Below, piece after piece: positions 1-64,000 of a stretch of DNA of 64,000 nt. The position numbers and the translations under genes were made by a program. The DNA lies in assembly GCA_029938715.1 (NCBI GenBank), contig JAOZUK010000009.1, forward strand, positions 3,504-67,503, written 5' to 3'. Below the pieces are notes generated by a model that did not search any database, was not told where the DNA came from, and saw only the letters and a list, made by a program, of their open reading frames with translations. Source of the DNA: Bacteroidales bacterium. GTDB lineage: Bacteria; Bacteroidota; Bacteroidia; Bacteroidales; GCA-2748055. How positions within the stretch are numbered: position 1 is the first letter of the stretch; each line of letters starts with the position of its first letter.

Positions 1-876
1 TATGTTGTGCAGGCCATTGAACTGGACTCTAGTTTCGCACTTGCCTACAGTCTTCAGGGCAACATCGCTATTGCCAAAGGTTCCATGTTCGGAGTTGAAC
101 TGAGTGCCATGGAAGCATTGAGCCAGGCCATTATCTCCATTCGGAAGGCCCTTGAGATCGAACCGGATCTGCCTGAAGCCCATGCTGTTAAAGGTTTCTA
201 TCATCTTTACTATGAATGGGATTTCAAAAAGGCTGAACAGGAATACAAGAAGGGGATTGAAAGGTTCAACACTGAGGGTTATGCCCTTTACGTGGACTAC
301 CTGAACTTTGCCGGCAGGCACAAAGAAGCCCTGGAGATGACTCAGCGTCTGGAATACAATGAACCCTACTATCCCAATACCCGGATGATCCTTTCCCTTT
401 TTTATAATCAGCAGATAGATGAAGCCAGGGAGTTTGCACAATCCAGGCTCAGGGTTATGCGTAACTATGTTATCATGGATTCCTACGGCTTTCTACTTTT
501 AAACTCTGGTGATTACAAGGAAGCCATCCGGATATTCCAGCAGATCTTCGAACTGGAAAACATCCGCTATCCGAGAATCCTTGGCTGGATGGGAGCTGCT
601 TATGCCAGGTCGGGGCAGCGAGTTAGGGCCAGGGAGCTTATTGACGAATTAATGCAACACAGGGCGCTGAATTCTGCAGGTTCTCCTGCATTTTTCATTG
701 CTGTGATCCATGCAGCAATGGACGAAACAGAAGACGCCCTGCACTGGCTATCTGTAGCCATTGATGATCACGAAATGGAGATCCCCTGGCTTACCACCGA
801 ACCACAATTCTATCAATTACACAATCACAAGGACTTCAGAGCCATGGTCAAAAAAGTGGGCTTCCCGGGAACATGA
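1..876 (+). CDS. TPR-like repeat protein, C-terminal part (5' end outside the window)
   Basis: The frame is open from base 1, and track ORF 7..876 starts at an internal GTG. It shows repeated helical A/Y/L-rich ~34-aa units such as EALEMTQRLEYNEPYY and EAIRIFQQIFELE. Confidence 0.5.
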   Translation, partial: YVVQAIELDSSFALAYSLQGNIAIAKGSMFGVELSAMEALSQAIISIRKALEIEPDLPEAHAVKGFYHLYYEWDFKKAEQEYKKGIERFNTEGYALYVDYLNFAGRHKEALEMTQRLEYNEPYYPNTRMILSLFYNQQIDEAREFAQSRLRVMRNYVIMDSYGFLLLNSGDYKEAIRIFQQIFELENIRYPRILGWMGAAYARSGQRVRARELIDELMQHRALNSAGSPAFFIAVIHAAMDETEDALHWLSVAIDDHEMEIPWLTTEPQFYQLHNHKDFRAMVKKVGFPGT

Positions 877-925
877 TCCGGTCTGATTCAGGGTTTGCCC
901 TGGCGAACCCCGAAGGGCTCAAATT

Positions 926-2878
926 TTAATTTTTTATCAACCTGGCTACCCAGCCGCCTCCGGGAGCTAGTTTGATCTTTAAAGAATCACTACTCGAGAC
1001 CTTTATTGATTTTTTCAGGTAGTCTATGGCACGTGTGTCTGCGTTAATTCCATCTTCAATAAATTCCATCTGGTATTCACCTTCTTCAAGAAAATCAAAT
1101 GCGATTTCAAACTCCTTTGTATTCCAGTTGGTTATTGCCCCGATATACCAATCTTCCCCATTCTTCCTTGCCAATACCGTATTTTCGCCGATTTCAGCAT
1201 GAAGTACTTTCAGGTCATCCCATTCGACAGGGATTTTTGAAATAAACTCTGTACATTCCTTTTCATTATAATAATCGGATGGAGAGTCAGGCAACATTTG
1301 CATCGGGCTTTCCATGATTACAAACAGGGCCATGGAATGAGCCCGGGTTCCTTGCCCCATTGGCATATCACCTACAGGCCTGAAATTCTTCTTTTGAGCG
1401 TTATGAGTAGTGAAGGGAATATAATCTACCGGACCGGCTACCATCCGTATATATGGTAGTAGATTATGATGTTTGGGGGTATCGTAATCAGTCCAGCCAT
1501 TATACTCAAATTCAATCAGGGCTTCTCGTGTTAATACATTCGGGTAGAGACGCCTGAGTCCGGCAGGTTTGTATGCTCCGTGGAAATCGATAACCATTTT
1601 TCGTTTGGCTGCTTCATGCGCAACCTGGTGGTAAAACTGTACCATTTCCTGATCGTCCCGGTTCATAAAATCAAACTTAATCCCACTTATTCCCCACTCT
1701 TCAAATTGATCCCAGGCCCTCTGTTCCTGTTTTTCAAACGTGTTCCAGATTACCCACAGCATGATTTTAACATTTTTCTCCTCCGCGTAGGCAAGGACTT
1801 CTTCCATGTTCAGGTTGGGATTTATGTCAAAAAGGTCATCCTGTTCCGACCAACCATCATCAAACAAGAAGTATTCGAATTCAAATTCCGAAGCAAAATC
1901 GATAAAATACTTTGCTGTTTCAGTATTTACTCCAGATTTAAAATCTGTACCGTATATATTACGCCTTCCCCACCAGTCAAAGGTAACTACACCTGGTTTT
2001 ATCCAGGACAGATCTTCAATCTGAGTGGGTTTTGCCAACTGATATACCAGTGTGTTGGAAATCAATCCTGCATCATTTACCGAGATTGCAAAAATGCGCC
2101 AGGGAAAGCTTCGGGTACCTGTGGTTTTGGCAATAAAGTTTTCATGTACTTTTACTTGCCCGTGACGATAAGGGCTTCCTTCATTTATTAAAGCTGCAGG
2201 GTAACCTGCATGCGCTGATTTTAATGAATTATTACCGGTGCTTTTGAGCCACATTCCGGGGTAATTCTCAAGATCTGACTCCATTACCAGGACATTAATA
2301 CCATTGGGTTTCTTAACTAATGCCGGAAGGCAACAATATCCCTCAGTGGAAATATTATTGATTGCTTTAAACTGGTATGGAGTTTCATAGCTAGAGTTAA
2401 AAGTGGCTGACTTCTGAAAATGGAGAGAGTCCCGATCCTCAAATTGAAGAGAGAGATTTTCCCGATTCACCACTGTGCTGTCGGAGAAAAATGTTTGGAA
2501 CCGGTAAGCCATTCCTTCATTAAATACCCGGATAATAAACGCATAATTGCTTTTAAATCGGAGAGTTAATTCATTAAATTCTTCATTAATTGCACTATAT
2601 TTTTCTTTGATTGGAGGATATAGTTTCCGGCTTATGGAACTAGTTTCGGCTTTCTTAATTTTTTTAATACCAGAGCTAAAATCTATTCCTTCAATTTCAA
2701 GTGAGATATCTTCCAGTTCAAAAAGTTTATATGATTGGTAATGTACATTTATCCCGATTTCCGAATCCAGGGTAAGCACTACTTCAATATTCTTATCCGG
2801 AGAAAAGAGAGTAAACTCCTGTCCAAAAGAGATGTTGGAAATAAAGATGTAAATAGTTGATAGTAAAAGATATTTCAT
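926..2878 (-). CDS. Glycoside hydrolase family 97 (alpha-glucosidase/alpha-galactosidase, SusB-like)
   Basis: 650 aa with a signal peptide and ATG start. N-terminal FTLFSPDKNIEV and the central WGISGIKFDFMNRDDQEMVQFY block match my recollection of GH97 signatures. Confidence 0.8.
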   Translation of the reverse strand: MKYLLLSTIYIFISNISFGQEFTLFSPDKNIEVVLTLDSEIGINVHYQSYKLFELEDISLEIEGIDFSSGIKKIKKAETSSISRKLYPPIKEKYSAINEEFNELTLRFKSNYAFIIRVFNEGMAYRFQTFFSDSTVVNRENLSLQFEDRDSLHFQKSATFNSSYETPYQFKAINNISTEGYCCLPALVKKPNGINVLVMESDLENYPGMWLKSTGNNSLKSAHAGYPAALINEGSPYRHGQVKVHENFIAKTTGTRSFPWRIFAISVNDAGLISNTLVYQLAKPTQIEDLSWIKPGVVTFDWWGRRNIYGTDFKSGVNTETAKYFIDFASEFEFEYFLFDDGWSEQDDLFDINPNLNMEEVLAYAEEKNVKIMLWVIWNTFEKQEQRAWDQFEEWGISGIKFDFMNRDDQEMVQFYHQVAHEAAKRKMVIDFHGAYKPAGLRRLYPNVLTREALIEFEYNGWTDYDTPKHHNLLPYIRMVAGPVDYIPFTTHNAQKKNFRPVGDMPMGQGTRAHSMALFVIMESPMQMLPDSPSDYYNEKECTEFISKIPVEWDDLKVLHAEIGENTVLARKNGEDWYIGAITNWNTKEFEIAFDFLEEGEYQMEFIEDGINADTRAIDYLKKSIKVSSSDSLKIKLAPGGGWVARLIKN

Positions 2879-3091
2879 GGTAAAAATGATTTTCCGTTTA
2901 GATTTTAGAAATTGCCCTTTTCATTGGAGCAATATTACAAAAACAGCTCCATTTGGCATTGAATAATAGACCAATTACAGATTTAAGGCCTGTTTTTGCA
3001 GAATTGGGGGTATTTTATCACTTTTTCGCGCTAAATCAGTCAAATATCGTATGATCTGCAGGGTGCCCAAGGAGATTCAATGAGTTGCCTT

Positions 3092-4855
3092 TTACTTCCT
3101 AAGAGAAAACAGGAACTCAAGCCCCTTCTCTGTATCTTGCCTTGCCGAAATAGTTCCTCCATGCAGCATAATGGCGTTTTTAACAATGGCCAGACCCAGG
3201 CCCGTTCCGCCTGTCTTTCGCGACCGGCCGCCATCGATGCGATAGAATCGTTCAAAGATGCGTGAAAGATGCTTTTCATCAATCTCGCTACCTGTATTTG
3301 AGAACGAGAAGTAGAAGAATTTATCATCCTCCAAATAACTGGTCAGGTTGATATCTATATCCTTGCCTCCATATTTAATGACATTGTCGAACAGGTTGTA
3401 AAATATTGAGAAGAGGAGCGACTGGTTTCCGTTTACGACCATTTTTCCCGGAAGATCGATGTGTAGACCGACGCGATTTGTATCTAGTTTTTGCTGCATA
3501 TTTTCTATCACCTCCAGGGCAATCCTCTTTATTTTCACTGGCTCAAAGGCATATTGATCGTTTGCCTCCTCAATTTTATTCAGGGTGGAGATGTCTTCAA
3601 TAAGGTCTGAGAGCCGTTTTGCCTGGGCATGTGCTTTTTCAATGAAATATTTTTGTTTTTCAGCTTCCAGTTCATTCTGCTGAAGCGTTTCCAGGTAACC
3701 CATTACGGTGGCCACAGGTGTTTTCAGTTCATGGGAAATATTGGAGGTCATCTGTTGCTTGATCAGTCGCCGCTTCTCCAACTTCGTGGTATCTGTAATC
3801 ACAATCTCGAAACTGTTGTCCTGAAAGAACACACACTTTACATTAAAATAGCGATTCTCCCGCTGCAGGCCTACCTCCGCTATGGGATGGTCACTGGGCT
3901 GATAGCCAGCTGGTTTTTCAAGCTGCTGGTCAATAAAACGAACAATAGGTTCCAGCGCGGCAATTTTAAAAATCTTCTCTGCTGAGATGGTAGAAGTGTC
4001 GGAAATCAGATTCAGGTTCTGAATAAACTGGTTATTTGTCAGCACCCTCTTTTTTTCAGGTGTGAAGAATGCAACACCTTCATTCAGTGCGTTTAAGTGG
4101 CTGAATAGTTTATCCTTTTCAACCAGGATCTCCTCCTTGGCATTCAGGAGCTCTTTATAAATCGATGTGATCTGATTACCAATATCCCCCAGCTCATCAT
4201 CCGGAAATTTTATGGAGCTGTCATATGTTTTTCCACTTCTAAGTCTGATGGCAAAGTCCTTTAGCCTGGTGATGGTGGCTGAGAATCGCCGGGTCATGAT
4301 CATCAGCAACAGGGAGATAAACAGGAATAGCGACAGGAGATAGATGATAAAGAGTTTCTCCACATGAAGAAAATCTATGACCCGGATATCGTAGAGTGCG
4401 GCTGTTCGTATGAAGTAATCTGAATAAAACCTGGCATAATAGTAGTAGCTGCTTCCCGTGGTAGACGACTCCCTGATATTGGCCCCAAACTCCGAGGCAA
4501 CGGAGCCCCTGACCTCCGGTCGCTGCAAGTGGTTCTCCATGCCTTTATAATCGGCAACCTCACTGTCGTACAAGACCACTCCTTCAGGATTGATTACAGT
4601 TACTCGGATATTCTGTACCGGGAGGATCCCCACCAGAGAATCGATCTTTCCGAAATCCGCTTCTTCCAAAATCGCATTGCTCCGAATATAATTGTGGGTA
4701 AGTACTGTAATTTGATCAAGCTGGCTTTCAAGCTGGCTTTTTTTAAATCCCTTCTCTCGTTGAAACTGAAATACAAGCACCAGTATTGTGAATATGATAA
4801 AGATGACAGAGAAAGAGATAAAGAGTCGCTGTCTGAAATTCAATTTTACTAACAT
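3092..4855 (-). CDS. Two-component sensor histidine kinase (PhoR-like by context)
   Basis: Two TM segments, H-box SHELKTPV and G2 box GGTGLGLAIVKN. It sits adjacent to the response regulator, phoU and pst genes. Confidence 0.85.
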   Translation of the reverse strand: MLVKLNFRQRLFISFSVIFIIFTILVLVFQFQREKGFKKSQLESQLDQITVLTHNYIRSNAILEEADFGKIDSLVGILPVQNIRVTVINPEGVVLYDSEVADYKGMENHLQRPEVRGSVASEFGANIRESSTTGSSYYYYARFYSDYFIRTAALYDIRVIDFLHVEKLFIIYLLSLFLFISLLLMIMTRRFSATITRLKDFAIRLRSGKTYDSSIKFPDDELGDIGNQITSIYKELLNAKEEILVEKDKLFSHLNALNEGVAFFTPEKKRVLTNNQFIQNLNLISDTSTISAEKIFKIAALEPIVRFIDQQLEKPAGYQPSDHPIAEVGLQRENRYFNVKCVFFQDNSFEIVITDTTKLEKRRLIKQQMTSNISHELKTPVATVMGYLETLQQNELEAEKQKYFIEKAHAQAKRLSDLIEDISTLNKIEEANDQYAFEPVKIKRIALEVIENMQQKLDTNRVGLHIDLPGKMVVNGNQSLLFSIFYNLFDNVIKYGGKDIDINLTSYLEDDKFFYFSFSNTGSEIDEKHLSRIFERFYRIDGGRSRKTGGTGLGLAIVKNAIMLHGGTISARQDTEKGLEFLFSLRK

Positions 4856-4869
4856 AGCTGATTCAATAA

Positions 4870-5565
4870 TTATTTAGCGGGTTTTTCAAATGCATAACCA
4901 TATCCAGGTTTAGTCCTCAGATATTTTCCATAAGGCCCCAATTTTTTCCTTAGCCTGGTGATGTGTACATCGGTGGTCCTGTCTGAAACTATGGTTCGAT
5001 CATCCCAAATCCGTCTGAGTATTTCCTCCCTGGAGAAAATGACCCCTTCATTCCTGAGAAGCAGTGCCAGGATCTCAAACTCCTTCTTGGTCAGTTCGAC
5101 CTCCTGCTTCCCGATATAGAGTTTCCGTTTTTTAAAACTGAGTTTAAGGTCATCCACAAGGATAGGCGCTTTACTTCGGCTCTCCTTACCATGTACTCTT
5201 TTTAGCACCGCCCTCACCCTGACAATGACCTCTTTCACCGAAAAGGGCTTGGTGATGTAATCGTCACCTCCCAGGTTAAACCCTGTAAGCAAATCATCCT
5301 CGGCAGTCTTTGCTGTAATGAAAATAATGGGTATGGTCAGAGCCTGCTCTGTCCGTAGCTTTTTGGCAAGTTTGAATCCCGACATTTCGCCCATCATTAC
5401 GTCCAGGAGGATCAGGTCAAAGGATCGCAGATCTTTGGTTAATGCCTCCTCTGCAGAGTGGGCTACTTCGGTGCCAAACCCCTCACCATCAAGGTTAAAC
5501 TGCAGAATTTCACATAGGTCCTCCTCGTCATCCACAATCAATATTTTGTAATCGTTTTTCTCCAT
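4870..5565 (-). CDS. OmpR-family response regulator (PhoB-like by context)
   Basis: Receiver domain (ILIVDDEEDL, LLDVMM, KP) plus a winged-helix output (TKKEFEILALLL). The track start at 5574 is TTG; the first ATG gives MEKNDYK at 5565. Confidence 0.85.
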   Translation of the reverse strand: MEKNDYKILIVDDEEDLCEILQFNLDGEGFGTEVAHSAEEALTKDLRSFDLILLDVMMGEMSGFKLAKKLRTEQALTIPIIFITAKTAEDDLLTGFNLGGDDYITKPFSVKEVIVRVRAVLKRVHGKESRSKAPILVDDLKLSFKKRKLYIGKQEVELTKKEFEILALLLRNEGVIFSREEILRRIWDDRTIVSDRTTDVHITRLRKKLGPYGKYLRTKPGYGYAFEKPAK

Positions 5566-5601
5566 GATCTTCAAGTCATGATTTGATTTTAAAAGATAAC
5601 A

Positions 5602-6294
5602 CTAATTCTTCGTTTTTGGATTCTGGTGTCTGACAATGGAACCTGTAATGGCATATATGGATGACTCGGCAATATTGGTAGCATGGGCGCCGATGCGCTC
5701 CAGGGATGAAATGATCGATCTTACATCCACAAGGTTGTTCAGGACCTTTTGACTCTCCATGGGCAGTCCGGCCGATTTGAAGTTCTTCTTCAGCAGCTTC
5801 CTGTTCAGTTCATCAAACTCCATATCCTTATTGATGGTCCAGGTGGCAAATTCTGAATCATTGTTGATGAATGACAGTAGGGCTTTATTCACCATCTTCG
5901 AGGTGAGCTTCAGCATGTTCTGAAGTGTTGAGGCAGATTCCTCCAGCAGGGAGCTGTCTTTTATCTCCAAATAGGTATTTGTAATCTTTACCACCAGGTC
6001 ACCCACCCTCTCCAGGTTGATGGTCATGTGATAAATGGCAAACAAGCGTCTAAGATCAGTGGCAAGCGGGTGATAGAGGACAATGACCTTGATAATTTTT
6101 TCATCAAGCTGAACCTCATGTTTGTCAATAAGTTCCTCGTTAGAGACCAGTTTCTGCATGATCTTCTTCCTGCCGGCATCCTCCTCCTTGTTCAATATCT
6201 CCTGGAGTAAGCGGAGCTGCTCAAGGATCAGGTTTGAAAGTTTCTCAAACTCCTTTTCGATTTTTTGAATGGCCAGGTCTTTATTTGTAGTCAT
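5602..6294 (-). CDS. phoU: Phosphate signalling complex protein PhoU
   Basis: 230 aa with two PhoU-type helical repeats (ERVGDLVVKI and ERIGAHATNIAE), immediately downstream of pstB. Confidence 0.85.
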   Translation of the reverse strand: MTTNKDLAIQKIEKEFEKLSNLILEQLRLLQEILNKEEDAGRKKIMQKLVSNEELIDKHEVQLDEKIIKVIVLYHPLATDLRRLFAIYHMTINLERVGDLVVKITNTYLEIKDSSLLEESASTLQNMLKLTSKMVNKALLSFINNDSEFATWTINKDMEFDELNRKLLKKNFKSAGLPMESQKVLNNLVDVRSIISSLERIGAHATNIAESSIYAITGSIVRHQNPKTKN

Positions 6295-6311
6295 AGCTCT
6301 AAGGTTTTCAA

Positions 6312-7094
6312 TTAACTAAACTTTCCAGTAAGATACTCTTCGGTACGTTTATCGATTGGTTTGATGAACATATCTTTGGTTTTTCCATACTCTATCAACT
6401 CACCAAGATACATGAACATAGAGTAATCTGAAATACGGGCTGCCTGCGACATGTTGTGCGTTACCAGCAGTATTGTATAGTGTTCTTTCAGTTGAGTCAG
6501 TAGCTCCTCCACCTTTTTGGTGGCCACAGGATCAAGGGCAGAAGTGGGTTCATCAAGGAGGATCATATCTGGACGAAAGGCAAGCGCCCGTGCAATACAA
6601 AGCCTTTGTTGTTGTCCCCCCGACAAAAAAGTTCCCTTCTTTGTGAGTGAGTCTTTCACCTCATCCCAGAGGGCCACATCGCGGAGCGATTTTTCAACGA
6701 TTTCATTCCGGTCACTCTTTTTCAGCCTGATTCCGTTGAGCTTGTACCCGGCAATCACATTGTCGTGGATGCTCATGGTTGGAAAGGGGTTGGGGCGCTG
6801 AAACACCATTCCGATCTTTCGCCTTAGCATGATCGTGGACATATTGGTAGTCTCTTCACCGTTCAGAAGAATATCGCCGTTAATATCAATATTGGGATAG
6901 AGATCGTGCATCCGGTTGATTGCTCTTAGCAGGGTGCTTTTTCCGCATCCCGAGGGCCCCATGATGGCAGTCACCTTGTTTTTTTTGATCCCGGCACTCA
7001 CATCTGTAACGGCCGGTTTATCTTTGTTGTAGGCCACCGATAAATTCCGGATCTCCAGTACGGGGTCATCTATATGTTTGATTAAATCACTCAT
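6312..7094 (-). CDS. pstB: Phosphate ABC transporter ATP-binding protein PstB
   Basis: Walker A GPSGCGKST, ABC signature LSGGQQQRLCIARAL, Walker B ILLDEPTSALDP, and a PstB-typical length. Confidence 0.95.
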   Translation of the reverse strand: MSDLIKHIDDPVLEIRNLSVAYNKDKPAVTDVSAGIKKNKVTAIMGPSGCGKSTLLRAINRMHDLYPNIDINGDILLNGEETTNMSTIMLRRKIGMVFQRPNPFPTMSIHDNVIAGYKLNGIRLKKSDRNEIVEKSLRDVALWDEVKDSLTKKGTFLSGGQQQRLCIARALAFRPDMILLDEPTSALDPVATKKVEELLTQLKEHYTILLVTHNMSQAARISDYSMFMYLGELIEYGKTKDMFIKPIDKRTEEYLTGKFS

Positions 7095-7097
7095 TAT

Positions 7098-7964
7098 TTA
7101 ACTTCTTTTGGCAATAAGCTGCTTCGATACAAGGTTCAGTAAGAGCACAACCATCATCAGAAACAGGGAGGATGACCAGATGAGGTCAATCATATTAGGA
7201 TCGTTATAAAATTCCCAAATCAACAGCGGTACAGCGCTAGTGGGCTTTGTCATATTAAGGTTCACCTCCATGCTCCCCAGTGCTGTCAGCATCAGTGGTG
7301 CGGTCTCTCCAATAATTCTTGAAATGGCCAGCAGGATACCTGTAGCCAGACCGCTGAATCCGGAGGGGATCAACACCCTAAGGATAATTTTGTGGTAGGG
7401 GACACCCAGCGCAAAACCTGCCTCCCTGATGGATTCAGGGATCATCTTCAGTGTCTCCTCGGTGGATCTGATAATAAGGGGAAGCATCATAATGGCAAGC
7501 GCGGTACTCCCTGCCAGAGCCGAAAAACCATGGGTGATATTTTTTACCACCCAGAAATAGGCAATCAGCCCCAGCACAATGGAGGGTACTCCCTGGAGGA
7601 TATCCACAATATCTCTTACAATACCGGCATATCTTTTGGTTTTCTGATCATATAGAAAAATACCGATCATCAGCCCTATTGGTATGGCCATTGCCGAGGC
7701 AATCAGAACCATAAATAGTGTTCCTGTGATACCGTTTAGAATACCGCCCGGAATAATCTCCCCCGAATTGACCGCCACCATGGCTTCATAGGTGTCAGGT
7801 GCCTTTTTTGAGAAAAAGTCGAAGTTGATCTGCCTGTAACCTTTGGAAACCAGCTTATAGATGATCAGTACAATGGGGGAAATGGTGACCATCGACAAAA
7901 GGAAAATCCCACCGGCAAACAACCGGTCCTTAACAATACGTTTGTTGAGGGTTGGATTTTCCAT
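7098..7964 (-). CDS. pstA: Phosphate ABC transporter permease PstA
   Basis: Polytopic permease with an EAA-like loop (IREAGFALG), located between pstC and pstB. Its start overlaps the pstC stop (TAATG). Confidence 0.9.
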   Translation of the reverse strand: MENPTLNKRIVKDRLFAGGIFLLSMVTISPIVLIIYKLVSKGYRQINFDFFSKKAPDTYEAMVAVNSGEIIPGGILNGITGTLFMVLIASAMAIPIGLMIGIFLYDQKTKRYAGIVRDIVDILQGVPSIVLGLIAYFWVVKNITHGFSALAGSTALAIMMLPLIIRSTEETLKMIPESIREAGFALGVPYHKIILRVLIPSGFSGLATGILLAISRIIGETAPLMLTALGSMEVNLNMTKPTSAVPLLIWEFYNDPNMIDLIWSSSLFLMMVVLLLNLVSKQLIAKRS

Positions 7965-8821
7965 TATACGCTGTATTTTTTGACAATCAGTTTACCGATT
8001 CCATTGATAATACCAGTAATTACAAAAAGCAACAGGGCGATGGCAATCAGTGCGCTCAACTTGAGTCCGTCTGCCTCTCCAAACTGGTTGGCAATGACAC
8101 TGGCCATGGTATTTCCACTATCGAAGATCCCTTTGGGGATCATATTCGAATTTCCTATCAACATGGTGACAGCCATGGTTTCGCCCAGGGCCCTGCCGAA
8201 GGCCAATATATAACTGGTGAAAATTCCTGAACGTGCATTGGGGACGATTACATTAAATATCACTTCCCGACGTGTGGCGCCCAGTGAATAGGCAGCCTCC
8301 TTCAGGTCGTTGGAGACCATCTTGATGATCTCTGTGGTGATGGAGGTGGCATAGGGTATGATCATGATGGCCAGTACCACTCCTGCCGTAAAGATGCTAA
8401 ATCCCTGTGCGCTCCACCCGAGTGCTACAATCAAGGGCCTCAATACGTAAAACCCCCATAATCCGTAAACGATGGAGGGGATCCCCGCAAGCATATCAAC
8501 CATGGTGCCGGTAATGCTTGCCATTCGTGTGCCACGGTAGTACTCTCCGATAAAGAGGGAGGTAGAGAAGGCCAGAGGGAAGCACAGGATAATGGCGATC
8601 AGTGAGGTCAGCAGGGTCCCGATAATAAATGGCAGGGCCCCATAGACTTCCCGACCCTCTGTGGGATTCCATTCCGAGGAGATAATAAACCGCAAACCAA
8701 ATTCTTTAAAAACGGGAATGGCTCCACTGGTCAGGGAGTACACCATTCCGGCTGTTACAAGAATGACCACTGCAGAAGCCAGGAACAACAATGTTTTTAC
8801 TATCCGTTCACTATTAAACAT
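7964..8821 (-). CDS. pstC: Phosphate ABC transporter permease PstC
   Basis: Polytopic permease with the EAAYSLGAT loop, directly downstream of pstS. Confidence 0.9.
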   Translation of the reverse strand: MFNSERIVKTLLFLASAVVILVTAGMVYSLTSGAIPVFKEFGLRFIISSEWNPTEGREVYGALPFIIGTLLTSLIAIILCFPLAFSTSLFIGEYYRGTRMASITGTMVDMLAGIPSIVYGLWGFYVLRPLIVALGWSAQGFSIFTAGVVLAIMIIPYATSITTEIIKMVSNDLKEAAYSLGATRREVIFNVIVPNARSGIFTSYILAFGRALGETMAVTMLIGNSNMIPKGIFDSGNTMASVIANQFGEADGLKLSALIAIALLLFVITGIINGIGKLIVKKYSV

Positions 8822-8864
8822 CTGCAGGGGTTATTAATTAATGATTGAATTTCTGAACCGGCTG

Positions 8865-9926
8865 CTATTTCAACAGCGGTTGTCCGTCAAATACTACAGA
8901 TCCCAGCAATTCCATGGCCTGTGCCACGGTCTTTTCTGGCAGCGGAGCATAATTCACTTGCTGAGCCAGGGCCTGTGCATCTTTTTCAATGATCCAGGAC
9001 AGGAACTTCACCGTCTCTTCTGCCTGGGCTTTTGACCTTTTGTTGTAGGCCTGTTCTTTGTAGAGAATCAACCAGGTGAACCCACTGATTGGGTAAGCAT
9101 CCGGATCGGTCGAACAGGTGAGCATCACCTTGGTGTCGACGGGTATTTCTCCTTTTGCCGCAGCGCTGATTGAGGCAAGGTTTGGCATTACATATTTTCC
9201 GGCACTGTTTTCAACCTGCGCCACCGGTATTTTCTGGGCAAATGCGAATTCTGAACCAATATATCCTACAGCACCATTGGTTTGCTTGATGGTTCCTGCA
9301 ACACCAGGATTGCCCTTGGCCCCTAAACCAACGGGCCATTTCAGTGATTTGCCCCGGCCAACTTCACTCTCCCAGTCAGCACTGATCTTACTCATGAAGT
9401 CGCTGAAGATGTAGGTGGTCCCACTACCATCGGAACGATGGACAACCGTGACAGCCAGGTTAGGCAGGGTTACCCCGGGATTGGATTCCTTGATCCTGGA
9501 ATCATTCCAGTTGGTGATTTTTCCCATGAAGATGTCCGTAAGATTCTCATTGGATAACTTAAGCTCCTCTATCCCGGGCAGTGAGTATGCAATTACCACT
9601 GCACCAATGCAGGTTGGAATGTGTACAATCTCTGCAGGCATTTCAGCCTCCTGATCGGCATTCAGATAAGCATCAGTGGCTCCAAAATCAACCACCTTGT
9701 CTTTCAGGCTTCTGATTCCTCCTCCCGAACCGACCCCCCCATAAGTAAGCAGGGTGCCTGCGCTCTTTGAATAGTTTTTGATGGCCAGGTTGTAAAAGGG
9801 CAGAGGGAATGTGGCTCCCGCAGCTGTAAGACTTACATTCTCCGAACTGCTATTGCCTCTGTTACTGCTATTGCCACAAGATGAAAGCAGCAGGGCAACT
9901 GTGATGATTCCAATTAGATTTTTCAT
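8865..9926 (-). CDS. pstS: Phosphate-binding lipoprotein PstS
   Basis: Lipobox LLSSC, with phosphate-binding motifs GVGSGGG and HRSDGSGTT. It is the first gene of the pstSCAB order. Confidence 0.9.
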   Translation of the reverse strand: MKNLIGIITVALLLSSCGNSSNRGNSSSENVSLTAAGATFPLPFYNLAIKNYSKSAGTLLTYGGVGSGGGIRSLKDKVVDFGATDAYLNADQEAEMPAEIVHIPTCIGAVVIAYSLPGIEELKLSNENLTDIFMGKITNWNDSRIKESNPGVTLPNLAVTVVHRSDGSGTTYIFSDFMSKISADWESEVGRGKSLKWPVGLGAKGNPGVAGTIKQTNGAVGYIGSEFAFAQKIPVAQVENSAGKYVMPNLASISAAAKGEIPVDTKVMLTCSTDPDAYPISGFTWLILYKEQAYNKRSKAQAEETVKFLSWIIEKDAQALAQQVNYAPLPEKTVAQAMELLGSVVFDGQPLLK

Positions 9927-9941
9927 TTTTTTGTTTAATTA

Positions 9942-10934
9942 TTAGTTAAATCTTATTTCAAGACTCAGGTAGGCCGAATGCGATACTCCGCCTCCATTGG
10001 CAGGGATCCACCCCTGGTAGTTTGGGGTCACAACCAGTCCCTTTATCGGTCTGAACTCTACACCCACAATGATTAGCTCACCATCTTTGGCATAGTTCCA
10101 GGGATCGGTATCGGTGCTGAGCGTGGGAGATGATAGCATGTCATATCGCCCAAACAACCTGATTTTTTTCATCAGGTAAGATCCGTAAACAGAGATTCCG
10201 GAAAGGTCATGCCCATTAATTCGTTCGTGGTTAAGTTGATAGTTATATTCAGCCCCCACAGACAATTTATCTTTCCTGTATCCAAGGTAAAGCGCCATTG
10301 TCTGCTGTGCAGAATCCATCCCCATATGGTCATATGAGGCCCGCAGATCCAATCCCTTAAATGGTCTGATGGTAGCGCCTAAACTATATTTCAGGGCTGT
10401 ATCAGATTCCAGCTTCTTGTAGCCCTCACCATTGGCTACTGTAAGATCAATACTGAGATTCTTATGGATATCATAGGCCAAATAAGCCCCAAGGTCGGCG
10501 CTTGGTCCAAACCTATGCTCATCCATAAATGATTTGTATAGATATCGGCCACCCCAGAGATCCTCCTGCAACTTAAATTGGTGCAGACCGATCATTCCCA
10601 GTTTGGCAGTAAGCCTATCCTTTGAATATTGGACGTAAGCATGTTTCAGGTAAGCGGTCATCTCAAGGTCGCCAAAATGGGGATCCCCCACATCGAGGGT
10701 CAGCTTTCCGGATATATACTCGCTTAGCTGGTACTTGTACCCAAAATAGGCCCTTTGTATTTCGAAAACTTTGTTGGCCTCAGCATCTGTCCATGTGCTG
10801 TGGTAGTTTGTAAACACCTTCATAAACGCTTTGCCACTGGGCTTGAACTCGGGAGCAGCTTCCTGTGCATGGATATATCCAGCAAACAGTGTTAAAGTAA
10901 GGGCAGTTGAAAAAATTCTTTGTCTCATAATCAT
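9942..10934 (-). CDS. Outer-membrane beta-barrel porin, possibly phosphate-selective
   Basis: Signal peptide, alternating beta-strand pattern and a C-terminal aromatic residue (EIRFN). It lies immediately upstream of pstS on the same strand. Selectivity is inferred from context only. Confidence 0.55.
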   Translation of the reverse strand: MIMRQRIFSTALTLTLFAGYIHAQEAAPEFKPSGKAFMKVFTNYHSTWTDAEANKVFEIQRAYFGYKYQLSEYISGKLTLDVGDPHFGDLEMTAYLKHAYVQYSKDRLTAKLGMIGLHQFKLQEDLWGGRYLYKSFMDEHRFGPSADLGAYLAYDIHKNLSIDLTVANGEGYKKLESDTALKYSLGATIRPFKGLDLRASYDHMGMDSAQQTMALYLGYRKDKLSVGAEYNYQLNHERINGHDLSGISVYGSYLMKKIRLFGRYDMLSSPTLSTDTDPWNYAKDGELIIVGVEFRPIKGLVVTPNYQGWIPANGGGVSHSAYLSLEIRFN

Positions 10935-11108
10935 TGGTTCTTATTCATGAATAAAGGAATCGCTAAAACATTTCATAATCATTAAGGGGATGTTAAGATA
11001 ATGTTACAAAAACGGAAGTAATTATGATCAATCCCTCCAGATAGATCTACACTAAGTATGGAATTTTTTAAAATCGTACTTTTGAAGTTTTATTAGCTTC
11101 AGCTCTGT

Positions 11109-12482
11109 ATGGAGAAAGTACGTCAAACACTGCATGATTCGGCTCTGGCACGTTGGGGAGTCCTTATTCTGGTGGGATTTGTCCTGTCGGCCAATTACTA
11201 TTTCTACGATGCTTTTTCTACCCTGAAGGATCATCTTGCAAATCAGTTCAGCTTTAGCAATACGCAGTATGGGCTGTTTGTTTCTTTCTATGCCATCCCC
11301 AATACATTCCTGTTGATGGCAGTCATTGGGGGTATGATACTGGACAGGCTGGGGATCAGGCGAACAGGATTTATGTTTGTTTTCTTTATGGCTTTCGGAG
11401 CCATACTCACGGCTTATGGTGCCTCCGGATTTTACTCGGGAGGGGGGCCTGGATATGGAGTGATGCAATCTTTTCTCCCGAATTATTCTCCTGAGTTGAA
11501 GATGATGTTACTGGGAAGGTTCTTCTATGGACTTGGTGCAGAAACCAGCATAGTGGTTATGAGCAAGATACTGGTGAAGTGGTTTAAAGGAAAAGACCTG
11601 GCATTGTCATTCGGGCTGAAAGTAGCCTTTGGAAGGCTGGGTACTTTTGCAGCACTCCAGATCTCACCGGCGCTTGCCCATGAGGATGGATCCGGGCTTT
11701 CAACAGCCATCTGGTTTGCAGCTATGCTGGTCCTCATTGGATTGCTGGTTTTTATGATTTATATGATGCTGGATCTGAAAATCGACCGGGAGGGAGCGAC
11801 CACCGAAGGCAAGTCCAAAAGCGAGAAATTCAATAACCGCGATATCCTCTCAATATTAACAAATCCGGCCTATATACTTATAGCCCTGCTTTGTGTTACT
11901 TTTTATTCAGCGGTCTTTCCATTCCTGGCTTTTGCTCCAGATTTCTTCCTGAATAAATTCTCAATGACAACTCTTATGAGCGGACGGATTACCTCACTTT
12001 TGCCGCTGGGAACCTTGTTTTTCACTCCTCTTTTTGGCATTTATGTGGACAGAATGGGGAGGTCTGCCACTATGATGATATTCGGAGCTCTGATCTTATT
12101 GCTGGTACATCTCCTTTTTGCTCTTACTTCCATTCAGCCCTATGTTCTTATGATCATGCTGGGTATAGCTTTCTCTCTGGTACCTGCTGCAATGTGGCCT
12201 TCCATGGTAAAGCTTGTGAAGGAGAAGCAGATTGGGACTGCTTACGGACTGATGTATTCCATACAAAACCTGGGACTATGGGGCGTCCCACTGATTGCTG
12301 GCATTATCCTGGACAGAACAAATCCCGGTGATCCCGAGGTACTAAATTATACCCCCACCATGCTAATGTTTGCCGGACTGGGGTTGGCGGGACTGCTATT
12401 TGCAGTTACGCTGAAGATAATGGATGGCAGGAAAAACTATGGCATTGATCTGCCTTTGAATAAGATAAGCAGCAATACTTAA
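11109..12482 (+). CDS. MFS transporter
   Basis: 457 aa with about 12 predicted TM helices and an MFS-like loop motif (DRLGIRRT). Divergent from the pst block. Confidence 0.8.
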   Translation: MEKVRQTLHDSALARWGVLILVGFVLSANYYFYDAFSTLKDHLANQFSFSNTQYGLFVSFYAIPNTFLLMAVIGGMILDRLGIRRTGFMFVFFMAFGAILTAYGASGFYSGGGPGYGVMQSFLPNYSPELKMMLLGRFFYGLGAETSIVVMSKILVKWFKGKDLALSFGLKVAFGRLGTFAALQISPALAHEDGSGLSTAIWFAAMLVLIGLLVFMIYMMLDLKIDREGATTEGKSKSEKFNNRDILSILTNPAYILIALLCVTFYSAVFPFLAFAPDFFLNKFSMTTLMSGRITSLLPLGTLFFTPLFGIYVDRMGRSATMMIFGALILLLVHLLFALTSIQPYVLMIMLGIAFSLVPAAMWPSMVKLVKEKQIGTAYGLMYSIQNLGLWGVPLIAGIILDRTNPGDPEVLNYTPTMLMFAGLGLAGLLFAVTLKIMDGRKNYGIDLPLNKISSNT

Positions 12483-12522
12483 ATCATTAACTGTTGAAGG
12501 ATTGATATCCCATTCCCAGCAA

Positions 12523-12861
12523 CTAGTGGTCGCAGTAGTTGGCATTGAAATCCAGAGTTTCCTGGAGAAATCCATCAACCAGCTCTTCCGGAGTCAGTTT
12601 TGGTGCACCTACAAATACATTTACCCCCTTTTCGTTGAACAGCCTGATTGCATGCTGTCCCATCCCTCCTGCAATTATATCTGTAGCACCTCTTTCGGCA
12701 AGCCATGGAGGAAGCAATCCTGGTTGATGGGGAGGAGGATCAATATAGGTGGTATTTATGATTGTTTTATCTTCCACTTCTACTATGGCAAATTTTTCGC
12801 AATGGCCGAAATGAGCATCCAGAACACCTTCGGTTGTAGGTACAGCAATCTTTTTGGTCAT
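12523..12861 (-). CDS. NifB/NifX-like (dinitrogenase Fe-Mo cofactor biosynthesis domain) small protein
   Basis: 112 aa. The pattern KIAVPT..G.LDAHFGHCEKFAIVEV...GATDIIAGGMG is typical of this domain family. Confidence 0.7.
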   Translation of the reverse strand: MTKKIAVPTTEGVLDAHFGHCEKFAIVEVEDKTIINTTYIDPPPHQPGLLPPWLAERGATDIIAGGMGQHAIRLFNEKGVNVFVGAPKLTPEELVDGFLQETLDFNANYCDH

Positions 12862-12912
12862 AGTACGTGTTAATTTGTAATTTTTTTGGTTTGAACTTTT
12901 ACTCTTATTGGG

Positions 12913-13227
12913 TCACTTGATTTTATGAATGATATCGGCTATGGTATGGGAGTCATCGGGAATGATCACCATCTGAATATTGAATTTGTCCAGCAACTCC
13001 TTAGCTTTTGGCCCAAAATCGCCGGAAATAATCTTGGTGGCACCTAACTCTATCACTGTTTCTGAGGCCCTGGTTCCCGCTCCGTGCGGCTCATCCTGAT
13101 GTGCATTCTTAATAAACCTGGTTTTTCCTGTTTCCTCGTCGAGAAGACAGAACCATCCGGCCCTGCCAAACCTTAGGTCGAACTGAGATTTTATGTCGTT
13201 ACCTGTAGAAGAGATTATCGTTTTCAT
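12913..13227 (-). CDS. NifB/NifX-like small protein (second copy)
   Basis: 104 aa with FGRAGWFCLLD ... LGATKIISGDFGPKA, the same fold family as the neighbouring gene. Confidence 0.65.
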   Translation of the reverse strand: MKTIISSTGNDIKSQFDLRFGRAGWFCLLDEETGKTRFIKNAHQDEPHGAGTRASETVIELGATKIISGDFGPKAKELLDKFNIQMVIIPDDSHTIADIIHKIK

Positions 13228-13649
13228 TATGTATCTGAGATTAAATTGGTTTGTTTTGATTTACAAATGGGGCATGTTTGGTGAATAAGAGTGGCTGGTA
13301 TAGTAAACCTGGAGTGGCAAGCATTGCATACATACCATGATTTATCCAGCCAGGCATTTCCAAATACAGACCGGATCTCCCGGGTTTCCACCAGTGCGCT
13401 GGCTATTTTTCTGCGGGCACTTTCATATACCCGGGCAAAGGTAGCCCTGGATACTCCCATTAATTCTGAAGCCTCCTGGTGGTTCATAAGATCATAATCA
13501 GTAAGTTTAATGGCTTCATACTCTTCATATAAGAGGTCCACCTGCTTCTTACGGCGAACCCTGTTGCCATAGGGCCTGTAACCTTTAAAGCCAGGCGGAG
13601 CAACCACCTTTCTCATTCTTTTTCTTCTGGGCATAAAAGTAAATTCCAA
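13227..13649 (-). CDS. DUF134 (UPF0251) family DNA-binding protein with C-terminal Cys4 zinc ribbon
   Basis: N-terminal PRRKRMRKVVAPPGFKGYRPYG, an HTH-like MGVSRATFARVYESARRK, and CNAC...CPIC. Its stop overlaps the start of the next gene. Confidence 0.75.
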   Translation of the reverse strand: MEFTFMPRRKRMRKVVAPPGFKGYRPYGNRVRRKKQVDLLYEEYEAIKLTDYDLMNHQEASELMGVSRATFARVYESARRKIASALVETREIRSVFGNAWLDKSWYVCNACHSRFTIPATLIHQTCPICKSKQTNLISDT

Positions 13650-13721
13650 ACAAATATAATGAGAATATTCTCATACTAAAAGCATGAAATCAATTAAATC
13701 CATCAATCTTAGTTAAAAAGC

Positions 13722-14666
13722 CTATCGATCAGTGATCAAAAGCTTACCTGAAATGGGATTGCCATTGTGAGAGATCCGGTATATGTATATTCCTGGCTTC
13801 TGAATTCCAGTGAACAGACTATTCTCACCGGAGAGTAATTCAACCTGATTGTAGAAAATCCGGGTACCTGCAATAGTAAAGATTTCCACCTTACTGGTTT
13901 CAGTTTCACCTCCATTTAAAATGTAGATGTTATAAAGATCACTTCCCTGGTATACCAATAGGTCTGATTTAATGTGGTTCCGTTCATTGATTGAAGTTGT
14001 TCCCGTGTAATACAGCTTAAGTGTAGGCCACGTTTCATGGTTGTCATGATCCCTGCTGCCAAACTTAACCGATGTTGCTGTTTTGGATTCATCTCCAATT
14101 AAAATCCAACCAAAGTTATTGGATGGATTTTGCAACCAGAAATTGACATCCAGGGTTAACCGAATCGAACGAAATATAGCATCGGTCCCTTCCGATACGG
14201 TATTTGATGTGCTGGATTCCAGGTCGAAATCTCCACCCTTTTTAATCCAGGGATCGGTATTAAACTTTGCAAAACTCCAGGTAGCATCACCATTTGTTGC
14301 CGGTGCTCCTTTGCCATCACCATCGCTTGCTTTGGAGGTGCCCTCCCCCCATTCGGTGGTTATACGGTGTACAGCAACTTCAGTACTGTCAGGTTTCACC
14401 TTGAACGGAACCAGAGTCAACGACACGCTGTCAATAGTAACTCCTTCAGGCACAGCCTCGTTGAGGTCAAATTTAACCAGTGCGCGTTTTTTTACATCCT
14501 TATTGGTTGTTCCTGCAAAAATGAACTCTCCGAGTCCGTTGCTTACATCGGTGTCTTTAAACATTGTATTATCAATCATAGGAGTTACCTCCACTACCAT
14601 GGCTTGAGAAAACAGGTTTAAACCTGTTACCATCACCAAAATCAGCACAAAGTATATCTTCTTCAT
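13722..14666 (-). CDS. Secreted protein with T9SS C-terminal sorting domain
   Basis: Signal peptide plus a C-terminal beta-sandwich tail (GIYIYRISHNGNPISGKLLITDR) typical of T9SS type-A CTDs. The N-terminal part resembles DNRLRE-type domains, with low certainty. Confidence 0.6.
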   Translation of the reverse strand: MKKIYFVLILVMVTGLNLFSQAMVVEVTPMIDNTMFKDTDVSNGLGEFIFAGTTNKDVKKRALVKFDLNEAVPEGVTIDSVSLTLVPFKVKPDSTEVAVHRITTEWGEGTSKASDGDGKGAPATNGDATWSFAKFNTDPWIKKGGDFDLESSTSNTVSEGTDAIFRSIRLTLDVNFWLQNPSNNFGWILIGDESKTATSVKFGSRDHDNHETWPTLKLYYTGTTSINERNHIKSDLLVYQGSDLYNIYILNGGETETSKVEIFTIAGTRIFYNQVELLSGENSLFTGIQKPGIYIYRISHNGNPISGKLLITDR

Positions 14667-14761
14667 ATTCTTTTTTTAGGATAACAATGTGAAACGAAAG
14701 AATGTTTGAAAAAAATATCTACATTTGCACCTCGAAAATCACCTTTTCCGGTGAAATCGAT

Positions 14762-14839
14762 CGGGGTATAGCGCAGTCCGGTTAGCGCACCTGCTTTGGG
14801 AGCAGGGGGTCGGGAGTTCGAATCTCTCTACCCCGACCA
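14762..14839 (+). tRNA. tRNA-Pro (anticodon TGG), CCA encoded
   Basis: Hand-folded cloverleaf. The acceptor cggggta pairs with taccccg, and the D stem is gcgc/gcgc. The anticodon stem cctgc/gcagg carries the loop tTTGGGa. The T arm is gggag-ttcgaat-ctctc, followed by discriminator A and CCA. Confidence 0.9.
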
Positions 14840-14955
14840 ATTTCGTCTGATTATAAGTTTGTTATGGGGTTGTAGGAACTCAATATGAACTAACAGACTT
14901 TGGAGAATGAGAATCAGATGCGATTCTACAGAGATTTTCTCAACAATTTATTTTG

Positions 14956-14993
14956 AAAAGGCCTTCATCATAATACTGGTGGAGGCCTTTTTT
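14956..14993. terminator. Rho-independent-type hairpin with flanking A and T runs (potentially bidirectional)
   Basis: aaaaggccttcatca / taatac / tggtggaggcctttt forms a ~15-bp stem with two G-U pairs, followed by tttt. Confidence 0.55.
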
Positions 14994-15367
14994 GAGTCCT
15001 GCCAAAGCACTCAATCATATCAATAAGTATTGAAATTTTGATCGCTATGAGCTCGGCTAAGTTAGACTCAAATCTCTTTTTCTGAGGTTTAGATGCCATT
15101 GAATAGCTCATTATTCAAATTTACCCATCATCTTTTTGAATTCTCACGCACCATAGAAGATTGAGCTTGAAGTTCACTATGGTAGGATAGCTCAACAAAC
15201 TCGAAAATCTTATTTATCTAGTCTGCAGCTTGCGCCAAGCTGTTTCCATTCAGAGAATAGTCCCTACACTCAGTATAGCGGATTCTGAGTATTCATATAC
15301 CGTAATTCTACTTGTAAAAACCTTATAATATACTTTTTATAGGCATTGGGCACTGATAATTATCTCT

Positions 15368-15769
15368 TTAGTACCCCCCTATCACACCACCTATTAATCC
15401 TCCAATTGCTCCAGATTTAAGTCCGTTCCCAAATGTTACTCCCCCAATCAATGCATTACATGTTCCGCCGGAAAATCCTCCTGCGAAACCAGTAGCAGAG
15501 CCAATTATTGCACCACCCTTAAATCCAATTGTTCGAACCATACTGGACAAGCCAACACCAACCGCAGCAGTAGGAGCTCCTGAAGCAGCTCCTACACTAA
15601 AATATCCAAGAGCTTGCCATAGGTTATCAATATTGTCTGCATTCATACCGAGATTTACAACATCTCCGATAATGGCTCCTAAAATATACTGTAGGAACTC
15701 CCCACTAGGGTCAGTATAGATAAGAGGATTATTGAGGGCATAGGTATACCAGTAAAGCCGATAATACAA
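15368..15769 (-). CDS. Orphan Rhs C-terminal toxin cassette 3 (glycine-zipper-rich tip)
   Basis: Begins with the Rhs core-end homology LYWYTYALNNPLIYTDPSGEF. There is no ATG (the track start is TTG). The rest is G/A/I-rich with GxxxG repeats (GGLIGGVIGGY). Confidence 0.6.
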   Translation of the reverse strand: MYYRLYWYTYALNNPLIYTDPSGEFLQYILGAIIGDVVNLGMNADNIDNLWQALGYFSVGAASGAPTAAVGVGLSSMVRTIGFKGGAIIGSATGFAGGFSGGTCNALIGGVTFGNGLKSGAIGGLIGGVIGGY

Positions 15770-15856
15770 AACTTAAAAAAAATCAAAGAACGCTTAATGG
15801 TCAAAGATATAGTTCTCAAACTATCCCCACAATTTGGAGATAACGTATCACAATAA

Positions 15857-16276
15857 CTACTTTAAAACAAGTTCCTTAGAAATCCCCAAGGCTTCCCTTT
15901 TTTGGACGTATTCAATTCTTTCCATCGGGCCGAAGATGCTATCTATTGAATAATCAATAATCCAGTATCTATCTATTCCTTTTTTTATTGCTACTTTATA
16001 GTATTTACCATTCTTGATGAGATTGTTTTCTTCTTCAATAGTCAAGTTAAGATCTTTTTCTAATGCAATAAGAAAGCTATTATTATTGTTATAACTCACA
16101 ACAACACCCGGTATGCCTTTCTTCGTGTTTACATTTGAGATAGTTGGAATATTTGTAACCTCATGAAAATAGTAACCATATCCAAGGTCTTCTTGGACTA
16201 TGTTATCAATTGAACCAGGACATCCGGAGATAAGAATTGAAATGATCAATATTGCTAAAATTGCTTGGTTTTTCAT
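15857..16276 (-). CDS. Putative immunity lipoprotein for orphan toxin 2
   Basis: 139 aa with lipobox ILISGC. It starts 1 nt after the stop of the disrupted toxin cassette, which is the classic toxin-immunity arrangement. No family was recognised. Confidence 0.5.
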   Translation of the reverse strand: MKNQAILAILIISILISGCPGSIDNIVQEDLGYGYYFHEVTNIPTISNVNTKKGIPGVVVSYNNNNSFLIALEKDLNLTIEEENNLIKNGKYYKVAIKKGIDRYWIIDYSIDSIFGPMERIEYVQKREALGISKELVLK

Positions 16277-16598
16277 ATTAATTGCCTCCTATCGTTCCGA
16301 TACCATGAAAAATAAACCGATAACTATTCCCACCATATGTATTGAAAAGAAGCGGTGCCCACGGCATATTTATATAATACCCTCCAATGCCGGTTGCAAT
16401 ATTCCTTACTAGGTTTTCTCCTCTGAAAACTTGATTCCATCTTACATTATAATTGTAAGTATCATAGTAGGGCTTGAAAATTTGTGGTCCGCCTATAAAA
16501 TAGTCCGCAACTTTTATTTTGTTATCACCTAAATACTCCAGGGACATTTCTCCAAAAACCGCACCTGCTGTAGAGAATTTTTTCTTACTAAAAATGTT

Positions 16599-18190
16599 GT
16601 AACTAATCAGTCTACCTCAAATATAGGCAGGTATTAACAATAATCCGGGGTTTTGAACAGGGAAAATTCTCTTGAGATAGTCAGTTCTTCAGAATCAGCA
16701 GTTCTTAACAAAATTCGTGACTGAGACTTAATATTTATCGGCGTAAAAGTTTGATTTTGAATATTATCTGTTATTGCTTTGTAAAAAACAAAGCACGTTG
16801 CCTTTTGATAAGAGCATAGCATCCTTAAGCAAGAAGATAGACGATCTGATCGAACTTGTGAATCACCTTTACACAGAGATCAAAGGGCTCAGGCAAGAAA
16901 ATGAGAAGTTAAAGGAGAAGCTTGCCAAATACGAACATCCGAAGAACAGCAACAACAGTTCCGTTCCTCCCTCCAAAGATGAGAACCGGCCTTTTAAAAG
17001 CAAGAGCCTAAGGAAGAAGACAGGTCGTAAGCCCGGAGGGCAGAAGGGACGTGAAGGCAAAACACTACAAATGGTATCAGATCCCGATAAGATCATTGAT
17101 CATTCTCCGGACTACTGCAAGTGTTGCGGGCTAGAGCTTGGATCCATTCCTGGCATCTAAGTCGGGCGCAGGCAGGAGATAGACATACCGCCAATTACCC
17201 CAGTTGTCACCGAACACAGGGTTTACGAGAAACAGTGTAACTGTAGCCATATAACCAAGTCTTCTTTTCCTGGAGGGATTACGGCACCGGTCAGTTATGG
17301 TCCCATGATAGAGAGTCTTACCGGATATTTTCATTCTCGTCAATACATACCGTTTTTGAGAATGCAGGAGTTGTTCAGGGATATTTTTTCTGTCCCTATT
17401 AGTGAGGGGGGCATCCATTATCTGCTGAACCGTTTCTCATCCAAGGCCCTACCTGTATATCATAAGATCAAGGATATGTTAACCACCAGTTCGACGGTGG
17501 GTACCGACGAAACCGGTGGTAGACTCAACGGGAAAAAGATATGGATATGGACCTGGCAAAATGATCGGTTAACCTGGTTAAAGGGTACAGACAACAGGGG
17601 ATACAGAACCATTGAAGAAAGTTTTCCCGATGGTTTTACAGATGCAGTACTGGTACACGATTGCTGGAGGAGTCATTTTCAGACAGGTGTACAAACTCAC
17701 CAGTTATGCACTGCCCATTTACTCAGAGAACTTACCTATCTTGAAGAAAGATACCATCACCGATGGCCAGTCAGGTTCAGGAACTTTCTTCTTGATGGAA
17801 TTGAACTGAAAAAGAAACTGGATCCCAGAGATTATTACCAGTCTCTGAAGGAAACAACAGATATTGAAAATCGTTTGAAGAAGCTGCTGGCATCCCGAAT
17901 AGATAAGAGACACAAAGAACTGGTATCTTTCCAAAACAGGATGGTGAAATACAAAGACTACATCCTTAATTTCCTTTATCATCCCAAGGTTCCACCAGAT
18001 AATAATGGCAGCGAGCGAGCTATACGGAATGTGAAAGTGAAACTGAAGATCTCAGGACAGTTCAAATCCTGGAAGGGGGTAGAGAACTTCTTGGTCCTCC
18101 GAAGCATCACCGATACCGCATTGAAAAACAAGCAGCCCGTGCTGAATGCCCTGAATATTATTGCTAAATTACACGGGACTGATTAGTTAC
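16599..18190 (+). mobile_element. IS66-family insertion sequence (single-ORF type, 1592 bp)
   Basis: Perfect 14-bp terminal inverted repeats: gtaactaatcagtc at 16599-16612 and gactgattagttac at 18177-18190. Both begin with the GTAA typical of IS66. Flanked by the 8-bp direct repeat aaaatgtt (16591-16598 and 18191-18198). Confidence 0.85.
16774..18186 (+). pseudogene. IS66-family transposase with an in-frame TAA at 17158-17160 and no ATG start
   Basis: N-terminal leucine zipper (LRQENEKLKEKLAKYEHPKNSNNSSVPPSKD) and zinc finger (CKCCG), then a DDE region. Track ORFs 16774..17160 and 17305..18186 and the linker between them share one reading frame. Confidence 0.75.
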
Positions 18191-18852
18191 AAAATGTTTA
18201 ATGATTTTATAGAACCAACTCCTCCAGGAAAATCTTTTTCCGATAGCATCGAAAAATCTACTTTAGATATATCAATGTGATAATCGGCCTCTCTTCCAAA
18301 CTTATAATGCAAATATGCACTCAAGAAATTTACCTTACCTCCTGATCTCGAAGCAACTTTCCCGTAAACATTATCTATTGGTTGATGTATCCACGAGATA
18401 TCTGCCATTTCAGGAAATCCACTTTCCATTGCTACTGGATCAGAAATCCACACGTAACCAGTAATCTTTGGTAAATGAATTTGGAAATCTCCTTCGTCCC
18501 ATACTAATGAATTCCTTTGCTTGCTTGGAATAAATCTCCATTTAAAACTCCCAAGACCTCCGGAGAAACTAATGCCACCTCCGTAACTAGCTTGCAAGGA
18601 TCCACCACCACCACCACCTGACGAATAATTATCATAGTTAGAAAAACCGTTACCAGGATCCCAGGTGGATCCATCGGGCATAGACATTAGCATAGTGGCG
18701 ATATACCGAGTAGTAAGAGTCTGATACCCCGAAGGGTCAGTATACTTCAGTGGGTTATTGAGGACATAGGTATATATATTAGGATGATAGACCATTGCTG
18801 AGTCACAATAAAGTTATCTGGATACATTTCATCCCATTGTTTGAGGCCCCTC

Positions 18853-19320
18853 CTACCCACTGTACTTTTTTAGTTCATATTCAATATCTTCATTCTCATT
18901 GAAAAAAGAATCTATCAACCAATATTCATTTGCATCATATTTATTCTTTATTATGTAACCATTCATATGACTTCTGCCAAACCCTTTGAAATAGTCACTA
19001 ACCTTTTGAATATGAATATCCTTCAAACTTGATTTCCCTCTCTTTGTTTCTATAGTAATCTTATTATCAGAAAACTCAATTTTCTGAATTACCTTATTAA
19101 TTTTACTTTTAACGTAGATCGGGCCCAAGACTATAATTAATAATGATATAAAACCAGCCCATAAGTACATAATGAATTGAAACGTCTTATCTTCCATTCC
19201 ATATTTTATCCCTACATAAAATACAATTAAGAGAATCATTCCACCCCAGATGAACTTAGGTAGTTCTTTAGTTTGTCTTTTTATTAAGTGCTTTCCGATA
19301 GTATTGATCTCAAATCTCAT
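18853..19320 (-). CDS. Putative membrane immunity protein for orphan toxin 1
   Basis: 155 aa with two TM helices. Its start overlaps the toxin stop (ATGA). No family was recognised. Confidence 0.45.
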   Translation of the reverse strand: MRFEINTIGKHLIKRQTKELPKFIWGGMILLIVFYVGIKYGMEDKTFQFIMYLWAGFISLLIIVLGPIYVKSKINKVIQKIEFSDNKITIETKRGKSSLKDIHIQKVSDYFKGFGRSHMNGYIIKNKYDANEYWLIDSFFNENEDIEYELKKYSG

Positions 19321-20207
19321 GGATTGATGTGCTTAACATTGTCATACAATGAATAATTATAATTTACTAACGTAAAACCATAAAGAGCCCAATTTGAAAA
19401 AGTCGGAGTAATTAGAGCTTCCTGAAGTGCAAATCCAGATCCCCCAGAGAATGCGAATGCAACGCAATCATTTAAAGATCCAACAATTACCTGTCCGTTA
19501 CCAACTTGATTCATAGGAGTACCATTTATCAAATCGCCAATTTTACCTATTGCACCTCCAAGGCTTGTTGGATATGCATTCGCTAACTGATGATTACCTC
19601 TTAAATACATTCTTAATCTTTGGGCATTTGCAACAGTACGACCTGCACCATCTATCATCAAAGGCACAGTTAAAGGAGTTGAAGTACCTGCAGTAAAGAA
19701 AGCAATGGCTCCACCAAAAGCTATTTCTGCAACACCTCCAGCCATAAGTAATGTTGCATTTATAATTCCACCTAGATTAGAATCCCCACTGTTCAAGGCA
19801 TCAATATAGATTCTGGTACTTTGTACACCAAAATCCCTTACATATCTGACATACTCATTCATATCAGCCTCTACTCTTACAAAACCTGTCCCCCAATATG
19901 GTGTTGATTTGTTATAGTAGTACTGGCGAGTTAATTCATCGAAATACTTCCATTCTCCAATTTCCCTATCAAAGTAGCCAGGACGATATTTGAGTGGGTC
20001 ACTTTGCGCTAAAGTCTGCCCCAAAGTGAAACTACCACCACCGAATGAACCATGATTATAAATTGAACTTCCACCACCACCTTGTTGAATGGCATTCCAG
20101 GACTCCCTCCATCTATTGGCACCGTAATCTATTGGCTCACTATTCTGGGAAGCATATTCGAGTGTACCAGGATTCGAAAGATAACCGAGGTATCCAGATG
20201 GATCCAC
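19317..20207 (-). CDS. Orphan Rhs C-terminal toxin cassette 1
   Basis: The track start is GTG inside the core-end homology. Upstream, the same frame reads LYWYSYVLNNPLKYVDPSGYLG back to about 20252, then reaches a stop. There is no independent ATG or promoter context. Confidence 0.6.
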   Translation of the reverse strand: MDPSGYLGYLSNPGTLEYASQNSEPIDYGANRWRESWNAIQQGGGGSSIYNHGSFGGGSFTLGQTLAQSDPLKYRPGYFDREIGEWKYFDELTRQYYYNKSTPYWGTGFVRVEADMNEYVRYVRDFGVQSTRIYIDALNSGDSNLGGIINATLLMAGGVAEIAFGGAIAFFTAGTSTPLTVPLMIDGAGRTVANAQRLRMYLRGNHQLANAYPTSLGGAIGKIGDLINGTPMNQVGNGQVIVGSLNDCVAFAFSGGSGFALQEALITPTFSNWALYGFTLVNYNYSLYDNVKHINP

Positions 20208-20305
20208 ATACTTCAGGGGGTTATTGAGGACATATGAATACCAGTAAAGCCAAAAACAACATCAACCTTATCAAAGAACTTGCTAATCTGCTAGGGAAAA
20301 TATCA

Positions 20306-20836
20306 TTACTCGTTTAATCCTATAAGATACAAATCAGCTTGATGATCTAAGACATAGGCATAGCCTTCAATTATATCTAAGATCTCATCCATGTATAACT
20401 CGCTACAAACAATATACCTAATATCGGCAAATTCATTTTCACTGGTGGGTTTATAATCGTATACGAGAAAATCAAGATCGCGATGTCTAAAGCAAGAATT
20501 AATACCGTTTCGCCTTAAATACAATATCGTCTGAAAAATCTGCTGATCTGTCTTCGTATAACCTTTTGCTTTTAGATTTTCGAACTTAAGAAATGTGGAA
20601 TCTAGTATTCCTATCTCCACATTGTCAATTCTAAGTAAATTATTTTCATCTAGATAATAATTCACTTCACTATAGTTCGATAAGTACCCATTCAGAAATG
20701 TTATTGTATCATTAATTTGTTTTGTTGAACATTTAAAAGAAATTTTATTCCTCTCTTTTGATGGTTCGCAGCTACCGAGAAGAACAAGAGTAGCCAATAT
20801 TATTATATTAAAGTATCTCATCAGTTTAATATTCAT
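20306..20836 (-). CDS. Putative immunity lipoprotein for the main Rhs toxin
   Basis: 176 aa with lipobox LLGSC. Its start overlaps the rhs stop by 11 nt. Confidence 0.5.
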   Translation of the reverse strand: MNIKLMRYFNIIILATLVLLGSCEPSKERNKISFKCSTKQINDTITFLNGYLSNYSEVNYYLDENNLLRIDNVEIGILDSTFLKFENLKAKGYTKTDQQIFQTILYLRRNGINSCFRHRDLDFLVYDYKPTSENEFADIRYIVCSELYMDEILDIIEGYAYVLDHQADLYLIGLNE

Positions 20837-23800
20837 GGAAGAATCCCATTATGATCAATTGTGTATCTCGAGTATGATCAAAATACCCTAACGAATTATT
20901 AAGATCAGGATCTAATTTCCGGATCTGATTTAAACCAGCACCTCTTAAAGCATCTTTAAGGGACAAACCAAAGGAACGTGCAGCAAGTCCAAAATTGTAA
21001 TTGCCGAAGTCATCGTATCTGAAGCTTTGTCCCCTGTAGAATCCATATTCAGAGCCAAGATTGGCTCTACTGAAAGATGTTCTTTTTATATCAAAAACTG
21101 CATGGTCATTTACTTTGCTTCTAAAGAATAGAAGTTTTCTAAGTCGATCTTTTGGAAATTCTCTGTCAAAACGATGTTTTGCTAACGAAAAATATATCAT
21201 AGTATTTGATAGCTGTTCATCAAATTCCGCGGTTACATCTTTATACCCATTACTGGACATAGGGATTTCCGTTATCTCCCAACCAAAATGGGATTCAACG
21301 ATATCAAGATCTTCGTTGTATCTAGTGCCAAAACCAACAAATTGTTTATCACTTTCAGAAATGCTTGAAGATGGATCTAGGTAACGGCTTCGAAACTCTC
21401 CGGTATTCATTCTTTTCCCGGAATATCTATTCACCATTTCTCCAGTAGGAGCTTTCCACCAACCTCCAGTTGGGTCGGTCTGAATATCAAACCAGTTATT
21501 TCCAAAACCGGAACCACCCCCATAGCTCGAAATCATATTCGGAGCCTGACTAAATCTGGAGTTATCACCATATGCATCGGCTTCTGAAAATGGAGAGTAC
21601 TTCGTTAATGTGGTTGGATCGCCGAGGTATCCACTTGGATCGACATACTTGAGTGGGTTGTTTAATACATAAGAATATCTATTGTAACTATTAGGATTTC
21701 CAGGAGCCTGTACAATCGGATCTGGACTCAGGAACCGGCCGAGTAACGGATCATAGATCCTACCGTTCATATTTATCAGATTGAAATCAGAAAGGTGTTC
21801 GTGCCCGGTGAATCCCCTGCCTGCAAATAAATAGCTGGTGTCTGATATTGTCCAGTCTGAGGCATTCCTGGGCATTCCCCATGCATTGAAACTGTAGTTC
21901 TTCACCTCACTGGTGGATGCATTCACAATGGCTGTCAAAGAACCCAAATGATCAGAGAGCACATAGTGCAATGTGTCGTTCCCTGATCCTTCCATAACAA
22001 ATATAGCTGTTAATCCAGTTCCGCCATAAATGTAATGGTACTTTTTAATCCCTGCAGAGGTGGAGTCTTCTTCATAATCTCCATTAAAGTATTTGACTCT
22101 TTCAACAATGCTATCCCTTGCTTGAGTAGTCTTTATTCTTTGGTTACCAAGACCATACTTAATATCCAGTTCCAATAAGCCTCCTCCTGAAAGAGTATCT
22201 GAAATTAAGGACATTTTGTTAAAGACATTATAACTAATATTTTGCGGAGGTGGATCGTAAGATTTATTTGGATTTTCAATAGATGTAAGGGCATGAGGTT
22301 TTTCGCCTTCACCGTAATTTATCGTTGAACTCACATCGGTTTTGGAAATTATATTCCCGCAGTTATCGTATCCAATATTCAAATCTGCTGTGGAAACATA
22401 TCCATTAGGATCGTAATAATCTATTCCAATCAGCCTGTTTAGATTATCATATTCGAAGACTTCCATCTGATCACTCCGATCATCTTTCCTGGAGGATAAG
22501 TTTCCCATATCATCAAATGTGTAACACATATCCATTACGCCAGCTGTATAAACCCGATTCAACTCACCATGCATATTATACGTTAATGATGTTGAATTTC
22601 CTCCCTGGGAATACGAGGTTATCTGTCCTAGAGAATTAGCATCATTGCAACTCCAAAGCGTTAGCCCATTCCCCCTAACTTGATCCAAATCGCCATTCGA
22701 AGTATATGCATACTCTAGCTCAAAATCTGATGGATATGTTCTGGTCATCGGTCTACCAAACCAATCATATGTAAAAGTATTTGTGAAGGTTTTGTTTACC
22801 CCTGTTCGTGTATGAGTAAGTAACATACCATAATCCGAATCATAGGTATACACCTCCTGAAGTGAATGATCACTGTTGTACACAGAATCTAACTGTCCAA
22901 AAGCAGCAGTGGTCGTATCTGTGACATAGGAATAGAAAATATCCCCCCGAGCATCTGTGAGCTTGGTAGTTCTTCCTGCCACATCATACTGATAGGTTGT
23001 TGTATCATTCTTTGCATTTATCTGCCTTAGCAGTTGTCCAAACGCATCATACATTGAGGTAATGGTTCCAGCGTCTGGATCAGAGATTGAGGTGCGATTC
23101 CCTTGAGCATCATAACTGAAACTAGTTGTATCAGATGTATGAGTACTTACATAAGAGAATTTGAGTTTGCCATCCGGATAGTAACTGTAGTGAACAACAT
23201 TATCTATATTATCCTCACTTTGAGTGGTTTCACCCATAGCATTAACCAGCTTGCTAGTTTCGATAGTATCAGAACCTTTTATTGTGGTTACAGTGGTCCT
23301 CAGGAGTGAATAATTATAAGTTGATACTGCCGTATCTGGAGAAGTTACTGTTAACATCCTGCCGAAATTGTCATACGTTATGGTTGTCCAGAGTGGAGAA
23401 TTGGTAGAATAGTAAGGCATAGATTTTTGGGATACCCTACCTTTGGTATCATACTTCGTATCTACATAGATGGAATCATTATTGAAACCCATAGCTACTG
23501 ACCGAAGTTCTCTTCCTCGTTCATCAAAGAATTTAAGAGCTGGTGATGTCCCCGAAACTGCCGTCCAATTATAAAACAGAGCGCTGTCAGGACTGCTGGG
23601 GTGATCATGAGCCCAGAATAGTCTGGATGATTTTTCAATTAGATTCGGTCCCGTGATCTTCTTCATCGCCCCAAAGGGACCATATTCCAATGTTGTATTA
23701 GTTCTATTTGGAGTTGTCTGTGATTCAAGCATTCCTGTAGAGGAGTCGTACTCATATGTTGTCTTATAATCAAGGGGCCCTTCCTTTGACAATAAAAACC

Positions 23801-26800
23801 GGCCATCGGATGAATAGGTCAGATCAGTTTCAATTGAAGTCACTGAAAGATTTGCACCACGTTTCCCAGATGTTTCTATTGTCTTCGGATTTCCATAAGA
23901 ATCAAAATCACTATACGAGGTTACTATTTCACGATCACTCTTATAAAAGTCCTTTTTCTGGATAAAATTTCCTTTAGTGGATTCATAGGAATAGTAGATA
24001 CTATCAGTCTCGCTATTACCATTTCTAGTGTATGTCTTGCTTACATACTGAGGTAAAGCATTCACATACCAGCCTGCGCTGATGTAGTCATATTTTTCCG
24101 TTATTGTTGCCTCACCGTTCACATTCATTCCCTTTTCAGAGATAAATCCATCATTATTGTAGTCAAACGAATTAGTCGTAGTAGTTCCTGCCTGGACATT
24201 CTGAATAGTTACTGAATCGGTTTTCACCAAATACTTGTGGACATCTATACTATCAATTGATGTATGTGTATCTGTAAATTGTAGATAACCCGCTACCGAA
24301 CTAATTGTATCAGAAACCGAATAGCTATGAAAAAAGGTTGTATCATAATCTAACCAGGACACCTTCGAGATATCTGATAAATCATTTTCCACCTTCCTCT
24401 TCGCAAACCCAAGAAAGCCTTTGCCCTCCAAATGGATCTTTGCTCCTTGATAATTATACTCTATAAATGATGAATCAGCCACCCCATTATCTGAAGATAT
24501 ACTGCTAAGTACATACCAAGGGGCAATAAAATCTATCACCGGAAATATGGCCGTGTTTTCTTTTTTGTAAACCGAGGAGTTGGTGAGTGGTTTATAAGAA
24601 TATCTTGTTTCAATCCCTAATCCATTGGTTATGGAAGTAACAAAATGACCAGGCTTACCAGAATCAACAAAACAAATTTTCTTATCGTTTTTTGGATCAA
24701 CTAATTCAACTATTCCATCCCCGTTAAAATCACCCTCTTTAACATCCTCCCCTAATTTAAAATTGCAGTTAACCGAATCGTAATTATAAGAAATTGTGGT
24801 ACCAGTTATAGAAGGCTTGAAATCATAAAAAATCATTTTCAGTGTATCCTTGCTGAATATGAGTAATTCATTTCTCCCATTTGCATCAATATCTGAGGCG
24901 ATGGCCTTACTGAAGATAGAATCATGACCATCGTAATGCCCTAAACTCACCCTTGGGCCCCTAGATGCGAGGTGATCAATAAAAAGCTCTCGACCTAGAC
25001 TTTCATCAGGGTAGGTAACCGAAGTTTCAGATCGAAATGAAGACCAACAATCGAGGTCGTCAACGTCATTGCATGACACTGAGAGATAAGTTTCATATTC
25101 ATATTCTAATCCATATGCTTCTAAAAAATCCTCCCATTCGGTAATAATATCGGGAAAAGTACACCCTCCAATTGATGTACAATATTCTCCCCAAAGGGAG
25201 GAAACACTAACCGTAATGGAATCAAACTCCTCATTTCCAAGAGAAACATAACCTGAAATTCCATCACCATTTAAATCGATTGATCCCAGATAACCACTAT
25301 TGATGGTATTCTCGTAAGCAAAACTATCAGCTTCAGGCTGGTATAGCATTATATGAAAAAAGGTACTGCTGTCCTGAATATAATCGTAAAAGCCATCACC
25401 GTTAAGCTCCATCCACTCTGGGTCCACTTCGGTCCCCAGCACATGGGTCCGTTTTTCATAATTGTCATCTATATACTGTACTTTTTTATCAATACAGAAT
25501 GGACTGTAACCTAGCTTCAAAATATCTGGTGAATAGTCCATTTCTAATTTAAGACCAAGGTTATCCGGCCCATATTTGAGAGTTCTGACCCGTTGAAAAT
25601 ATGTAGAGGCATCAATATCAAAGTTGATAAAGCGACATACATTGTAATCCAATACAATAGAGTCGGGATAACTATACTTATTTGAATCGCCCCCACAATT
25701 CGCATTTACATAGTCTATCCCATTAAATATGTTATAGTTATCACTTAAATGTGGTATTAGTGGACTCCATTCCAATACCTCAACCATCAGTTCCATAATC
25801 CCATCTCCATCAAAATCTCCAGCACTTACATTCTCGATATCATTGAAGTTATATGTATCTGGAATTGATGATCCATTACAATGAACAATACACATCTGCC
25901 TTAGTTCTGACCAACCCTCATAAACATAGGAGCGAGGAAGAATATCCGAAAAATCATGGACAGTTTTTATACCTACTGTTGAGCCCTTATACAGATAGTA
26001 AACCCAGTTATCTGTGTTAACGGTGACCAAGTCCGTATAGCCATCCCCAGTAAAATCACCTGAGAAATCCAGATAGTCCGGCCCTGAATTAATATATGTG
26101 GTACTGGGGGTTTGTTCCATATTTGGAACTGGGAATTCCCAATTTATTTTTGTTGCATTGAACCTGTAGTTATCTTTATCATATTGGACAATCTCGTCCA
26201 GGAGGGTTTCACTTTTGGTAGTATCATAAAAAAACTCATATTTGCCGAAGGACTCATTGTAAGATTCAATTGTAATATCTTTGAGCAACTGGTCGTTTAC
26301 AATAAGATCGTTATGGATGTAGCCATAACTGATATCATCCCGGGTGGTGTAGTGAAACGAAATAGTATTGACTGGGAATGAGGGAGCTTTTCCACCATAT
26401 TTTATTTCAGAAAGAAGGATCTCGCCAGTATCCTCATCTATCTCATAAGTGTATTCAATGGAATTACCGTTTCGGTCAGATACTTTATTTAACATCCATT
26501 TCCACTCAGTTGAAGCATCAAGTGATAATCTTGAATTTGCGGTGAATCCATATTCCATTGTACGCCCATCTGGAGTTGTGACTTTGAACCAAAATAGGTC
26601 ATAGTAAATTTGCTCCCTTGTGATCTTGATATTTGAGACATGCTCAGTTCTGAAGGAATCTGCATCCAAGCCTGCACTATTTAATGCTATTAGTCTTTGT
26701 CCATCCCAGGCAACTCGACATTCACTATTGGTATCAGAAATTATTGAGCTTTCATTATCATAATACTTTGTTTTCCCGACAGCCACAATCGACGAGAGCC

Positions 26801-27260
26801 CAGACAAACTCCATCCCCTCCCTAATAGTCCATTTCCTGCCTGGCTGTTATAAGTAATGGCAAGCTGGGGAACCATTCCTTTATTTCCTGAAGGAACCTC
26901 TATGGGGATGCTATAGGTCGCTGCCCCTGTTGGGCTTACTCCGGGTTGTCCATTTATCGTGCCTACAATAAAACTTCCATCCAGTGTACCTATGGAGTCA
27001 AGGGTATTGCCAGGTGGAACAGTGTGAGGAGGTTCTTCAATATTCCAGGGATCGGCATTGGCTATAAAGGAGCCATTGCCGTTGGATGAAAATGTGAAGC
27101 CGGCATCCAGGGTAATAGTATTGTGAGCAACGATCTCCACATTATCATAATGCGAAAAAATGGTATCCACCGTAACTGTTTGATTGTATATAAGTGTATC
27201 GTTAGCAAGAACCTGAACCGATACAGATAGAAGCAATAGGGTTGGGAGGATTTGTTTCAT
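20826..27260 (-). CDS. Rhs/YD-repeat polymorphic toxin with SpvB-like N-terminal, FG-GAP/VCBS and TcdB-mid-like regions
   Basis: Signal peptide MKQILPTLLLLSVSVQVLA (ATG at 27260; the track TTG is at 27269). SpvB-like block GMVPQLAITYNSQAGNGLLGRGWSLSG. Several GDFxGDG repeats and many YD repeats (YxYDxxGN). Rhs core end GRIYDPLLGRFLSPDP...YVLNNPLKYVDPSGY, followed by a ~265-aa variable tip. Confidence 0.9.
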   Translation of the reverse strand: MKQILPTLLLLSVSVQVLANDTLIYNQTVTVDTIFSHYDNVEIVAHNTITLDAGFTFSSNGNGSFIANADPWNIEEPPHTVPPGNTLDSIGTLDGSFIVGTINGQPGVSPTGAATYSIPIEVPSGNKGMVPQLAITYNSQAGNGLLGRGWSLSGLSSIVAVGKTKYYDNESSIISDTNSECRVAWDGQRLIALNSAGLDADSFRTEHVSNIKITREQIYYDLFWFKVTTPDGRTMEYGFTANSRLSLDASTEWKWMLNKVSDRNGNSIEYTYEIDEDTGEILLSEIKYGGKAPSFPVNTISFHYTTRDDISYGYIHNDLIVNDQLLKDITIESYNESFGKYEFFYDTTKSETLLDEIVQYDKDNYRFNATKINWEFPVPNMEQTPSTTYINSGPDYLDFSGDFTGDGYTDLVTVNTDNWVYYLYKGSTVGIKTVHDFSDILPRSYVYEGWSELRQMCIVHCNGSSIPDTYNFNDIENVSAGDFDGDGIMELMVEVLEWSPLIPHLSDNYNIFNGIDYVNANCGGDSNKYSYPDSIVLDYNVCRFINFDIDASTYFQRVRTLKYGPDNLGLKLEMDYSPDILKLGYSPFCIDKKVQYIDDNYEKRTHVLGTEVDPEWMELNGDGFYDYIQDSSTFFHIMLYQPEADSFAYENTINSGYLGSIDLNGDGISGYVSLGNEEFDSITVSVSSLWGEYCTSIGGCTFPDIITEWEDFLEAYGLEYEYETYLSVSCNDVDDLDCWSSFRSETSVTYPDESLGRELFIDHLASRGPRVSLGHYDGHDSIFSKAIASDIDANGRNELLIFSKDTLKMIFYDFKPSITGTTISYNYDSVNCNFKLGEDVKEGDFNGDGIVELVDPKNDKKICFVDSGKPGHFVTSITNGLGIETRYSYKPLTNSSVYKKENTAIFPVIDFIAPWYVLSSISSDNGVADSSFIEYNYQGAKIHLEGKGFLGFAKRKVENDLSDISKVSWLDYDTTFFHSYSVSDTISSVAGYLQFTDTHTSIDSIDVHKYLVKTDSVTIQNVQAGTTTTNSFDYNNDGFISEKGMNVNGEATITEKYDYISAGWYVNALPQYVSKTYTRNGNSETDSIYYSYESTKGNFIQKKDFYKSDREIVTSYSDFDSYGNPKTIETSGKRGANLSVTSIETDLTYSSDGRFLLSKEGPLDYKTTYEYDSSTGMLESQTTPNRTNTTLEYGPFGAMKKITGPNLIEKSSRLFWAHDHPSSPDSALFYNWTAVSGTSPALKFFDERGRELRSVAMGFNNDSIYVDTKYDTKGRVSQKSMPYYSTNSPLWTTITYDNFGRMLTVTSPDTAVSTYNYSLLRTTVTTIKGSDTIETSKLVNAMGETTQSEDNIDNVVHYSYYPDGKLKFSYVSTHTSDTTSFSYDAQGNRTSISDPDAGTITSMYDAFGQLLRQINAKNDTTTYQYDVAGRTTKLTDARGDIFYSYVTDTTTAAFGQLDSVYNSDHSLQEVYTYDSDYGMLLTHTRTGVNKTFTNTFTYDWFGRPMTRTYPSDFELEYAYTSNGDLDQVRGNGLTLWSCNDANSLGQITSYSQGGNSTSLTYNMHGELNRVYTAGVMDMCYTFDDMGNLSSRKDDRSDQMEVFEYDNLNRLIGIDYYDPNGYVSTADLNIGYDNCGNIISKTDVSSTINYGEGEKPHALTSIENPNKSYDPPPQNISYNVFNKMSLISDTLSGGGLLELDIKYGLGNQRIKTTQARDSIVERVKYFNGDYEEDSTSAGIKKYHYIYGGTGLTAIFVMEGSGNDTLHYVLSDHLGSLTAIVNASTSEVKNYSFNAWGMPRNASDWTISDTSYLFAGRGFTGHEHLSDFNLINMNGRIYDPLLGRFLSPDPIVQAPGNPNSYNRYSYVLNNPLKYVDPSGYLGDPTTLTKYSPFSEADAYGDNSRFSQAPNMISSYGGGSGFGNNWFDIQTDPTGGWWKAPTGEMVNRYSGKRMNTGEFRSRYLDPSSSISESDKQFVGFGTRYNEDLDIVESHFGWEITEIPMSSNGYKDVTAEFDEQLSNTMIYFSLAKHRFDREFPKDRLRKLLFFRSKVNDHAVFDIKRTSFSRANLGSEYGFYRGQSFRYDDFGNYNFGLAARSFGLSLKDALRGAGLNQIRKLDPDLNNSLGYFDHTRDTQLIIMGFFHEY

Positions 27261-27283
27261 GGTGTGCAAGGTGTTTGTGGGGA

Positions 27284-27721
27284 TCAGTTCTTAACAATTA
27301 TCCACTCTTTGTGCCTGTTTCCGTAAATGAGCTTCAGGATATAGGTTCCAACAGGGAGCATACTAACATCAATCTCGTTGGTCGACTGGGAGGCGATTCT
27401 CTGAATCACCTGCTTGCCAAGGTTGTTGTAGATGATAATCATCCTTTGATCCTCTTCCATGGCAATTTCATTGAGGGTGACGTACAAGGTGTGAGAAGCC
27501 GGGTTTGGATACACATTCAGGCCTTCTTCCGATTCAATTTCTTCATCCACAGTGGTTACTTCCGCACTTTTCTTGGCCTGTACATAATATGTAATCGTTC
27601 TCTCGGTACGGTTTCCAGCAGAGTCGTATGTAAAACTAATCTCTGTAATGGAATCTGATTGGGCAAAAAGATTGGTACAGGAGAATATAATCCCACATGC
27701 CATTAGATAAATTGCTCTCAT
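27284..27721 (-). CDS. Small secreted protein with T9SS C-terminal sorting domain
   Basis: 145 aa with a signal peptide and a CTD-like tail LNVYPNPASHTLYV...GTYILKLIYGNRHKEWIIVKN. It ends 23 nt upstream of the rhs ATG. Confidence 0.6.
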   Translation of the reverse strand: MRAIYLMACGIIFSCTNLFAQSDSITEISFTYDSAGNRTERTITYYVQAKKSAEVTTVDEEIESEEGLNVYPNPASHTLYVTLNEIAMEEDQRMIIIYNNLGKQVIQRIASQSTNEIDVSMLPVGTYILKLIYGNRHKEWIIVKN

Positions 27722-27731
27722 ATCAAGGGGA

Positions 27732-28904
27732 TTAGTTGGTGGTTTCCGGATTCTTCAGCTTATCAATCTCTTCTTTCAGTACTTTAATATCCTCAGCCTG
27801 TGCTTTTAGTACACCATCCATGCTTTGAATGGTTTCAGACTGAGAATGAACAAGCTCTTCTAATATTTGGATAGTACTAGCTTGCAACTGTACAGATTCT
27901 TCCATGGTCTGGATGGCAGTGTCTTGAAATTGCAGAGATTCTTCCAAGAATATGATAGCTTCTGACTGGGATTGTAAAGCTTCCTCATGAGCCTGAAATT
28001 TCTTGGTTAGATCGTTTACGGATTCATCCTGTTCTTTTATTGCTTCAACCAATACCGGTATAAGACCAATGTAATTGACACTTAAGTATCCATCCTGCCC
28101 CTTCTTTACAAGTTCGGGATAAAACTGCTGAACCTCTTGGGCCGAGAAACCAATCTGATCTTTTGTGTACCTATCTTCCGTATATTCTTTAGTACGGGGA
28201 TCAATTTTCATTGTATCGGCCACTTCGGGAGGAATCGAATTTAGCTCAGCTGGAGTTTTAAACTTATACTTTATAGCGGTAAGGTTTTTTAGCTTGACTA
28301 ATTGATTGGAATCCTCTAACTTGAGTGGTCTAACATCTTTTTTAAGAGTTATGTCTGAATTGTTAGTAAATCCGTCTACAGTAAGATGGCCAGCTATTTT
28401 CACTTCATCCGTAAAATAACCTGCATATCTCCCGGATATCCCAACTTCTGACCCATTGATACAGCCGAAGACAGCTGCACCGTTCCGGGTTCCATACAGA
28501 TAGCCAAACACTCCGTAATTGTATCCGGAAATCCCATTTCCGGCGATGCCTCGTAATCCAAAGGTCCGGTAATTTGTTTGAGTTGAAGAAGTTGCTTGAA
28601 ATTGAGCTCCCACAAGCTTATATCCTCCATTGTGTGCTATGTGGCCCCAAACTGAAAAGGAATAATCGCTTCCATTGTCTCCACTAGCGCTTTTATTAAA
28701 CTGCGCACAACGTTGACTACTTGTCGTCGTGTTGTTCTCTACATACAGAGTACTATAAGTATTACCCTCTCCATTAATTGATAATTCACTGGCCGGAGTC
28801 GTCTCTCCGATTCCAACGTTGTTGTCATCAGCAACAGTCAGTTGAGCATGCATTTGGATCAATAATCCTACAAGAAAAAGAAAAGTAATTTTAAATCGTT
28901 TCAT
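27732..28904 (-). CDS. Tail-fibre-domain (peptidase S74 intramolecular-chaperone-like) protein with C-terminal coiled-coil repeats
   Basis: Signal peptide. S74-like block SDITLKKDVRPL...AIKYKFK...GFSAQEVQQFYPELV...YIGLIPVLVEAIKEQ. Followed by five ~14-aa Q/E-rich repeats. Confidence 0.7.
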   Translation of the reverse strand: MKRFKITFLFLVGLLIQMHAQLTVADDNNVGIGETTPASELSINGEGNTYSTLYVENNTTTSSQRCAQFNKSASGDNGSDYSFSVWGHIAHNGGYKLVGAQFQATSSTQTNYRTFGLRGIAGNGISGYNYGVFGYLYGTRNGAAVFGCINGSEVGISGRYAGYFTDEVKIAGHLTVDGFTNNSDITLKKDVRPLKLEDSNQLVKLKNLTAIKYKFKTPAELNSIPPEVADTMKIDPRTKEYTEDRYTKDQIGFSAQEVQQFYPELVKKGQDGYLSVNYIGLIPVLVEAIKEQDESVNDLTKKFQAHEEALQSQSEAIIFLEESLQFQDTAIQTMEESVQLQASTIQILEELVHSQSETIQSMDGVLKAQAEDIKVLKEEIDKLKNPETTN

Positions 28905-29002
28905 AGTTTTTGGGTATTATTTTTCGACTTATAAAATTTCAATGTGACTTATGAAATTCAGCATCAAGGTTGGATCCACTTGGATTCAGTTTTGGTAGCG
29001 AA

Positions 29003-29209
29003 TCACTTTTTATGACAGGCAGGACAACAATATGCGCATCCATCTGCGGTGCTATAGAATGTTTTGGCTTTTTGTACTGCACCATGGCAGGATTCATATG
29101 TTCCTAGGTAAGTCTTGCTGGTTACTTTTGCCAGCCAAATACATCCATATTTGTGAACTTCATGGTCTCCATTGGCTTGTGCACGATCATTTACGTAGTA
29201 TTGAGGCAT
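29003..29209 (-). CDS. Small Cys/His-rich hypothetical protein
   Basis: 68 aa: MPQYYVNDRAQANGDHEVHKYGC...CHGA...DGCAYCCPACHKK. It has a zinc-binding look, but no function was recognised. Confidence 0.4.
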   Translation of the reverse strand: MPQYYVNDRAQANGDHEVHKYGCIWLAKVTSKTYLGTYESCHGAVQKAKTFYSTADGCAYCCPACHKK

Positions 29210-29614
29210 GTTCTTCTATTTTGCGACTCTATATTTGAGTCAGGTTAGATTTTGATTTTCTAATCTCTTAGGGGTTAGTTCCCCGCCGCTCGCGGCGAAT
29301 AAAATAAATATAAACCTATCATGATACCCCGCTGCTTGCGGCGGGGAGATTCATTTTTTTAAGTATTATGTTGTTTAATTAAGATGCACTCTATTTTGTT
29401 ACCCGTTTTTTAGCTGAAATATTCAACTCTTTTTGTTGAGTACATTTAAATGCCTGATATTCTGGCATTATCTAGTGCCTGTTTTTGACCTTATTTGCGA
29501 CCAGATTATGCAGAATCAGAAATTGGCGGGAATCAAATCTGGTGGATGAAATGACAGATATCCAATTAACTACCCTTTAATTGAGGCATATATGCCCCGA
29601 TAATCAATCGATAA

Positions 29615-29860
29615 ATGTTCCAATTTGGGAACATGAATCTTCAACGTGATCCTGTATTTCTCATTAAATTGGGTGGCAACTTGCGTAAATTCCGCTTGAA
29701 CAAAGGTCTTACACAGGAGATGCTAGCAGATAAAGCAGAAATACAAAGATCCCAAGTAACAAGGATTGAGCGAGGAACAACAAATCCTACAATAAACACG
29801 TTGAAAGTAATTGCAGAAGTATTGGAAATAGATTTGAAACTTTTATTAGAATTCGATTGA
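29615..29860 (+). CDS. XRE-family helix-turn-helix transcriptional regulator
   Basis: 81 aa with LRKFRLNKGLTQEMLADKAEIQRSQVTRIERGTTNPTINTL, a canonical HTH_3 pattern. Confidence 0.8.
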   Translation: MFQFGNMNLQRDPVFLIKLGGNLRKFRLNKGLTQEMLADKAEIQRSQVTRIERGTTNPTINTLKVIAEVLEIDLKLLLEFD

Positions 29861-29865
29861 GCAAG

Positions 29866-30486
29866 ATGCAGGTAGCAGGAGAAAATGTGGATGTAGATCT
29901 TAGTGTCAAAGCTTCAGAATACACGGATTCTGAACTGGTTGATGGGATAAGGTGTCGTGATGAACATGTGTTTAAGCATCTTCAAACCAGGTATAAACAT
30001 GGTATCAGGTTGATGGTTTGTATGAATGGAGGAAATGCAGATGATGCGGAGGATCTCTTTTGTGACGGTCTTGTCAGACTCATGGAGATTGTTGATAGGC
30101 ACGGATTTAAGCTAACTTGTAAATTACCTAGTCTCCTTTATGCGATTTGTGAAAAGAAATGGAAGCTAATTCTATTAAAGCGAAGAACAGCAGCAAGATA
30201 TCATAGACGAAAACTGGATACTACTCCAGAAGACGATTTTATAGATGTCATTGACAAGTCATTATATTCCATGATTTTTTGGGAGAGTTTTAACAAGCTC
30301 AATGATGACTGTAAAAGAATATTTCGGTCCTATTTTAAAGAATTATACTCGAAGGAAATCGCCGAGATTCTGAACTATTCTTATGGTTATCTTAGAAAAA
30401 GAAAGTGCTTGTGTCATAAGTCACTTGTTAGGATGGTAAATGTGCACCCTGAGTATCGAAAAATCAAAGCTACAGAAATACTATAA
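29866..30486 (+). CDS. Sigma-70 family (ECF-like) RNA polymerase sigma factor
   Basis: Region-2-like DAEDLFCDGLVRLMEIV and region-4-like LYSKEIAEILNYSYGYLRKRK. The first ATG is at 29866, and the track TTG at 29857 overlaps the XRE stop. Confidence 0.6.
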   Translation: MQVAGENVDVDLSVKASEYTDSELVDGIRCRDEHVFKHLQTRYKHGIRLMVCMNGGNADDAEDLFCDGLVRLMEIVDRHGFKLTCKLPSLLYAICEKKWKLILLKRRTAARYHRRKLDTTPEDDFIDVIDKSLYSMIFWESFNKLNDDCKRIFRSYFKELYSKEIAEILNYSYGYLRKRKCLCHKSLVRMVNVHPEYRKIKATEIL

Positions 30487-30507
30487 TTGCTACAAACTCA
30501 CTGAACG

Positions 30508-31308
30508 ATGAGCAGTATTGAAAAATATTCCGACAGAATTGCAAACTATGTCTTCAATGATATGAGCCTATTGGAAAGAAAGCAATTTGAGGAGGACCTT
30601 CTCACGGATAATGAATTAGCGGAGGAATACAAGAGGCAGGTTCATATGGTAGACTATCTAAAATCTCGATCAGCTTTAGAGGAGATGACTTCTGATCCAG
30701 ATATGGCTGAAGCTCGCCGGATAGTCGATGAATTTTATGATTCTCCTGAAGAATTGAATAAGGAAAGCAGACCACAACCATCGAAAAGTATTAAGGTTCA
30801 GAGAATGCTTTACCCTATTATTGGAGTAGCGGCAATTTTTATTGGATTGGTGATATATAAGATTTCGTTTCTTGGGCCTTCGAATGAACGTTTATACAAT
30901 AGACATTATAAGCCTCTAGATGCATCCAGCTTCGTGTATCGTGGAGAACAAGACCAAATTGACCTAAAGCTTAGGGAGGGACTATCATTTTATCTAGAAG
31001 GATCATATCTGGAATCAAATGTATTGTTCCAGGAACTTTTTCAAGGATATCCAAATAATCCCGAAGCAGGTCTCTATTTTGGCCTTAGTAGAATAGCTTT
31101 AGAAGAATATGAAGGAGCCATTAGGCTATTGGAATCACATATAAGTAATCAAACAATATACACTACTGAGGCAAAATGGTATTTAGGATTATGCCACGTC
31201 AAGCTTGATAACAACTCAGAAGCAGAATTATATTTTGAGGATTTATCCCAGATCGGAGGGTATTATGGTAAAAAATCGCTCGAGATATTAAAGAAGCTTG
31301 ACCGCTAA
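30508..31308 (+). CDS. Putative anti-sigma factor: N-terminal cytoplasmic helix, one TM segment, C-terminal TPR-like domain
   Basis: Positioned directly after the sigma gene. TM segment MLYPIIGVAAIFIGLVIYKISF, with TPR-like repeats in the C-terminal half. Confidence 0.5.
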   Translation: MSSIEKYSDRIANYVFNDMSLLERKQFEEDLLTDNELAEEYKRQVHMVDYLKSRSALEEMTSDPDMAEARRIVDEFYDSPEELNKESRPQPSKSIKVQRMLYPIIGVAAIFIGLVIYKISFLGPSNERLYNRHYKPLDASSFVYRGEQDQIDLKLREGLSFYLEGSYLESNVLFQELFQGYPNNPEAGLYFGLSRIALEEYEGAIRLLESHISNQTIYTTEAKWYLGLCHVKLDNNSEAELYFEDLSQIGGYYGKKSLEILKKLDR

Positions 31309-31371
31309 GACAAGCTCCAATAATAAAGATTAGAACTGACTAGCTGGGGCTCGATCCCTATTATTGGACCT

Positions 31372-34113
31372 TTATTCAGGCCAGTATTTCACCCGAACAC
31401 GCCTAATAACTGCGATAAAAGTGAGTATTGCTAAAATCCCTAGGATAATCTGAATAGTTCTCCGATGATGGACTATCGGATTTGGGTCTCCAATAACCTG
31501 AAAGCCGGCCCAAAAATGAGGGTGAGTAAATGAGTTTGGAGTGGACTCCAGGTATTTAATTTTTGCTTTTCTTAGTGCTTCGGTTTTATTTAATCCTTTC
31601 GAAAGTAAATGGTAATAATCGATCATAATCCTGGAGCTAGATATATCTTCAATTGGCCAGAGAGTATGTATAACGGATGATGCTCCGGCAAGAAGAAAAC
31701 TCCTTGATATGCTGAGCATGCCTTCTCCTTCATAAAATGGACCCTTACCAGATTCGCAAGAATTTACAACAACCATTGGTGATTCTATGCTAAGGTTACA
31801 GATTTCAAAATCGAATAGTTTTCTAAATGTTGAGTTTTTCTCTATCCCAAGAATTAAATAGGGGTTTCCAGTAATCTCAGAATCTGCGACCGAATGAGTA
31901 GCAAAGTGAAGTATTTTTCCCTTACTAGCCTTTGCAAGGCTGTCATTTGAATGGATATCAATTATTTTTTCACCTTTGAATTCTTTAAGAATTTCTTCAA
32001 TTTCCATTGAGCTATTTATAATCGAAAGGTTCCCATTGTCTGATTCATTAAAATCAGGAGCAATGGCTACTATGTTAGGCGGCCTCCTGAGAATTGCACG
32101 ATCGGGCTTATTTATCATTGTCGAGTTTGGCGCATATCCTATTGCATAATCATAAAGAAGGTAGTTCTGATCAGAGTACGATTTTAAACTGTCAATATCA
32201 CGCACCAATAAATCAAAAGGAATGAGGATCAGCTCACCGTCTGGAATGATTGTGAGATTTCTCGTTCTTACCCAATCCTCTATTGGATGAAAAAGAGCAA
32301 TATATAAACCATGTAACCAGGATATTAATTGCTTATCAGTATTGCCTTTAGACTTGACTGTATTAATAGAAGAAGATGAATTAAACACATTATATATTTG
32401 ATTCGTAAAATTATTGTCCACAATGCTTTGTGATATTCTACATGAATCTTTTGTTATTAAAAATGTATAGATCTTTTGCCCTTTATCAGGATCTTTTTCT
32501 CCTAATGAAAATTCAATGACAGTCTGCTTTTTGGACAACCTAGATTGAAGGTCAACCAATGGGTTGTGATTGTGCTTCGTTTCTGCAAGTGAGTCGAATC
32601 TGTTGCCAAATATTCTTTGGTGAATATTTTCGAAAGATCTCCTAAGAGTGAAAAGCTCATGTTTCATTTGATCTACCTGAACAGAGTTTGACTCCTGGTT
32701 CACTTCTCCCTCATAAATCAGGTTAGTGAGACTAAAGATTTGTTCGTACATGGACAGAAGATTATTTACAGAATCCTCCTCCATACTACTCATATACATC
32801 CAGTTTTTTTCTTTGATTTCGAAATTTAGTTCCAGTGTTTTACTCAGTGAAGCAAATCCGTAAGCCTTCTCTTTATAATATAGTAAACCTGTATACTCAA
32901 ATAATTGAAGTGCCACATCAATTCCATGAACAAAGAAATCTCGCTGATTGCCTATCAGAAATAGACGGCTTTCCCTCGTTAGATAACTATTTTGGATTCT
33001 CGTAAGAACGTAAAAGGCTTCGTCAGCGGTTTTCAGTGCAACTTCAAGTATTTCAATTGCTTTTGTTCTCAAGTTATTACTGTTGGCTAAACCATTCAGA
33101 GCTACCAGTTTGCTATTATAAGTTTTCAAAAGGCGGATGTCAAGCAAAGGCTTTAAATCAACAGGATTGGAAAATATATTGGTATTGTAAAAATCAGGGC
33201 AAATTGAGATTAATGCATCCTGCAGAAAATTTAGCGCTTCTTTATAATCCTCTGATTCTATATAGAATTGAGCAATATGGTAGTAGCAGTCTGAAATATA
33301 TGCATGATTACTGCCATAATTGAATAAATAATTTTCGATTGCTTGATTGTAATAACTGAGTCCCATGTCGTGATCCTTACTCTCAATTAGGAATTGTCCG
33401 TAGTCACGATAAACGTTGCCCAATTGATAGTAGGAGGACCCATGTTCCAACTTCCACCTTTCAACACTTGCTTTATAATACTTGTCTGCCTGTGGAGAGT
33501 TCTTCAATGCTTGATATGTCCGTGCTACATTAAAATAGACGCTTCCCAGGTGAGTGAGGTCATACGCTTCTTTAATTATTTTAGATTCAAATAGAAGTTT
33601 TAAAGCTTCAGTGTAATTCTCTTGATCATAGAGGACTAGCGCTTTGTTTAGTTTTAATAAAGAAGACCTTTCCTGAAACCCAAGGGTAAAATTTGCTTCT
33701 TCAGATAGGAGTCGTTCTGTTTCTTCATAATACTCATTGGCCAATAAATACTCCCCTATGTGCCTGCAAAGAACTCCCTGGTTAATTAGAATGTCGAAAT
33801 AAAGAGTTTTTTCCTGTATGGAGTTCATTTTACAATAGGCTAAAGCAAGTTTATAGTTCTCTTTTGCTTGCTCGTAAAGCCCCAAATTCTTAGCTGCCAC
33901 CCCTAGATTACTATATAGTACAGCAATATTGTAATCAGGTAGATTGTAATCAGATTCTAGTATATGGTTTAGGATCTGGTAGGATTCATAGATATTGCCT
34001 TTCTCTCTGGCTAGCAGGTAACTATTAAACAGATCGCCAGCAATTTCCACATCACTTTGACCAAATGTTATAGTAGTGACGAAGAGAAAAAAGACAAAGG
34101 AATGAAACCTCAT
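31372..34113 (-). CDS. TPR-repeat CHAT-domain (caspase-like) protein with C-terminal membrane anchor
   Basis: 913 aa with a signal/anchor at the N-terminus and many TPR units. The CHAT His/Cys dyad contexts are ILHFATHSVAD and VVVNSCESGKG. C-terminal TM segment IQIILGILAILTFIAVI. Confidence 0.85.
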   Translation of the reverse strand: MRFHSFVFFLFVTTITFGQSDVEIAGDLFNSYLLAREKGNIYESYQILNHILESDYNLPDYNIAVLYSNLGVAAKNLGLYEQAKENYKLALAYCKMNSIQEKTLYFDILINQGVLCRHIGEYLLANEYYEETERLLSEEANFTLGFQERSSLLKLNKALVLYDQENYTEALKLLFESKIIKEAYDLTHLGSVYFNVARTYQALKNSPQADKYYKASVERWKLEHGSSYYQLGNVYRDYGQFLIESKDHDMGLSYYNQAIENYLFNYGSNHAYISDCYYHIAQFYIESEDYKEALNFLQDALISICPDFYNTNIFSNPVDLKPLLDIRLLKTYNSKLVALNGLANSNNLRTKAIEILEVALKTADEAFYVLTRIQNSYLTRESRLFLIGNQRDFFVHGIDVALQLFEYTGLLYYKEKAYGFASLSKTLELNFEIKEKNWMYMSSMEEDSVNNLLSMYEQIFSLTNLIYEGEVNQESNSVQVDQMKHELFTLRRSFENIHQRIFGNRFDSLAETKHNHNPLVDLQSRLSKKQTVIEFSLGEKDPDKGQKIYTFLITKDSCRISQSIVDNNFTNQIYNVFNSSSSINTVKSKGNTDKQLISWLHGLYIALFHPIEDWVRTRNLTIIPDGELILIPFDLLVRDIDSLKSYSDQNYLLYDYAIGYAPNSTMINKPDRAILRRPPNIVAIAPDFNESDNGNLSIINSSMEIEEILKEFKGEKIIDIHSNDSLAKASKGKILHFATHSVADSEITGNPYLILGIEKNSTFRKLFDFEICNLSIESPMVVVNSCESGKGPFYEGEGMLSISRSFLLAGASSVIHTLWPIEDISSSRIMIDYYHLLSKGLNKTEALRKAKIKYLESTPNSFTHPHFWAGFQVIGDPNPIVHHRRTIQIILGILAILTFIAVIRRVRVKYWPE

Positions 34114-34191
34114 ATGTTATAATTAGCCGATTGCTTGCTGGGCTAAATATAATATAGAATAGTTTCATTCCAATTTATCCTCTTGTCTAGA

Positions 34192-34338
34192 TTATGGATA
34201 CCAAGGTGTAGGCGGTGGATCCTGATCACCTCCACCTTCACCATCTCCACCTTTTAGGTAGTTCATTTTCTTTGGATCCAATTTGTTCTCAGAGAACTGA
34301 GCAAAAAAACTTCTTTCATTTTTTGACAATTGTTTCAT
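34192..34338 (-). CDS. Unlisted 48-aa peptide with double-glycine-type leader
   Basis: My own translation: MKQLSKNERSFFAQFSENKLDPKKMNYLKGG-DGEGGGDQDPPPTPWYP. ATG at 34338 and TAA at 34192-34194. It lies 78 nt upstream of, and co-oriented with, the CHAT gene. It falls below the track length cut-off. Confidence 0.45.
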   Translation of the reverse strand: MKQLSKNERSFFAQFSENKLDPKKMNYLKGGDGEGGGDQDPPPTPWYP

Positions 34339-35001
34339 AACAAAGTGTTTTGGTTTACAATTGCCGTTTAATTCTATTGAGGCTGGATGTGTTACCTTGT
34401 AGTCATGGGAACTTCTTTTTATGATTGTTTATATATCTGTGTATCTGAGGGATATGTGTGAGTCTATAGGGTATTACAGAAATTATCGTTGACTGGAGGG
34501 TAACAAATTCTCGATGATCTTAATTAAACACGTTAATCATTAAAATTGGAGGGGTTAACTGATACCGAATTGGAGCAGATGCCTTCCAGCTAAAGGCATT
34601 GGTGCAGACTATTCAACATACTAATCAGAGGAGGGCATGACTTCTTTGAGAAAAGACTAAAGCGATTATAATCTTGGAGCGTCATGTAAGCCTCCCCCAG
34701 ATCCGCAACTGAGAGAAAGCAAAGGAGCTAAGTTTGGGAAGCCTGTTCCGAGCATACACGCCTCCTTGGTTCTTGGCCAAAACGCCAGCATAAGATCCTT
34801 CCCTGATTTACTCAAATATCTATCCCCATACCTATTCTAAAATGAGAAGTAAAGGGGCATATTTGTGGGTTTTCCTAACTTAAGATTCTACCCTCCTGAA
34901 TCGACGACTTCCCCAAGTAGACAGGTATTGAGGTGCAAGTGAAAAACACTATCCAAGGGGAGGAGATAATTGCCAAACTATAAAAACCTAATTGATGAAT
35001 A

Positions 35002-35260
35002 GCTGATCCAAAGATCCAGGCTTGATTTCAATTATTGCTAGTCTTTTTAGTAACAGAAGTGTTAGGAAGGCTAGAATTACTGAGCAATAGCATGTTTTAG
35101 AACATACCAGATACGGGTAACAAATCAAGGTCCATTCGAATTAAACCAGCATACTGGTTTATAACTATTCCAAATTGTATCATTTCAGAAATGCCTCTTC
35201 CTGATTGGAATCTCCATTATTCTAAAAGAAAAATAAACTGTAGTTTCGAAATGGAATTCA
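35002..35260. repeat. Copy A of a ~260-bp conserved upstream module (copy B at 42029-42289)
   Basis: Alignable by eye along its whole length with copy B. A 45-nt block is identical (35126-35170 = 42155-42199) and contains the hairpin aaaccag-cata-ctggttt. The shared end is gtagtttcgaaatggaattca. Confidence 0.8.
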
Positions 35261-35345
35261 AGTAAAAAACCACCCTCTGAGAAGGTGGCATTGAAATACC
35301 CCCAAATAGGTAGGTTTTTATTTTAAACTAAATCAGTTCTTCGAA

Positions 35346-36284
35346 ATGAAAAAGACACATATCCTTGCCCTCGGCATACTACTGTTATTGCAAAGTAATT
35401 CTGCCAATTGCCAAAAAGTTTGGTTTCAAGAAAACACTACATGGCACTATGGTATACTTCTTAGTGCACTTGATCCTTTGAATATTCAAGAATATGCAAT
35501 ATATGAAGTGACTGGGGATTCTTTAATCGATAGTAGAATTTATAGTATAATTGAAAAGACCAGATATTTTCTAGATGGTTCGAAACAATTCTTGGGATAT
35601 GAGTTGTATAATCAAGAGGGGGACCAGATATACTATTATCAAAGCGGACATAGGCACCTACTTTATGATTTCTCTCTCGAAAAAGGTGACAATTGGACCA
35701 TTAGAATACCAAACGATTCGGACGAACCACATTCAATAGAAGATACTGTTAGAACAGTTCACATTGATTCAACAAGTGTAATAGTAGTCAATTCAGATAG
35801 TCTAAAAGTTCTATATACAACCTTCTCTAATAATCCTAATACAAACAAAATAGACTGGCAATTCAAAGGTCCAATAATTGAAAAAATAGGTTCAACATAT
35901 CTACTTCCTGGGATTTGGTGGTTTGTTGATATGGATATTCCATATTTAAGATGCTTCAAAGATTCGGTTCTAAGTTATATTGTTTATCCAGATATTGAAT
36001 GTGATGGCTTATTTACCAAAATACAAGATTCAGAACCCAAAAATCAGGATATTTCAATTACCCAAATCGCTAATGAAAAGCTATTCTATTCAGTCCATAA
36101 CAATGCATATAAGCGCATTAATTACAACGTATTTGACATCACTGGCAAGATGATTCTAAATGGGCATGCAGAATGTGCGGGAGAAAATTCAATATCATTT
36201 TCTGGTCAAAATAAAGGATTATTTGTGATCATTTTCACGTCTAATAATGAAGTCATTTCCACATACAAATTTATAACCTATTAA
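35346..36284 (+). CDS. Secreted hypothetical protein with T9SS C-terminal sorting domain
   Basis: Signal peptide and a CTD-like tail (NVFDITGKMILNG...GLFVIIFTSNNEVISTYKFITY). Confidence 0.55.
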   Translation: MKKTHILALGILLLLQSNSANCQKVWFQENTTWHYGILLSALDPLNIQEYAIYEVTGDSLIDSRIYSIIEKTRYFLDGSKQFLGYELYNQEGDQIYYYQSGHRHLLYDFSLEKGDNWTIRIPNDSDEPHSIEDTVRTVHIDSTSVIVVNSDSLKVLYTTFSNNPNTNKIDWQFKGPIIEKIGSTYLLPGIWWFVDMDIPYLRCFKDSVLSYIVYPDIECDGLFTKIQDSEPKNQDISITQIANEKLFYSVHNNAYKRINYNVFDITGKMILNGHAECAGENSISFSGQNKGLFVIIFTSNNEVISTYKFITY

Positions 36285-36297
36285 CAACCCTCATCTT

Positions 36298-39200
36298 ATG
36301 AAAACCCCACAACTAATTTTTCTCTTAGTCACCTCTTTAATTCTTAATCTGAATGTAAATGGACAACAAGAATTTGAATGTTTTACTCCAGCCAGTGGTT
36401 CACTTAAAAGTACTGCACCGTCTAATTGTGTAAATAGTCCAACTGCTTATACAAATTATATCCCAGGATCAAATACTCCAGTCAAAATAGTGAAGTTCAA
36501 CATCCACGTCATGCAAAAATCTAATGGATCGAGGAACTTCCAATCAACAAATTCTGATCACATAGAATATCTTGAATCGGTTGAAACATCTATGAATAGT
36601 CTTTTGGAAGGCCTTTCCGAACCCTATTGGGGAGGAGCAACAAATGATACATATATTGAGGACGCAAGAGTCCAGTTTGAATTGCAGAGTATTTACTTCC
36701 ACCAGGATGATATTGCCTGGTATAATAATGGAAGTGTATGTGGTTCATATTGTTACAGCAATTATAAAACGAATGAAGAAAGCGAATTAAACATTTTTCT
36801 TTGTCACCATTATGACACCACAAAAAATTCTCCCACAGGAGGTTGTGGCCCAAGCGACCATTGGGCAGTGATGTACAATCATTATGAGGATTACCTCACT
36901 AATGGTGATCGCATGTGGTTGAAATCCAGGGGAATTCTGCATGAGATCGGTCATACATTTGGCTTGTCACACACTCACTCTCCTGATCAGTTTAGTGACA
37001 CATATTCTCCAGAGTATTATACTGCGAATTACCCCGATGGATGGTGCGACCCTACTACTGATTATCAGTGTTCCAATAATGTAATGGGATATAACAAATC
37101 AAAGACCTACCTTTCTCCATACCAGTTAGGTGAAATTCATAGGGTGTTTTCAGGAGACTATCACACGCGTTTCCTCACTTTTTGTGATTACGACTCGAAC
37201 AATACTACAACGATAAATTCAAGTCAGACATGGGACATAGGCAAAGTTTTTGGTGGAGATATTCGAATCACATCGGGCAATACTCTCACTGTAGAATGTA
37301 TGATTTCTCTACCGCCAGGAGGGAAAATCATTGTGGAATCTGGAGGTACGCTAGTTTTAGATGGAGCCCATTTAACTAACAGTTGTGAAAATGGACTATG
37401 GAATGGAATTGAGGTCTATGGAATTAATAGCGCGGATCAAACCTCCTCAAGTCAGGGGAAAGTAATAATAAAGAATAATTCTTTAATTGAATATTCGAAG
37501 GAAATATCAGCAATCAATGGAGGTATTATTCAAGCGGATGACTCGAAGTTCCTGAATACCGATAGAGCCGCAGAGTTTCTTTGGTATAGTCCAACAGTGT
37601 ATAATTCCGCTAGTTATTTTGACAATTGTGAGTTCGAGATCAATAATGATTACTACAACTATGACCAATCTCTGAGGCCTTTTATTACACTCAACGGTAT
37701 TAAAGGAGTAGAGATTTCAAATTGTTCTTTCACTAATATTTCAACTACTGAAACATATGATGATTTGGGAACAGCTATACATAGTGTAGATGCCTCGTAT
37801 ACTGTTGACAATTGTGAGATAGAGGATCTTTACTATGGTATTGATGTTCGGAATACTGACGCCACATATGATGTATCGATAATTAATTCAACTATAAATG
37901 GAAATAGCAGGGGGATATTCTTAAGCAATGTTGATGATGCTATCGTAACAGATAATGATTTTGATGTTCCAGGAACTGGATCAGGTTCACAAACCTATGG
38001 TATTTATTTAAATCATTGTTCTGGCTATGATATTGATGATAATGTGATAGATGGAATAAATGACGATAATTCAACATATGGCATAATTGTGAATGAATCC
38101 GGCACAGCTTCTAATGAGATAGTTCAATGTACAATGAATGACTTGTATTATGGCACTATCGCACAGGGGGCTAATGCGAATTCAAGTGTTGGCTTAGAGT
38201 ACTTTTGCAACACATTTGAAGACAATTACATTGGAATGGGAATTGGCCAATATGATAGCACAAAAACTAGTCATAATATTGCCAGTGAACAGGGCTATCT
38301 TGATTATGCAGCAATGAACCAATTCATTACAAATTCTTATACGGATATTTATAACACTAGTACAACGTTCAGATATTGGTATATCAATTCCACATATTAT
38401 AACCCTTCCACAACTTACTCTTCACCCGCACCCACAAAGTCCGAAGCCTGGTTCAATACTAATAATTGTTCAGCATATGGAAAGAAGTCAACTTCAGATT
38501 CATTTGCCCCGTCTGACTTATTAAGCGATTTGAGCTCCCTTGAAAGTGATATTAAACTCTTAGAGGCAGATCTGTCACTTCATCAAAAGGATTCAGTTGA
38601 GTTTTACAAAAGTCAGCCCTATACTGAAATTGGTAGGCAATTGCAAGAGTTGAGATTCAAGAAAAAGTTAAAATCTAGGATTATTAATTCCTTACTAAGG
38701 ATATATAAAGCAGAATCTAATGCTGATAACAAAATCATAGAACTACTATCTCTTCAGAAAGATCAAGAGTATAAATACCGGCTCATTGATTATTTGCTTA
38801 AAACAGAGAGGTACATTGAGGTACATGACTTATATGATGATATTGTAGAAAACCGTTCATCAATTAGCGAAATGGAGTACTATAAGGATTACTCCAAAAT
38901 ACTTGACATGAAAACTAATATTCTATCCTCAGAACGAACCTATTTTGAATTAACAGATCACGAAAAAGAGGAATTAAAAAAACTGGCAGAATCAAATACG
39001 AAAGCTGGTATAGTTGCAAAAAACATCCTTTTCCTATCGGATTCAATTTGCTATGAAGAATATATATTAGATCTGCCTATTCCTTCAAAAGAAAGAAAAG
39101 AAGAGAAATCATCCAACTCATATTCTGATCCCTCAAATTCCTTAGAATCAGTTTTAGACCTTGTTAGATTTGATATTTCACCAAATCCAACTAATGGAGA

Positions 39201-39417
39201 TTTTGAGGTGCATTACGATATTTCAAGCATTAAATATGAAATTGCCTATTTGAAAGTATTCGACATGAGTGGTAGAGAACTATTTAACATTCAATTGGTT
39301 GAGTCACATGATCACATATCTGTTAATAATCAAGATTTGTTAAAAGGAACTTATTTGTGCATTATTAGAGCTGACAATCGATTGATAGGGAACAAGAAAA
39401 TAGTCGTTAACGAATAG
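36298..39417 (+). CDS. Large secreted zinc-metalloprotease-like protein with parallel beta-helix repeats and T9SS CTD
   Basis: HEIGHTFGLSHTH (HExxHxxGxxH zincin motif). Repeated N/D/G-rich beta-helix units (ISNCSF, IINSTINGNSRGI, VTDNDF). C-terminal ISPNPTNGDFEV...GTYLCIIRADNRLIGNKKIVVNE. Confidence 0.65.
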   Translation: MKTPQLIFLLVTSLILNLNVNGQQEFECFTPASGSLKSTAPSNCVNSPTAYTNYIPGSNTPVKIVKFNIHVMQKSNGSRNFQSTNSDHIEYLESVETSMNSLLEGLSEPYWGGATNDTYIEDARVQFELQSIYFHQDDIAWYNNGSVCGSYCYSNYKTNEESELNIFLCHHYDTTKNSPTGGCGPSDHWAVMYNHYEDYLTNGDRMWLKSRGILHEIGHTFGLSHTHSPDQFSDTYSPEYYTANYPDGWCDPTTDYQCSNNVMGYNKSKTYLSPYQLGEIHRVFSGDYHTRFLTFCDYDSNNTTTINSSQTWDIGKVFGGDIRITSGNTLTVECMISLPPGGKIIVESGGTLVLDGAHLTNSCENGLWNGIEVYGINSADQTSSSQGKVIIKNNSLIEYSKEISAINGGIIQADDSKFLNTDRAAEFLWYSPTVYNSASYFDNCEFEINNDYYNYDQSLRPFITLNGIKGVEISNCSFTNISTTETYDDLGTAIHSVDASYTVDNCEIEDLYYGIDVRNTDATYDVSIINSTINGNSRGIFLSNVDDAIVTDNDFDVPGTGSGSQTYGIYLNHCSGYDIDDNVIDGINDDNSTYGIIVNESGTASNEIVQCTMNDLYYGTIAQGANANSSVGLEYFCNTFEDNYIGMGIGQYDSTKTSHNIASEQGYLDYAAMNQFITNSYTDIYNTSTTFRYWYINSTYYNPSTTYSSPAPTKSEAWFNTNNCSAYGKKSTSDSFAPSDLLSDLSSLESDIKLLEADLSLHQKDSVEFYKSQPYTEIGRQLQELRFKKKLKSRIINSLLRIYKAESNADNKIIELLSLQKDQEYKYRLIDYLLKTERYIEVHDLYDDIVENRSSISEMEYYKDYSKILDMKTNILSSERTYFELTDHEKEELKKLAESNTKAGIVAKNILFLSDSICYEEYILDLPIPSKERKEEKSSNSYSDPSNSLESVLDLVRFDISPNPTNGDFEVHYDISSIKYEIAYLKVFDMSGRELFNIQLVESHDHISVNNQDLLKGTYLCIIRADNRLIGNKKIVVNE

Positions 39418-39442
39418 TTCTGTTTTACTTCCTAAAACCCTA

Positions 39443-39474
39443 CCCAGTAAGGCTTCTGTCTTACTGGGTTTTTC
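39443..39474 (+). terminator. Rho-independent terminator
   Basis: cccagtaag / gcttctgt / cttactggg followed by ttttt, 26 nt after the stop of 36298..39417. Confidence 0.75.
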
Positions 39475-39709
39475 TTTATATAATAATTTAATCACCCATA
39501 TGTAGCCCTTGCTGACAAAGTCGTAAGCCTTCGGCCTCGTACGTATTGGGCTGACGGATCAGGGACAGTATTTAGGTTTGATTATGTGTACCGTATTTGT
39601 TCTTTCGTGTGAAACGAGGGAAATAGACTTTTAACCACGGAGTAGAGTGATACCACTTCAACGGTATTTTTGATACCATATGATATTTTGTGCGTATTCC
39701 TGCGATGCT

Positions 39710-41524
39710 GGTTCTTCGTCAAATTTGGGGATGTTTTAACCTGTTTGAGATAAGATCACTTTCTTCCGCAACAACTCAAAGCTAGCCCTCCCATACATCT
39801 GCCGTTTAATACTCTTGATTCTATTGACATGGCCTTCTACGGCTCCATTGCACCAAGACATGTTAATACCGTTTTCAACAGCCTCAATATCTCTCAACAT
39901 CCCCCTGACAAAAGTTTTCAGACCGGACAGTTTGCGCTTTGATTGGATGATGAAATCAATCCATCTTCTAATAATTCCGCGCCCTCTGGACAACATTGTT
40001 TTAAATATCTGGACCAGCTTACGGACGACTTTTAGTTCTGTAATATTATCCAATAACGTTTGCAAGTAAAACCGTTCATAATGGTCACTAATCTCGGTCA
40101 AGCGATACCCAATATATTTTGCCAGTTTCCTGGAACTTAAAGGCTTTACGTAGGGGATTTTGGATTGTTGAACCTGAGCGAAGCCAGGAACATTTATATC
40201 ATTATCTTCCCTGATAATATTAATATTATGATACGCCTGAGTTTGACTGCCATTAAATCCCAACCCTCTGATCTCCTCAATAATATCTTTAACCTTATAT
40301 CCATTGGTATTTAGCCGAGATACGATGTGACTGGTAAATAACTCAATGTTAGTCAATTTAGGATGCGCTCTGGGAGCCAATGATTCTTGAGCAAAATACG
40401 AACGTACAGTATTCCGGCTCATTTTCAGGTCTGTTGCAATTCTTTTGATTGGAGTGCCTTTTTCCTGAAGTTCCTTGACCTTTAAAAAGGTGTCCATTCT
40501 TTGGTCCACCTTAGCTTCAATTGATTCTTGGGCAGTCAGAACTGGTTGATCCTCAGTCGCTTTTTCACTTAAGTTTATTGGCTCTTTCTCAGGGAGTTCA
40601 AGGAGCTCATTTGTCTTGGCTGTGATCAGAGATCTTATTCTTTTACTAATACTCTTGAAATAGGCATCTAAAGCATCCGGCAGATTCATCAATAAATGAA
40701 ATCTATCAGCAATTTGAACGGCATTTGGACACACGTCATTAATAGCGGCTGCATAAGAGCTTGCTCTATCCCTGGTAACAATCTTAACATCATTATATTT
40801 CAATAGCCAATCCTTTAATACCTGGCCATCTCTTGATGGTAATAATTCGATCGGTTTCGAAGTCTCCATGTCAATAAGTATTGTTCCATAGCTTACTCCT
40901 TTCCTGTAGGCCCAATCATCAACCCCCAGCACCCTTGGCTGACTGATATTAGGGAGTTGTTGACCGTGGGCAATCCTGGTTATGGTAGAGCTACTGACTG
41001 TAATATGCAGTTGTTCAGATAAGATATTACCCAGTCTCCCGGTTAACTCTATTGCAAAGGTTTCCAGGATCCTGGTGGCCCTCTTTGTTCTTCTGGAGTA
41101 GCGGATTATGTCTGGTGTTTGCTCCGAGAATACTTTCTGGGAGCAGCGTGGGTTTCCACATCTGAACTTGCGAGTCCTTAATAGGATTTCGGTCCTATTC
41201 TGAAAAACCGGAAGATCGGTTATCGTTCTGAAATAGTAATCATGCACTCTTTTACTGTATCTCCCACAAAGAGGGCACTTTGACCGGCGAGATTTAATGG
41301 ATGCGTAAATCCTGATAATATCATCAGAATAGTTGATTTTTTGGATTTTTAGAAACGGCATGTCAATTAGTTGTTTTATCATCTTAAGTAATTGTTTATC
41401 AGTTGCTTTAAGATACAAAACAGTTGTCTAATTACCAAGAAAATATATGACTTATATGATTTATATTCAGATTTTTATCAACAATGTATTGTTAGGTAAT
41501 TATCCCCAAATGTGACGAAGAACC
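39710..41524 (-). mobile_element. ISL3-family insertion sequence (1815 bp)
   Basis: 23-bp inverted repeats: ggttcttcgtcaaatttggggat (39710-39732) against the reverse complement of 41502-41524, ggttcttcgtcacatttggggat (22/23). They enclose one transposase gene. Confidence 0.85.
39736..41382 (-). CDS. ISL3-family transposase
   Basis: N-terminal zinc finger CPLCG...HDYYFRTITDLP, an HTH region and a DDE core (LGVDDWAYRKG ... ADRFHL ... NGAVEGHVNRIKSIKRQMYG). The first ATG is at 41382; the track TTG is at 41418. Confidence 0.9.
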   Translation of the reverse strand: MIKQLIDMPFLKIQKINYSDDIIRIYASIKSRRSKCPLCGRYSKRVHDYYFRTITDLPVFQNRTEILLRTRKFRCGNPRCSQKVFSEQTPDIIRYSRRTKRATRILETFAIELTGRLGNILSEQLHITVSSSTITRIAHGQQLPNISQPRVLGVDDWAYRKGVSYGTILIDMETSKPIELLPSRDGQVLKDWLLKYNDVKIVTRDRASSYAAAINDVCPNAVQIADRFHLLMNLPDALDAYFKSISKRIRSLITAKTNELLELPEKEPINLSEKATEDQPVLTAQESIEAKVDQRMDTFLKVKELQEKGTPIKRIATDLKMSRNTVRSYFAQESLAPRAHPKLTNIELFTSHIVSRLNTNGYKVKDIIEEIRGLGFNGSQTQAYHNINIIREDNDINVPGFAQVQQSKIPYVKPLSSRKLAKYIGYRLTEISDHYERFYLQTLLDNITELKVVRKLVQIFKTMLSRGRGIIRRWIDFIIQSKRKLSGLKTFVRGMLRDIEAVENGINMSWCNGAVEGHVNRIKSIKRQMYGRASFELLRKKVILSQTG

Positions 41525-41629
41525 ATCAAGCTGACCCCGCACAATGCCGCTGAGACCATCAAATGATTTTCTCATATCAGTAGGCTTACGATACAGGTAG
41601 TAAAAAAAAGAGGAGGTCAGTGAAAACAT
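41525..41629 (-). pseudogene. IS66 TnpB (orf2) 5' fragment, truncated by the ISL3 insertion
   Basis: My own translation: MFSLTSSFFYYLYRKPTDMRKSFDGLSGIVRGQLDG. It contains the conserved IS66 orf2 motif P.DMRKSFDGL and stops exactly at the ISL3 inverted repeat. Confidence 0.7.
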
Positions 41630-41635
41630 CTTCCT

Positions 41636-41977
41636 CTATATAGCTTTGATCAATGCCTTGATCCTGGAAATACTCACTGACTTATCCAGGGTGATCTGAA
41701 CGCCATTGGGATATCGGATCTGAATATCTCCACGGGATTCATCTACCAGTGGCAAAACCGGTGGCCCGATTTCTACCGGAAGAAATCCCTTCTCACCAGA
41801 ATCGTAGGCTGCTTTATATTTTCTCAGCCAATAATAGAATATGTGCTCTGGCAGATTATGCTGGCGGTAAAAGGCCCGGGCACTGATATTGCTTTTCTCA
41901 TACTTCATGATAAGCGAGAACATATCCCGCCGGTGCTCCTCTTTTCCTGATTGGTCCATTGAATTCTTTTCCTCCAA
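41636..41977 (-). CDS. IS66-family accessory protein TnpA (orf1, HTH)
   Basis: 113 aa with the HTH-like SARAFYRQHNLPEHIFYYWLRKYK. It is directly upstream of the tnpB stub within the IS66 ends. Confidence 0.65.
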   Translation of the reverse strand: MEEKNSMDQSGKEEHRRDMFSLIMKYEKSNISARAFYRQHNLPEHIFYYWLRKYKAAYDSGEKGFLPVEIGPPVLPLVDESRGDIQIRYPNGVQITLDKSVSISRIKALIKAI

Positions 41978-42028
41978 AGATACTGGAACTGGCTATCCTA
42001 TGGAAGATGTACCAGACCGAAGGCTTAC

Positions 42029-42289
42029 GCTGATCCAAAGATCCAGGTGTAATTTGAATTTTTGCTGGGGCTTATAAATTATTGAAGGGTAGGGAAGGAC
42101 AAAATTGCCAAGCACATGTTATGTTTTATAACACGTCAAATACAGGTCACAGAACAAGGTCCATTCGAATTAAACCAGCATACTGGTTTATAACTATTCT
42201 AAATTATTATAGCTCAAAAATACCCCTTCAAGACTGTAATCTCCATTTCTTTTAATGATAATTATACCGTAGTTTCGAAATGGAATTCA
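42029..42289. repeat. Copy B of the ~260-bp conserved upstream module
   Basis: See copy A. It starts immediately at the IS66 right end and ends 92 nt before the ATG of 42382..43482. Confidence 0.8.
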
Positions 42290-42381
42290 TCTAAAGATAT
42301 CTTTTTACTCTTGTCCTACTGGCACGCTGCACCTCAGCGTACAGGTACTGTAATATTTTAAAACCCTCAATTAGTAAACCT

Positions 42382-43482
42382 ATGAAAAAAATAATTATTT
42401 CTTGTCTTGCACTCCTTTCAATTTTCTGTGTTGTCGCTCATGGCCAATTAGAGATGAACTCTAGTGGTGAAGTTGGTATCGGAGCAACTCCAACAACTGG
42501 AATAGATCTCTTTACGCCAGAAGCAAAAATAACTCATCTAGGCGTTAATGCATCACCGGTCAGTGGTATCGATTTTTATACTCCAGAAGCAAAAATATCC
42601 ACTTTGGGCATTAACGTAACCCCAACTGGAGCTCATCAGCTTTGGGTTCAAGGAATAGCAAGGTTTGGCTATTCTGCAACAATGTCATGTTTTGAATTCA
42701 AATATCTTGATATGTATGATATGCAACTCTTACCAACAATGAATAACTCTTGTGTGATTGGTTCATCAAGTTATGGTATTAGAAAAGTCACTGCATATAA
42801 CTTTACTACTTTATCAGATAAAAGGCAAAAAGAGAATATCCAAACCCTCTCAGGATCCCTCGATCAAATTATCAGACTACAGGGGGTGAAATATGATCTT
42901 AAAAAGGAGTTTGCATATGATGAGGCTAAGATCTCAGATGAGAGTTTGAAAACCAAACTTGATCTAGAAAGAAAAGGTTTCATTGGTTTCTTGGCCCAAG
43001 ATGTCTATGAAGTCTTGCCTGAGGTCGTATCATATGATGAGGATGCTGATATCTATACTATGAATTATTTAAGGATCATTCCGGTACTAGTTGAAGCTAT
43101 CAAAGAACAACAAACTCAAATAGATGATCTGAAGCAATTAGTTGCTTCGTCAAGTGGATCATTAAAAGGGGCAGCAGTCTCTGGCACCTCATTAGATGAG
43201 GTAGGTGAAAATATGGAGCTAACAAGTTTATTCCAAAACCATCCCAATCCATTTTCTGTAGAAACAACAATTGGCTACTATTTGACTGAAAATATCACAT
43301 CGGCATCATTATTCGTTTATGATATGACTGGAAAGCAATTAAAAAACTTCAATATATATGAAAAAGGCAGTGGGGAGGTTATCATATCCAGCGGAGAATT
43401 AGACGCCGGATTGTATATGTACTCTCTTGTTGCTGACGGAAAGCTAGTCGGGACGAAGCAAATGATTTTAACAAAAAATTGA
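42382..43482 (+). CDS. Tail-fibre-domain (peptidase S74 chaperone-like) protein with T9SS CTD
   Basis: LSDKRQKENIQTL...LQGVKYDLK...GFLAQDVYEVLPEVV...YLRIIPVLVEAIKEQQ is paralogous to 27732..28904. The C-terminal tail is HPNPFSVETTIGY...GLYMYSLVADGKLVGTKQMILTKN. Confidence 0.7.
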   Translation: MKKIIISCLALLSIFCVVAHGQLEMNSSGEVGIGATPTTGIDLFTPEAKITHLGVNASPVSGIDFYTPEAKISTLGINVTPTGAHQLWVQGIARFGYSATMSCFEFKYLDMYDMQLLPTMNNSCVIGSSSYGIRKVTAYNFTTLSDKRQKENIQTLSGSLDQIIRLQGVKYDLKKEFAYDEAKISDESLKTKLDLERKGFIGFLAQDVYEVLPEVVSYDEDADIYTMNYLRIIPVLVEAIKEQQTQIDDLKQLVASSSGSLKGAAVSGTSLDEVGENMELTSLFQNHPNPFSVETTIGYYLTENITSASLFVYDMTGKQLKNFNIYEKGSGEVIISSGELDAGLYMYSLVADGKLVGTKQMILTKN

Positions 43483-43489
43483 TTGCAAA

Positions 43490-45151
43490 ATGAGAAAAAT
43501 TTTGTTTTTCGCCGCATTTCTTGCACCATTTTGCAGTCTGTTTTCAAGTCCTATTGACAGTTTAGCAGCAAAAAAGGTTGCTTTGAACTTCATGGACAGC
43601 AAACGCATTGGTCCAAATACTATACTCAATCTGGTTTCTGACGTGAATGAAACCCAGACCATATTTTATGTTGTTAACTTCGAAGAAGGAGGTTGGGTTC
43701 TAGTTTCAGCAAGTAATTCCACTGTTCCTGTCTTAAGTTATAGCCTTCTTGGTGCATATAAAACTGAAGATCAGAAACCAGAGGCCTTCTCATATCTGAT
43801 TGAGTCATATAAGGATAAAATCGTGAATTCTATTGGCAAGGAATTGACAAATTCGACAATAAAGGCGAAGTGGGAAGAGCTACTATCAAATTCCAGTTTG
43901 AAATCTGCTACTTCTTATACTCCTGGAGATCAATTGCTCAACGTATCTGGAAGAGGCCATGTGAGATGGAATCAATCATTTAATTGGAGTGGAGGTTGTA
44001 GTCCAAGGTACAATGATTTCTTTCCCTCTGGAGGTTCAGGGTGCACCTGTGATGAGGTGCCTGCTGGCTGTGGACCAGTTGCAATGGGGCAAATTATGTG
44101 GTATTGGGAATGGCCTGAAGCATCATCTTATCGCACTTACGATTGGGAAGATATGCCCGAATATATTAGTAGCTCAACATCCCAAGCTGATGCCGATGAG
44201 ATTGCTCATTTGCTTGATGATATAGGCAACGAAGTAAATATTTCGGAATTATGTGCTGGATCCATGGCCACGGTTAATAATATTGAAGATGCATTTAACG
44301 ACGAATTTGGATTTGAAGCTGCAAAAAAGTACATTAAAAATGATTGGCTATATGGTTCAGCTTGGGAGGACCTGTTAAGATCTGAGATCGATAATAACAG
44401 ACCTGTCCTATATAGAGGAGATAAAAGTGATTTGAGCACGTCAAAACACATATTTGTTATTGATGGTTACGACAGTTCTGACCCTGATTATTTCTGGTTC
44501 AATTTTGGATGGGGATATTATGGCAATACAGCGTATAATACTTCCCGTCACTACCTCAGTAGCATAACCCCAGACACATATGATTTCACGGATAACCAAA
44601 TGGCTGTTGTTGGTATCTCGCCCACATATACTGACGTAGCACCAGATGATGTTAATATTACTACTGTTGCTTATACAACCGTTACGGGGACGCTGGCTGA
44701 AGATGCGCAACAAAATATTTCTCTTCCATCTACCGGTAGCACATTAACAATCATGAACGGTGGTAACTATACTTTGACTGCAGGTAACTCAATTACTCTT
44801 CAAGCGGGGTTTAAAGCTGACGTTGGTAGTGTATTTTCGGCTCAGATAAATACTGACTATCAGGAGGAGATGGATATTTCTGTAACTAGCTGGACAAATA
44901 ACTTCTCTCCGAATGGGACTAATGACGAGCTTTGTTTCATTGTAGATAATGCAGATTCTTGGGAATGTGAGGTATTCACCCTTGCTGGGTCGGCCGTATT
45001 TCAAAGTGCTGGTTCAATTAATTCATCTATCGTTTGTGTTTGGGACGGCTCTGGTGTATCATCATCTGGTTACTACACCTGTCACATCAGATTCAAGAAC
45101 AATTACGGACGAGATTTGGAAAATTCATTCAATGTCTACGTATCTTTTTAG
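43490..45151 (+). CDS. Peptidase C10 (streptopain/SpeB-like) family cysteine protease
   Basis: N-terminal inhibitor-like prodomain (AAKKVALNFM...FYVVNFEEGGWVLVSA). Catalytic Cys context AGCGPVAMGQIMWYWEWP. The later HIFVIDGYD is consistent with the His region. Confidence 0.7.
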   Translation: MRKILFFAAFLAPFCSLFSSPIDSLAAKKVALNFMDSKRIGPNTILNLVSDVNETQTIFYVVNFEEGGWVLVSASNSTVPVLSYSLLGAYKTEDQKPEAFSYLIESYKDKIVNSIGKELTNSTIKAKWEELLSNSSLKSATSYTPGDQLLNVSGRGHVRWNQSFNWSGGCSPRYNDFFPSGGSGCTCDEVPAGCGPVAMGQIMWYWEWPEASSYRTYDWEDMPEYISSSTSQADADEIAHLLDDIGNEVNISELCAGSMATVNNIEDAFNDEFGFEAAKKYIKNDWLYGSAWEDLLRSEIDNNRPVLYRGDKSDLSTSKHIFVIDGYDSSDPDYFWFNFGWGYYGNTAYNTSRHYLSSITPDTYDFTDNQMAVVGISPTYTDVAPDDVNITTVAYTTVTGTLAEDAQQNISLPSTGSTLTIMNGGNYTLTAGNSITLQAGFKADVGSVFSAQINTDYQEEMDISVTSWTNNFSPNGTNDELCFIVDNADSWECEVFTLAGSAVFQSAGSINSSIVCVWDGSGVSSSGYYTCHIRFKNNYGRDLENSFNVYVSF

Positions 45152-45214
45152 TTAAGAGATCTTTGACCATTAAGTGAATTTGCAACATTTTTGAGTTGAT
45201 ATACGTTAATAATT

Positions 45215-45703
45215 ATGAGCTTGGTAAATACAAACAAAATCCTATGTAATATGAGAAATGGACTGGTTCTCTCTGTATTAGTTACTTTTTTGGTAATGTC
45301 CTGTGGTAAAGGATTGGATCAAGATAAAACTATTCATGTACATAAACCAAAACAAGACTATTCTTCCCATGTCCCCATTGAGCTTTCTCTGGATAAAGCG
45401 ACTATTACATCAGCTCCGGGAAAGGTTGATCCCCCGATTAAACTTGTTCAAGGATTCTTTATGGGCAACACGATGGGAGTAAATACAGCCTATCTTTCTC
45501 TAACGATTGAAGAATATAATAATCATGTCCCACTTTTGCCGATAGATAGTCTCTACAAATATATTATTGAGACTGATCCCTTTTTAGAGTACTACATAAG
45601 CGAAGATAGCGACCTCCGAAATGCAGATGGAATTGATACTCTACTTATTAATGATTTAATAAGAGAGGATAAATTGACTGAGTATTTCACTAGGCTAAAA
45701 TAG
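45215..45703 (+). CDS. Hypothetical lipoprotein
   Basis: Lipobox LVMSCG and a compact ORF after the C10 gene. No family was recognised. Confidence 0.4.
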   Translation: MSLVNTNKILCNMRNGLVLSVLVTFLVMSCGKGLDQDKTIHVHKPKQDYSSHVPIELSLDKATITSAPGKVDPPIKLVQGFFMGNTMGVNTAYLSLTIEEYNNHVPLLPIDSLYKYIIETDPFLEYYISEDSDLRNADGIDTLLINDLIREDKLTEYFTRLK

Positions 45704-45726
45704 AGTTGATAATTATTATTGTATAG

Positions 45727-45755
45727 AAAAAGCCGGACACTCTCCGGCTTTTTCT
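45727..45755 (+). terminator. Rho-independent terminator
   Basis: aaaaagccgga / cactc / tccggcttttt with a T run, 24 nt after the stop at 45703. Confidence 0.85.
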
Positions 45756-46727
45756 TTCAAAAACGTATTTTATTTTACTGTATATTAAGGCACTAGGAAA
45801 TATATAACAAAAAGATCCCGCCAGAGGTTACGGAGCCCGGAATCAGCACCGGTAAACTTTCAATACCGTCACCAAATGGCCAGCATAAATTATTCACAGC
45901 TAGGACGCAAGCTCCTGAAAAAGTACCCCGACCTGACAAAAGAGCTGATCGACTCCTCGAAACCAGCCTTTAACAGCTTCGCTCTGATCCCCGATCTCAA
46001 AGAGATCTATGACAAGTTTCAGGACCCTCCAAAGTACACCAAGGAGCTCATAAACTACTGTCTGGTATTCATTTCCGTCATAGTTCGTTTTTACGATCCG
46101 GATGTGATCTATGTGGAGAATTTGTTTTCCCTCGTTTCGGTGATGTTTACGTTCATCACTGGGCTCATATGAAGAATAACGACTGCACATCCAAGCTCTG
46201 GTATGAGGATGAGACTCCCTGGCACAAGTATGGAAGAAGGCATTTGGGAAAGGATATTATGAAAATGTGATAGAAAGGGGGGAAACATCGTGCCGATGTG
46301 AAAACGAAAAACAACTCCATAATCGAAATTCAACACTCGTCGATCTCCACTGAGACGATAATAGCAAGGGAGATGATTGAAGTTGCTAAGGATCTTGGAT
46401 GATTCATGGCTGAATCCTCCGAAAATGTTACCGCCCAAACCACGGATTCTTTCCCCAGGAATCAGGGCCGTTGATGGATTCACAGAGCTCGAAGAATTGA
46501 GTCGGAAAGCTGGGATCTTCATCTGCTCATTTCTGTTCCCAATTCAATAGACCAATGAACCCTAGCGTGAGTTTATCACGGGATAAGGTCTAAAACGCTA
46601 TAACTATCAGGAACACATATAGATAGGCCTTATTTTTGACTATGTACTGTTCGACAGCTAGTTCTTCTCCAAAGAGATCCTTGCCCACATTGAATCGTTC
46701 CGTACGAAAGGCATCAAGCTCATAGCG

Positions 46728-47363
46728 ATGGTTAAGATGGGAAAGACTAAATACAGGGATTGCCTTAGTGGTAAGGAGATGGATGCCCCCACACTGAGAA
46801 AGCATTATAAGAAGCAGGCAAAACGAAACCGAAAGTATAATGCCTCTTACATTAAGGTTCCTGTCTGGTATGATAATCGGAGGGTGAACTTGTTCTTTGT
46901 AAAACTGGGATCAGGTGGCAAATGGAAAGCCTTTATCACCAATGACCTGGAGATAGGGTTCAACAAACTGATTGAGACGTACCAAATCAGATGGTCTATC
47001 GAAGTTTTTTTCAAGGATGGAAAACAGCACCTGCAGCTTGGCAAATGCCAGTGCAATAACTTCGACTCACAGATCGGTGCCACCACCCTGGCCATGATGC
47101 AGTACATGATGTTGCTACTGTATAAACAGATGCATTACGGGAACAGCCTCGGAAGCATCTTTGACATGTTGAGTTCGCAGGCAGAGGAGGAAAACATCAC
47201 CCGGTATATAATGGAGATATTCTGGGAGATCGTTAACGGGATCGGTGAAATACTCAAGGTTGATTGCATGGAACTGATCGAAGATATTATCCGGGACAAC
47301 CGAAGAGCGGAGGAGATCATGAGAATAATTTCACCGGCCCTTGAGAAAAAACGAGCTGCATGA
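46728..47363 (+). pseudogene. IS4-family DDE transposase, C-terminal fragment
   Basis: YQIRWSIEVFFKDGK matches the IS4 Y-x2-R-x3-E-x6-K signature. Only ~210 aa remain and the upstream catalytic region is missing. Surrounding DNA (45.8-46.7 kb) has only short broken frames. Confidence 0.6.
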
Positions 47364-48056
47364 CATACCAGTGTGGCTGTAATGCGCTGTATGCTTGATG
47401 TATAACATGCTTATTGAGACAAAAATCAAAAGTATAACAAATTGAATAACAATAGATTAAGAACTAGGAAACTTCAGTAACTAAGTAGTACCCTTCATAC
47501 CGAATTGGTCTATTACAGATTCAAATAAGTCTTCTTCCCCAATTGCCTTCAATATTTTTTCAACCAAATCTTCATCAAAGTACAGCAAGTCACAAATCAG
47601 GAATGAACAAGGAAGCTCCGGAGCATTTAATCTTTGACTTTTCAATTTCAGGTCACCATTAGAAATATCAACTGCGATTATATGGAATGAAAATCCTCGC
47701 AGGTAAACCTAAATAAGTTTAATGTATATAAGTTTGACTTCAGGTTCAGTAAAATCATGTATCTCGTAAATCTCGCCAATTTCTAGTGTCGAATCTCTGT
47801 GAAGACACAGGGACTGCGGACAAACAAGGAATTTCCGGTTCTCTTAAACCACGCTTGAATTCCAATTGCAGGTTTGATATCAGGATTTAATTCTTTAGGG
47901 TTCATAAGCTTTTCTCTTTGATATAAATACTGCAGGTCATTGAAAGAAGTTATCAGCTCCCCTTAAATTTTGGGCCTTCAATAACTGGAAGTCTCGCTGT
48001 TTTGATCTCCTATTTTGTGGGCGTAGCTGTTTGCTATCCCAACCTTTCCTCTATCA

Positions 48057-48767
48057 TCAGTCACCAATAAAGACTTTAACCTGATTTGACACTGGCATTT
48101 CATGGTAGTGTTTGCCTTGTAGTAATGAACCATTACGCTTACGCAGTTTACCACCCCACTGTTTGAAAGTAAAAGTTACTCCCTGTGCTTTACATTGGTC
48201 ACGCAGGTGTATCACCCATTCTTCTTTGCATGGCCTGAAACTTTTTCCAGACTCACCACCAACAACTACCCAATCAATACCTGTTAAATCCAGTTCTCCT
48301 AAATCACTCAGTAATGGTTCAGCACACACGAACTTATTTGATGCTGGTGTCTGCTTCAAATGGTCAATCCTGTCAGCATATCTGGCCTCTTCCAAGGTGA
48401 TACCTAACCAGATGTTATCAGACCAATTTAATGTTGGAGATAATTCCAGCATTCTGTCAGCACGCTTGGTCAGCACTATGAAGGTATGTTGGGGGCATCT
48501 ATTCATTGTATCGAATATTTTTCTGATAAAGTTGCCGGGGATATCTTCATGAAAAATATCGGACATCGAGCATGGAAAAATCTGTCGTGGCTTCTTCCAT
48601 TTCATTGGTAATTCCAACAAATCTTCATGCAGAGTCAGGTTAAAACCATTCGTATATCTTGGATTCTTCCACCTCCTCACAATTGACATTACTGAAGAGT
48701 TAACTGTAAGAAAAGAAGAATTAATTCGTATAGGTGAATGGAAATACTTTTTTCGCAATTCCCACAC
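48057..48767 (-). CDS. Phage Gp37/Gp68-like protein (DUF5131), apparently lacking the Cys-rich N-terminus
   Basis: LELPMKWKKPRQIF..SMSDIFHE, TFIVLTKR, VCAEPLL, IDWVVVGGESG and TFKQWGG all fit the family. The expected N-terminal WNP..GC...GC.NCYA block is absent in frame. Confidence 0.65.
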   Translation of the reverse strand: MWELRKKYFHSPIRINSSFLTVNSSVMSIVRRWKNPRYTNGFNLTLHEDLLELPMKWKKPRQIFPCSMSDIFHEDIPGNFIRKIFDTMNRCPQHTFIVLTKRADRMLELSPTLNWSDNIWLGITLEEARYADRIDHLKQTPASNKFVCAEPLLSDLGELDLTGIDWVVVGGESGKSFRPCKEEWVIHLRDQCKAQGVTFTFKQWGGKLRKRNGSLLQGKHYHEMPVSNQVKVFIGD

Positions 48768-48864
48768 AACGAAAACTGGGATGCTGAAAACGGTGAGATA
48801 AAGAATAATCTAAATGGAAAGTAAACAGTGACAAAAATTGTAAAAACAACTCAAACTTATAATT

Positions 48865-49407
48865 ATGAAAAACAAAACGACAGTCTTTATCGAAAACGCA
48901 AAACTTATCCACGGGGATAAGTATGATTACTCATTGGTGAATTATGAGAAGTCCAACCAGCATATCATAATTGTATGCTCGCGACATGGGGTCTTTCAAC
49001 AAACACCTGCTTACCACCTAAATGGAGGAATATGTCCGTATTGTGCGAGGAATAGATTAACACGAGAAGAATTTATGAAAGAAGTCAAAAAGTATCATGG
49101 GGAGGCATATGATTATTCCAAGTGCAATTATACACAAGAGACACGAAAGAGTGATTATATCATCATCACATGCAAAAAGCATGGAGACTTTCGTCAGAGA
49201 CTTGACTCCCATCTAAGAGGCTCTGGTTGTCCTCTGTGTAGCATGGCATACCGCTCCAAAAAGAAAGTGGCAGTTGTTAGAAGCCGGTATCATTATCCAG
49301 ATTTTAACAAGAGAATTGATGGAAATATATGCACCATTTCCATGACCTCCCGGCATGGAAAATCCCCAGTCAAACTGAGTGGTGGCCCTTTCAAAAGTAA
49401 GTCATAA
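48865..49407 (+). CDS. Hypothetical protein with two copies of a zinc-ribbon repeat seen at the N-termini of phage homing-endonuclease-like proteins
   Basis: Repeat 1: HGDKYDYSLVNYEKSNQHIIIVCSRHGVFQQTPAYHLNGGICPYC. Repeat 2: YHGEAYDYSKCNY...IIITCKKHGDFRQRLDSHLRGSGCPLC. No nuclease motif follows. Confidence 0.4.
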   Translation: MKNKTTVFIENAKLIHGDKYDYSLVNYEKSNQHIIIVCSRHGVFQQTPAYHLNGGICPYCARNRLTREEFMKEVKKYHGEAYDYSKCNYTQETRKSDYIIITCKKHGDFRQRLDSHLRGSGCPLCSMAYRSKKKVAVVRSRYHYPDFNKRIDGNICTISMTSRHGKSPVKLSGGPFKSKS

Positions 49408-49547
49408 GCTACCAACACTCGAAGATTGGAAAACGTTTGTGGATATGACTGATTCCAAGTTGGGATCCCTTGAGATTACCAACGATATAATTGAAATTTT
49501 TAAGAAGAAATACGAATAGTAAGAAATATAAATTAAAACTATTAGAT

Positions 49548-50369
49548 ATGAAAAAGGAAGAATTTTTACGACAACAAACTCGTGATGTAACAAAGTTTTT
49601 TGAAGAAAATGGCGGTTATCCACCAACCTTCGCAGTTTTATATCATGACGGGACTACTAAATCGGTCGCAACATCTTTTAATGGACAAGAAAGTAAGGAC
49701 GCTTTTGATTCTATGATGCGCAAATTGTGCGAGAATCCCAAAGTGATTGCATGTGTTTTTACTTGTGACGGATGGTCATCAAAGATTGCTAGAGAGGAAA
49801 ACAGAAGACCTTCTGAATGTAGCGATAGAGAAACTTTAATTACGCAAATCTTCAATACTCGTGATGGCACTCATAAAGTGTATATATATAAGCCTGATAA
49901 AAATGGAAAGCTTCGTCTTGAGATAAGTGATGATTCATTTGAAGGCAGGTTCAGCAATCCTTTCAGGATAAATGAATTAGTAACTAAAGTTGAAAAGGAA
50001 AACGCAATACATGAATTTCAGGAACAAATACGTGAGATATTTTGTGGGGTATTCGAAGAATATCAAGAATTGTCTTACTCGTTGTTTTTTCTCTATGATG
50101 CACCAGGAAAAATAGGAGTTCTTACATTGACAGAAGATGAATGGCTAGATAAGGCCGGACTGAAAAATGATATTGATAATAGAAGTCAAGACCCTCATTG
50201 TCTGGCCTTCATGATGCCAAATTCAGTAAATGGTGAACATGTCAGTTTCATTTTGGTAGCAGAAGAAGTTCAAGCAAAGTATCAATATGGAATAAATCCC
50301 ATGACTCATACTCTGGAATTTAAAAGCAAAGCGAGTTATGATGGAGAATTCTCGGAAGCATTTAAATGA
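49548..50369 (+). CDS. Hypothetical protein
   Basis: Long clean ORF. The first ATG (MKKEEFLRQQ) is at 49548; the track start is TTG. No family was recognised. Confidence 0.4.
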   Translation: MKKEEFLRQQTRDVTKFFEENGGYPPTFAVLYHDGTTKSVATSFNGQESKDAFDSMMRKLCENPKVIACVFTCDGWSSKIAREENRRPSECSDRETLITQIFNTRDGTHKVYIYKPDKNGKLRLEISDDSFEGRFSNPFRINELVTKVEKENAIHEFQEQIREIFCGVFEEYQELSYSLFFLYDAPGKIGVLTLTEDEWLDKAGLKNDIDNRSQDPHCLAFMMPNSVNGEHVSFILVAEEVQAKYQYGINPMTHTLEFKSKASYDGEFSEAFK

Positions 50370-50912
50370 AATAGTCCAGACTTGATCTGACAATTTTGGA
50401 TTCTCTTTCAATTAAAAGCAGAACATCAGGGTATAATTTGAATCCTGTATTGGTATTCACATAACCGGACTCAAGCCAGGGCGGAACCCTCATCGTATTC
50501 AACTCCTAAGTTGAGGTGGTGATGAACAAACTGCTTTGGGATGGTAATATTGAGATAGTGATTTCAAAACAAAGATTAGTATCTACCCTGTTAGTGGTGC
50601 TGCACGCAGTGCGGCAGCATTAACGGCCATCCAAACCACAGTTGGAGTGAGTGCGTGAAGTGAGCGTAGCCGCAGGCAAGCGAAGCGAACGAAACGAATG
50701 AACTCCAACTCCCAACCCAACCCCCCCAAACAACTGTCCCAAAGTCCTGTTTGGCTGGTACAGCCGAATGGACTCGTTTGTTCTTAATAAAGAGGGAAGG
50801 TATTTTAGCTTTCTTCTTTATGTATATTATTAATTTAAGCTATTTATTTGCTTAATATTATATATATAGTAGTGTGGTACCCGTACAACATGTACATCTA
50901 CAACATGTACAT

Positions 50913-51263
50913 TTACCTGTCGTGAAGCCTATAACATATTGGTATTTCATTGATTACCCATTCAACACCCCCTTGAAACGGCTTTTTTACCACATACCCG
51001 TTATCCTGCAATTTCTTCCAAGATGTCAGGAACTTTTTCTCCGGCAAACCCGAACGTTGCTGTACCCTGTTTTTGTTTATGATGTAGGTCCGGGAATTGC
51101 TCAGTAGCCAGGTAAGCAATCCGATGTCGGTAAAATCCAATTCAGGGTCCCGGTAGATATCCATTGCGAACGACTTCTTATAATGCGTTCGGCTTGAACG
51201 CGAACGATTATAGGTTGTCCGATTTACGAACGTATTTTGTCCATTTAAACCTGTTTTTTTCAT
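50913..51263 (-). CDS. Hypothetical protein with probable winged-helix domain
   Basis: 116 aa. DIGLLTWLLSNS...RSGLPEKKFLTSWKKLQDNGYVV resembles wHTH modules of mobile-element replication and regulatory proteins. Confidence 0.4.
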   Translation of the reverse strand: MKKTGLNGQNTFVNRTTYNRSRSSRTHYKKSFAMDIYRDPELDFTDIGLLTWLLSNSRTYIINKNRVQQRSGLPEKKFLTSWKKLQDNGYVVKKPFQGGVEWVINEIPICYRLHDR

Positions 51264-51448
51264 GGTTTCAATATTCTCTGCATGTCCTTATCATCCCTAA
51301 ATAAAGGAGGGAGTTTAAGGATTATTTCAAGCCGATCTGTAGATGGGATCAGTTGTGGTACCCCATAGCCAATAATTGCTCTGTAAAGCCGTTCTCTGCC
51401 TTTAAATTTCACAGTAGCTGGCATCGACTTCATGGCTAATTGAAACAA
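51260..51448 (-). CDS. Small hypothetical protein
   Basis: 62 aa. Its stop overlaps the next gene's start (ATGA), suggesting translational coupling. Confidence 0.3.
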   Translation of the reverse strand: MFQLAMKSMPATVKFKGRERLYRAIIGYGVPQLIPSTDRLEIILKLPPLFRDDKDMQRILKP

Positions 51449-51511
51449 GCTCTAGTTTCCTGGTAGCCTTACTGGTTTAATGCATCCGACCAAGGTATGT
51501 AAGTGGTATTT

Positions 51512-51931
51512 TCAGGTATACTCTAATTCTATCGGCTGAACATATTTCTGCCACAATATATATTGTTCATTTATCTCTTTCTTACTGCCAGAATGCTTGC
51601 ATCCTTCACAGCTATCTTCATTGCAATAGTAAAAGCCGGGACCATCACGGAAGCACAGGTATTTTGAGTAGTTGTCATATTCGATTTCAGAAAAGTAATC
51701 CTTGTACCTTGGATAACAGCCAATGCCAGTATCAATCATCTCGGTAATTTCAGCTTCCCAGAAATAATCAATGAAATTGTCAAATTTCATTCCTTCTACG
51801 AGCCATGTTTCCTGAAATAAATCACTCTCCCATAAGCATTCAAATTCACCTAAGTCCAGTTCCATATAATATTGGTAGGCGGTTGGGGTATTATTTTGTT
51901 TATCTGTGTCTGTATTTTTTAAATTCTTCAT
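51512..51931 (-). CDS. Hypothetical acidic protein
   Basis: 139-aa ORF in the co-oriented gene string. No family was recognised. Confidence 0.35.
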   Translation of the reverse strand: MKNLKNTDTDKQNNTPTAYQYYMELDLGEFECLWESDLFQETWLVEGMKFDNFIDYFWEAEITEMIDTGIGCYPRYKDYFSEIEYDNYSKYLCFRDGPGFYYCNEDSCEGCKHSGSKKEINEQYILWQKYVQPIELEYT

Positions 51932-52007
51932 CTTGTTTTTTTTAAATGGTTTGGAATTGAGTTCATAAATAAGTACTTCAACTCCGTTATTTTTTCACAT
52001 GATTTTC

Positions 52008-52640
52008 CTAAAACGGGAAACCATCTTCGCCAGCTAAATCAAAAACCTCAATACGGTCTGTTTTCTCTACAGGATTGTATATTCGTGGTTCTTTCTTTTC
52101 AACTGAAATTCTTATATAAGAAATTCCAATTCTTTCTGCAATCCATTTAAATTGGTCATTCTCGGAAGTAATCGTTATGTATGATTCATACCCATACTCA
52201 TCTCTTTCATTGTTCAATTTGTCAAGCTCAAAACCACCGTTTACTATTTTCACAATGTCCAGGCGATGCAGATATTCTAATACATGGTTTCGGAAAACCT
52301 CATAGTGTTCATAATGGCGATAGATATCGGCAGTTATAAAAAACAAATAAGCCGGTTCAATACCTAATACCTTACAGTTCCCATTTTTATATTCATAAGT
52401 GTAAATTATTCTGTCATAATGCTCATGGTCCCAATGCCATTTTGCAGTGAAGGTTTCTTCAGGGAACTTCAATGAAAGCTCAATGATTTCGTTTTCTATA
52501 TTGTTTTCCCATGCAAAGAAATGTGATTTATTGTTTTTAATCCATAATAAATCGGAATCTGAGTCTTTTACGAAGGTACTCCCAGAAGATATTAGTTCCG
52601 GATTAGTACATTCAAGTACTGTGTATGATTGTTGTGACAT
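52008..52640 (-). CDS. Hypothetical protein, paralog pair member 1, with acidic C-terminal tail ending GEDGFPF
   Basis: Aligns with 52756..53433: IIELSLKFPEETFTAKW / IIELSKVYPTEVFIAKY, GIEPAY / KIEPDY, VLEYLHRLD / VLRHIKRID. Confidence 0.45.
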   Translation of the reverse strand: MSQQSYTVLECTNPELISSGSTFVKDSDSDLLWIKNNKSHFFAWENNIENEIIELSLKFPEETFTAKWHWDHEHYDRIIYTYEYKNGNCKVLGIEPAYLFFITADIYRHYEHYEVFRNHVLEYLHRLDIVKIVNGGFELDKLNNERDEYGYESYITITSENDQFKWIAERIGISYIRISVEKKEPRIYNPVEKTDRIEVFDLAGEDGFPF

Positions 52641-52755
52641 TATTATTAGTTTTTGATAGTATTATTTTTTGATTCCTTGTGCTGAGAAGCTGGGGTTACT
52701 GAACCAGGTATTTGATATAAATTATGTTGTTTATTATTTTTCATTTATTTCCTTA

Positions 52756-53433
52756 TCAAAATGGGACATCCTCATACTCTTCTTCCTTAGCTTCGTCATC
52801 ACTCTTATCCAATGGATAGGCAACCCTGACAACTCGGTTCTTCTCCTTACCAATTAATTGCCATTTTGGAGCGGGAGCTTCTTTTATAAAAGCATTAACC
52901 TCTATAAAAGAGGATCCTATCTTGGTAGCCTCTATTTTAATTTTATCAGTCTCAACATTTATAGCGACTGATGATTTTATATTAAGTTGTCTTTCTCTTT
53001 CATCTGCATTTTGAGCTTTCAGAGTATCACTCATGGCATCAATTCGTTTGATATGTCTTAAGACAACTTTCATTAATCTCTCCAACGGCTCCTTGCCAAC
53101 TATTTTTTCAATATGTGAAATGTTGTACCAATAATCAGGTTCGATTTTGGTGCATTTTGACTTGCCGGATTTATATTTGATGGTCTGGATTTCAGAATCG
53201 TAATAAATATCACCATCCCGGTATTTTGCAATGAATACCTCAGTTGGATATACCTTAGACAATTCAATTATACTTTCATGCATCGTTCCACCACGAGAAG
53301 TGAAATAGTAAATTCCTTTTTTACAAGAGATAAACTTGTTGTTAGGGGTTTTGATGATATCTCTAGGGTCGATTTTTTGTAATAACTGGTTGTTACTTTT
53401 ACAAACCAGTGAAGTTTCATATTCATTTGCCAT
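52756..53433 (-). CDS. Hypothetical protein, paralog pair member 2, with acidic C-terminal tail ending EEEYEDVPF
   Basis: See the paralog. The tail is DKSDDEAKEEEYEDVPF. Confidence 0.45.
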   Translation of the reverse strand: MANEYETSLVCKSNNQLLQKIDPRDIIKTPNNKFISCKKGIYYFTSRGGTMHESIIELSKVYPTEVFIAKYRDGDIYYDSEIQTIKYKSGKSKCTKIEPDYWYNISHIEKIVGKEPLERLMKVVLRHIKRIDAMSDTLKAQNADERERQLNIKSSVAINVETDKIKIEATKIGSSFIEVNAFIKEAPAPKWQLIGKEKNRVVRVAYPLDKSDDEAKEEEYEDVPF

Positions 53434-53463
53434 TTCAATTGTTTTTTAAATTATAGTTATTAT

Positions 53464-53724
53464 TTAATTCAGTAGTTCCAGATTCATATCACTGATGCTT
53501 TTCCTAATTCCTTCAGAAAGCTTCTCTGGAACATATCTTCTTCTTTTCTTATAGTTTTGGTTTCTTATGTAGCCAAAGTGTTCCCTAATGCGCTGTAAAG
53601 CTTCAGGATTATGAAGTAAGCGACTCATATTGTCAAGGGTTTCTTTGACTTCTTTTTGAGCAGCTTCCTCTTGAAGGTGCTGCCAAATCATGTATTTCTT
53701 TTCTTCGTTTCTTTCTTTTTTCAT
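53464..53724 (-). CDS. Small hypothetical basic/helical protein
   Basis: 86-aa ORF in the same co-oriented string. Confidence 0.3.
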   Translation of the reverse strand: MKKERNEEKKYMIWQHLQEEAAQKEVKETLDNMSRLLHNPEALQRIREHFGYIRNQNYKKRRRYVPEKLSEGIRKSISDMNLELLN

Positions 53725-53983
53725 TTCATATATTTTTGTAATGTCATTGTTAATCTTGTGGTTTTACCAATTCTGATAAAGCATAGCGCTGCCAGTACGA
53801 TGAAATCGTTTTCATCAGAATCCATAACACATAAAATTTGGGTATTAAGACGCACATCCCACTTAGGGTTGCGATTGAGAGAGTCAGATGATCATGGCCG
53901 GATGAATTTCATCCGCCAATCTCATCTGGTTGTCATTAGGATGCTGCGCAGCTTTTCAGCATTCACTTTTTCAGTTCTGCTAT

Positions 53984-54292
53984 TTACAGTTTTCCAACAA
54001 TAGTGGTCTTCAGTCTTCGCAATTCATTCAGGGTCTCCAAGGATATCCATGATATTATCAATTGTTTTTCAGTAAGTAATCCTTCTTCAGTTAAACTCAT
54101 TCCAGTTCGTCTTCTTACAATGTTGTTGAATTCCAATAAATATTCTTCAAATACAAATGCCACAATTTCAATTATTCCAGTAAGTCGTCCGATTTCAAGT
54201 TCCAGATTTATTCCAATATTTCCATAACAGTAGAAGGCCATTACTTTTTCAATTATTTCAGTCTTAATATCGTTTACAGTCCTGCACATCAT
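53984..54292 (-). CDS. Hypothetical protein coupled to an upstream RHH gene
   Basis: 102 aa. Its ATG overlaps the stop of the RHH ORF (TAATG). Confidence 0.35.
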   Translation of the reverse strand: MMCRTVNDIKTEIIEKVMAFYCYGNIGINLELEIGRLTGIIEIVAFVFEEYLLEFNNIVRRRTGMSLTEEGLLTEKQLIISWISLETLNELRRLKTTIVGKL

Positions 54293-54468
54293 TAATTTTT
54301 CAGTCTTTCTTCAGTATCGTTTTCCAGTAAATTGTCCATCAGAAATTTCTTCACGAATGTTGAAACAGGCAGATGCGCTTCCCGTGCCTTTTGTCTTAGG
54401 AATTGGTAGAATTCCAGGTCCAGGGTCAAGTTCATTTTGCCATACTTCTTTCTTACAGTTTTCGTCAT
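54292..54468 (-). CDS. Unlisted 58-aa ribbon-helix-helix (CopG/MetJ-like) protein
   Basis: My own translation: MTKTVRKKYGKMNLTLDLEFYQFLRQKAREAHLPVSTFVKKFLMDNLLENDTEERLKN. It shows the beta strand (MNLTLDL) followed by two helices that is typical of RHH proteins. Confidence 0.5.
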   Translation of the reverse strand: MTKTVRKKYGKMNLTLDLEFYQFLRQKAREAHLPVSTFVKKFLMDNLLENDTEERLKN

Positions 54469-54747
54469 TTCATTGTTCTTTCATAAGGTTATTTTTGAGC
54501 CACACCGAGTGTGTTTTCTTTCTAATAAATAGAGCGATGTTCGAAATAATTTCATTTTTTTGCCATCACTACCTGATTTATTTTTGTGATTTTTAATAAA
54601 AACCAATGTTTATAGGCATTTCTCAGCATTGAAATAATTGAATATATTTTTTTAATGTGTGATTTTTCACCCCAAATCGCTATCAGAATCAACCTAACCA
54701 CACTTTTTAACTACCTTATTTGCAAACCCAATATCATTTGATCCCAA

Positions 54748-55011
54748 CTACGATATCTCGGAATCACGAAAAACCACGTCAGAGGGTTCCAAGCCAAAGC
54801 AAGAGGCATATCTATATAAAGAAATCACCGAGATAGGACGGCCGGTTTCAATTTGTTCAACAGTCCTACGAGAGATGCCATATTCTTCTTCAATTTTTTT
54901 TCTTGACATTCCTGACCCCCACCTGTATTCACGTAGTAGTTGCCCGGTGTTGGCAAGACGCTTGTGAAACAATTCCGGGACCTGCTGTTTCCTGTATTTT
55001 GTTTTGGACAT
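54748..55011 (-). CDS. XRE-family HTH regulator
   Basis: LREYRWGSGMSRKKIEEEYGISRRTVEQIETGRPISVISL. Confidence 0.65.
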   Translation of the reverse strand: MSKTKYRKQQVPELFHKRLANTGQLLREYRWGSGMSRKKIEEEYGISRRTVEQIETGRPISVISLYRYASCFGLEPSDVVFRDSEIS

Positions 55012-55242
55012 TAGTTCTGTATTTCTACATAAATACAGCCTTCACAAAGTTTTGTGAGTTCAGTAGAATGTTAATAGCTAATTCGATGCATTTAAACATC
55101 TTTTAATTGGCAGTTATTGGGGAGGGCAGAATTGGTGTTAAGGCGTATAACATAGAGAATAACCCCAAACAATGTAGATCGTAGGTCCCCCACGAAGAAC
55201 TTTCATCGAAAAAAATATATTGAAAACTGAAACAGTAGGAAA

Positions 55243-55497
55243 TTATAATTCAATCTCCCGGAAGAAGGACTCTATGGAGATGTCCTCATAGTAGGAGATA
55301 ATTCGAATCAATGTACTCAGATAATATTCTTCTTGACCCCGCTCAACTTTGTAGTAGGTTTTCTTGTCCATACCTATCTTCTCTGCAAAGTCAATATAGC
55401 TGAGATCGGTTTTCTCTTTCCTAAGCTTTCTTACTTGTTCGCCAATGATGACTAACCGATGGTCTACTTTTGCGGAATCCTTAGTTTTCATGTACAA
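55243..55497 (-). CDS. XRE-family HTH regulator (repressor-like)
   Basis: VRKLRKEKTDLSYIDFAEKIGMDKKTYYKVERGQEEYYLSTL. Palindromic operators lie just upstream. Confidence 0.7.
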   Translation of the reverse strand: MYMKTKDSAKVDHRLVIIGEQVRKLRKEKTDLSYIDFAEKIGMDKKTYYKVERGQEEYYLSTLIRIISYYEDISIESFFREIEL

Positions 55498-55522
55498 ACT
55501 GAATTTGCCACTAATATAAGCA

Positions 55523-55589
55523 ATTACCCACGTAAATGGGTAATAATGCGAATAATTGCATTATATTTGTACCCACGTAAATGGGTAAT
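55523..55589. promoter_or_regulatory. Two tandem palindromic operator candidates
   Basis: attaccca-cgtaaa-tgggtaat (55523-55544) and taccca-cgtaaa-tgggtaat (55570-55589). They lie between the divergent XRE gene (start 55497) and a small plus-strand ORF (ATG 55591). Confidence 0.6.
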
Positions 55590-55590
55590 T

Positions 55591-55779
55591 ATGGAAATAA
55601 AACAGGTATTAACTATTGTTCTATATCCACTTCGAACAAACTTTCCTGTGGAGAATGAACATATTCTAATCTGTGAGGTTGTAGGAAATCGTCACGATCG
55701 ATTCTATTTTGCTGAACTTCCTGCTATTGACAACGAAATAAGAAGGAGACTCAGGTACTATGAAAATATTGTCAATTGA
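55591..55779 (+). CDS. Small hypothetical ORF divergent from the XRE repressor (Cro/excisionase-position gene)
   Basis: 62 aa from the ATG at 55591 (MEIKQVLTIV...). Called from position only. Confidence 0.3.
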   Translation: MEIKQVLTIVLYPLRTNFPVENEHILICEVVGNRHDRFYFAELPAIDNEIRRRLRYYENIVN

Positions 55780-55891
55780 AATGTATCAATTATAGAGTAT
55801 ACATGAAAATGATACAATTTCCCAAAATATTACACCCCGGAATGAAACAATCATCAGCGGTCTATGCATCAAAAAAAAACCAACCCTAAAA

Positions 55892-56524
55892 ATGATACTC
55901 ATGAAGACAGTTATTTATACCAGGGTAAGTAGCCAAAGTCAGGATAATCAGAGACAGATTTTAAACCTCAAGAGAATTGCGGATGAGAAAAACTGGAAGA
56001 TGAAACGCACTTTCCAAGAGAAGGTTTCTGGAACAACCAGAGCAAATTCAAGATCTGAGTTTTATAAAATGATTCAATACATCGAAAACAACAGTATTGA
56101 TTTAGTATTGATAAGCGAGGTTTCAAGAATTGGCAGGCGGGTACTTGATGTCCTCAATAGCGTTGAACTACTACACAAAAAACATACAGGTATATTCATT
56201 CAACAGTTCAACATTATCACCTTCCAGGATGGTAAAGAGGACCCAATCGCCAAAATGCTACTACAAATGCTCAGCATCGGTGCGGAAATGGAGAATAGTA
56301 TGCGAAAAAATAGGCAGTTGGAAGGGATTCAGCTGGCAAAACTTAATCAGAAATATAAAGGTCGGCAAAAGGGAGCAAAGGCAACTCCATCTAATCTATT
56401 GGAAAAGTATTCTGATGTTTACGATTTGATAAAGAAAAGTGACCTGTCATTAAGAAGGATTGCACAAATCACAGAACATAGTATTAACACTGTTAGGAAG
56501 ATCAGGAATATAGCTTCTCTATAG
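55892..56524 (+). CDS. Small serine recombinase (resolvase/invertase family)
   Basis: VIYTRVSSQSQDNQRQ catalytic-serine motif, LVLISEVSRIGRR, and a C-terminal HTH (LSLRRIAQITEHSINTVRKI). Confidence 0.85.
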   Translation: MILMKTVIYTRVSSQSQDNQRQILNLKRIADEKNWKMKRTFQEKVSGTTRANSRSEFYKMIQYIENNSIDLVLISEVSRIGRRVLDVLNSVELLHKKHTGIFIQQFNIITFQDGKEDPIAKMLLQMLSIGAEMENSMRKNRQLEGIQLAKLNQKYKGRQKGAKATPSNLLEKYSDVYDLIKKSDLSLRRIAQITEHSINTVRKIRNIASL

Positions 56525-56548
56525 TCAAAACTTTCTGTGAGGATGGAG

Positions 56549-57433
56549 TTATTTAATTATAATTTTGGTTCTTGATTTCTGAACTTCTCCAAAAGGAAAC
56601 ATTAGGACAAATGCATTCCAGGTATTATAAAAAAAGTGATATTCAAATACACATTGATCATCCCCATTAAGGTTCATCTGAAATGAACCATCTTTTCGAT
56701 GGTTCGTGTTACTTAAGTAATCCTGAACAAATGGCCAAGTGGCATTCAAAGTTCTATCCCAATAGATTCTCCCAAATGTCTCTGTAAAAGAATTAGATTG
56801 TATAAAATTCTGTGTTTGACAGTTCAGGTTTTTCAATGATACGCCTTTCAAAACCAAAAGTGCACATCTCTTTGATGAGCACTCTACAAATTTTCTCATA
56901 GTGGCATGATATGAGGCTCCAAATTTCTGTGCAAGAGCAATTGGTGTACCTATTTCAAGCGGATGCTTCTTAATCAACTCGTCAAAATACCTACCTTGGA
57001 ATAGTACCTCAGAAGCAAAATAGCTTGCCTCCAATTCGAACTCTTCTTTTGCGTCAGAGCTAAGAGAGATTTCATCATCTTCAAGGATTTCAAACATCTC
57101 TCTCTGCCATGGTAACACATCATGTCCAACCTCATGAAGTTTTATGAAATTTCTTCTTGGGGGAATCAAATTCGAATCTACATAAATGGTTTTTTTCTTA
57201 CGATCCAATATCCCATTTACCTTTTTCAGGGCATGCTTTAAAATGTCTTTAGATTTTGAAATATAGTTTTTTGGGATCCTTTCTATATATCTACTCTCAC
57301 TTATTTGTAACTCTGTGTATTTTGCAATCTTATCTGTCGGTGTAGGAAACACACCGACAGATTTACTCTGTTTAAGAATATCGTAGGCAATATCCTGTAC
57401 CTTTTCTTGTGATGTGAGAGGATTAATTGCCAT
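56549..57433 (-). CDS. ImmA/IrrE-family zinc metallopeptidase (CapP-like position)
   Basis: HEVGHDVLPW (HExxH) in a 294-aa protein. It overlaps the upstream XRE gene by 11 nt. Confidence 0.75.
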   Translation of the reverse strand: MAINPLTSQEKVQDIAYDILKQSKSVGVFPTPTDKIAKYTELQISESRYIERIPKNYISKSKDILKHALKKVNGILDRKKKTIYVDSNLIPPRRNFIKLHEVGHDVLPWQREMFEILEDDEISLSSDAKEEFELEASYFASEVLFQGRYFDELIKKHPLEIGTPIALAQKFGASYHATMRKFVECSSKRCALLVLKGVSLKNLNCQTQNFIQSNSFTETFGRIYWDRTLNATWPFVQDYLSNTNHRKDGSFQMNLNGDDQCVFEYHFFYNTWNAFVLMFPFGEVQKSRTKIIIK

Positions 57434-57782
57434 CTTTTTGGGATCGTAGGAATTTCAGGTATTTCATCAACTCTTCCTCTTCCTCTTCATTGAGATTCTC
57501 AGAAGATAAGGCAAAGCTTGTTAACGACTTTCTATTATTGTCTCCATTCTCTTTGTTTTTTACAATCCCCGCAGTTATTAATAGGGCATTAAACTCAACA
57601 TTATAAAATTCCGCCAACTTATAGAGAATGTTTACGGATGGACTCTTAATCTTATTATTTTCTAACTGACTAAGATAAGCATTTGAAATCTTCGTCAGTA
57701 ATTCAACTTGCCTAAGTGATAATTTCTTTAATTCTCGCTGGTCCTTAAGCAACTGACCTAAAGTGGGTTTCTTTGTAGCCAT
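57423..57782 (-). CDS. XRE-family HTH regulator (CapH/ImmR-like position)
   Basis: LKDQRELKKLSLRQVELLTKISNAYLSQLENNKIKSPSVNIL plus an acidic C-terminal helix. Divergent from the Ubl operon. Confidence 0.8.
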   Translation of the reverse strand: MATKKPTLGQLLKDQRELKKLSLRQVELLTKISNAYLSQLENNKIKSPSVNILYKLAEFYNVEFNALLITAGIVKNKENGDNNRKSLTSFALSSENLNEEEEEELMKYLKFLRSQKDGN

Positions 57783-57814
57783 GACATTAAGGTGTTGATT
57801 TTCAAGAACAATAT

Positions 57815-57878
57815 AAGCAATTATGCTTGAAATAACAAACAGTGCTTAATACAAGCAACGAATAACAAGCGGTGCTTG
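57815..57878. promoter_or_regulatory. Three AAGCA/TGCTT palindromes (candidate operators) in the divergent intergenic region
   Basis: aagca-atta-tgctt (57815-57828), tgctt-aatac-aagca (57843-57857) and caagc-ggt-gcttg (57866-57878). Confidence 0.5.
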
Positions 57879-57906
57879 ATATAGTTAATGTTATTTCGTA
57901 TCTTTG
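57870..57906 (+). promoter_or_regulatory. Candidate Bacteroidota-type promoter for the small ORF and Ubl operon
   Basis: TATCTTTG (57899-57906) fits the TAnnTTTG -7 consensus. A CTTG at about the -33 position lies inside the third palindrome. Confidence 0.35.
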
Positions 57907-57941
57907 TATCGTTATCGGATTATTTACTTAAAAAATATCAA

Positions 57942-58070
57942 ATGGCGAAAGATTCAGATGGTAAGAAGTATAACCGCATCCCTGGGTATACTCGAAAGGT
58001 TGGAGGGAAGACCGTTAGTGTCAGACCTCATGTTCGTAGTAATCGAACAGATAGTAAAGGAGACAAGTGA
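57942..58070 (+). CDS. 42-aa highly basic small ORF, first gene of the Ubl operon
   Basis: MAKDSDGKKYNRIPGYTRKVGGKTVSVRPHVRSNRTDSKGDK has 12 K/R in 42 residues. The ATG is 36 nt after the candidate -7 box, and the stop is 26 nt before the Ubl ATG. The longer track ORFs 57888 and 57904 start upstream of the putative promoter. Confidence 0.35.
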   Translation: MAKDSDGKKYNRIPGYTRKVGGKTVSVRPHVRSNRTDSKGDK

Positions 58071-58096
58071 TTTATTAATTTTTACAGATTGAAAAG

Positions 58097-58387
58097 ATGA
58101 TTGAAAATTTAAACAGTAACAACAGGAAAAAGGGACAAGATAATGAGCTTGAAATCGTCATCAAGACCCCTAACGGAGACTGGACCAATACATTTTTGAA
58201 GACAACAAAAGTTGCTGAAGTTATTGCTGCAGTTATTCAGCATTTTAACTACGCAAGCAATGGTAAGTATGAGCTTCGTCTTGAGTCCGATCCAGACACA
58301 TTATTGCAGCCGGAGAGACCGCTTGTAAGTTATGGCATTATTGATGGGACGGTCTTAGTGTTCATTGACTTTGGAGCTGCTGTATGA
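58097..58387 (+). CDS. bilA: Ubiquitin-like (single beta-grasp) protein, BilA-like
   Basis: 96 aa. The alternating beta/alpha pattern (ELEIVIKTPNGDW...KVAEVIAAVIQHF...YELRL...LVSYGIIDGTVLVFIDFGAAV) fits a beta-grasp fold. Its stop overlaps the E2 start (ATGA). The fold is inferred, not computed. Confidence 0.6.
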   Translation: MIENLNSNNRKKGQDNELEIVIKTPNGDWTNTFLKTTKVAEVIAAVIQHFNYASNGKYELRLESDPDTLLQPERPLVSYGIIDGTVLVFIDFGAAV

Positions 58388-58866
58388 GTGTGCTGAAAGA
58401 AGTTTCTTTAATGAAAATCAGAAAGGAACTTAAGGATTGTATTGATTATGGAAAAAGGATAGGTTGGATTTTGTCAGACATTGATGAATCCAACCTATCT
58501 TATACCGTTCAGATGAGTTCTCCTATTGATGGCGAAGTTTATATAGTTGAAGTTATCTTTGATAATTACCCTGAGATCCCTCCACTAATAGATTTTGTTC
58601 ATTATCAAACTGGGCAGAAGAATATTCCTAATGCCTACCCTAAAAACAAGGACTCTTTTTTTCACCCGAATGGCCCATGTATATGCAATCCCTGTTCTCG
58701 CAAATCTTATAAAGAATTTGTACGTACAGGTCCTCATGGCGATTGGAAATTGATTGGATGGCAAAAGAATCCCAAAGTTGGGACACTAATAAGCATGGAT
58801 GCAATATTAAGAACAATCTATTCACGAATAAGCAATCCCGAATTTTATGAAAAGAGGATGGGTTAA
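58384..58866 (+). CDS. bilB: E2 (UBC-like) conjugating enzyme homolog, BilB-like
   Basis: 160 aa with FFHPNGPCIC, that is the HPN motif followed by a candidate catalytic Cys, as in UBC-fold E2s. N-terminal helix MKIRKELKD. Confidence 0.7.
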   Translation: MSVLKEVSLMKIRKELKDCIDYGKRIGWILSDIDESNLSYTVQMSSPIDGEVYIVEVIFDNYPEIPPLIDFVHYQTGQKNIPNAYPKNKDSFFHPNGPCICNPCSRKSYKEFVRTGPHGDWKLIGWQKNPKVGTLISMDAILRTIYSRISNPEFYEKRMG

Positions 58867-59452
58867 TAAGTCATTTCAGTACTTAAAGCTTGGAGATAGG
58901 ATTTCTCCAGCGGATAATGTCAGATATTATTTTAGCATTGAAGTATTGGAATTTACAGAGTCCGTATTAAAAGAATATGGGTCAATTGAACCCTCACATG
59001 AAGGCATTGTTCTTTGGGCAGGTAGAAAGAATGACAATAAAATCATTGTTAATTCAGCAATTGCTCCGGACACAGATTCTTCCGGCACCCATATAATCAT
59101 AAAACCGGAGTCGATGGTTAGGTTTATTACTTTTTTGTCTGATAGTAAACTTACATATGTTGGGCAGATTCACTCTCATCCAGGGAGCTGGGTTGGCCAT
59201 TCATCAGGTGATAATGATCTCTCTTGTTTCAAAAGAGAGGGATTAATATCTTTTGTTGCCCCTAACTATGGATTAGAAGGAATACTCCCTTTTAGTCAAT
59301 GTGGAGTTCACAGATATATGGATGGGAATTTCACTTTGTTGTCCAAAACTTATGTTGCAAAAAGAATGAAGATTCTTGGGATTCAAGCCAAATTATTGGA
59401 TCTGAGAAATAAAATGGATATAAGATGGAACGTGAAGAATGGTATAGACTGA
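58847..59452 (+). CDS. bilC: JAB/JAMM metalloisopeptidase, BilC-like
   Basis: HSHPGSWVGHSSGD gives an exact H-x-H-x7-S-x2-D JAMM motif, with an upstream Glu (SHEGIVLWAG). Overlaps the E2 gene by 20 nt. Confidence 0.8.
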   Translation: MKRGWVNKSFQYLKLGDRISPADNVRYYFSIEVLEFTESVLKEYGSIEPSHEGIVLWAGRKNDNKIIVNSAIAPDTDSSGTHIIIKPESMVRFITFLSDSKLTYVGQIHSHPGSWVGHSSGDNDLSCFKREGLISFVAPNYGLEGILPFSQCGVHRYMDGNFTLLSKTYVAKRMKILGIQAKLLDLRNKMDIRWNVKNGID

Positions 59453-60831
59453 GAAATGATCGGATGAATAGAGTGGATGATGTGAACCTTGCTCAATCCA
59501 CCAAAAGATCAATAGGTGTAGTAATTTCTCCAGAGCACCTTGATCACTATTCCATTCAGATTATGTCCTACATGTCGTTGAATATGCTTTCTCGGTGGTG
59601 TCCTTCCTTTACAATAGATCTACCTGATGAAAATCAATGTATCATTCCTGGATTTAGAAATAGAACACTTAAGGAAGTTGCTTTAGAGTTAGTGCAAAGA
59701 AATGATCCTTTCGGAGAATTTACTGTGAATAGCATCTTACCATCAGATTACAATATAGTACTATATATAGGTGAATGTAGTCATGCAGAAGGATCAAATA
59801 TGATCTGGATTGATGCAGAAGGATGGCTTGCAGGGTATGGTCAGAATATGTATAGTAATCTTAATAAGCGTAATAAAAATAACAAGAATCCAATTGGTCC
59901 TTCGTTCGCTGCCTGTTTAGGTGTGTCAGAAGTTTTAAAAAGGCATCTTGGTCTTCAAGTAAGTGAAAGTTTCATCCGGTGGTATTCTATTTATGATTTA
60001 CAATCGGATTCCAATCATGTTACTCTTTCTAACCCACCTATTTCAAGATTATTGGAGGTTGGAACGCTGCACCAAATAGGTTGTGGAGCAGTAGGATCCT
60101 CATTGGACTTGCTGTTCTCATTTCTCAACATCAAAGGTAACATCCATCTCATAGATTATGATAGTGTGTCTGTTCCTAATACTGCCAGTTCAATGGTATT
60201 TACGGCCAAGGATGGATTAGAAGAAATAGATAAAGTGGACAGCTGTTACAGTTTCTTAGAAAAGGTTGATGGACTTATACCTTACCCTCACAAATGCGAC
60301 TACGGTACATTTATCAAAAAGCACGATTTGTTAAATGATTATCCAGATATAGTTTTGTGTTTAGCTAACGAGAAAAACATCTGGTCAACAATCCAACATA
60401 ATTATCCACCTTTGGTTCTTCATGCCACGACTTCACCAAATTGGGGGGTGAATCTTGGAAGACATATCCCTTTTCAAGATTGGTGCATTGTTTGTCGTTT
60501 TGGTATAGATGAGTACGAAACAATTCCTGTATGCTCTCAGGCCAAGGTAGATTCTGGAGGGGAGAAGGAGGAAATTTTAGGAATATTGCCCTTTCTATCC
60601 ACAGCTGGTGCAATATTAATACTATCTGAAATTCTTAGATCAAGAATAGACGGATATTGCCTAACCAAAGATAATTTTGTGCAATTTTCATTTAAGGATA
60701 CCAATGTAGGATTTATCAAGTTAAAGTTGTCAAGAAACGAAAATTGCACTGTATGTAATAATCAGACAAAAGAGGAATATTCATTTCTTAGGAGACAAAT
60801 ATCATATAATCAAATTCATAAGGGTGAATAA
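59425..60831 (+). CDS. bilD: E1-like (ThiF/MoeB-fold) adenylating enzyme, BilD-like
   Basis: Rossmann motif IGCGAVGSSLD and two CxxC pairs (WCIVCRFG and NCTVCNNQ), typical of E1/ThiF zinc sites. Overlaps the JAB gene by 28 nt. Confidence 0.7.
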   Translation: MEREEWYRLRNDRMNRVDDVNLAQSTKRSIGVVISPEHLDHYSIQIMSYMSLNMLSRWCPSFTIDLPDENQCIIPGFRNRTLKEVALELVQRNDPFGEFTVNSILPSDYNIVLYIGECSHAEGSNMIWIDAEGWLAGYGQNMYSNLNKRNKNNKNPIGPSFAACLGVSEVLKRHLGLQVSESFIRWYSIYDLQSDSNHVTLSNPPISRLLEVGTLHQIGCGAVGSSLDLLFSFLNIKGNIHLIDYDSVSVPNTASSMVFTAKDGLEEIDKVDSCYSFLEKVDGLIPYPHKCDYGTFIKKHDLLNDYPDIVLCLANEKNIWSTIQHNYPPLVLHATTSPNWGVNLGRHIPFQDWCIVCRFGIDEYETIPVCSQAKVDSGGEKEEILGILPFLSTAGAILILSEILRSRIDGYCLTKDNFVQFSFKDTNVGFIKLKLSRNENCTVCNNQTKEEYSFLRRQISYNQIHKGE

Positions 60832-60957
60832 TAAATGTAAAATATATACATAGTTCTACTAATCCTCTTACAGTATTGATTTATTCAACTTTTTTTGACG
60901 ACCTTGGATTTACTTTTCCAATTTATATAGGAATAAGGTATATTTTTCATTTCTGTT

Positions 60958-60965
60958 TATATTTG
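60958..60965 (+). promoter_or_regulatory. Candidate -7 box for the deaminase gene
   Basis: TATATTTG fits TAnnTTTG, 17 nt upstream of the ATG at 60982, inside a 150-nt AT-rich gap after the E1 gene. Confidence 0.3.
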
Positions 60966-60981
60966 TTTTAAACTGTTTAAT

Positions 60982-62499
60982 ATGGGAGATCCGGCAAAAT
61001 CTTTAATCACCGAAGAAAAACCTAAAGACTCTCTCGATATAATAAAATCAACACATACGTCTGAGATTGTAATAGCTCTTTGTGGTCAACTTGGAACTGA
61101 TTTGAAAAAAATAGAAGAATTATTGACTACTGAGCTAAAACATAAATTTAGATATGAATGCCAGACTATTAAGTTAAGCTCCTTTATTTCAAGATATACC
61201 GATAAAAAGCTTTCATCAATCATAAATTCCTATGAAAGGATTAAAGCTGGGATGGATGGTGGCAATGAATTAAGGGAAAAATATGACAATCAAATATTGG
61301 CCGAGTTTGCTATACAAAAGATTATTTCAGATCGAGTTAGCGAAGAATCTACTGAAAATCTTGAGCAAGAAAAATTCGATGACAGAAGAAAGTGTTTTAT
61401 TATTGATTCCATAAAGCATCCAGCTGAGATTAAGCTCTTAAATGAGGTTTATAGAGATTCATTTTATGTTATTGGAGTTTTTTCTCCAATAGGACTAAGA
61501 GCGAAAAATCTCGAAAAATCGTTTGGCCTAAATTCAATATCAAAGGTATATGAGCTTATCAATCGAGATACTGGTGAGGATTTATTATATGGTCAAAAAG
61601 TTGAAGAATCATTCATAAATTCAGACTATTTTATCAGAGTTAGTTCTAACGAGAAAAGAAAGCTCAAGCCTAAGATCGAAAGATTTTTAAACTTACTATT
61701 TGACATTGGTATTAATACTCCTTCTCCAAATGAGACCCCTATGTACCAGGCCACTGCAGCGGCTGCAAATTCAGCTTGTCTTTCAAGGCAGGTTGGTGCC
61801 TGTATTACTGATTCAAGTGGAGATATTCTGTCATTAGGATGGAATGATGTTCCGACTTATGGGGGAAACTTATATCCTAACTCGGATTTGGATATAGATG
61901 AACGATGTTACAATATTGGAGATTGTGAGTGCGCAAATATAAAAAAGAAAGAAAAAATTAAGAGTGATATACTCACTGAGTTAAATAACGCTGAAATTTT
62001 GAAGCCTGGTGAGCATACCTCAGTTATCAACGATATTCTTGACAGAAATGGGATCAAAAACCTTATAGAGTTTGCTCGTTCAATACATGCGGAAATGCAT
62101 GCAATAATTCTTGGTAGCCAAAAGTCTGGCAGCAAAATGGTTGGAGGAAAGCTATATTGTACTACATATCCATGTCATAACTGTGCTCGTCATATCATTG
62201 TTGCTGGAATTAGTGAAGTATATTACATCGAACCATATAAGAAAAGTTTAGGAATTGAATTGCATGCAGATGCTATTACAGAAGATGAAAATGAAAATAA
62301 TAAGGTGAGAATTTTAATGTATGAAGGTGTTGCACCAAAAAAGTACATGGAGTTTTATAAATTAGTTTCTGATGATCGGAAAATAAAGGTGAAATATCAG
62401 GATTTATACACAATAAAACCAAAAAGTACGATTACCTTAAGGGCCCTTCATCAGCTCGAAGCATCGGTTTCAGAAAATCTCAAGAAGAAAGGCTTGTGA
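60982..62499 (+). CDS. Two-domain protein: degenerate P-loop kinase-like N-domain plus dCMP/cytidine-deaminase zinc domain (anti-phage dCTP-deaminase / AvcD-like architecture)
   Basis: C-terminal CDA motifs SIHAEMHAI (H-A-E) and YPCHNCARHI (P-C-x2-C). The N-terminal ~230 aa carry a Walker-A-like remnant, VIALCGQLGTDLK. The total of 505 aa matches the described fusion. Confidence 0.7.
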   Translation: MGDPAKSLITEEKPKDSLDIIKSTHTSEIVIALCGQLGTDLKKIEELLTTELKHKFRYECQTIKLSSFISRYTDKKLSSIINSYERIKAGMDGGNELREKYDNQILAEFAIQKIISDRVSEESTENLEQEKFDDRRKCFIIDSIKHPAEIKLLNEVYRDSFYVIGVFSPIGLRAKNLEKSFGLNSISKVYELINRDTGEDLLYGQKVEESFINSDYFIRVSSNEKRKLKPKIERFLNLLFDIGINTPSPNETPMYQATAAAANSACLSRQVGACITDSSGDILSLGWNDVPTYGGNLYPNSDLDIDERCYNIGDCECANIKKKEKIKSDILTELNNAEILKPGEHTSVINDILDRNGIKNLIEFARSIHAEMHAIILGSQKSGSKMVGGKLYCTTYPCHNCARHIIVAGISEVYYIEPYKKSLGIELHADAITEDENENNKVRILMYEGVAPKKYMEFYKLVSDDRKIKVKYQDLYTIKPKSTITLRALHQLEASVSENLKKKGL

Positions 62500-62877
62500 T
62501 AAGTTTATTTGCATCCAAGATTATTGTATTATACTTTTGAAAAGTAAATTTATTAAGATGTCTGGTAATAGAAAGTATGATTTTAGGAATTCAGGAACAA
62601 CCTACAAATCTGCCTTTATAGCTAATCAAGAACAGGGTAAAATCATTCCGATAAATTCTAAAGACCAAGCATATTCGCAGAAGATCTTAGATAAGATTCA
62701 TTCATTATCAAAAGATTAGTTACTGATATAAATTTAAACGACGATTGATTGAACACTGCTCATTTCTGAGGTGAATGAGCTTTCCTGAGGTTAATAAAAA
62801 ACTCAATCTTCGTCCCCTTTTATTCACTCTTGAACAGAAATTGGTCAGTTAGAAACTGGGAGGAAATCAATATCTTG

Positions 62878-63132
62878 ATGATAATCCACTCCGATTCATT
62901 TGCTTACGATCACGACCTTTCCAGTTTCATTGTCCTCGATTTTAATGTAAAGGAAACCATCCTTTTCCCCTATCTCAAGAATCCTGACAACATCACTGTT
63001 ACGCACTCTGATTTAAGCAGGGCATACCTGAACTTCATCCCCTATGTTATCACAGATTACTACAAGGAGAGGTGCTGTACAGAATATGTGTGGGAAGGGA
63101 TTGGATTTGGAGAGTGGATAGTGGGAGGATAA
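62878..63132 (+). CDS. Hypothetical small protein
   Basis: 84 aa from the first ATG (MIIHSDSF...); the track start is TTG. No family was recognised. Confidence 0.2.
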   Translation: MIIHSDSFAYDHDLSSFIVLDFNVKETILFPYLKNPDNITVTHSDLSRAYLNFIPYVITDYYKERCCTEYVWEGIGFGEWIVGG

Positions 63133-63211
63133 TAACAAAATTAAATCAAGCAGACAGCCACACCAGTTAATCTGCTGGCGAACGTATCTAATGATTAGAT
63201 ATTGATCTGAT

Positions 63212-63502
63212 TCAATTCAGAAAACAGGTTGTTCCTGAAATTATTTGTGTTGCACCTGGTTCCGAATGCAGACCCAAATCCAATACCATTTTCACAAGCT
63301 CGTCCAACCGGATTCCAAGGCCATCCTGACAGCCATCCTGAGCCAAAATAAAGCCATTCTTCACCTCTATCCTGCCGCAGACAACTGGAGTACCATCTGC
63401 ATCCCAACCTCGCTTAATTGTGCCGTAAAACCTGCGGTCTCGAGAAGCTTGCGCCATAAACAATTCTGCGATTTTGAACTGGTTTTCTTTTTTCTTGTCC
63501 AT
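63212..63502 (-). CDS. Hypothetical small protein
   Basis: 96-aa ORF with an ATG start (MDKKKENQFKIAELF...). No family was recognised. Confidence 0.3.
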   Translation of the reverse strand: MDKKKENQFKIAELFMAQASRDRRFYGTIKRGWDADGTPVVCGRIEVKNGFILAQDGCQDGLGIRLDELVKMVLDLGLHSEPGATQIISGTTCFLN

Positions 63503-64000
63503 GATGGTGAAAACGAGTTCAAAGTTACTTAAAATTCAGATAATGAGCAATAATGAGGATTTGGTCATGGATTGTACTTTAAGCAAAGTAGCGATTATTA
63601 TCAGCCTTCCTTTTCAAATAATTATAGTCAATTAGTCGCCAATTGCAATGACCATCAACGGCAGTCAAAAATTGATCAATCAAGAATACCTTCTCGATTT
63701 CCATATCTAATAGTAATGGTCTAATCTGATGACTGGCCAATCTGTTTTGGCATGTGCCGATCCTTAGTCTGAGCTTTATTATAAATACTACATGAGATGG
63801 AATTGTACATTAGGAGGGAGGGGAAGGGATCCCCCGGCCGGGGATACCCCTGGGAGACACCCACTTAGGAGGCCGGGGTGGACTTGAGAGGTCCTCTCGG
63901 TCAGAAATAAAGGGAAATCTGAGATATTATTTAGTATTAGGAAGCATCGGCGGGATAAAAATTCCACTAAAAAATCTGGAAATGGAATTTGATAGGTCAA

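Follow-up and report, generated by a model that had tools for sequence, protein, structure and literature searches.

Does the short open reading frame (ORF) that precedes a gene for a large TPR-CHAT protein, in a 64-kb stretch of DNA from a Bacteroidales bacterium (the window), encode a genuine peptide and, if so, does that peptide belong to an antibiotic-like cluster or to a regulatory system? A sequence-only reading of the window had proposed a double-glycine (GG) leader peptide resembling bacteriocin or RiPP precursors, with the CHAT protease as its processing or sensing partner. In the analysis described below, the locus looks less like an antibiotic gene cluster than like a gene switch under the control of a peptide.

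The peptide ORF is a conserved gene

The 48-aa ORF is present, with exactly the sequence quoted earlier, and it lies, as had been stated, 78 nt upstream of the ATG of the 913-aa ORF (31372-34113, minus strand). Its features are:

34192-34338, minus strand: peptide gene, 48 aa, ATG start, stop codon at 34192-34194
34246-34338, minus strand: leader, residues 1-31, ending in ...KMNYLKGG
34195-34245, minus strand: core, residues 32-48, DGEGGGDQDPPPTPWYP

The product is thus MKQLSKNERSFFAQFSENKLDPKKMNYLKGG followed by DGEGGGDQDPPPTPWYP, the leader/core boundary falling after the GG; the ORF is already in public gene calls (cluster P0001, 4 members). The leader matched NCBIfam TIGR04149, a Bacteroidota GG leader family, with 20.6 bits (E = 3e-4), below the 25-bit cut-off; the proposed relationship of the N-terminal part to Bacteroidota double-glycine leaders is supported. 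No Sec signal is predicted in the peptide.

A search against 5.8e9 proteins yielded a family of 45 clusters at 90% identity (peptides of 40-65 aa, E values from 1e-23 to 2e-7), among which there was a single named source, labelled "hypothetical protein". An exhaustive search of 1.84e9 representative proteins gave 31 relatives, nearly all of 41-65 aa. The GG at residues 30-31 is invariant in the 45 family members, eight of which matched TIGR04149 at E ≤ 0.01 (best E = 3.5e-6). Within the leader helix, Leu at -4, Met/Leu at -7 and Ile/Leu/Met at -12 are conserved across the family, while position -15 is polar, not the canonical hydrophobic residue, and there is instead an invariant Phe at -17. 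The core (12-17 aa in the family) is acidic and Gly/Pro-rich, with no modifiable Cys/Ser/Thr pattern. In the family alignment it is about as well conserved as the leader; a conserved Trp is absent from some distant members.

An ORF of this small size might have been open by chance, or might have been part of an untranslated leader of the CHAT mRNA, and it would fit such an explanation that the good conservation among the three closest genomes extends to the flanking non-coding DNA. However, differences between the peptide sequences numbered 4669, 4821 and 8393 at codon positions 1, 2 and 3, respectively, i.e., there was an excess at the third position; the invariant Leu28 is encoded by six different codons, and the other two frames contain from two to seven stop codons. 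The ORF is retained, with indels that remain in frame, beside CHAT orthologues of 32-78% identity, and the amino acid pattern persists even in genomes whose CHAT proteins share only 32-39% identity. The conserved pattern, the in-frame indels and the synonymous codons at invariant residues refute the chance-ORF explanation, whose probability is practically nil, and indicate that the peptide ORF is a genuine gene, subject to purifying selection. Absence of the small ORF from syntenic loci had been named earlier as one finding that would count against a gene; what we found in those loci was a conserved ORF with a coding pattern of substitution.

An RNA hairpin between the peptide and CHAT genes was considered and rejected, being unconserved (z-scores from -3.6 to +0.5 across loci), and an Rfam scan gave no match near the peptide-CHAT locus. 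None of the RNA runs searched for this stretch holds it, the only matches being to hydrothermal-vent and sediment DNA metagenomes.

The partner is a predicted periplasmic TPR-CHAT protease

The gene following the peptide, identified by Pfam CHAT and TPR matches and by an AF2 model, has these features:

31372-34113, minus strand: TPR-CHAT protease, 913 aa
34060-34113, minus strand: signal peptide, residues 1-18, with Gln at +1
32539-34053, minus strand: helical TPR array, residues ~21-525
31486-32313, minus strand: CHAT domain, residues 601-876
31891-31908, minus strand: HFATHS, residues 736-741, holding His740
31747-31764, minus strand: NSCESG, residues 784-789, holding Cys786
31405-31458, minus strand: C-terminal transmembrane (TM) anchor, residues 886-903, followed by the basic tail RRVRVKYWPE

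The protein matched Pfam CHAT (PF12770) with 151.4 bits (E = 4.8e-44; gathering threshold 24) and gave several TPR_12/TPR_2 matches. These matches, together with the TM segment at residues 886-903, confirm the combination of a TPR array, a CHAT domain with HFATHS and NSCESG motifs and a C-terminal TM that had been read from the sequence. His736, His740 and Cys786 are invariant across 35 CHAT homologues, and the predicted His-Cys dyad of the CHAT domain (His740/Cys786) is intact. The N-terminal signal peptide had not been mentioned previously; Gln19, which follows it, is conserved. The CHAT ectodomain is predicted to be Sec-exported, periplasmic and anchored in the inner membrane.

An AF2 model built from 35 sequences had a mean pLDDT of 86 and a pTM of 0.84, and replaced an initial run with 12 sequences in which the CHAT domain was poor (pLDDT 68). 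The top Foldseek matches of this model were Csx29 (8eey_B; E = 3e-14), separase (3.5e-14) and DdvA (2e-13), the last being the only CHAT sequence match in the PDB; separase-securin complexes were included among the structural matches. The TPR part resembles the peptide-binding TPRs of KLC1/2, LGN and NprR. As modelled, the protein has a TPR superhelix in its N-terminal part and then a CHAT domain of caspase fold, an architecture of the separase/craspase/DdvA type.

Peptide and protease are co-inherited with a sigma/anti-sigma pair

On the opposite strand, convergent with the CHAT gene, lie the following:

29615-29860, plus strand: XRE-type HTH regulator, 81 aa (HTH_3, E = 2e-16), directly upstream of the sigma gene
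29866-30486, plus strand: ECF-like sigma-70 family factor, 206 aa from ATG (the longest ORF starts at TTG 29857)
30508-31308, plus strand: anti-sigma factor, 266 aa, with weak NF052375 and TPR matches
30805-30873, plus strand: TM segment of the anti-sigma factor, residues 100-122
30889-30945, plus strand: conserved juxtamembrane motif of the anti-sigma factor, RLYNRHYKPLDASSFVYRG

The sigma factor scored 40.1 bits against TIGR02937 (E = 2.8e-10; cut-off 42.9). The anti-sigma factor is predicted to consist of an N-terminal cytoplasmic anti-sigma region (which contains no Cys), a TM segment and a C-terminal periplasmic TPR domain. Because the XRE-type HTH gene occurs in only some loci (the window, L001 and L007), it is, on its distribution, an accessory component.

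The sequence-only reading had suggested checking whether peptide and TPR-CHAT genes co-occur across Bacteroidota. They do: the TPR-CHAT gene was directly downstream of the peptide in 30 of 31 informative loci found using the peptide, and an anti-sigma factor (TM plus periplasmic TPR) with an ECF-like sigma factor, convergent to CHAT, was present in all 13 loci that had enough sequence. The sole peptide locus with no CHAT gene (L056) was set aside: it is a short contig that looks degraded or chimeric, with a peptide ORF that runs on and, after it, a fragment similar to the TPR region at the C terminus of the anti-sigma factor. By these counts, the peptide, TPR-CHAT, anti-sigma and sigma genes are a co-inherited, four-part module in Bacteroidota. 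PADLOC defence models gave no match for any component of the module; the locus gene lists contained no Cas7-11/gRAMP or CRISPR array, and there was no Rfam CRISPR match in the window.

A shared promoter-like motif precedes the peptide gene

A conserved bipartite motif, GGGTAACAA-N~12-TTAATTAAAC, occurs 25-35 nt before the peptide ATG in all clades. Of the 28 regions upstream of peptide genes, 23 contain it (the background rate is 0.0075 per 80 nt), and it is promoter-like, of a non-housekeeping type. Copies in the window, and the genes toward which the second of them reads, are:

34367-34395, minus strand: motif copy 1, GTAACAC-N15-AATTAAA, 28 nt upstream of the peptide ATG
29374-29402, minus strand: motif copy 2
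29003-29209: Cys-rich ORF, 68 aa, downstream of copy 2
27732-28904: S74-domain gene, downstream of copy 2
27284-27721: T9SS-tail gene, downstream of copy 2
20826-27269: RHS/Ntox44 toxin gene, downstream of copy 2
34500-34528, plus strand: motif copy 3, back to back with the peptide promoter
35117-35145, plus strand: motif copy 4, ~200 nt upstream of T9SS-tail genes at 35346-36284 and 36298-39417

Copy 3 is followed by ~590 nt containing no plus-strand ORF of 30 aa or more. By association, the motif is a candidate target of the ECF-like sigma factor; it is absent from the sigma operon itself. The motif was first read in the reverse orientation, as TTTAATTAAGAT-N9-TTTGTTACCC, pointing toward the HTH-sigma operon and toward the peptide 190 nt away. 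This was rejected because two of the three copies in locus L010 would face no gene; in the orientation adopted, a gene lies directly downstream of every copy in that locus, and the copy closest to the peptide keeps its fixed spacing of 25-35 nt in every clade. Neither the sigma and anti-sigma genes (29866-31308) nor the shared motif had been picked up in the earlier reading.

A sister branch, whose CHAT proteins are 24-30% identical, retains CHAT, sigma and anti-sigma genes in a different order. Its sigma factor passes the TIGR02937 cut-off (49.4 bits; cut-off 42.9), and the same motif architecture is found upstream of its peptides. These peptides are double-glycine but unrelated, with a leader ending …LSNEELASVKGG and the core YGIPAPIIIEE. 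The leader (LSxxELxxVKGG) passes the cut-off of TIGR01847 (17.7 bits; cut-off 15.7), and is also related to class IIb bacteriocin leader models. The module and its sister branch define two small-peptide families.

The module is a poor fit to a bacteriocin or RiPP cluster

That no C39 exporter or radical-SAM maturase is linked to the peptide, as noted earlier, holds for the material scanned: there was no C39-ABC exporter among the scanned ORFs of the window (which include all those above ~300 aa) or in the gene lists of ~30 related loci, which cover the loci rather than whole genomes, and no radical-SAM/SPASM maturase in either set. Nor were immunity genes or other modification enzymes linked to the peptide in the ~30 loci.

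These results bear on the original framing, that of a bacteriocin or RiPP precursor whose leader is removed, or whose maturation is otherwise carried out, by the CHAT protease. The leader relationships (to TIGR04149 here, and to TIGR01847 and class IIb models in the sister branch) agree with that framing, as do the toxin and T9SS genes nearby and the lack of any other linked protease. However, the 12-17-aa core is acidic, Gly/Pro-rich, devoid of a Cys/Ser/Thr pattern and conserved rather than diversified; maturase, immunity and transport genes are missing from the ~30 loci; and the invariable partners are a sigma/anti-sigma pair, which implies a regulatory logic. In addition, we know of no caspase-fold protease that cuts after Gly. 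Given its predicted periplasmic location, the CHAT ectodomain would meet the peptide only once the latter had been exported, and sensing or regulated proteolysis is therefore favoured over the processing of a leader. The framing therefore fits poorly, and we regard it as improbable.

A possible peptide-controlled circuit

Our preferred reading, held tentatively and with somewhat less than even confidence, is a circuit that induces itself: once exported, the short peptide would act on periplasmic TPR domains and control the inactivation of the anti-sigma factor through CHAT. The precursor would be cut after the GG and exported by an unlinked peptidase-ABC transporter. Its acidic short core, containing Trp or Pro, might then bind the periplasmic TPR of the CHAT protein or of the anti-sigma factor, and so switch the CHAT protease, whether as activator or as inhibitor. 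The protease would serve as the site-1 protease acting on the anti-sigma factor, freeing the sigma factor, which would read the bipartite motif; the peptide and CHAT genes would thus be self-induced together with the nearby T9SS cargo and toxin genes. Several observations count against this scheme. The core is unusually well conserved for a pheromone, and its conserved Trp is missing from some distant family members; the leader scores below the TIGR04149 cut-off and has no hydrophobic residue at -15; the sigma operon carries no copy of the motif; and a linked C39-ABC exporter is missing from the window and the ~30 loci.

If the peptide instead stayed in the cytoplasm and regulated the sigma/anti-sigma pair there, the GG being part of a Gly-rich linker, this would accommodate the missing exporter and Sec signal, the equal conservation of core and leader, and the sub-threshold match to the GG-leader model. 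However, the invariant GG is preceded by hydrophobic residues at -4, -7 and -12, as in exported GG peptides; the sister branch has a textbook leader above a curated cut-off; and such a reading would offer no explanation for the pairing with a periplasmic protein. We regard a cytoplasmic regulator as improbable.

A second alternative, which we consider unlikely, is that the peptide is a negative regulator of the TPR-CHAT protein (a securin-like pseudosubstrate, inhibitor, chaperone or decoy substrate), keeping the protease off until it is diluted, degraded or displaced. Members of the separase fold family are controlled in this way, and separase-securin complexes were among the structural matches; the apparent co-transcription and strict pairing with the protease gene, and a core conserved like a partner-binding segment, would also be consistent with it. 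On the other hand, it requires the same putative export step, an inhibitor induced along with its own protease provides no obvious switch, and on alignment no obvious similarity is seen between the core and the juxtamembrane segment of the anti-sigma factor.

Returning to the self-induced circuit, its fullest form would be a Bacteroidota pheromone system in which an exported GG peptide is sensed by CHAT in the periplasm, CHAT cuts the anti-sigma factor, and the sigma factor thus released induces the peptide, T9SS proteins and toxins; in this extended form it is more doubtful. If true, it would represent a Gram-negative quorum or kin signal acting via regulated proteolysis, in at least two branches with unrelated peptides. 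As far as we know, hardly any peptide signalling has been documented in Bacteroidota. Through a GG peptide that induces itself and acts on an ECF sigma factor, signalling between cells would be tied to antagonism in a phylum that is dominant in the environment, the tie to antagonism resting on the candidate control of T9SS cargo and RHS toxins.

Comparison with known systems

The pairing of a peptide with TPR-CHAT had not been recognized earlier as a described system, and we found no description of it in the literature searched; the main text of an ECF classification paper makes no mention of CHAT (PMC7826278). Among known systems, DdvA/DdvS and Craspase-Csx30-RpoE come closest.

The anti-sigma factor DdvA carries a cytoplasmic zinc-binding domain, a TM segment and a periplasmic TPR-CHAT in a single polypeptide, for which self-cleavage before the action of RseP has been proposed, and DdvA-like proteins have been reported only in Myxococcota and one Comamonas species (PMC11506125). 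In both systems, a TPR-CHAT of the separase/craspase type, periplasmic (here by prediction) and with a His-Cys dyad, is linked to an ECF sigma/anti-sigma pair, and the anti-sigma factor is proposed to undergo regulated proteolysis. Here, however, the TPR-CHAT is a separate protein, anchored at its C terminus, with an N-terminal signal peptide and no anti-sigma domain, while the anti-sigma factor lacks a zinc motif and carries a small periplasmic TPR domain of its own. The present module also occurs in Bacteroidota, has a dedicated GG-leader peptide gene, and is flanked by T9SS cargo and RHS toxins, whereas the neighbours of DdvA are CBASS or CRISPR systems. According to the authors of that study, the roles and activators of bacterial TPR-CHAT proteins are little known and the input signal of DdvA is unidentified (PMC11506125). 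In the module, a candidate ligand or partner of a periplasmic TPR-CHAT is encoded genetically, which makes activation and substrate directly testable with a synthetic 12-17-mer.

In type III-E Craspase (Cas7-11/gRAMP plus Csx29, with Csx30, Csx31 and RpoE), a TPR-CHAT is likewise genetically coupled to an ECF sigma factor and cleaves a sigma-regulating protein, the anti-sigma cleavage here being putative; Csx29 was the best structural match of the CHAT model (8eey_B). Craspase is cytoplasmic and RNA-guided and requires Cas7-11, whereas the present system has no CRISPR component, a protease predicted to be extracytoplasmic, and a peptide as candidate input.

With GG-leader peptides that leave the cell through peptidase-containing ABC transporters, such as the ComC and BlpC pheromones, class II bacteriocins and peptides with TIGR04149/TIGR01847 leaders, our peptide shares a similar leader length, a GG end, a short core and hydrophobic residues at -4, -7 and -12, and its gene appears to be self-induced. 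It differs in that a cognate C39-ABC transporter is usually adjacent to such genes and none is linked here, and in that the putative receptor is a periplasmic TPR protein acting on a sigma/anti-sigma pair, not a histidine kinase. By analogy with DegS-RseA-sigmaE, which is activated by C-terminal peptides, a short peptide might bind a sensor domain and license site-1 cleavage of the anti-sigma factor, although the protease here is not of the DegS/PDZ type.

The likeness to TPR peptide receptors (RRNPP proteins, the kinesin light chain with Trp-acidic ligands, and Hop with EEVD) is a functional analogy only. In RRNPP systems, a Sec-exported pro-peptide is re-imported and recognized by a cytoplasmic TPR receptor with an effector domain, whereas here a periplasmic location is predicted for the TPR proteins, and a Sec signal is lacking in the peptide. 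The TPR_12 array of the CHAT protein resembles the peptide-binding TPRs of KLC, LGN and NprR, and the cores here end in (D/E)(P)W... or ...IIEE, which may be compared with peptides that are read by their C-terminal or aromatic-acidic end.

A conserved short gene precedes the TPR-CHAT gene

The ORF at 34192-34338 (minus strand) starts with ATG, encodes the 48-aa peptide MKQLSKNERSFFAQFSENKLDPKKMNYLKGGDGEGGGDQDPPPTPWYP and ends 78 nt before the ATG of the 913-aa ORF at 31372-34113 (minus strand). The pairing described in the sequence-only reading was reproduced in its coordinates, sequence and gap. That reading had also likened the N-terminal part to double-glycine (GG) leaders. Residues 1-32 do align with NCBIfam TIGR04149, the GG-leader family of Bacteroidota, with E 3e-4, although the score (20.6 bits) is under the 25-bit cut-off; the peptide ORF was the only TIGR04149-like ORF in the window. 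No Sec-type signal was found in the peptide, and that it acts as a cytoplasmic regulator appears improbable. NCBIfam, Pfam and PADLOC contained no model for it.

An ORF of 43-48 codons lies 76-124 nt upstream of all CHAT orthologues of 78, 65, 39, 37, 36 and 32% identity, with the common pattern ...F...(I/L)E..K(M/L)(N/D)YL.GG(D/E)G.G...W and length differences that are in frame throughout, i.e., the small ORF is conserved in syntenic loci. A profile of seven peptides, searched against 5.8 billion proteins, yielded 45 clusters (40-51 aa, E 1e-23 to 2e-7), with the consensus MKK..L...F.NE.IE.KKMNYLVGG before the cleavage point and DGDGGQG..DDPW(K) after it. F15, G30, G31, G33 and W46 are invariant in the family alignment, while some distant members carry Pro-rich tails in place of the Trp. 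The family is therefore compact: when 1.84 billion representatives were searched exhaustively with HMMER, only 31 matched at E<=1e-3, nearly all of 41-65 aa.

Between 28 orthologues, pairwise differences at codon positions 1, 2 and 3 numbered 4669, 4821 and 8393, respectively. Six codons are used for the invariant Leu28, three or four for the invariant glycines, and each alternative frame holds 2-7 stops. As judged from these alignments, the ORF has the substitution pattern of a gene that is translated and held by purifying selection, and a chance open frame can practically be dismissed. The window sequence was present in metagenomes from hydrothermal vents and sediments; a search for RNA runs containing it found none.

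The TPR-CHAT protein is predicted to be periplasmic

The TPR array, CHAT domain and C-terminal membrane anchor claimed for the 913-aa protein were all found. Pfam places the CHAT domain at residues 601-876 (151 bits), with several TPR_12/TPR_2 matches; HFATHS and NSCESG occupy residues 736-741 and 784-789, and a hydrophobic helix (886-903) is followed by RRVRVKYWPE. The N-terminal signal peptide is MRFHSFVFFLFVTTITFG, followed by QSD. Nearly all orthologues share this Gln at +1, a residue that signal-peptidase-I substrates of Bacteroidota typically carry there. The combination of an N-terminal signal peptide with a C-terminal transmembrane helix and basic tail predicts an inner-membrane anchor and a TPR-CHAT body located in the periplasm. 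The dyad is intact, His740 and Cys786 being invariant in 35 homologues.

An AlphaFold2 model based on a 35-sequence alignment (mean pLDDT 86, pTM 0.84) consists, in this order, of about 24 helices (to residue 525), a mixed α/β CHAT domain and a C-terminal helix. The best Foldseek match in the PDB was Csx29 of Craspase (8eey_B, E 3e-14), with human separase and then the anti-sigma factor DdvA (8rot_A, E 2e-13) ranking below; DdvA was the sole CHAT protein in the PDB matched by sequence. We regard it as unlikely, though worth weighing, that the peptide is a securin-like inhibitor. For the TPR part, the matches were TPR domains that hold short peptides: those of kinesin light chains, LGN and the quorum sensor NprR.

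Peptide, TPR-CHAT, sigma and anti-sigma genes are co-inherited

With the peptide as the only seed, 19 further loci were obtained from a metagenome scan, and five additional clusters were examined. Among the 31 distinct loci whose sequence reaches at least 370 bp downstream of the peptide, 30 have a TPR-CHAT homologue (30-78% identical) on the same strand after ~60-250 nt, so the proposed association was borne out. The exception is a 1.5-kb contig (L056) with an extended peptide ORF, followed by a fragment that resembles the C-terminal TPR region of the anti-sigma factor. Homologues of two window genes, 30508-31308 and 29866-30486 (both plus strand), lie convergent after the CHAT gene at all loci with enough sequence (13/13); the sequence-only reading had overlooked both. 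The first encodes a candidate anti-sigma factor of 266 aa, with a weak N-terminal match to an anti-sigma model, one transmembrane segment (100-122) and a C-terminal TPR domain. Its conserved juxtamembrane segment, LY..YY.PL(D/E)AS.(F/Y)..RG, is, speculatively, a contact or cleavage site. The second encodes a divergent ECF-type sigma candidate (TIGR02937, 40.1 bits against a cut-off of 42.9), preceded at some loci by an XRE-type HTH gene (29615-29860 in the window).

Most other loci have two extra conserved small genes upstream of the peptide, neither of them in the window. The first (~55 aa) contains ...LIYMTSDVWITPELKRFK...; the second (82-129 aa) is related to an 80-aa protein of locus L001 with a weak HNH match. 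In most loci, the pair lies directly upstream of the peptide and has its own copy of the promoter-like motif described below.

Two small upstream genes
L010: 5160-5321 and 5348-5596
L044: 7369-7548 and 7566-7823
L045-L067 and L069: homologues

No C39-peptidase/ABC exporter was linked to the module among the ORFs scanned in the window or in the gene lists of the related loci, which extends the absence noted earlier. That the peptide is a bacteriocin or RiPP matured by the CHAT protein is, in our estimate, improbable.

Some loci have other features. At L010, the 5.4-kb module, made up of the small genes, the genes for peptide, CHAT, anti-sigma and sigma proteins and a 79-aa ORF, lies entirely between 63-nt direct repeats (98% identical; 4960-5022 and 10438-10500). 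The 3' terminus of a LytTR-type gene falls within the repeat. The repeats look like an insertion footprint, and the module may therefore be mobile. At one distant locus, a Peptidase_C14 (caspase/metacaspase) gene (L068 1394-2362, minus strand) lies divergently upstream of the peptide-CHAT pair. In one clade (L005/L006 2200-8100, plus strand), the module adjoins a conserved block of genes for GATase_7 (asparagine-synthase-like), an AMP-binding enzyme, an uncharacterised 395-aa protein and an FAD oxidoreductase, and a divergent gene of 426-431 aa with faint STAND/NB-ARC matches lies behind its own motif copy.

A second GG peptide accompanies a sister branch

CHAT homologues of 24-30% identity, from Prolixibacteraceae and relatives, occur without the window-type peptide. 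Here, a homologous ECF sigma gene (TIGR02937 passed at 49.4 bits) immediately follows the CHAT gene, and in 4/6 loci a 499-aa TPR protein homologous to the window anti-sigma factor is encoded on the other strand. Conserved DNA between the two contains a 34-codon gene on the opposite strand, absent from the displayed annotations, 136-196 nt upstream of the anti-sigma-like gene. At L011-L015 its product is MKNFDYLTVEVLSNEELASVKGG followed by YGIPAPIIIEE; the core is duplicated in L015, and L017 has a variant. Against the curated double-glycine model TIGR01847, this leader scores 17.7 bits and so clears the cut-off of 15.7.

Sister peptide genes, all minus strand
L011: 3054-3158
L012: 5497-5601
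L013: 5448-5552
L014: 5452-5556
L015: 5403-5552
L017: 5006-5161

Two diverged branches, which differ in gene order and have unrelated short cores, therefore share four parts: a GG peptide, a TPR-CHAT protein, a sigma factor and an anti-sigma factor. We consider this four-part recurrence the strongest argument that the peptide functionally belongs to the module and that the GG leader, rather than any given core, is the common requirement.

A promoter-like motif precedes the peptide genes

A bipartite motif of constant spacing, GGGTAACAA-N11-12-T(C/T)T(G/T)ATTAAAC, ends 25-35 nt ahead of the peptide start codon (ATG), both in the window (34395->34367) and across all clades. The strict pattern occurs upstream of 23/28 peptide genes, where chance would give 0.0075 matches per 80 nt. 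The motif is unlike the Bacteroidota housekeeping promoter (TTTG / TAnnTTTG), and its GTAAC-type -35 element and roughly 16-17-nt spacing are usual for ECF promoters. Upstream of the sister peptides is GGGGTAACC-N16-TATTAAGA. The association suggests that the linked sigma factor reads the motif, which is absent from the sigma operon itself. At other loci it precedes the two small genes or S74/T9SS genes.

Further motif copies in the window, and the genes behind the first
29402->29374, minus: toward the next four genes
29003-29209, minus: 68-aa Cys-rich ORF, no family match, 91% identical in L001
27732-28904, minus: S74 'endosialidase chaperone' domain protein
27284-27721, minus: T9SS-tail protein
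20826-27269, minus: SpvB/TcdB/RHS polymorphic toxin, 2147 aa, C-terminal Ntox44
35117->35145, plus: ahead of two T9SS-tail genes
34500->34528, plus: ahead of ~590 nt without an ORF

The gene string 20826-29209 (minus strand) thus sits downstream of the first copy. Between that copy and the 68-aa ORF are two G+C-rich hairpins (29262-29360), ccccgccgctcgcggcg and ccccgctgcttgcggcgggg (with a T-run after the latter), which look like terminators or repeat elements. The stretch after the last copy (34529-35116) has no plus-strand ORF of at least 30 aa; its first ~130 nt are conserved in L003 and not in L001, and it could represent either a small RNA or what is left of the two small genes after decay. 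An ISL3-family transposase (39736-41418, minus strand) and an IS66-family transposase (17305-18186, plus strand) flank the module/toxin-gene region. At 42382-45151 (plus strand) are a further S74-domain protein and then a streptopain-like C10 cysteine protease with an I69 inhibitor pro-domain. Three more distant genes may together form a toxin or defence cluster.

Possible toxin or defence cluster
56549-57433, minus: IrrE/M78-type peptidase
59425-60831, plus: ThiF-like protein
60982-62499, plus: 505-aa protein, cytidine-deaminase (MafB19-like) domain

A tentative model and its precedents

The most economical model, which we put forward tentatively, is DdvA logic split between proteins, with an added peptide input. 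The precursor would be cleaved behind GG, and a peptidase-ABC transporter encoded outside the locus would export it. The acidic core of 12-17 residues would then contact TPR repeats in the periplasm, either those of the CHAT protein or those of the anti-sigma factor, and this contact would change how the CHAT protease acts on the anti-sigma factor. Once released, the sigma factor would drive transcription of the peptide-CHAT operon as well as of nearby genes for secreted proteins and toxins. Cores end in (D/E)(P)W in the window family and in IIEE in the sister family. Speculatively, these ends recall known TPR ligands, namely the Trp-acidic motifs in kinesin cargo and chaperone EEVD tails. Weak points of the peptide-input model are that no exporter is linked anywhere and that the core is conserved unusually well for a pheromone.

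The module is a candidate peptide signalling system in Bacteroidota. It also gives a class of proteases, the activation of which is poorly understood, a ligand or partner that can be tested. The literature searched contained no account of a peptide, TPR-CHAT and sigma/anti-sigma module in Bacteroidota, in line with the earlier impression that the peptide-CHAT pairing is not a described system. For DdvA, an anti-sigma factor, the proposal is that its periplasmic TPR-CHAT first cleaves the linker of the same protein and that RseP acts afterwards; DdvA-like proteins have been reported solely from Myxococcota and one Comamonas species, and the DdvA signal is not known (PMC11506125). Whereas TPR-CHAT and anti-sigma factor are fused in DdvA, here they are split and a peptide is associated. 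What would be new is a split, peptide-associated, periplasmic TPR-CHAT sigma switch. The module is not categorically new, because its component types are each already known and the DdvA and Craspase precedents both tie TPR-CHAT to ECF sigma control.

Follow-up and report, generated by a model that had tools for sequence, protein, structure and literature searches.

The window, the whole stretch of 64,000 nucleotides of Bacteroidales DNA analysed here, contains between 55243 and 62499 a small serine recombinase gene (REC), preceded by a repressor gene (XRE1) and a short open reading frame (sORF), and followed by the genes of two anti-phage systems (Table 1). A sequence-only reading had listed these genes before. 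Each was recovered at or near the coordinates given there using ORFs, Pfam, PADLOC and NCBIfam, and it holds that no housekeeping gene lies in this stretch.

Table 1. Features of the recombinase locus and its flanks, in window coordinates
Feature	Position	Strand	Basis
DUF5131 gene	48057-48767	-	Pfam 2e-70
Two c29-family paralogues (210 and 225 aa)	52008-53433	-	relatives' cluster HMM 2e-65 and 1e-35
Ribbon-helix-helix-like small gene, c14/c34 family	54292-54468	-	HMM 6.6e-12
XRE2 regulator	54748-55011	-	HTH_3 2.5e-7
XRE1 repressor	55243-55497	-	HTH_3 1.3e-6; PADLOC control protein 1.8e-9; divergent from sORF-REC
Twin palindromic operators, 20-22 bp	55523-55544 and 55570-55589		putative
sORF, 62 aa	55591-55779	+	conserved, between XRE1 and REC; alignments with relatives
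REC, small serine recombinase, 207 aa	55901-56524	+	Resolvase PF00239 1.2e-29; ORF opens at 55892
CapP metallopeptidase regulator	56549-57433	-	PADLOC capP 8.4e-19; Peptidase_M78 1.4e-9
CapH HTH repressor	57423-57782	-	PADLOC capH 1.6e-11; HTH_3 2.1e-12
Promoter region common to capH and bil genes	57810-57885		AAGCA-N4/5-TGCTT-type palindromes, read from sequence
Putative leading ORF of bil operon, 42-60 aa	57888/57942-58070	+	ORF only, no family match
bilA-bilB-bilC-bilD (Ubl, E2, JAB deubiquitinase, E1)	58097-60831	+	PADLOC
Anti-phage dCTP deaminase, stand-alone	60982-62499	+	NCBIfam NF041025 457.1 bits vs cut-off 400; PADLOC dCTPase 1e-153
Two ORFs, 60 and 100 aa, distal cargo end	62537-63132	+	ORFs only
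orf96, c30 family	63212-63502	-	HMM 1.2e-26
Spacer to window end	63503-64000	-	tyrosine integrase just beyond
Tyrosine integrase, 446 aa	window-equivalent 64092-65432 (L002:2096-3436, same contig)	-	Phage_integrase 2.5e-7

REC scores 103.7 bits against PF00239 (cut-off 23.3). Residues R8, S10, R76 and R79 are invariant in an alignment of 27 sequences, as are the Y-x-R-V-S-S motif and the S-R-I-G-R-R arginines across the REC family alignment. Its profile matches Sin/Bin3 (2r0q, 1.1e-19), with REC residues 4-203 on 2r0q residues 3-197; the next matches are Tn3 resolvase (5cy1; residues 4-162) and gamma-delta resolvase (1gdt; residues 5-158). The full-length Sin alignment and the size of the protein are those of a small serine recombinase with a C-terminal helix-turn-helix, and REC itself has no separate Pfam HTH_7 match. 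Sin (Tn552 Bin3), Tn3 and gamma-delta resolvases share its length of about 207 aa, and its identity to plasmid and transposon resolvases is about 31-34%. Unlike those enzymes, REC is found in no transposase or plasmid context; no res, hix or crossover site was recognised for it in the window, and the palindromes upstream of it belong to XRE. The gene is present as a single copy in the genome.

For comparison, 129 related REC loci were collected, of which 78 have enough upstream DNA for counting the genes that precede REC. In 48 of these 78, an XRE gene is encoded on the other strand no more than 800 nt from REC; 35 have the sORF, the L166 copy being 49% identical. XRE1-sORF-REC is a conserved three-part module in the backbone of an island family that is widespread in Bacteroidota. 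The small divergent ORF described earlier is real but was read too long: the conserved frame is the 62-aa one, rather than the 106-aa ORF that starts at 55459, and ORFs of ~56-75 aa at the equivalent position in relatives align with it. Its AF2 model has three strands and one helix (mean pLDDT 66.7). Both operator copies previously assigned to XRE are also present: the first is a 22-bp palindrome, ATTACCCACGTAAATGGGTAAT, and the second, 45 nt apart from it, abuts the sORF start codon. Two operator types occur among the loci. Within the types, XRE proteins share 75% and 61% identity, against 29% between types; the corresponding REC values are 78% and 73% within and 74% between. In L044 and L049, REC is 90% identical, XRE is 20% identical and the operators differ. 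The operators belong to XRE and not to REC, because operator type tracks XRE identity and does not track REC identity.

REC is convergent with capP, and the two stop codons (56524 and 56549) are separated by 24 nt, so the recombinase does directly abut the regulator pair, as had been noted. capH and capP share an 11-nt overlap and point away from the bil operon. They encode an XRE-type HTH protein and an M78 peptidase, and the adjacent genes are upstream of and divergent from the bil operon; the palindromes between them and the operon are candidate protein-binding sites. The operon encodes E1, E2 and JAB deubiquitinase homologues in the bilA-B-C-D order, which identifies it as BilABCD. PADLOC recognises BilC (5.2e-9) and BilD (1.2e-10), and BilB weakly (1.1e-3); the YukD match of BilA is below threshold (22 bits, cut-off 27), and BilA is 59% identical to its G727 counterpart. 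For the bil genes, identity to the G727 operon, where the gene order including CapP/CapH is the same, ranges over 39-59%. Of 400 other genomes in the phylum, two yielded a BilD. The five-gene Ubl operon of the sequence-only reading is correct for four bil genes; its first gene has no family match, and neither of the two related Bil loci inspected has a homologue of it.

CapH/CapP accompany 25 of 162 BilABCD operons in a published set, in which most BilABCD instances come from plant-associated Rhizobiaceae (bioRxiv 10.1101/2023.09.26.559546). The present genes resemble the operons described in that preprint in their bil gene order, in capH/capP lying upstream in the opposite direction, and in the common promoter region. 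They differ as a distant member of the group with weak HMM matches, in the putative extra ORF before bilA, and in their Bacteroidota host.

The deaminase is separate from Bil. It scores above the NF041025 equivalog cut-off and contains the zinc-binding domain (PF00383, 1.3e-15) with its zinc motif; no differences from the known anti-phage dCTP deaminase were seen. The closest copy found (G025, 49% identity) is also solitary. The two ORFs that follow have no Pfam or NCBIfam matches. The content of the slot behind REC is two independent anti-phage systems, both already known.

On the left, c29 homologues are found upstream of REC in L040, L053, L105, L166, L168-L170 and others; the small gene that follows has weak NikA-like/RHH Pfam matches (0.04-0.1), and XRE2 is 40% identical to the L166 gene at the equivalent position. 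Homologues of DUF5131 are found inside related islands (L038, L040, L142, L143, L155), and this gene is possibly a left part of the present one. A wHTH gene at 50913-51263 encodes 116 aa, compared with about 300 aa for similar c18 proteins, and transposase fragments lie nearby at 46728-47363. On the right, orf96 has homologues downstream of REC in L037, L053 and L157. The island probably extends over at least about 52.0-65.5 kb, and possibly begins at 48 kb.

The integrase at the right end scores 31.1 bits against PF00589 (cut-off 27.1) and 5e-25 against PHROG integrase, and its translation shows ...HSCRRS...GHKSLKTAEQY, with the H-x-x-R and terminal Tyr region. It is present as a single copy in the genome. 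Genes of its cluster occur in 14 of the 129 other REC loci. The best homologue in all data is directly upstream of REC in L173 (31% identity, 1e-49), no homologue at 1e-40 was found among 400 genomes of the order, and identity to the L138-island integrase is only 26%. At least 7 kb of downstream sequence is available for 43 loci; an integrase of this cluster lies no more than 9 kb downstream in only four of them, and 21 have a c2 gene instead, without a recognisable integrase. c2 is next to tRNA-Asp in L031, L036, L038, L042, L070, L075 and L155. In these c2 islands without a recognisable integrase, REC itself could be the integrase.

DNA from the REC stop codon onward is the variable slot of the island family. 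The first gene after REC falls into 40 clusters among 68 loci, and this neighbour usually belongs to a defence or toxin-antitoxin system; AbiE, HipBA, Fic, Shedu, AbiJ, DRT, Dsr1, IetAS, IIG RM and DruE-like genes, among others, make up the cargo of relatives. Of 482 pairs of loci whose REC genes share 75% nt identity or more, 326 cease to be similar between -30 and +10 nt relative to the REC stop codon. In one related island, the three copies L138, L140 and L035 are 99.3-99.6% identical up to a single point 147 nt past the integrase start, where three different flanks begin. None of the 129 related loci contains Bil, CapH/CapP or the deaminase (0/54 and 0/80 by set).

The deaminase was found in none of 48 congeneric species, and a search of these for REC gave no orthologue, only four distant matches (26-33% identity). 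A DNA search of 24 congeners gave matches of 47-283 nt in three, all at 63.05-63.9 kb of the window. The region was therefore acquired. Neither end of the present island was located: no direct or inverted repeats link the 570 nt around and beyond the integrase 5' end with 30-64 kb, and comparing 50.4-50.95 kb, 63.5-64.1 kb and the right end with one another likewise gave none. The contig breaks off 537 nt beyond the integrase, within a family of genes that has nine copies in the genome.

The stretch from 55243 to 62499 is probably the end at which a larger integrative island holds its cargo, and this island combines the XRE1-sORF-REC module with a variable slot. Several points count against this reading: neither end was found, the integrase is distant from that of the L138 island and of a cluster seldom seen downstream of REC, genes common in relatives are missing, and no res-type site for REC was recognised. 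No relaxase, replication or transfer gene was found in 48-65 kb (Pfam, NCBIfam, PHROG), so that the island is not classed as an integrative mobilizable or conjugative element. In integrative elements and satellites of phages, P2/P4 and PICI for example, backbone genes flank a slot with defence content that varies between copies. The present island is like these hotspots in having a variable defence slot in a conserved backbone, an integrase at one end and a repressor switch. It differs from them, and is not classed as a P4-like or PICI satellite: it has the integrase, but phage-type genes are absent, neither a primase nor a replication gene is present in this copy, and no close REC relative was found among 2.9 million IMG/VR contigs (best 34% identity).

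The present copy may be a decayed remnant. On this explanation the defence genes were once delivered by a mobile element which is now fixed and immobile. Cluster HMMs of the relatives find none of the genes common there, namely c2, c4, c9 (a conserved 408-aa protein with no Pfam or PDB matches) and the VapE-like primase (present in L040, L047, L053 and L166); the short wHTH gene and the transposase fragments also point to decay. Against this, the open frames of REC, XRE1, the sORF and the integrase are all unbroken and retain their conserved motifs, and identical REC proteins occur on 3-4 contigs in the protein database. Immobility is rather unlikely on balance, though it deserves to be taken seriously.

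A different role for REC is harder to credit. The enzyme would join incoming DNA circles, by recombination, to a site at the 3' end of the REC gene, and so capture and swap defence and toxin-antitoxin genes; this can be likened in part to an integron integrase acting at attI. The loss of similarity at the REC stop codon is consistent with such an activity, but homologous recombination anchored in a conserved gene also predicts sharp breakpoints. There is also a conserved 37-bp palindrome, found once per locus in 25 of the 120 loci with at least 120 nt after REC, which begins 7-13 nt after the stop codon in 22 of the 25 (for example TTTCACCACATTATCACTTAATGATAATTTTGTGAAA in L039). In L044 a single gene (DUF2130) lies between REC and the palindrome, which is likewise in keeping with capture. 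However, the palindrome could be a transcription terminator, and it is absent from the present window, where only 24 nt separate REC from CapP. A second site bounding the cargo was found in no locus. Resolvases of the Sin/Tn3 type, which are the nearest solved relatives of REC, act on two sites in cis. Docking of cargo by REC is improbable.

The association of genes for small serine recombinases with defence genes has already been published under the name RADS (Andersen et al., PLoS Biol 2026, PMC13552941). In Bacteroidota, that article reports 0.877 known systems per contig, toxin-antitoxin being the commonest, and it postulates mobilisation or inversion by the recombinase. The present locus is like RADS in that a small serine recombinase gene adjoins anti-phage or toxin-antitoxin genes, Bacteroidota included. 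It is unlike RADS as described in the article in that REC is convergent with its cargo, with no co-transcription, and in that REC is part of an XRE-sORF-REC module within a larger island which also has a tyrosine integrase. The terms 'XRE', 'helix-turn-helix', 'deaminase' and 'ubiquitin' are absent from its main text; its supplementary tables may list such loci.

Mobilisation of this kind was the central claim of the sequence-only reading, in which XRE1 to deaminase form a self-contained 7.3-kb cassette excised and inserted by REC. The part of this claim that is supported is that the defence genes are horizontally acquired cargo adjoining a recombinase, on a mobile-type island. The rest is very unlikely. 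REC directly adjoins the cargo, the RADS authors postulate mobilisation of defence genes by such recombinases (PMC13552941), and a 14/15-nt inverted match (55240-55254 / 56551-56565) brackets XRE-sORF-REC. But this match sits in the coding ends of two genes and has no counterpart in 48 relatives (mean best 11.1/15, shuffled 10.75). The check for repeats at the proposed ends, 55.0-55.2 kb and 62.5-63.6 kb, found none, and backbone genes common to relatives extend beyond both. Dozens of loci have XRE-sORF-REC with different cargo, none with the present one, and the exact unit was seen in none of the 129 loci; conversely, CapHP-Bil is found in G727 without deaminase or REC, and the deaminase alone in G025. 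Movement of this stretch by REC is likewise unsupported.

That REC is a DNA invertase which flips a promoter or gene segment in phase variation, its adjacency to defence genes being regulatory or incidental, has equally little to recommend it: PHROG ('DNA invertase', 2.8e-33), the JGI name of relatives ('DNA invertase Pin-like'), the inversion option raised in PMC13552941 and a weak inverted repeat around the operator-sORF region (55485-55507 / 55787-55809) favour it, but the arms of the repeat are 74% complementary and 20 pairs of this kind, this one included, occur in 10 kb, relatives have no conserved inverted repeats around the module, the Mpi-type master DNA invertase model (NF009949) gives REC 55 bits against a cut-off of 272, and its best structural relatives are resolvases.

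With two known anti-phage systems in the swappable slot of a larger island which ends with a tyrosine integrase, the locus is a defence island of the ordinary kind rather than a self-contained 7-kb cassette. Movement of the whole island is most likely the work of the tyrosine integrase on the right. REC most likely works for the island itself, for instance in the resolution of multimers when the element is excised or replicates. XRE1 would bind the two palindromic operators, and would therefore control the divergent transcript for the 62-aa protein and REC. Within the cargo, BilABCD would run under its own CapH/CapP DNA-damage switch, and the deaminase would deplete dCTP. The well-conserved REC gene may provide a fixed anchor for the exchange of such cargo between islands.

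The defence genes between 55.2 and 62.5 kb are cargo in a slot next to REC, a small serine recombinase gene, and the slot belongs to a larger island. All genes named in the sequence-only reading are present, and the convergent REC and CapP genes are separated by 24 nt between their stop codons, as it stated. That reading had proposed a 7-kb cassette (55243-62499) mobilised by REC. The defence genes do behave as cargo, but neither a cassette of that size nor REC-driven mobility is supported. The small divergent ORF between REC and the repressor gene XRE1 is real but shorter than had been read; the ATG of its conserved frame (sORF) abuts the second operator. sORF falls in no named cluster of the ESM Atlas, and its AF2 model (mean pLDDT 66.7) is too low in confidence for a fold search. 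A Lys/Arg-rich 42-aa ORF (57942-58070) lies ahead of bilA; it matches no family, and the two other Bil loci examined lack an equivalent.

Genes and sites of the island and its surroundings (positions in the window unless stated)
Feature	Position	Strand	Evidence or remark
DUF5131 and HNH genes	48-49.4 kb		
Paralogous genes	52.0-53.4 kb		homologues recur in relatives
RHH gene	54292-54468		homologues recur in relatives
XRE2	54748-55011	-	second XRE regulator gene
XRE1	55243-55497	-	XRE-type repressor gene
Twin operators	55523-55544 and 55570-55589		22-bp palindrome and second copy
sORF	55591-55779		62 aa, conserved frame
REC	55892/55901-56524	+	PF00239, 1.2e-29
CapP	56549-57433	-	PADLOC, 8.4e-19
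CapH	57423-57782	-	PADLOC, 1.6e-11
bilA-D	58097-60831		BilD 1.2e-10; BilC 5.2e-9; BilB weak, 1.1e-3; BilA only a sub-threshold YukD match
Anti-phage dCTP deaminase	60982-62499		NCBIfam equivalog, 457 bits vs cut-off 400
orf96	63212-63502		c30-family gene
Tyrosine integrase	64092-65432 (window-equivalent)	-	446 aa; Phage_integrase 31.1 bits vs 27.1; PHROG integrase 5e-25

At E<=1e-20, a large protein collection yields 422 relatives of REC; for many of them identity is 60-86% and length 207-210 aa. Loci from species genomes (49) and from metagenomes (80) were compared over up to 10 kb on each side of REC; a metagenome scan with REC alone gave no match, and an alignment-based scan did yield loci. 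The DNA 3' of REC varies from locus to locus. Among the 68 loci with at least 2 kb downstream, the first gene of at least 80 aa after REC falls into 40 clusters. AbiEi/AbiEii occupies the slot in at least ten loci and HipBA in five. Other occupants are Fic/PDC-S24, Shedu with a PsyrA-like gene, AbiJ, a DRT-type reverse transcriptase with PDC-S64, Dsr1, IetAS, a type IIG RM enzyme with a Snf2 helicase, DruE-like helicases, TIR-like effectors and a KAP NTPase. In a few loci, housekeeping genes come right after REC (L034) or past one island gene (L040, past DUF5131). CapH, CapP, the Bil proteins and the deaminase are encoded in none of 54 loci (those 49 and five more retrieved by genome handle) and in none of the 80 metagenome loci.

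At the left edge of the slot, DNA similarity between loci usually ends with REC. Breakpoints were compared in 482 pairs, drawn from 76 loci, with at least 75% nucleotide identity over REC. Similarity is lost between -30 and +10 nt from the REC stop codon in 326 pairs, at +11 to +80 in 75 and further out in 49; the other 32 lose it inside REC. The slot of the window spans 56549 to about 63.15 kb. Of the 120 loci with at least 120 nt after REC, 25 have a single copy each of a conserved 37-bp palindrome (for example L039:10637-10673, L033:4623-4659 and L130:10637-10673), which in 22 of them begins 7-13 nt past the REC stop codon. In L044 the downstream distance is 1544 nt, and a DUF2130 gene intervenes. 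The palindrome, which is absent from the window, could be a terminator or a recombinase site.

The backbone genes do recur. In the 78 loci where REC is complete and the upstream sequence reaches at least 900 nt, an opposite-strand XRE gene lies within 800 nt of REC in 48, and a small ORF lies between the two in 35. Homologues of the 52.0-53.4 kb paralogues, the RHH gene, XRE2, orf96, DUF5131 and orf292 also recur in relatives. One related locus (L166) has the same order as the window, with identities of 40% for XRE2, 35% for XRE1, 49% for sORF and 55% for REC. Since this backbone recurs in relatives that lack the present cargo, XRE-sORF-REC is a conserved part of the island family, not the head of a cassette. 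The limits 55243-62499 do not hold either, as genes common to relatives are found beyond both. Three further island proteins are well conserved in the family: c9 (408 aa, 25 loci; e.g. L097:7798-9024), c4 (378 aa, 29 loci, 86% mean column identity; e.g. L141:5489-6625) and c2 (136 aa, 43 loci; e.g. L148:12747-13157). None has a Pfam match, and c4 and c9 also have no PDB match.

Paired palindromes are found near the XRE start in most relatives, and their sequences vary. Grouping the loci by operator type gives two types, within which XRE is 75% and 61% identical; between the types the value is 29%. For REC the corresponding figures are 78% and 73% within types, and 74% between types. In one pair of loci (L044 and L049), REC is 90% identical, XRE is 20% identical and the operators are unlike. 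Operator type thus tracks XRE and not REC; the palindromes are therefore XRE sites rather than a res site for REC. This supports the XRE switch that had been read from the sequence.

The cargo is two systems, CapP-CapH-BilABCD and the dCTP deaminase, not one. Another genome (G727) carries CapP-CapH-BilABCD as a unit, with neither the deaminase nor REC; there Bil directly adjoins a complete Wadjet JetABCD (L083:11593-18239), a typical defence island. This Bil is the sole close relative found in 400 genomes of the phylum. The nearest deaminase found (in G025, 49% identity) is solitary. According to a preprint on Bil (10.1101/2023.09.26.559546), 25 of 162 Bil operons have CapH/CapP, the regulator pair, upstream in divergent orientation. 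The island is a Bacteroidota case of Bil under CapH/CapP control, a rarity in the phylum: BilD was found in 2 of 400 other genomes.

On the sequence comparisons, the island is acquired and is not fixed in the genus. The congener collections hold one genome per species, so that the comparison is between species: of 48 further species of the genus, none has the deaminase, and REC has only four distant matches there (26-33% identity). A DNA search of 24 congeners gave no match to 54.0-63.0 kb; three had matches of only 47-283 nt, all at 63.05-63.9 kb. A short G+C-rich segment at 63814-63900, between orf96 and the integrase, is single copy in the genome, and one congener (G016) has DNA with 71% identity to a 173-nt stretch surrounding it. 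The genome (945 contigs) contains T9SS sorting domains and is Bacteroidota-like in this respect; REC and the integrase are each present in one copy.

To the left, a row of small minus-strand genes without family, plus XRE2, occupies 50.9-55.0 kb. Before it, a 160-bp G+C-rich stretch (50583-50740) stands amid A+T-rich DNA and is followed, just 3' of a wHTH gene, by tandem GTACAACATGTAC-type palindromes (50877-50910); together these could be an origin or the left island edge. Neither 50583-50740 nor 63600-64000 has a second copy in the genome or an Rfam match at gathering score. Farther left is a 2147-aa polymorphic toxin-type protein (20826-27269; SpvB, TcdB-middle, RHS repeats, Ntox44 tip) with small possible immunity ORFs and IS66/ISL3 transposases nearby. 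The whole window is therefore a variable region.

Neither end of the island was found. Exact 12-mers from 570 nt around and beyond the integrase 5' end gave only chance-size matches against 30-64 kb; when 50.4-50.95 kb, 63.5-64.1 kb and the right end were aligned locally with one another, scores were 18-25, and end-motif searches returned one copy only. The repeat-based search likewise failed for three related loci (L049, L035, L155). To the right, the contig stops 1969 bases past the window. Its end (L002:3839-3973, window-equivalent 65835-65969) encodes the C-terminus of a protein family of about 600 aa, with nine copies in the genome and many in congeners. Because the contig breaks in a multi-copy family there is no unique flank, and an empty site is not searchable. 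Frames between the integrase and this fragment look disrupted.

The likely mover of the island, by inference, is a tyrosine integrase. A tyrosine integrase gene lies just past the window, and integrase-cluster genes occur in 14 of 129 other REC loci. One related island type has the order REC, cargo, c2, integrase; three of its members (L138, L140, L035) are 99.3-99.6% identical up to a point 147 nt beyond the integrase start, after which come three unrelated flanks, each opening with a hairpin-like sequence. This fits three separate insertions, and this related island looks like a currently active element. In L140, a 60-nt sequence just 3' of c2 (13664-13723) recurs 4.1 kb rightward (17808-17867) at 83% identity; c2, the integrase and an AbiE pair lie between the copies, which could be att-type sites of a nested mini-element. 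The best homologue of the window integrase in all data (31% identity, 1e-49) is directly upstream of REC in another locus (L173); no homologue was found at 1e-40 in 400 genomes of the order. Against a tyrosine integrase as the mover, that of the window is only 26% identical to the L138 type, and such a gene lies within 9 kb downstream of REC in only 4 of the 43 loci with at least 7 kb downstream. In these 43 loci, c2 is present in 21 and c4 in 14, and c4 and c2 lie between cargo and tRNA-Asp in several loci. Several loci have c2 beside tRNA-Asp and no recognisable integrase; REC could take that role in them. Profile comparison disposes of c4 as a hidden tyrosine integrase (hhalign probability 1.4%).

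The part played by REC is likewise inferred. The best profile match of REC is full-length Sin resolvase (2r0q, 1.1e-19), followed by Tn3 and gamma-delta resolvases; it falls short of the Mpi invertase model, at 55 bits where the cut-off is 272. Across the family alignment, the catalytic Ser and Arg residues do not vary. In plasmid and phage collections, the recombinases found are only 30-34% identical, those on plasmids about 31-34%. The Enterococcus match inspected is a Tn3-family resolvase adjoining a Tn3-family transposase gene; the Bacteroides match inspected is on a small plasmid. IMG/VR holds no family member beyond 34% identity. Inverted repeats around XRE-sORF-REC were considered as transposon-like ends; they are not general in relatives. 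It is improbable, though conceivable, that REC and a site at the extreme 3' end of its gene form a docking platform in Bacteroidota islands. REC would then capture circularised defence and toxin-antitoxin genes and swap them into the islands, at times set by the XRE-sORF switch. If true, a resolvase-type enzyme would here underlie an integron-like system.

Taken alone, the island is one more defence island with two known systems. It bears on a question raised in 2026, namely why small serine recombinases adjoin anti-phage genes. For Bacteroidota, the study of recombinase-associated defence loci (PMC13552941) reports 278 contigs and an average of 0.877 known systems on each, with toxin-antitoxin commonest; it leaves the role of the recombinase open and postulates mobilisation or inversion. 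XRE, deaminase and ubiquitin do not appear in its main text. Within a limited literature search, the XRE-sORF-REC module, the breakpoints at the REC stop codon and the 37-bp palindrome may be unpublished. The REC family now has a context: a repressor with matching operators, a conserved 62-aa partner, variable DNA from the REC stop codon onwards and, in many copies, a palindrome. It thus offers concrete substrates and a test that would distinguish cargo swapping from resolution of island multimers, or from neither.

Follow-up and report, generated by a model that had tools for sequence, protein, structure and literature searches.

S, a 42-codon gene lying directly upstream of a bilABCD operon in Bacteroidales DNA, is best explained overall as a portable, cargo-independent mini-gene that sits behind damage-switched promoters and would encode a binder acting in trans, a reading to which we give a probability of about one half. 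The operon lies in a 64,000-nucleotide stretch of DNA, analysed as a whole and referred to here as the window; S is our name for the basic ORF ahead of it. The S product has a mass of 4.7 kDa, a pI of 10.5 and a net charge of about +7.6, and contains 7 Lys, 5 Arg, 4 Asp and 0 Glu. The ORF and its translation are identical to those in an earlier note on this DNA, and the seven lysines counted there, the 36 nt placed between a TAnnTTTG-type box and the S ATG, and the 26 nt placed between S and the ATG of the Ubl gene (bilA) were all recovered in our analysis.

S sits inside the 314-bp divergent region that separates capH/capP from bilABCD (Table 1). Its ATG lies downstream of a putative −7 box, and the leader that follows the promoter-like site is A-rich and has no Shine-Dalgarno sequence (SD). 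Neither a terminator-like site nor a hairpin was found in the spacer between S and bilA. Because this spacer is only 26 nt long and no terminator was found in it, S is very probably gene 1 of the Bil transcript in the window and co-transcribed with bilABCD, in agreement with the earlier note. The cargo behind S in the window has the canonical order bilA-bilB-bilC-bilD. On the other side of S, the operator motif TGCTTGAnATAACAAnC is common to the window and L036, the locus with the closest CapH/CapP.

Table 1. Coordinates of S and of the features around it in the window.
Feature	Position	Strand	Description
S (small-protein gene)	57942-58070	+	ATG at 57942, TGA ends at 58070; 42 aa
Promoter-like site	57876-57906	+	TTGATA, 17 nt, TATCTT; overlaps Bacteroidota-type −7 box TAtcTTTG (57899-57906); consensus match only
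Candidate CapH operators	57823-57881		Two 21-nt direct repeats (57831-57851 and 57861-57881; 86% identical) and GCTTG/CAAGC half-site palindromes
capH, XRE-type HTH repressor	57423-57782	−	HTH_3 E 2e-12; PADLOC capH E 1.6e-11; divergent from S
capP, M78 (IrrE/ImmA-type) metallopeptidase	56549-57433	−	Peptidase_M78 E 1.4e-9; PADLOC capP E 8e-19
bilA, bilB, bilC, bilD	58097-58387, 58384-58866, 58847-59452, 59425-60831	+	BilB, BilC and BilD models; Prok-JAB, ThiF; frames overlap or abut

A longer in-frame ORF of 60 aa starts at ATG 57888 and is the version chosen by gene callers (P0044). We rejected this start, as homologues are conserved only from the Met of the 42-aa form and their upstream extensions are unrelated. 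In addition, with the putative −7 box downstream of it, ATG 57888 would be absent from the transcript. Two further observations concern the surroundings of S. The S ORF is framed exactly by the two arms of an AT-rich 15-nt inverted repeat (57929-57943 and 58070-58084; 80% complementary), which could have arisen by chance. A dCTP-deaminase-type defence gene of 505 aa (60982-62499, + strand; PADLOC dCTPase, E 1e-153) follows bilD after 150 nt, which makes the locus a small defence island. The window genome encodes T9SS sorting domains (Bacteroidota), and the genes near S have no SDs.

S defines a tight, previously undescribed family. A phmmer search with S against 1.84 billion representative proteins returned 42 matches, with a best E-value of 1.6e-13, and about 40 of these are small proteins, 38-119 aa in length, whose alignments cover residues 1-42 at 52-79% identity. 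The N-terminal extensions of these homologues are mutually unrelated, and all converge on MAKD... at M1. Among the remaining matches, P0009 and P0043 are long repeat proteins in which inspection revealed no true likeness to S, the long match P0002 is suspected to be a repeat protein of the same sort, and the match to P0095 is a clustering artefact.

To survey the family, we used a peptide-pattern scan of metagenomes, which yielded 208 S-encoding loci, and kept the best 80 of these by tblastn. The contexts of S described below are accordingly drawn from metagenome and plasmid loci; gene calls in the 80 loci are simple ORF calls, and neighbour families are named from one representative each. In all 80 loci the ORF starts with ATG, and in 79 it stops after 40-48 codons, the exception (L093) running off the end of its contig. 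Codon-position entropy over the 80 loci is 0.53/0.44/1.33, with third positions near saturation; pS is 0.80 versus a pN of 0.19, the median dN/dS is 0.13, and 19 of the 42 positions are at least 90% conserved. The family consensus reads MAKDSxGRKFNRIPxYTRKVxGKTIxVKxHVRSNRxDSKGKx. Since the phmmer E-values and this strong coding signature are far beyond chance, S is almost certainly a real protein-coding gene. The description of the ORF as unannotated in the earlier note was borne out: S is a real gene that is either unannotated or labelled 'hypothetical'.

We regard it as established with little room for doubt that S is neither Bil-specific nor part of the Bil machinery. Among the best 80 of the 208 loci, Bil lies behind S in only one (L020) and the other 79 have different cargo. 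In L020, S is 82% identical to the window S, whereas the Bil proteins are only 41-62% identical. Four related Bil loci were examined, and S is present in two of them, the window and L020. The Bil operon of L013 (from G370) matches that of L020 in closeness to the window and has no S despite a sigma/M78 module, with 128 bp between its regulator and bilA; the more distant Bil operon of L014 (from G319) likewise has none. The conservation upstream of homologous Ubl operons that the earlier note had proposed to look for is seen in L020 and not in L013 and L014. No PADLOC or Pfam match relates S to BilA, BilB, BilC or BilD, and S occurs without Ubl machinery, namely on hicAB plasmids, in relaxase contexts and with type I/III CBASS. 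These observations speak against the proposal in the earlier note that S is a fifth Bil component. They also make a dedicated role as Ubl substrate or decoy, which that note had raised as well, unlikely, because S is found without Ubl machinery and with non-Bil cargo, and because Bil operons without S exist. The one match from an E2-based contig scan, to Planctomycetota, was spurious.

A divergent M78 (CapP-like) peptidase gene lies within 2.6 kb in 36 of the 63 S loci with enough upstream sequence (57%) and is not nearby in the other 27, and an ECF-sigma-like gene is present in 33 of the 63. The HTH-plus-M78 arrangement of the window recurs in a few S loci (L023, L034, L036, L051 and L068), the sigma type being commoner. 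The sigma-like genes encode proteins of about 220 aa that form three unrelated clusters, and their joint profile matches SigW and SigH (E 1e-6). Between the ECF-like sigma and M78 genes of most S loci there is a further gene of 100-140 aa (clusters c2/c12/c13; e.g. L013:2620-4543, − strand). Searches with it gave no HTH, Pfam or PDB match, and it may encode a cleavable anti-sigma factor that replaces CapH.

The cargo behind S is highly varied. It includes CBASS cyclases (types I, II and III) with phospholipase, HORMA/TRIP13/NUDIX, Cap15-like or E2 genes; Pycsar; PDC-M36A; MBL with E1-E2/JAB; Multiubiquitin with E1; Bub; an uncharacterised 415-aa protein; and TnsA-like, GIY-YIG and trypsin-like genes. 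No same-strand gene lies downstream of S in 9 of 58 loci. On plasmid pA2BH1 of Chryseobacterium sp. ANT_H2B, genes for a recombinase, an ImmA/IrrE protein, a hypothetical protein and a sigma-70 family sigma factor are followed by S (annotated 'hypothetical protein') and then by Pycsar; the genes of the window are arranged alike, a resolvase gene lying at the M78 end. This arrangement suggests that regulator, S and cargo move as a recombinase-linked cassette. A serine recombinase or resolvase gene at the M78 end of the regulator module was observed in the window (55892-56524, + strand), in L023 and in L095:3471-4019 (Chryseobacterium plasmid).

As a candidate third component of the CapH/CapP module, S accompanies M78 in the 36 loci, in the window and in pA2BH1, but not in the 27 others, and it is missing from the sigma/M78-regulated Bil operon of L013. 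Because 27 of 63 loci have no M78 gene nearby and the sigma/M78-Bil locus L013 has no S, S appears dispensable for regulator and cargo.

S also occurs outside defence operons. It is found behind a Mob_Pre relaxase gene in mobilisable elements, behind an excisionase-like HTH gene and behind an AAA_21/MBL system. Behind BubE (DUF6527) in Bub operons, S continues the BubE reading frame; the resulting 170-aa forms were found on 168 contigs, and M1 is replaced by Ile in one lineage. In Enterobacterales, we observed, as the unannotated third gene in the order hicA-hicB-S, a 43-aa homologue with 56-58% identity to the window S, at L096:474-1360 (Serratia marcescens NZ_OW849495.1) and L097:3270-3838 (Enterobacter cloacae OW849305.1). 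These copies have an SD and a canonical intrinsic terminator and lie on 3.7-4.5-kb plasmids of clinical-isolate Serratia and Enterobacter. In genome collections S is rare: it was not found in the genomes of about 60 relatives, 400 genomes of the class contained one distant relative of 39 aa adjoining an IS, and the phage collections IMG/VR and INPHARED contained none. A DNA search of E. coli genomes, which is a weak test, gave zero matches. Judged from its sequence contexts, S is a self-contained, portable mini-gene that recurs behind stress-switched promoters and on mobile DNA. Furthermore, the loci without a downstream gene, the hicA-hicB-S plasmids and the BubE-S read-through suggest that S functions as a protein and does so without dependence on cargo.

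The AlphaFold2 model of S, built from a 74-row alignment, has four short beta-strands and a mean pLDDT of 79, a moderate confidence for a 42-mer. Profile searches of Pfam, NCBIfam and PADLOC with S gave zero matches, and fold and structure searches (Foldseek, VIA-align, PDB profile search and ESM Atlas) gave nothing usable. The sole PHROGs match is phrog_21154, to which no function is assigned (E 6e-4 for S, 2e-5 for a relative), and the sole PDB profile match, the insect metalloprotease inhibitor IMPI, has an E-value of about 1 and was treated as chance. The Bil, Bub and CapH/CapP papers that we searched do not describe a conserved small ORF between promoter and cargo.

At the level of sequence, S has diverged much less than any gene beside it, and this holds even between Bacteroidota and Enterobacterales. 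In particular, S is about 77% identical versus about 38% for the M78 peptidase in the same locus pairs, and clear tracking of S identity with regulator type (0.80 versus 0.76) or cargo type (0.83 versus 0.75) was not seen. Because S stays constant while regulators, cargo and host phylum change, it most likely contacts something universal, and nucleic acid is the foremost candidate for this target in view of the charge and the predicted beta-sheet of S. Searches of Pfam, NCBIfam, PDB and fold databases gave no fold or family match that backs nucleic-acid binding.

These features can be combined into a tentative scheme. DNA damage or ssDNA would activate CapP, CapH would be cleaved and the S-bilABCD transcript would be made, as the published CapH/CapP mechanism implies. 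S would be translated as the first cistron and made together with Bil, and would act in trans as a small basic binder of a universal host ligand. The favoured ligand would be nucleic acid, i.e. either ssDNA, which is the signal sensed by CapP according to the literature on the CapH/CapP mechanism, or RNA or the ribosome. S would then tune or reset the induced response, rather than being a substrate or partner of a particular cargo. The more specific claim in this scheme, that S binds nucleic acid or a host machine in trans, is put forward tentatively, at slightly less than even odds. Of the roles listed in the earlier note, 'regulator' and 'nucleic-acid-binding factor' are those that we would prefer.

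Several cis features surround S in related loci and do not occur in the window. An extended SD, (A)GAAAGGAGGTGT, lies upstream of 31 of 81 S genes (L015-L094; e.g. L030:5717-5742 and L052:5975-6000). It pairs perfectly over 12-13 nt with the Bacteroidia 16S tail, at −15 to −22 kcal/mol, and a pairing of −13 kcal/mol or stronger is found for those 31 of 81 S genes versus 6 of 462 neighbouring genes. No 16S gene was found in the window's own assembly, and we therefore took the tail, ...ACACCUCCUUUCU, from congeners of the window genome. Against this congener tail, the SD-antiSD energy of the window S is −3.1 kcal/mol, so that it has no extended SD; the rpsU gene of the window genome has no SD either. 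Chryseobacterium has an alternative anti-SD, and we examined whether the S leader of pA2BH1 had changed with it; this leader proved to be devoid of any SD.

Structured RNA elements are predicted on both sides of S in relatives. Directly upstream of S, we observed a two-hairpin leader at L019:959-1036, L037:1951-2028, L089:5040-5117 and in their relatives. The sequence of its first loop is CCUGAAACAUG, and compensatory changes are seen at 6 of 10 pairs. Where S belongs to a Bub operon, the reading frame of BubE continues across this leader and into S, while in other loci the frame is different; as the same nucleotides are kept in different frames, the leader is conserved at the RNA or DNA level. 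Downstream, strong 12-15-bp hairpins lie 1-32 nt after the S stop and ahead of the cargo in many loci. An H-type pseudoknot was observed 0-18 nt after the S stop in about 15 loci (e.g. L046:6128-6156, L053:1480-1507 and L051:6145-6175). Its stem 1 is GAGC/GCTC and its stem 2 is CTCCA/TGGAG, with compensatory variants in both stems (AAGC/GCTT, GGCG/CGCC, ATCCA/TGGAT and CTCCT/AGGAG). An Rfam search gave zero matches for these structures. A ribosome at the S stop that overlaps a terminator was considered and rejected, as the spacing of 1-32 nt does not fit.

The slot between S and cargo can also be occupied by other small ORFs. In at least 17 loci there is a second small ORF of 43-72 aa, mostly about 50 aa, with an N-terminal CxKxxC motif and a C-terminal TM helix (e.g. 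L046:6181-6336, L054:6181-6336 and L036:6197-6346), and in L017, L018, L032, L033 and L035 the same slot contains a 46-aa zinc-ribbon ORF. Neither is present in the window.

The hairpins, the pseudoknot and the extreme SDs imply that part of the role of S could be cis-regulatory. In its strongest form, this would make S mainly a leader ORF whose translation gates read-through of the downstream hairpins or pseudoknot and thereby sets the cargo level, the peptide itself mattering little. The strong hairpins in many loci, the compensatory changes in the pseudoknot and the enrichment of strong SD-antiSD pairing over neighbouring genes all argue for such a device. However, purifying selection spans residues 1-40, the stop shifts by 0-8 codons relative to the conserved core, the spacing from stop to hairpin is also variable, S can be the last gene ahead of a terminator or a convergent gene, and the window S lacks both an SD and a hairpin and has a spacer of only 26 nt. 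We thus consider a mainly cis-acting S improbable. A better alternative, though still an unlikely one, is that S is a mobile-element fitness gene unrelated to its defence neighbour (serving anti-defence, SOS or ssDNA masking during transfer, or plasmid maintenance) that has settled in promoter-proximal slots. In keeping with this, S is found on small plasmids, mobilisable elements and integrase-flanked cassettes, serine recombinase genes lie by the regulator module in the window, L023 and pA2BH1, S often has its own leader and its own hairpin, as a mini-cassette would, and it is sparse in genomes (one distant match in 400 genomes of the class, none in about 60 relatives). On the other hand, the promoter-S-cargo position recurs over three unrelated sigma families as well as the HTH type, and the phage collections are devoid of S copies.

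The two remaining alternatives assign S a specific protein partner. The target of S could be the M78 peptidase (CapP/ImmA type), which S would serve as inhibitor, pseudo-substrate or co-factor, thereby exerting feedback on cleavage of the repressor or anti-sigma factor. S does occur with M78 in 57% of loci, whether the partner is HTH or sigma, it would be the first protein made after de-repression, and its sole, non-significant PDB profile match is a metalloprotease inhibitor. Yet the far lower identity of the peptidases over the same locus pairs comes with no sign of co-variation, S is present on 3.7-kb hicAB plasmids and next to relaxase genes where M78 is not nearby, and it has no F-R cleavage context of the kind reported for E. 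coli CapH, so that we judge this role to be quite improbable. More doubtful still is the idea from the earlier note that the lysine-rich S serves Ubl conjugation as substrate or decoy, here widened to include an adaptor role, which we hold to be very unlikely. Its seven Lys residues fit this idea, as does its recurrence by Bil (window and L020), Bub (the BubE fusion), Multiubiquitin and E2-bearing CBASS or Pycsar. That association can, however, be explained by CapH/CapP itself, which is frequent at Ubl operons (15% of Bil operons, Chambers et al., PMC10557695; 31% of Bub operons). Moreover, S also accompanies type I/III CBASS, PDC-M36A, TnsA-like, GIY-YIG and trypsin-like genes, hicAB and relaxases, and is not present in two related Bil operons.

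The reading that we prefer, that of a portable trans-acting binder, has implications beyond this locus. CapH/CapP and related damage-sensing switches govern hundreds of toxic anti-phage operons, and the pattern of S, with about 77% identity whatever the cargo or regulator and with copies on tiny enterobacterial plasmids, points to an undescribed common player in immunity switching. In the copies of S with an extended SD, the 'specialised' bS21-free ribosomes of Bacteroidia would have a second natural client besides rpsU. For annotation, gene callers miss S or start it at the wrong codon; for experiments, S is short enough for chemical synthesis, so binding and cleavage assays would be simple. 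A bolder extension, to which we assign a low likelihood, is that S is a trans-acting gate common to many abortive-infection cassettes, in many lineages translated only by bS21-free ribosomes with an exposed anti-SD, that binds ssDNA or RNA and couples damage signalling or ribosome state to the switching or reset of CapP-controlled operons. If this were true, S would constitute, together with the small membrane ORF and the novel pseudoknot, a new universal accessory layer of defence-island regulation.

Compared with known systems, S resembles the small nucleic-acid binders Sso7d/Cren7, CsrA and Csp in being small, basic and predicted to be all-beta, and differs from them in having no fold or sequence match. 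It resembles leader peptides and attenuators as a short, promoter-proximal ORF that often has RNA structure behind it. Unlike a leader peptide, however, the whole S peptide is under purifying selection and is also found without cargo; in the window, no terminator or alternative structure precedes bilA, and the peptide is far from freely varying, given its dN/dS and its strongly conserved positions.

A closer parallel is rpsU (bS21), which has an extended Shine-Dalgarno sequence in SD-blind Bacteroidia (McNutt et al. 2023, PMC9976891); in Flavobacteriales, such SDs had been regarded as practically confined to rpsU and as recognised by ribosomes that lack bS21. S is likewise small and basic, and 31 of 81 S genes have an extended SD while their neighbours have none; by contrast, S has no sequence similarity to bS21, and the window S has no SD. 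With the BilABCD operon (Chambers et al., PMC10557695) the window shares the canonical bilA-B-C-D order and a divergent capH/capP upstream, whereas S fits no Bil model and has non-Bil cargo in 79 of 80 loci. The nearest relatives of the S loci are the CapH/CapP-regulated immune operons, of which a sigma-factor variant was reported in 24 CBASS systems (Lau et al. 2022, bioRxiv 10.1101/2022.04.27.489752). Both have a divergent HTH repressor and M78 peptidase that share a promoter region with the defence cargo, and in both this cargo ranges over CBASS, Bil, Bub and other systems; the version with sigma, partner and M78 is seen in many S loci. Unlike in those operons, S is an additional gene, and one that also occurs away from CapP modules.

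Follow-up and report, generated by a model that had tools for sequence, protein, structure and literature searches.

Results

The window (the whole stretch of 64,000 nucleotides analysed here) carries on its plus strand four overlapping open reading frames, at 58097-60831, encoding in this order a ubiquitin-like protein (Ubl), an E2, a JAB/JAMM peptidase and an E1; neighbouring genes overlap by 4, 20 and 28 nucleotides. The order, the translational overlaps and the coordinates are exactly those given in the original prediction. The operon and its surroundings read as follows:

56549-57433, minus strand: CapP-like Zn-metallopeptidase of the M78/ImmA-IrrE family, 294 aa, with HEVGH at residue 100
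57423-57782, minus strand: CapH-like XRE-family HTH repressor, 119 aa, divergent from the operon
57783-57941, no strand: divergent control region with palindromes, a direct repeat and a promoter-like box
57942-58070, plus strand: gene of a conserved 42-aa basic peptide (MAKDSDGKKYNRIPGYTRKVGGKTVSVRPHVRSNRTDSKGDK; 12 K/R against 4 D/E)
58097-58387, plus strand: BilA-like ubiquitin-like protein, 96 aa
58384-58866, plus strand: BilB-like E2 with a UBC fold, 160 aa
58847-59452, plus strand: BilC-like JAMM/JAB metallopeptidase, 201 aa
59425-60831, plus strand: BilD-like E1, 468 aa
60982-62499: anti-phage dCTP deaminase (NCBIfam NF041025, PADLOC dCTPase)

The arrangement of the four genes is far beyond chance, because the same genes follow each other in the same order in 24 of the 24 related loci examined, which belong to Bacteroidota, to a small number of other bacteria and to Nitrosopumilus. 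All four reading frames are full length compared with their relatives, and their catalytic and zinc-binding residues are all intact and do not vary within the family. The top PADLOC matches of the three enzymes are BilD (38.6 bits, E=1.2e-10), BilC (33.9 bits, E=5.2e-9) and BilB (16.7 bits, E=1.1e-3), all of them weak (a Type II E1 scores 55 bits on the BilD model), and PADLOC returned no BilA match for the Ubl of the window; with scores this weak, the locus is probably missed by standard defence finders. Fold and profile searches with the four proteins recovered a β-grasp, a UBC fold, a JAMM domain and a BilD-like E1, and the evidence from profiles, structures and neighbourhoods agrees on what had been proposed for this Bacteroidota genome, a complete Bil-type Ubl/E2/JAB/E1 conjugation operon.

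In its AlphaFold model (pLDDT 82) the Ubl is a single β-grasp domain, residues ~17-94, preceded by a disordered N-terminal stretch of ~15 aa. Its last glycine, Gly93, is invariant in the family and is followed by Ala-Ala-Val, the family consensus after this glycine being x-A-V, that is, a conserved Gly-x-Ala-Val end. A Foldseek search with the model gave 557 matches at E<=1e-3, with ubiquitin, ISG15, SUMO, NEDD8 and the Caldiarchaeum Ub among them and TMt about 0.8. Relatives of the Ubl reach Pfam YukD, a profile search of the PDB did not find BilA by sequence, and three members of the clade carry an extra N-terminal multiubiquitin-like domain. The small size and the single domain, thought at first to set this operon apart, are real but not new: single-domain Ubls of ~98 aa with a conserved glycine and a short tail are on record for Type II Bil and are also mentioned in connection with Bil subtypes (PMC10557695, PMC11601603, 10.1101/2022.05.11.491447).

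All top Foldseek matches of the E2 model (pLDDT 96, pTM 0.91) are E2 enzymes, and the highest TM-scores, 0.60-0.70, belong to Ensifer aridi BilB (8tz0_C/D); BilB was not found by sequence when the PDB was searched with the E2 profile. The string FFHPNGPCIC, earlier read as an HPN-Cys motif, does lie at residues 92-101, but the HPN part of it is not a family feature: only its histidine is largely kept, and N96 falls within a small insertion present in the window and one related locus (L001) only. The invariant cysteine of the family alignment is C101, within I-C-[NH]-P, rather than C99 or C104, and by this alignment it is the catalytic one. His118 is conserved in an H..DW motif, and C101 and His118 align with the cysteine and the last histidine of Type II E2s. 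The CEHH motif itself is absent from the E2s of the window family, which have C-x4-R-K-x-Y in its place (R at +5, K at +6, Y at +8).

The exact HxHx7Sx2D motif ascribed to the JAMM peptidase was confirmed at residues 109-122 (HSHPGSWVGHSSGD), and it is the only match to this pattern in a six-frame translation of the whole window. Glu52, His109, His111, Ser119 and Asp122 are all invariant among 15 family sequences. The closest solved relative is DUB(BilC), PDB 8tyx_B (E=2.6e-9), and in the alignment with it Glu52 falls on the position of the catalytic E33.

The E1 has an inactive adenylation-like N-terminal domain followed by an active, ThiF-type adenylation domain. The predicted GxGxxG and two CxxC pairs are borne out as GCGAVG (219-224), CIVC (at 354) and CTVC (at 441); in addition there are Asp244, a Cys4 zinc site (354/357/441/444) and a candidate catalytic cysteine, Cys370. 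The best PDB match of the family profile is 8tyz_A, E1(BilD), at E=2.1e-12 over residues 23-296, which includes the N-terminal domain; MccB and the NEDD8 E1 come next, and BubCD (E=0.008) and MoeB (E=0.035) are far behind. More than 200 homologs were found at 36-60% identity, many with precomputed Pfam PF27312 BilD_N, and the invariant residues align across all operons compared. No NCBIfam model matches the E1 of the window at E<=0.01. Databases label its relatives 'ThiF family adenylyltransferase'.

Upstream, the stop of capH overlaps the start of capP. The CapP-like protein matches PADLOC capP (E=8.4e-19) and Pfam Peptidase_M78 (1.4e-9), and is presumably the DNA-damage-activated protease of the pair; the CapH-like protein matches PADLOC capH (E=1.6e-11) and Pfam HTH_3 (2.1e-12), and is 83% identical to its counterpart at the same position in L001. 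The regulator pair, also listed originally as a peculiarity, is a CapH/CapP pair, but no departure from Bil, since its divergent placement upstream of Bil operons has already been published together with its mechanism (PMC10557695, PMC13373217). It shares with the CapH/CapP module of Lau et al. (10.1101/2022.04.27.489752) the XRE HTH, the M78 metallopeptidase with HEXXH, and the position divergent from the regulated immune operon across a common promoter region; unlike that module, it has a 42-aa basic ORF between regulators and cargo, as do many Bacteroidota cassettes. Of 18 non-redundant family loci, 11 have a CapP-type peptidase at their flanks, and the relatives of the locus include the σ70+CapH+CapP arrangement known from the literature as well as CapH-CapP fusions.

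Candidate CapH operators in the control region are repeated palindromes of the AAGCA-N4-5-TGCTT type and a 21-nt direct repeat with its copies at 57831-57851 and 57861-57881. The TATCTTTG box at 57899-57906 is like the -7 promoter element of Bacteroidota, and a TAnnTTTG box occupies the corresponding place in L025/L026 and in L001. Because this motif occurs 43 times on the plus strand of the window, the box is moderate evidence at most, and promoter and operators alike are putative, recognised by their resemblance to motifs.

The first ORF past this box encodes the 42-aa basic peptide and stops 26 nt before the Ubl gene. The upstream mini-ORF of the original prediction is a real gene in this form, with its conserved start at ATG 57942, and not as the 60-aa ORF from 57888. 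It is called as a gene in L025/L026, and between the window and L025 it differs by 14 synonymous and 7 conservative codon changes, the differences by codon position being 2/5/18. All 81 copies of the gene are intact, with 40-50 codons and nucleotide diversities by codon position of 0.22/0.18/0.53, and the peptide falls into 42 representative clusters. Pfam and NCBIfam hold no family for it, and term searches of the CapH/CapP papers did not find the 42-aa ORF. It follows a CapH/CapP cassette in about half of the 64 assessable loci, with CBASS, Pycsar and others as cargos downstream. A Bil operon is found in only one of the 80 further loci that encode the peptide, which does away with the mini-ORF as a distinguishing feature of this operon; it is a widespread, uncharacterised peptide of Bacteroidota, a real gene and not Bil-specific.

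The deaminase does adjoin the operon, but it is a separate, known anti-phage dCTP deaminase (457.1 bits against the NCBIfam equivalog NF041025, whose curated cut-off is 400; PADLOC dCTPase 1e-153) and is not kept next to the operon's relatives. The flanks of family loci contain, besides capP, Iet, JetD, PADLOC candidate systems, AbiEii and integrases. The DNA around the operon is itself low in GC and contains many mobile elements, a resolvase and an ISL3 transposase among them. Neither of the findings named beforehand as overturning the Bil assignment was made: the four folds were recovered, and none of the homologous loci stands in a molybdopterin or thiamine setting, no moa, moe or thi genes occurring in any of the 24 neighbourhoods.

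Discussion

Sequence comparison places the operon in a populous clade, chiefly of Bacteroidota, whose members all have the four genes in this order. With Type II BilABCD (CEHH/6C; Ensifer aridi TW10; PDB 8TYX-8TZ0; Chambers et al., PMC10557695), which provides the closest solved relatives of all three enzymes, it shares the order Ubl-E2-JAB-E1, a directly homologous JAB, an E1 with an inactive N-terminal adenylation domain and a Cys4 zinc site, the divergent capH/capP upstream (found in a subset of Type II) and a single β-grasp Ubl (~98 aa in Type II) with a conserved glycine and a short tail for removal by JAB. Type II Ubls mostly consist of one β-grasp domain whose glycine is followed by up to nine residues, a description that the 96 aa of the window, with Gly93 and AAV, fit. 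The E2 and E1, on the other hand, depart from Type II: the Type II E2 has C-x5-E-x-H-x4-H (Glu at +6, His at +8, His at +13) where the window has C-x4-R-K-x-Y, and 205 aa in S. fredii against 160 aa, and the window E1 is 468 aa long, compared with 519-535 aa in Type II, the stretch that surrounds its catalytic cysteine being much shorter. In addition, Type II BilD carries the RefSeq label 'E2 ligase fold family C protein', unlike the window E1 with its lack of an NCBIfam match. In direct comparison the E1s score 32-54 bits against the S. fredii Type II E1 and 100-186 bits against those of non-Type II single-Ubl operons, and they form a separate tree branch. Since its E2 has no CEHH and its E1 is distant from that of Type II, the clade lies, by sequence, outside Type II Bil.

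The enzymes resemble those of Type I BilABCD (Collimonas sp. OK412 and relatives; Millman et al. 2022; Hör et al. 2024), a likeness judged from the published layout and from the PADLOC BilB/BilC/BilD models, which are taken to represent Type I. The four genes stand in the same order; the E2 is without the Glu and His of CEHH; the E1 has about 450-470 aa, with the adenylation glycine at 219 in both and the catalytic cysteine at 385 there and 370 here; and PADLOC BilB matches the E2s of the window, of M. huakuii and of Natrinema, but no Type II E2. The Ubl, however, is unlike that of Type I, with one β-grasp domain and 96 aa instead of two and about 163 aa, and with a conserved 3-residue tail past the glycine in which Type I ends. 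Further differences are the weak PADLOC scores of the enzymes (17-39 bits) and the lack of a BilA match, and a distribution mainly in Bacteroidota instead of Alpha- and Betaproteobacteria.

Other systems are either more distant or differently built. A Mesorhizobium huakuii plasmid and haloarchaeal plasmids (L029, L030) carry operons with the same order, a single Ubl of 86-98 aa, an E2 of 151-158 aa with C-x4-[NS]-R-[KL]-x-Y, and an E1 of 453-477 aa scoring 100-186 bits against the window clade; that of M. huakuii also has a divergent HTH and ImmA/IrrE pair. Their E1s, though, are only 25-30% identical, and their Ubl tails are G-SGV and G-ASE. These single-Ubl operons are uncharacterised and unnamed. 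Bub operons and the Cap2/Cap3 of Type II CBASS serve bacterial immunity or the stress response with the same E1/E2/JAB chemistry and are often controlled by CapH/CapP, but the window locus has neither the DUF6527 protease nor the Ubl-E2 or JAB-E1 fusions of the former, and neither the CD-NTase nor the E2-E1 fusion of the latter. The three reasons first given for a distinct subtype (the small Ubl, the mini-ORF and the flanking genes) need revision, yet the idea survives on other grounds, namely the E2 without CEHH, the E1 far from Type II and the Ubl unlike Type I: the Bacteroidota clade may be a third Bil type, in which Type I-like enzymes are combined with a Type II-like, tailed single-domain Ubl.

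With its genes, order, overlaps and folds, its homology to BilB, BilC, BilD and CapH/CapP, its conserved catalytic residues and the defence-island setting of its family, the locus is very probably an intact BilABCD-type Ubl conjugation system, most likely anti-phage, controlled by the divergent CapH/CapP module. For its regulation, processing, chemistry, target and phenotype we infer the following course. In the unstressed cell the CapH-like repressor would sit on the palindromic operators at 57.78-57.94 kb. DNA damage or infection would generate ssDNA, the CapP-like metallopeptidase would become active and CapH would be cleaved, so that transcription from the promoter near 57.90 kb could cover the 42-aa peptide gene and the four translationally coupled genes in a single mRNA. 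The JAMM peptidase would then cut the Ala-Ala-Val tail off the pro-Ubl and expose Gly93, which the E1 would adenylate before holding the Ubl as a thioester on Cys370; handed over to Cys101 of the E2, with His118 close by, the Ubl would be joined to lysines of the target. If the tested Type I system is a guide, this target may be a structural protein of the phage, and its modification would interfere with virion assembly or infectivity. Conjugates could also be stripped again by the JAMM peptidase.

What Bil systems target, and with what phenotype, is known only from proteobacterial Type I systems, and the same enzymology could instead serve a conjugation pathway that acts on host proteins in response to DNA damage or stress, and is not dedicated to phage. 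We consider this unlikely. It would suit the response of CapH/CapP to DNA damage in general, the occurrence of the family in free-living marine archaea, and the literature, which gives the targets of Type II Bil as unknown and describes Bub operons, under the same regulators, as not having been shown to protect. The flanks of the family, however, are enriched in known defence and mobile-element genes, the only Bil systems put to experiment defend against phage, and CapH/CapP cassettes are overwhelmingly found with immune operons. That the locus is a decayed or non-functional remnant on a mobile island, as its low-GC surroundings with their resolvase and ISL3 transposase might suggest, is very improbable in view of the four full-length ORFs, the intact and family-invariant catalytic and zinc-binding residues and the preserved translational coupling. 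Finally, it is hardly credible that the locus is a sulfur-carrier system like MoaD/ThiS plus MoeB/ThiF, serving the biosynthesis of cofactors or thio-modifications: the E1 does come near the Pfam ThiF gathering score (26.7 against 28.1 bits) and its relatives bear the ThiF name, but every operon of the family also encodes a UBC-fold E2 and a JAMM peptidase, the Ubl resembles ubiquitin, ISG15 and SUMO and has G-x-A-V at its end in place of a free GG, the E1 matches BilD, extra N-terminal domain included, far better than MoeB, and the 24 neighbourhoods are free of moa, moe and thi genes.

The one unreported element of the conjugation locus is the tiny basic peptide at the head of the operon. Only tentatively do we suggest that it is an unrecognised accessory of CapH/CapP-type (often σ70+CapH+CapP) cassettes of Bacteroidota and, separately, that the Bacteroidota clade may merit the rank of a third Bil type. 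As an accessory, the peptide would be expressed from the leading gene of the operon once repression is lifted, together with any cargo that follows, be it Bil, CBASS, Pycsar, MBL plus E2-E1-JAB, PDC-S45 or others, and it could be, for example, a small nucleic-acid-binding or regulator-modulating factor.

Bil is the clearest bacterial counterpart of the antiviral tagging by ubiquitin and ISG15 in eukaryotes. So far it has been tested only in a few representatives from Proteobacteria. A complete version, in which features of both described types are combined, is present in a large clade found chiefly in Bacteroidota; this clade has relatives in Nitrosopumilus and, more distantly, on plasmids of haloarchaea. 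Because this clade scores weakly on the PADLOC Bil models, the prevalence of Bil may be undercounted. Its Ubl is predicted to need JAB processing, and the residues for mutagenesis are pinpointed: G93 of the Ubl, C101 (not C99 or C104) of the E2, E52/H109/H111 of the JAB and C370 of the E1. In addition, a tiny conserved protein heads many differently loaded defence operons under CapH/CapP control, including those of human-gut Bacteroides, and is a candidate part in the regulation or deployment of these immune cassettes.

The conjugation operon and its proteins

The original prediction of a complete Bil-type operon, encoding a ubiquitin-like protein (Ubl), an E2, a JAB/JAMM peptidase and an E1, is borne out by sequence matches to BilC and BilD, by models with the UBC and β-grasp folds, and by PADLOC matches to BilB, BilC and BilD. 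The four reading frames lie where they had been placed, all on the forward strand, with successive overlaps of 4, 20 and 28 nt:

58097-58387, +, Ubl (BilA-like), 96 aa
58384-58866, +, E2 (BilB-like), 160 aa
58847-59452, +, JAB (BilC-like), 201 aa
59425-60831, +, E1 (BilD-like), 468 aa

The E1 has more than 200 database relatives, 36-60% identical over their full length, which are named 'ThiF family adenylyltransferase' or 'hypothetical' at source and many of which carry a precomputed match to Pfam PF27312 (BilD_N). The best solved match of its family profile (28 relatives) is the E. aridi E1(BilD) (8tyz_A, E=2.1e-12), in an alignment that extends through the N-terminal inactive adenylation domain, whilst MccB, the NEDD8/SUMO/ubiquitin E1s, BubCD and MoeB match more weakly and over the Rossmann core only. 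The JAB matches DUB(BilC) (8tyx_B, E=2.6e-9), with its Glu52 aligned to the catalytic E33 position. Neither single sequences nor family profiles of the E2 and the Ubl gave anything meaningful in searches of the PDB, and fold prediction was therefore needed. The AlphaFold model of the E2 (pLDDT 96, pTM 0.91) has structural matches exclusively to UBC-fold E2 enzymes, where E. aridi BilB (8tz0_C/D) gives the top TM-scores (0.60-0.70) and eukaryotic E2s reach about 0.5. For the Ubl the model (pLDDT 82) shows β-grasp topology, and its structural matches (557 at E<=1e-3) take in ubiquitin, ISG15, SUMO, NEDD8, Hub1 and Caldiarchaeum ubiquitin. In PADLOC the top matches of the three enzymes are BilB (1.1e-3), BilC (5.2e-9) and BilD (1.2e-10). 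Pfam gave only sub-threshold matches for the four window proteins (YukD, Prok-JAB, ThiF), none of significance for the E2, and the YukD gathering score is attained by relatives of the Ubl; none of the four is covered by an NCBIfam model. The Pfam set used gave no BilD_N match even for relatives with a precomputed one, and probably does not include that model.

The order Ubl-E2-JAB-E1 is kept in all 24 related loci (24/24). The predicted JAMM motif, HSHPGSWVGHSSGD, occupies JAB residues 109-122, and no other match to its pattern HxHx7Sx2D turns up when the 64-kb window is translated in six frames; E52, H109, H111, S119 and D122 are invariant among 15 family members. The E1 motifs are likewise as foreseen, with GCGAVG at residues 219-224 and CxxC at 354 and 441, and the family-invariant residues include G219/G221/G224, D244, C370 and the zinc cysteines 354/357/441/444. 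The E2 does contain FFHPNGPCIC, but the 'HPN' in it, earlier read as an E2 signature, is not shared by the family, in which the His alone is largely retained; N96 sits in a small insertion common to the window and L001 (one of the 24 loci). The invariant E2 cysteine is C101 (I-C-[NH]-P), whilst C99 and C104 vary across the family, which makes C101 the proper point-mutant target; His118, within H..DW, is conserved. The window Ubl ends in ...DFG93-AAV, and since all Ubls of its family close with D-[FL]-G and a short extension, usually x-A-V, Gly93 would be the conjugation residue and the extension must come off. Set beside this conservation, a decayed remnant, the reading of the locus as no longer intact, is unlikely.

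In three members of the clade the Ubl has an added N-terminal multiubiquitin-like domain, which is 36% identical (E=3e-6) to a repeat of a RefSeq 'multiubiquitin domain-containing protein', so that the number of β-grasp domains is plastic within the clade:

L011, 1530-2072, two-domain Ubl, extra domain N-terminal
L021, 6500-6988, two-domain Ubl, extra domain N-terminal
L022, 6356-6994, two-domain Ubl, extra domain N-terminal

Relation to the known Bil types

The Bil literature recognises two types. Type I BilA is two-domain, ISG15-like and ends in Gly; this type was tested in Collimonas and four other proteobacteria, and BilA was conjugated to the phage central tail fibre (Millman et al. 2022; Hör et al. 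2024). Type II comprises the former CEHH/6C operons, 78% of which have a single β-grasp Ubl; the Type II Ubl has a conserved Gly followed by up to nine residues, which BilC removes, and a divergent capH/capP pair accompanies 15% of the operons (PMC10557695). The single-domain Ubl, put forward earlier as a departure from known Bil systems, is indeed of one domain but is not new, as single-domain Bil Ubls have already been described (PMC10557695, PMC11601603, 10.1101/2022.05.11.491447).

For comparison with Type II we took the operon of S. fredii NGR234, in which the E1 fragment shares 93% identity with E. aridi BilD, and three other plasmid-borne Ubl-E2-JAB-E1 operons were also compared. Catalytic and zinc residues align across all of them, Type II included. 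Even so, Type II E2s carry C-x5-E-x-H-x4-H where the window family has C-x4-R-K-x-Y, with only the Cys and the distal His in common, and the window E1 reaches 32-54 bits with Type II E1s as opposed to 100-186 bits with the E1s of the single-Ubl operons of Mesorhizobium huakuii and of haloarchaeal plasmids, branching apart from the former. RefSeq labels Type II BilD 'E2 ligase fold family C protein', whereas the window E1 matches no NCBIfam model. With an E2 devoid of the CEHH motif and an E1 apart from those of Type II, the operon, as judged from its sequence, fails two of the features that define this type.

The enzymes look like those of Type I, a likeness taken from the published layout and PADLOC models rather than from Type I sequences. 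The E2 is without the CEHH motif and the E1 has ~460 aa; the adenylation Gly and the Cys of the window E1 are at 219 and 370, and at G219 and C385 in Collimonas Type I (from published positions); and PADLOC BilB matches the E2s of the window group and none of the Type II E2s. The PADLOC BilD model, however, scores the window E1 (38.6 bits) no better than a Type II E1 (55.4 bits), and the window Ubl, unlike that of Type I, is single-domain and tailed. A search for Type I operons on plasmids, with the E. aridi fragment, the window E1 and the Natrinema E1 as queries, recovered only Type II and unnamed single-Ubl operons. The operon is thus classed as a Bil system, in a clade outside the published Type II catalogue.

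The RefSeq names of Type II Bil proteins on S. fredii NGR234 pNGR234a (L027) and other RefSeq plasmids are misleading, BilB (E2) being called 'putative metal-binding protein' and the Ubl 'DUF2604 domain-containing protein'.

Regulators and control region

The following genes precede the operon in the window:

56549-57433, -, CapP (M78 metallopeptidase)
57423-57782, -, CapH (XRE HTH repressor)
57942-58070, +, 42-aa basic peptide (also at L025, 4444-4572, and L026, 2849-2977, in closer relatives, and in the 80 further loci L031-L110)

The regulator pair noted earlier is real, and PADLOC identifies it as CapH (1.6e-11) and CapP (8.4e-19, with HEVGH); as a departure from known Bil systems it does not stand, the divergent arrangement being already published. 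Relatives have HTH + M78, a fused HTH-M78, or a three-gene divergent module of a σ70-like protein (Pfam Sigma70_r2, 2.8e-5), a CapH-like protein of ~113 aa and the CapP M78 peptidase, and a CapP-type peptidase is present in the flanks of 11 of the 18 non-redundant loci of the family. The three-gene module stands upstream of Bil-like operons, without the 42-aa peptide, in seven loci (L005, L012, L013, L015, L016, L020 and L021), and the same variant is recorded for CBASS in 24 systems (Lau et al., 10.1101/2022.04.27.489752). A PD-Lambda-2_B signal in the flanks is due to neither the σ-like nor the CapH-like protein, and is probably a cross-match of the M78 peptidases.

Between capH and a promoter-like box, positions 57800-57895 hold dense short palindromes (AAGCAATTATGCTT, TGCTTAATACAAGCA, AAGCGGTGCTT) and a 21-nt direct repeat with 30-nt spacing; partly conserved in L025, these are candidate CapH operators. 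The box itself, TATCTTTG at 57899-57906, lies upstream of the peptide ATG and is kept in L001 and L025.

A conserved peptide gene in front of varied cargo

The extra mini-ORF of the original prediction is real in a 42-aa version with a conserved ATG at 57942, but it is no Bil-specific extra. Relatives of the peptide are absent from L001-L024, which could make it look spurious; this was rejected on the coding constraint in closer relatives and on the 80 further loci. L025 and L026, whose E2 is 76% identical to that of the window, have a called 42-aa gene at the same place, and the window and L025 copies differ by 14 synonymous and 7 conservative codon changes, with 18 of the 25 nucleotide differences at third positions. 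A search of 1.84 billion representative proteins gave 42 clusters, made up of proteins of 38-119 aa that are 55-79% identical, and a metagenome scan gave 181 loci. All 81 copies examined are intact (40-50 codons; ATG start in 80), with nucleotide diversities of 0.22, 0.18 and 0.53 at the three codon positions and the consensus MAKDSxGrKfNRIPgY..V.GK..xVK.HvRSNRxDSKG, a pattern pointing to clear purifying selection. No Pfam or NCBIfam family matches the peptide, which is annotated 'hypothetical protein' in gut Bacteroides, one 90% cluster taking in those of B. caccae and B. fragilis (658 and 494 contigs). Large 'repeat' matches to it (P0188, P0222) proved compositional artefacts when their sequences were inspected, and P0181 is assumed to be another.

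A Bil operon lies downstream of the peptide in only one of the 80 loci (L036), and Bil specificity is rejected on this ground. In 35 of 64 loci with enough upstream sequence, the peptide instead directly follows a CapP-type cassette that is divergent from it and in most cases consists of σ70-like + CapH + CapP (capP 1.6e-61, capH 1.9e-10); it is usually the first ORF after such a cassette or after CapH + CapP, and settings without the cassette still look defence- or mobile-element-like. The cargo that follows it varies: CBASS cyclases (1e-110, 1e-131), a Pycsar cyclase (2e-118) with a TM effector, an MBL protein with an E2-E1-JAB fusion, PDC-S45 (2.5e-115), PDC-M36A, or an unknown 415-aa protein. 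Term searches of the literature on CapH/CapP turned up no such peptide ORF, nor was the peptide found in viral contigs. The gene is thus real, conserved and uncharacterised, and its company is that of regulator cassettes and defence islands rather than of Bil. It may be a co-induced small basic protein that binds nucleic acid or modulates the regulators; a purely cis-acting leader ORF would fit poorly because of the amino-acid conservation.

The surrounding island

Features around the operon in the window include:

27732-28904, -, and 42382-43482, +, two proteins with a Peptidase_S74 (endosialidase chaperone) domain
31372-34113, -, TPR-CHAT protein, 913 aa
36298-39417, +, protein with a T9SS C-terminal sorting domain, 1039 aa
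39736-41418, -, ISL3 transposase
43490-45151, +, C10 cysteine protease with an I69 inhibitor domain
60982-62499, +, dCTP deaminase (NCBIfam NF041025, 457 bits, cut-off 400; PADLOC dCTPase 1e-153)

The deaminase does flank the operon, as had been noted, but its inclusion in the system is rejected: it is absent from the relatives, has its own promoter-like box (TATATTTG at 60958, ~20 nt upstream of its start) and is independently a known anti-phage gene. It is a separate neighbour within the defence island.

A serine resolvase adjoins capP in the window (55892-56524, +) and in L001 (1822-2457), L025 (2513-2929) and L026 (916-1332). The synteny resolvase-capP-capH-(peptide)-Bil is common to the window and its three closest relatives, and the regulator and Bil genes may be mobile as one unit. 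Downstream of the island, a 96-aa ORF (63212-63502, -) is homologous to an 85-aa ORF of L001 (9522-9779, -) that has a tyrosine integrase as its neighbour. What separates this ORF from the Bil operon is not the same in the two, being the dCTP deaminase in the window and an AbiEii pair and others in L001, and the stretch looks like the variable cargo slot of an integrative element ending beyond the window. At about 14 kb the GC content falls from about 0.44-0.49 (~1-14000) to about 0.34-0.41 (14000-64000), consistent with a large region, variable or acquired horizontally, that holds the Bil locus. The window also encodes a 2147-aa Rhs/YD-repeat polymorphic toxin (20826-27269, -) with SpvB, TcdB-mid, RHS repeats and a C-terminal Ntox44, downstream of which two small ORFs (20306-20836 and 19317-20207) are candidate immunity genes.

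Likely role and spread

The mechanism proposed here is based on published Bil and CapH/CapP biochemistry, to which this work adds homology, folds, residue conservation and context. On these, the locus most likely encodes a Bil-type Ubl conjugation system that is intact and controlled by regulators of the CapH/CapP type, and, if so, its target would on balance be a structural protein of a phage. The main rival reading, in which conjugation serves a stress response and the targets are host proteins, would have the same enzymology but seems improbable. A sulfur-carrier role is unlikely. Elsewhere, the neighbours of the family loci include integrases, AbiEii, Iet, JetD and PADLOC candidate systems.

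The window is Bacteroidota-like in that it encodes a T9SS C-terminal sorting domain and has its closest relatives in Cyclobacteriaceae, Cytophagales, Chitinophagaceae and Flavobacteriia. The E1 family was not found in viral contigs. The four-gene operon also occurs in ammonia-oxidising archaea, on a Nitrosopumilus sp. chromosome (OY763927.2, L017) and in a Thaumarchaeota MAG (L018), with E1s ~38-39% identical, and distant single-Ubl operons (25-29%) are found on haloarchaeal plasmids (L030, H18/H20). This archaeal occurrence implies that Bil-like systems have been transferred between domains.
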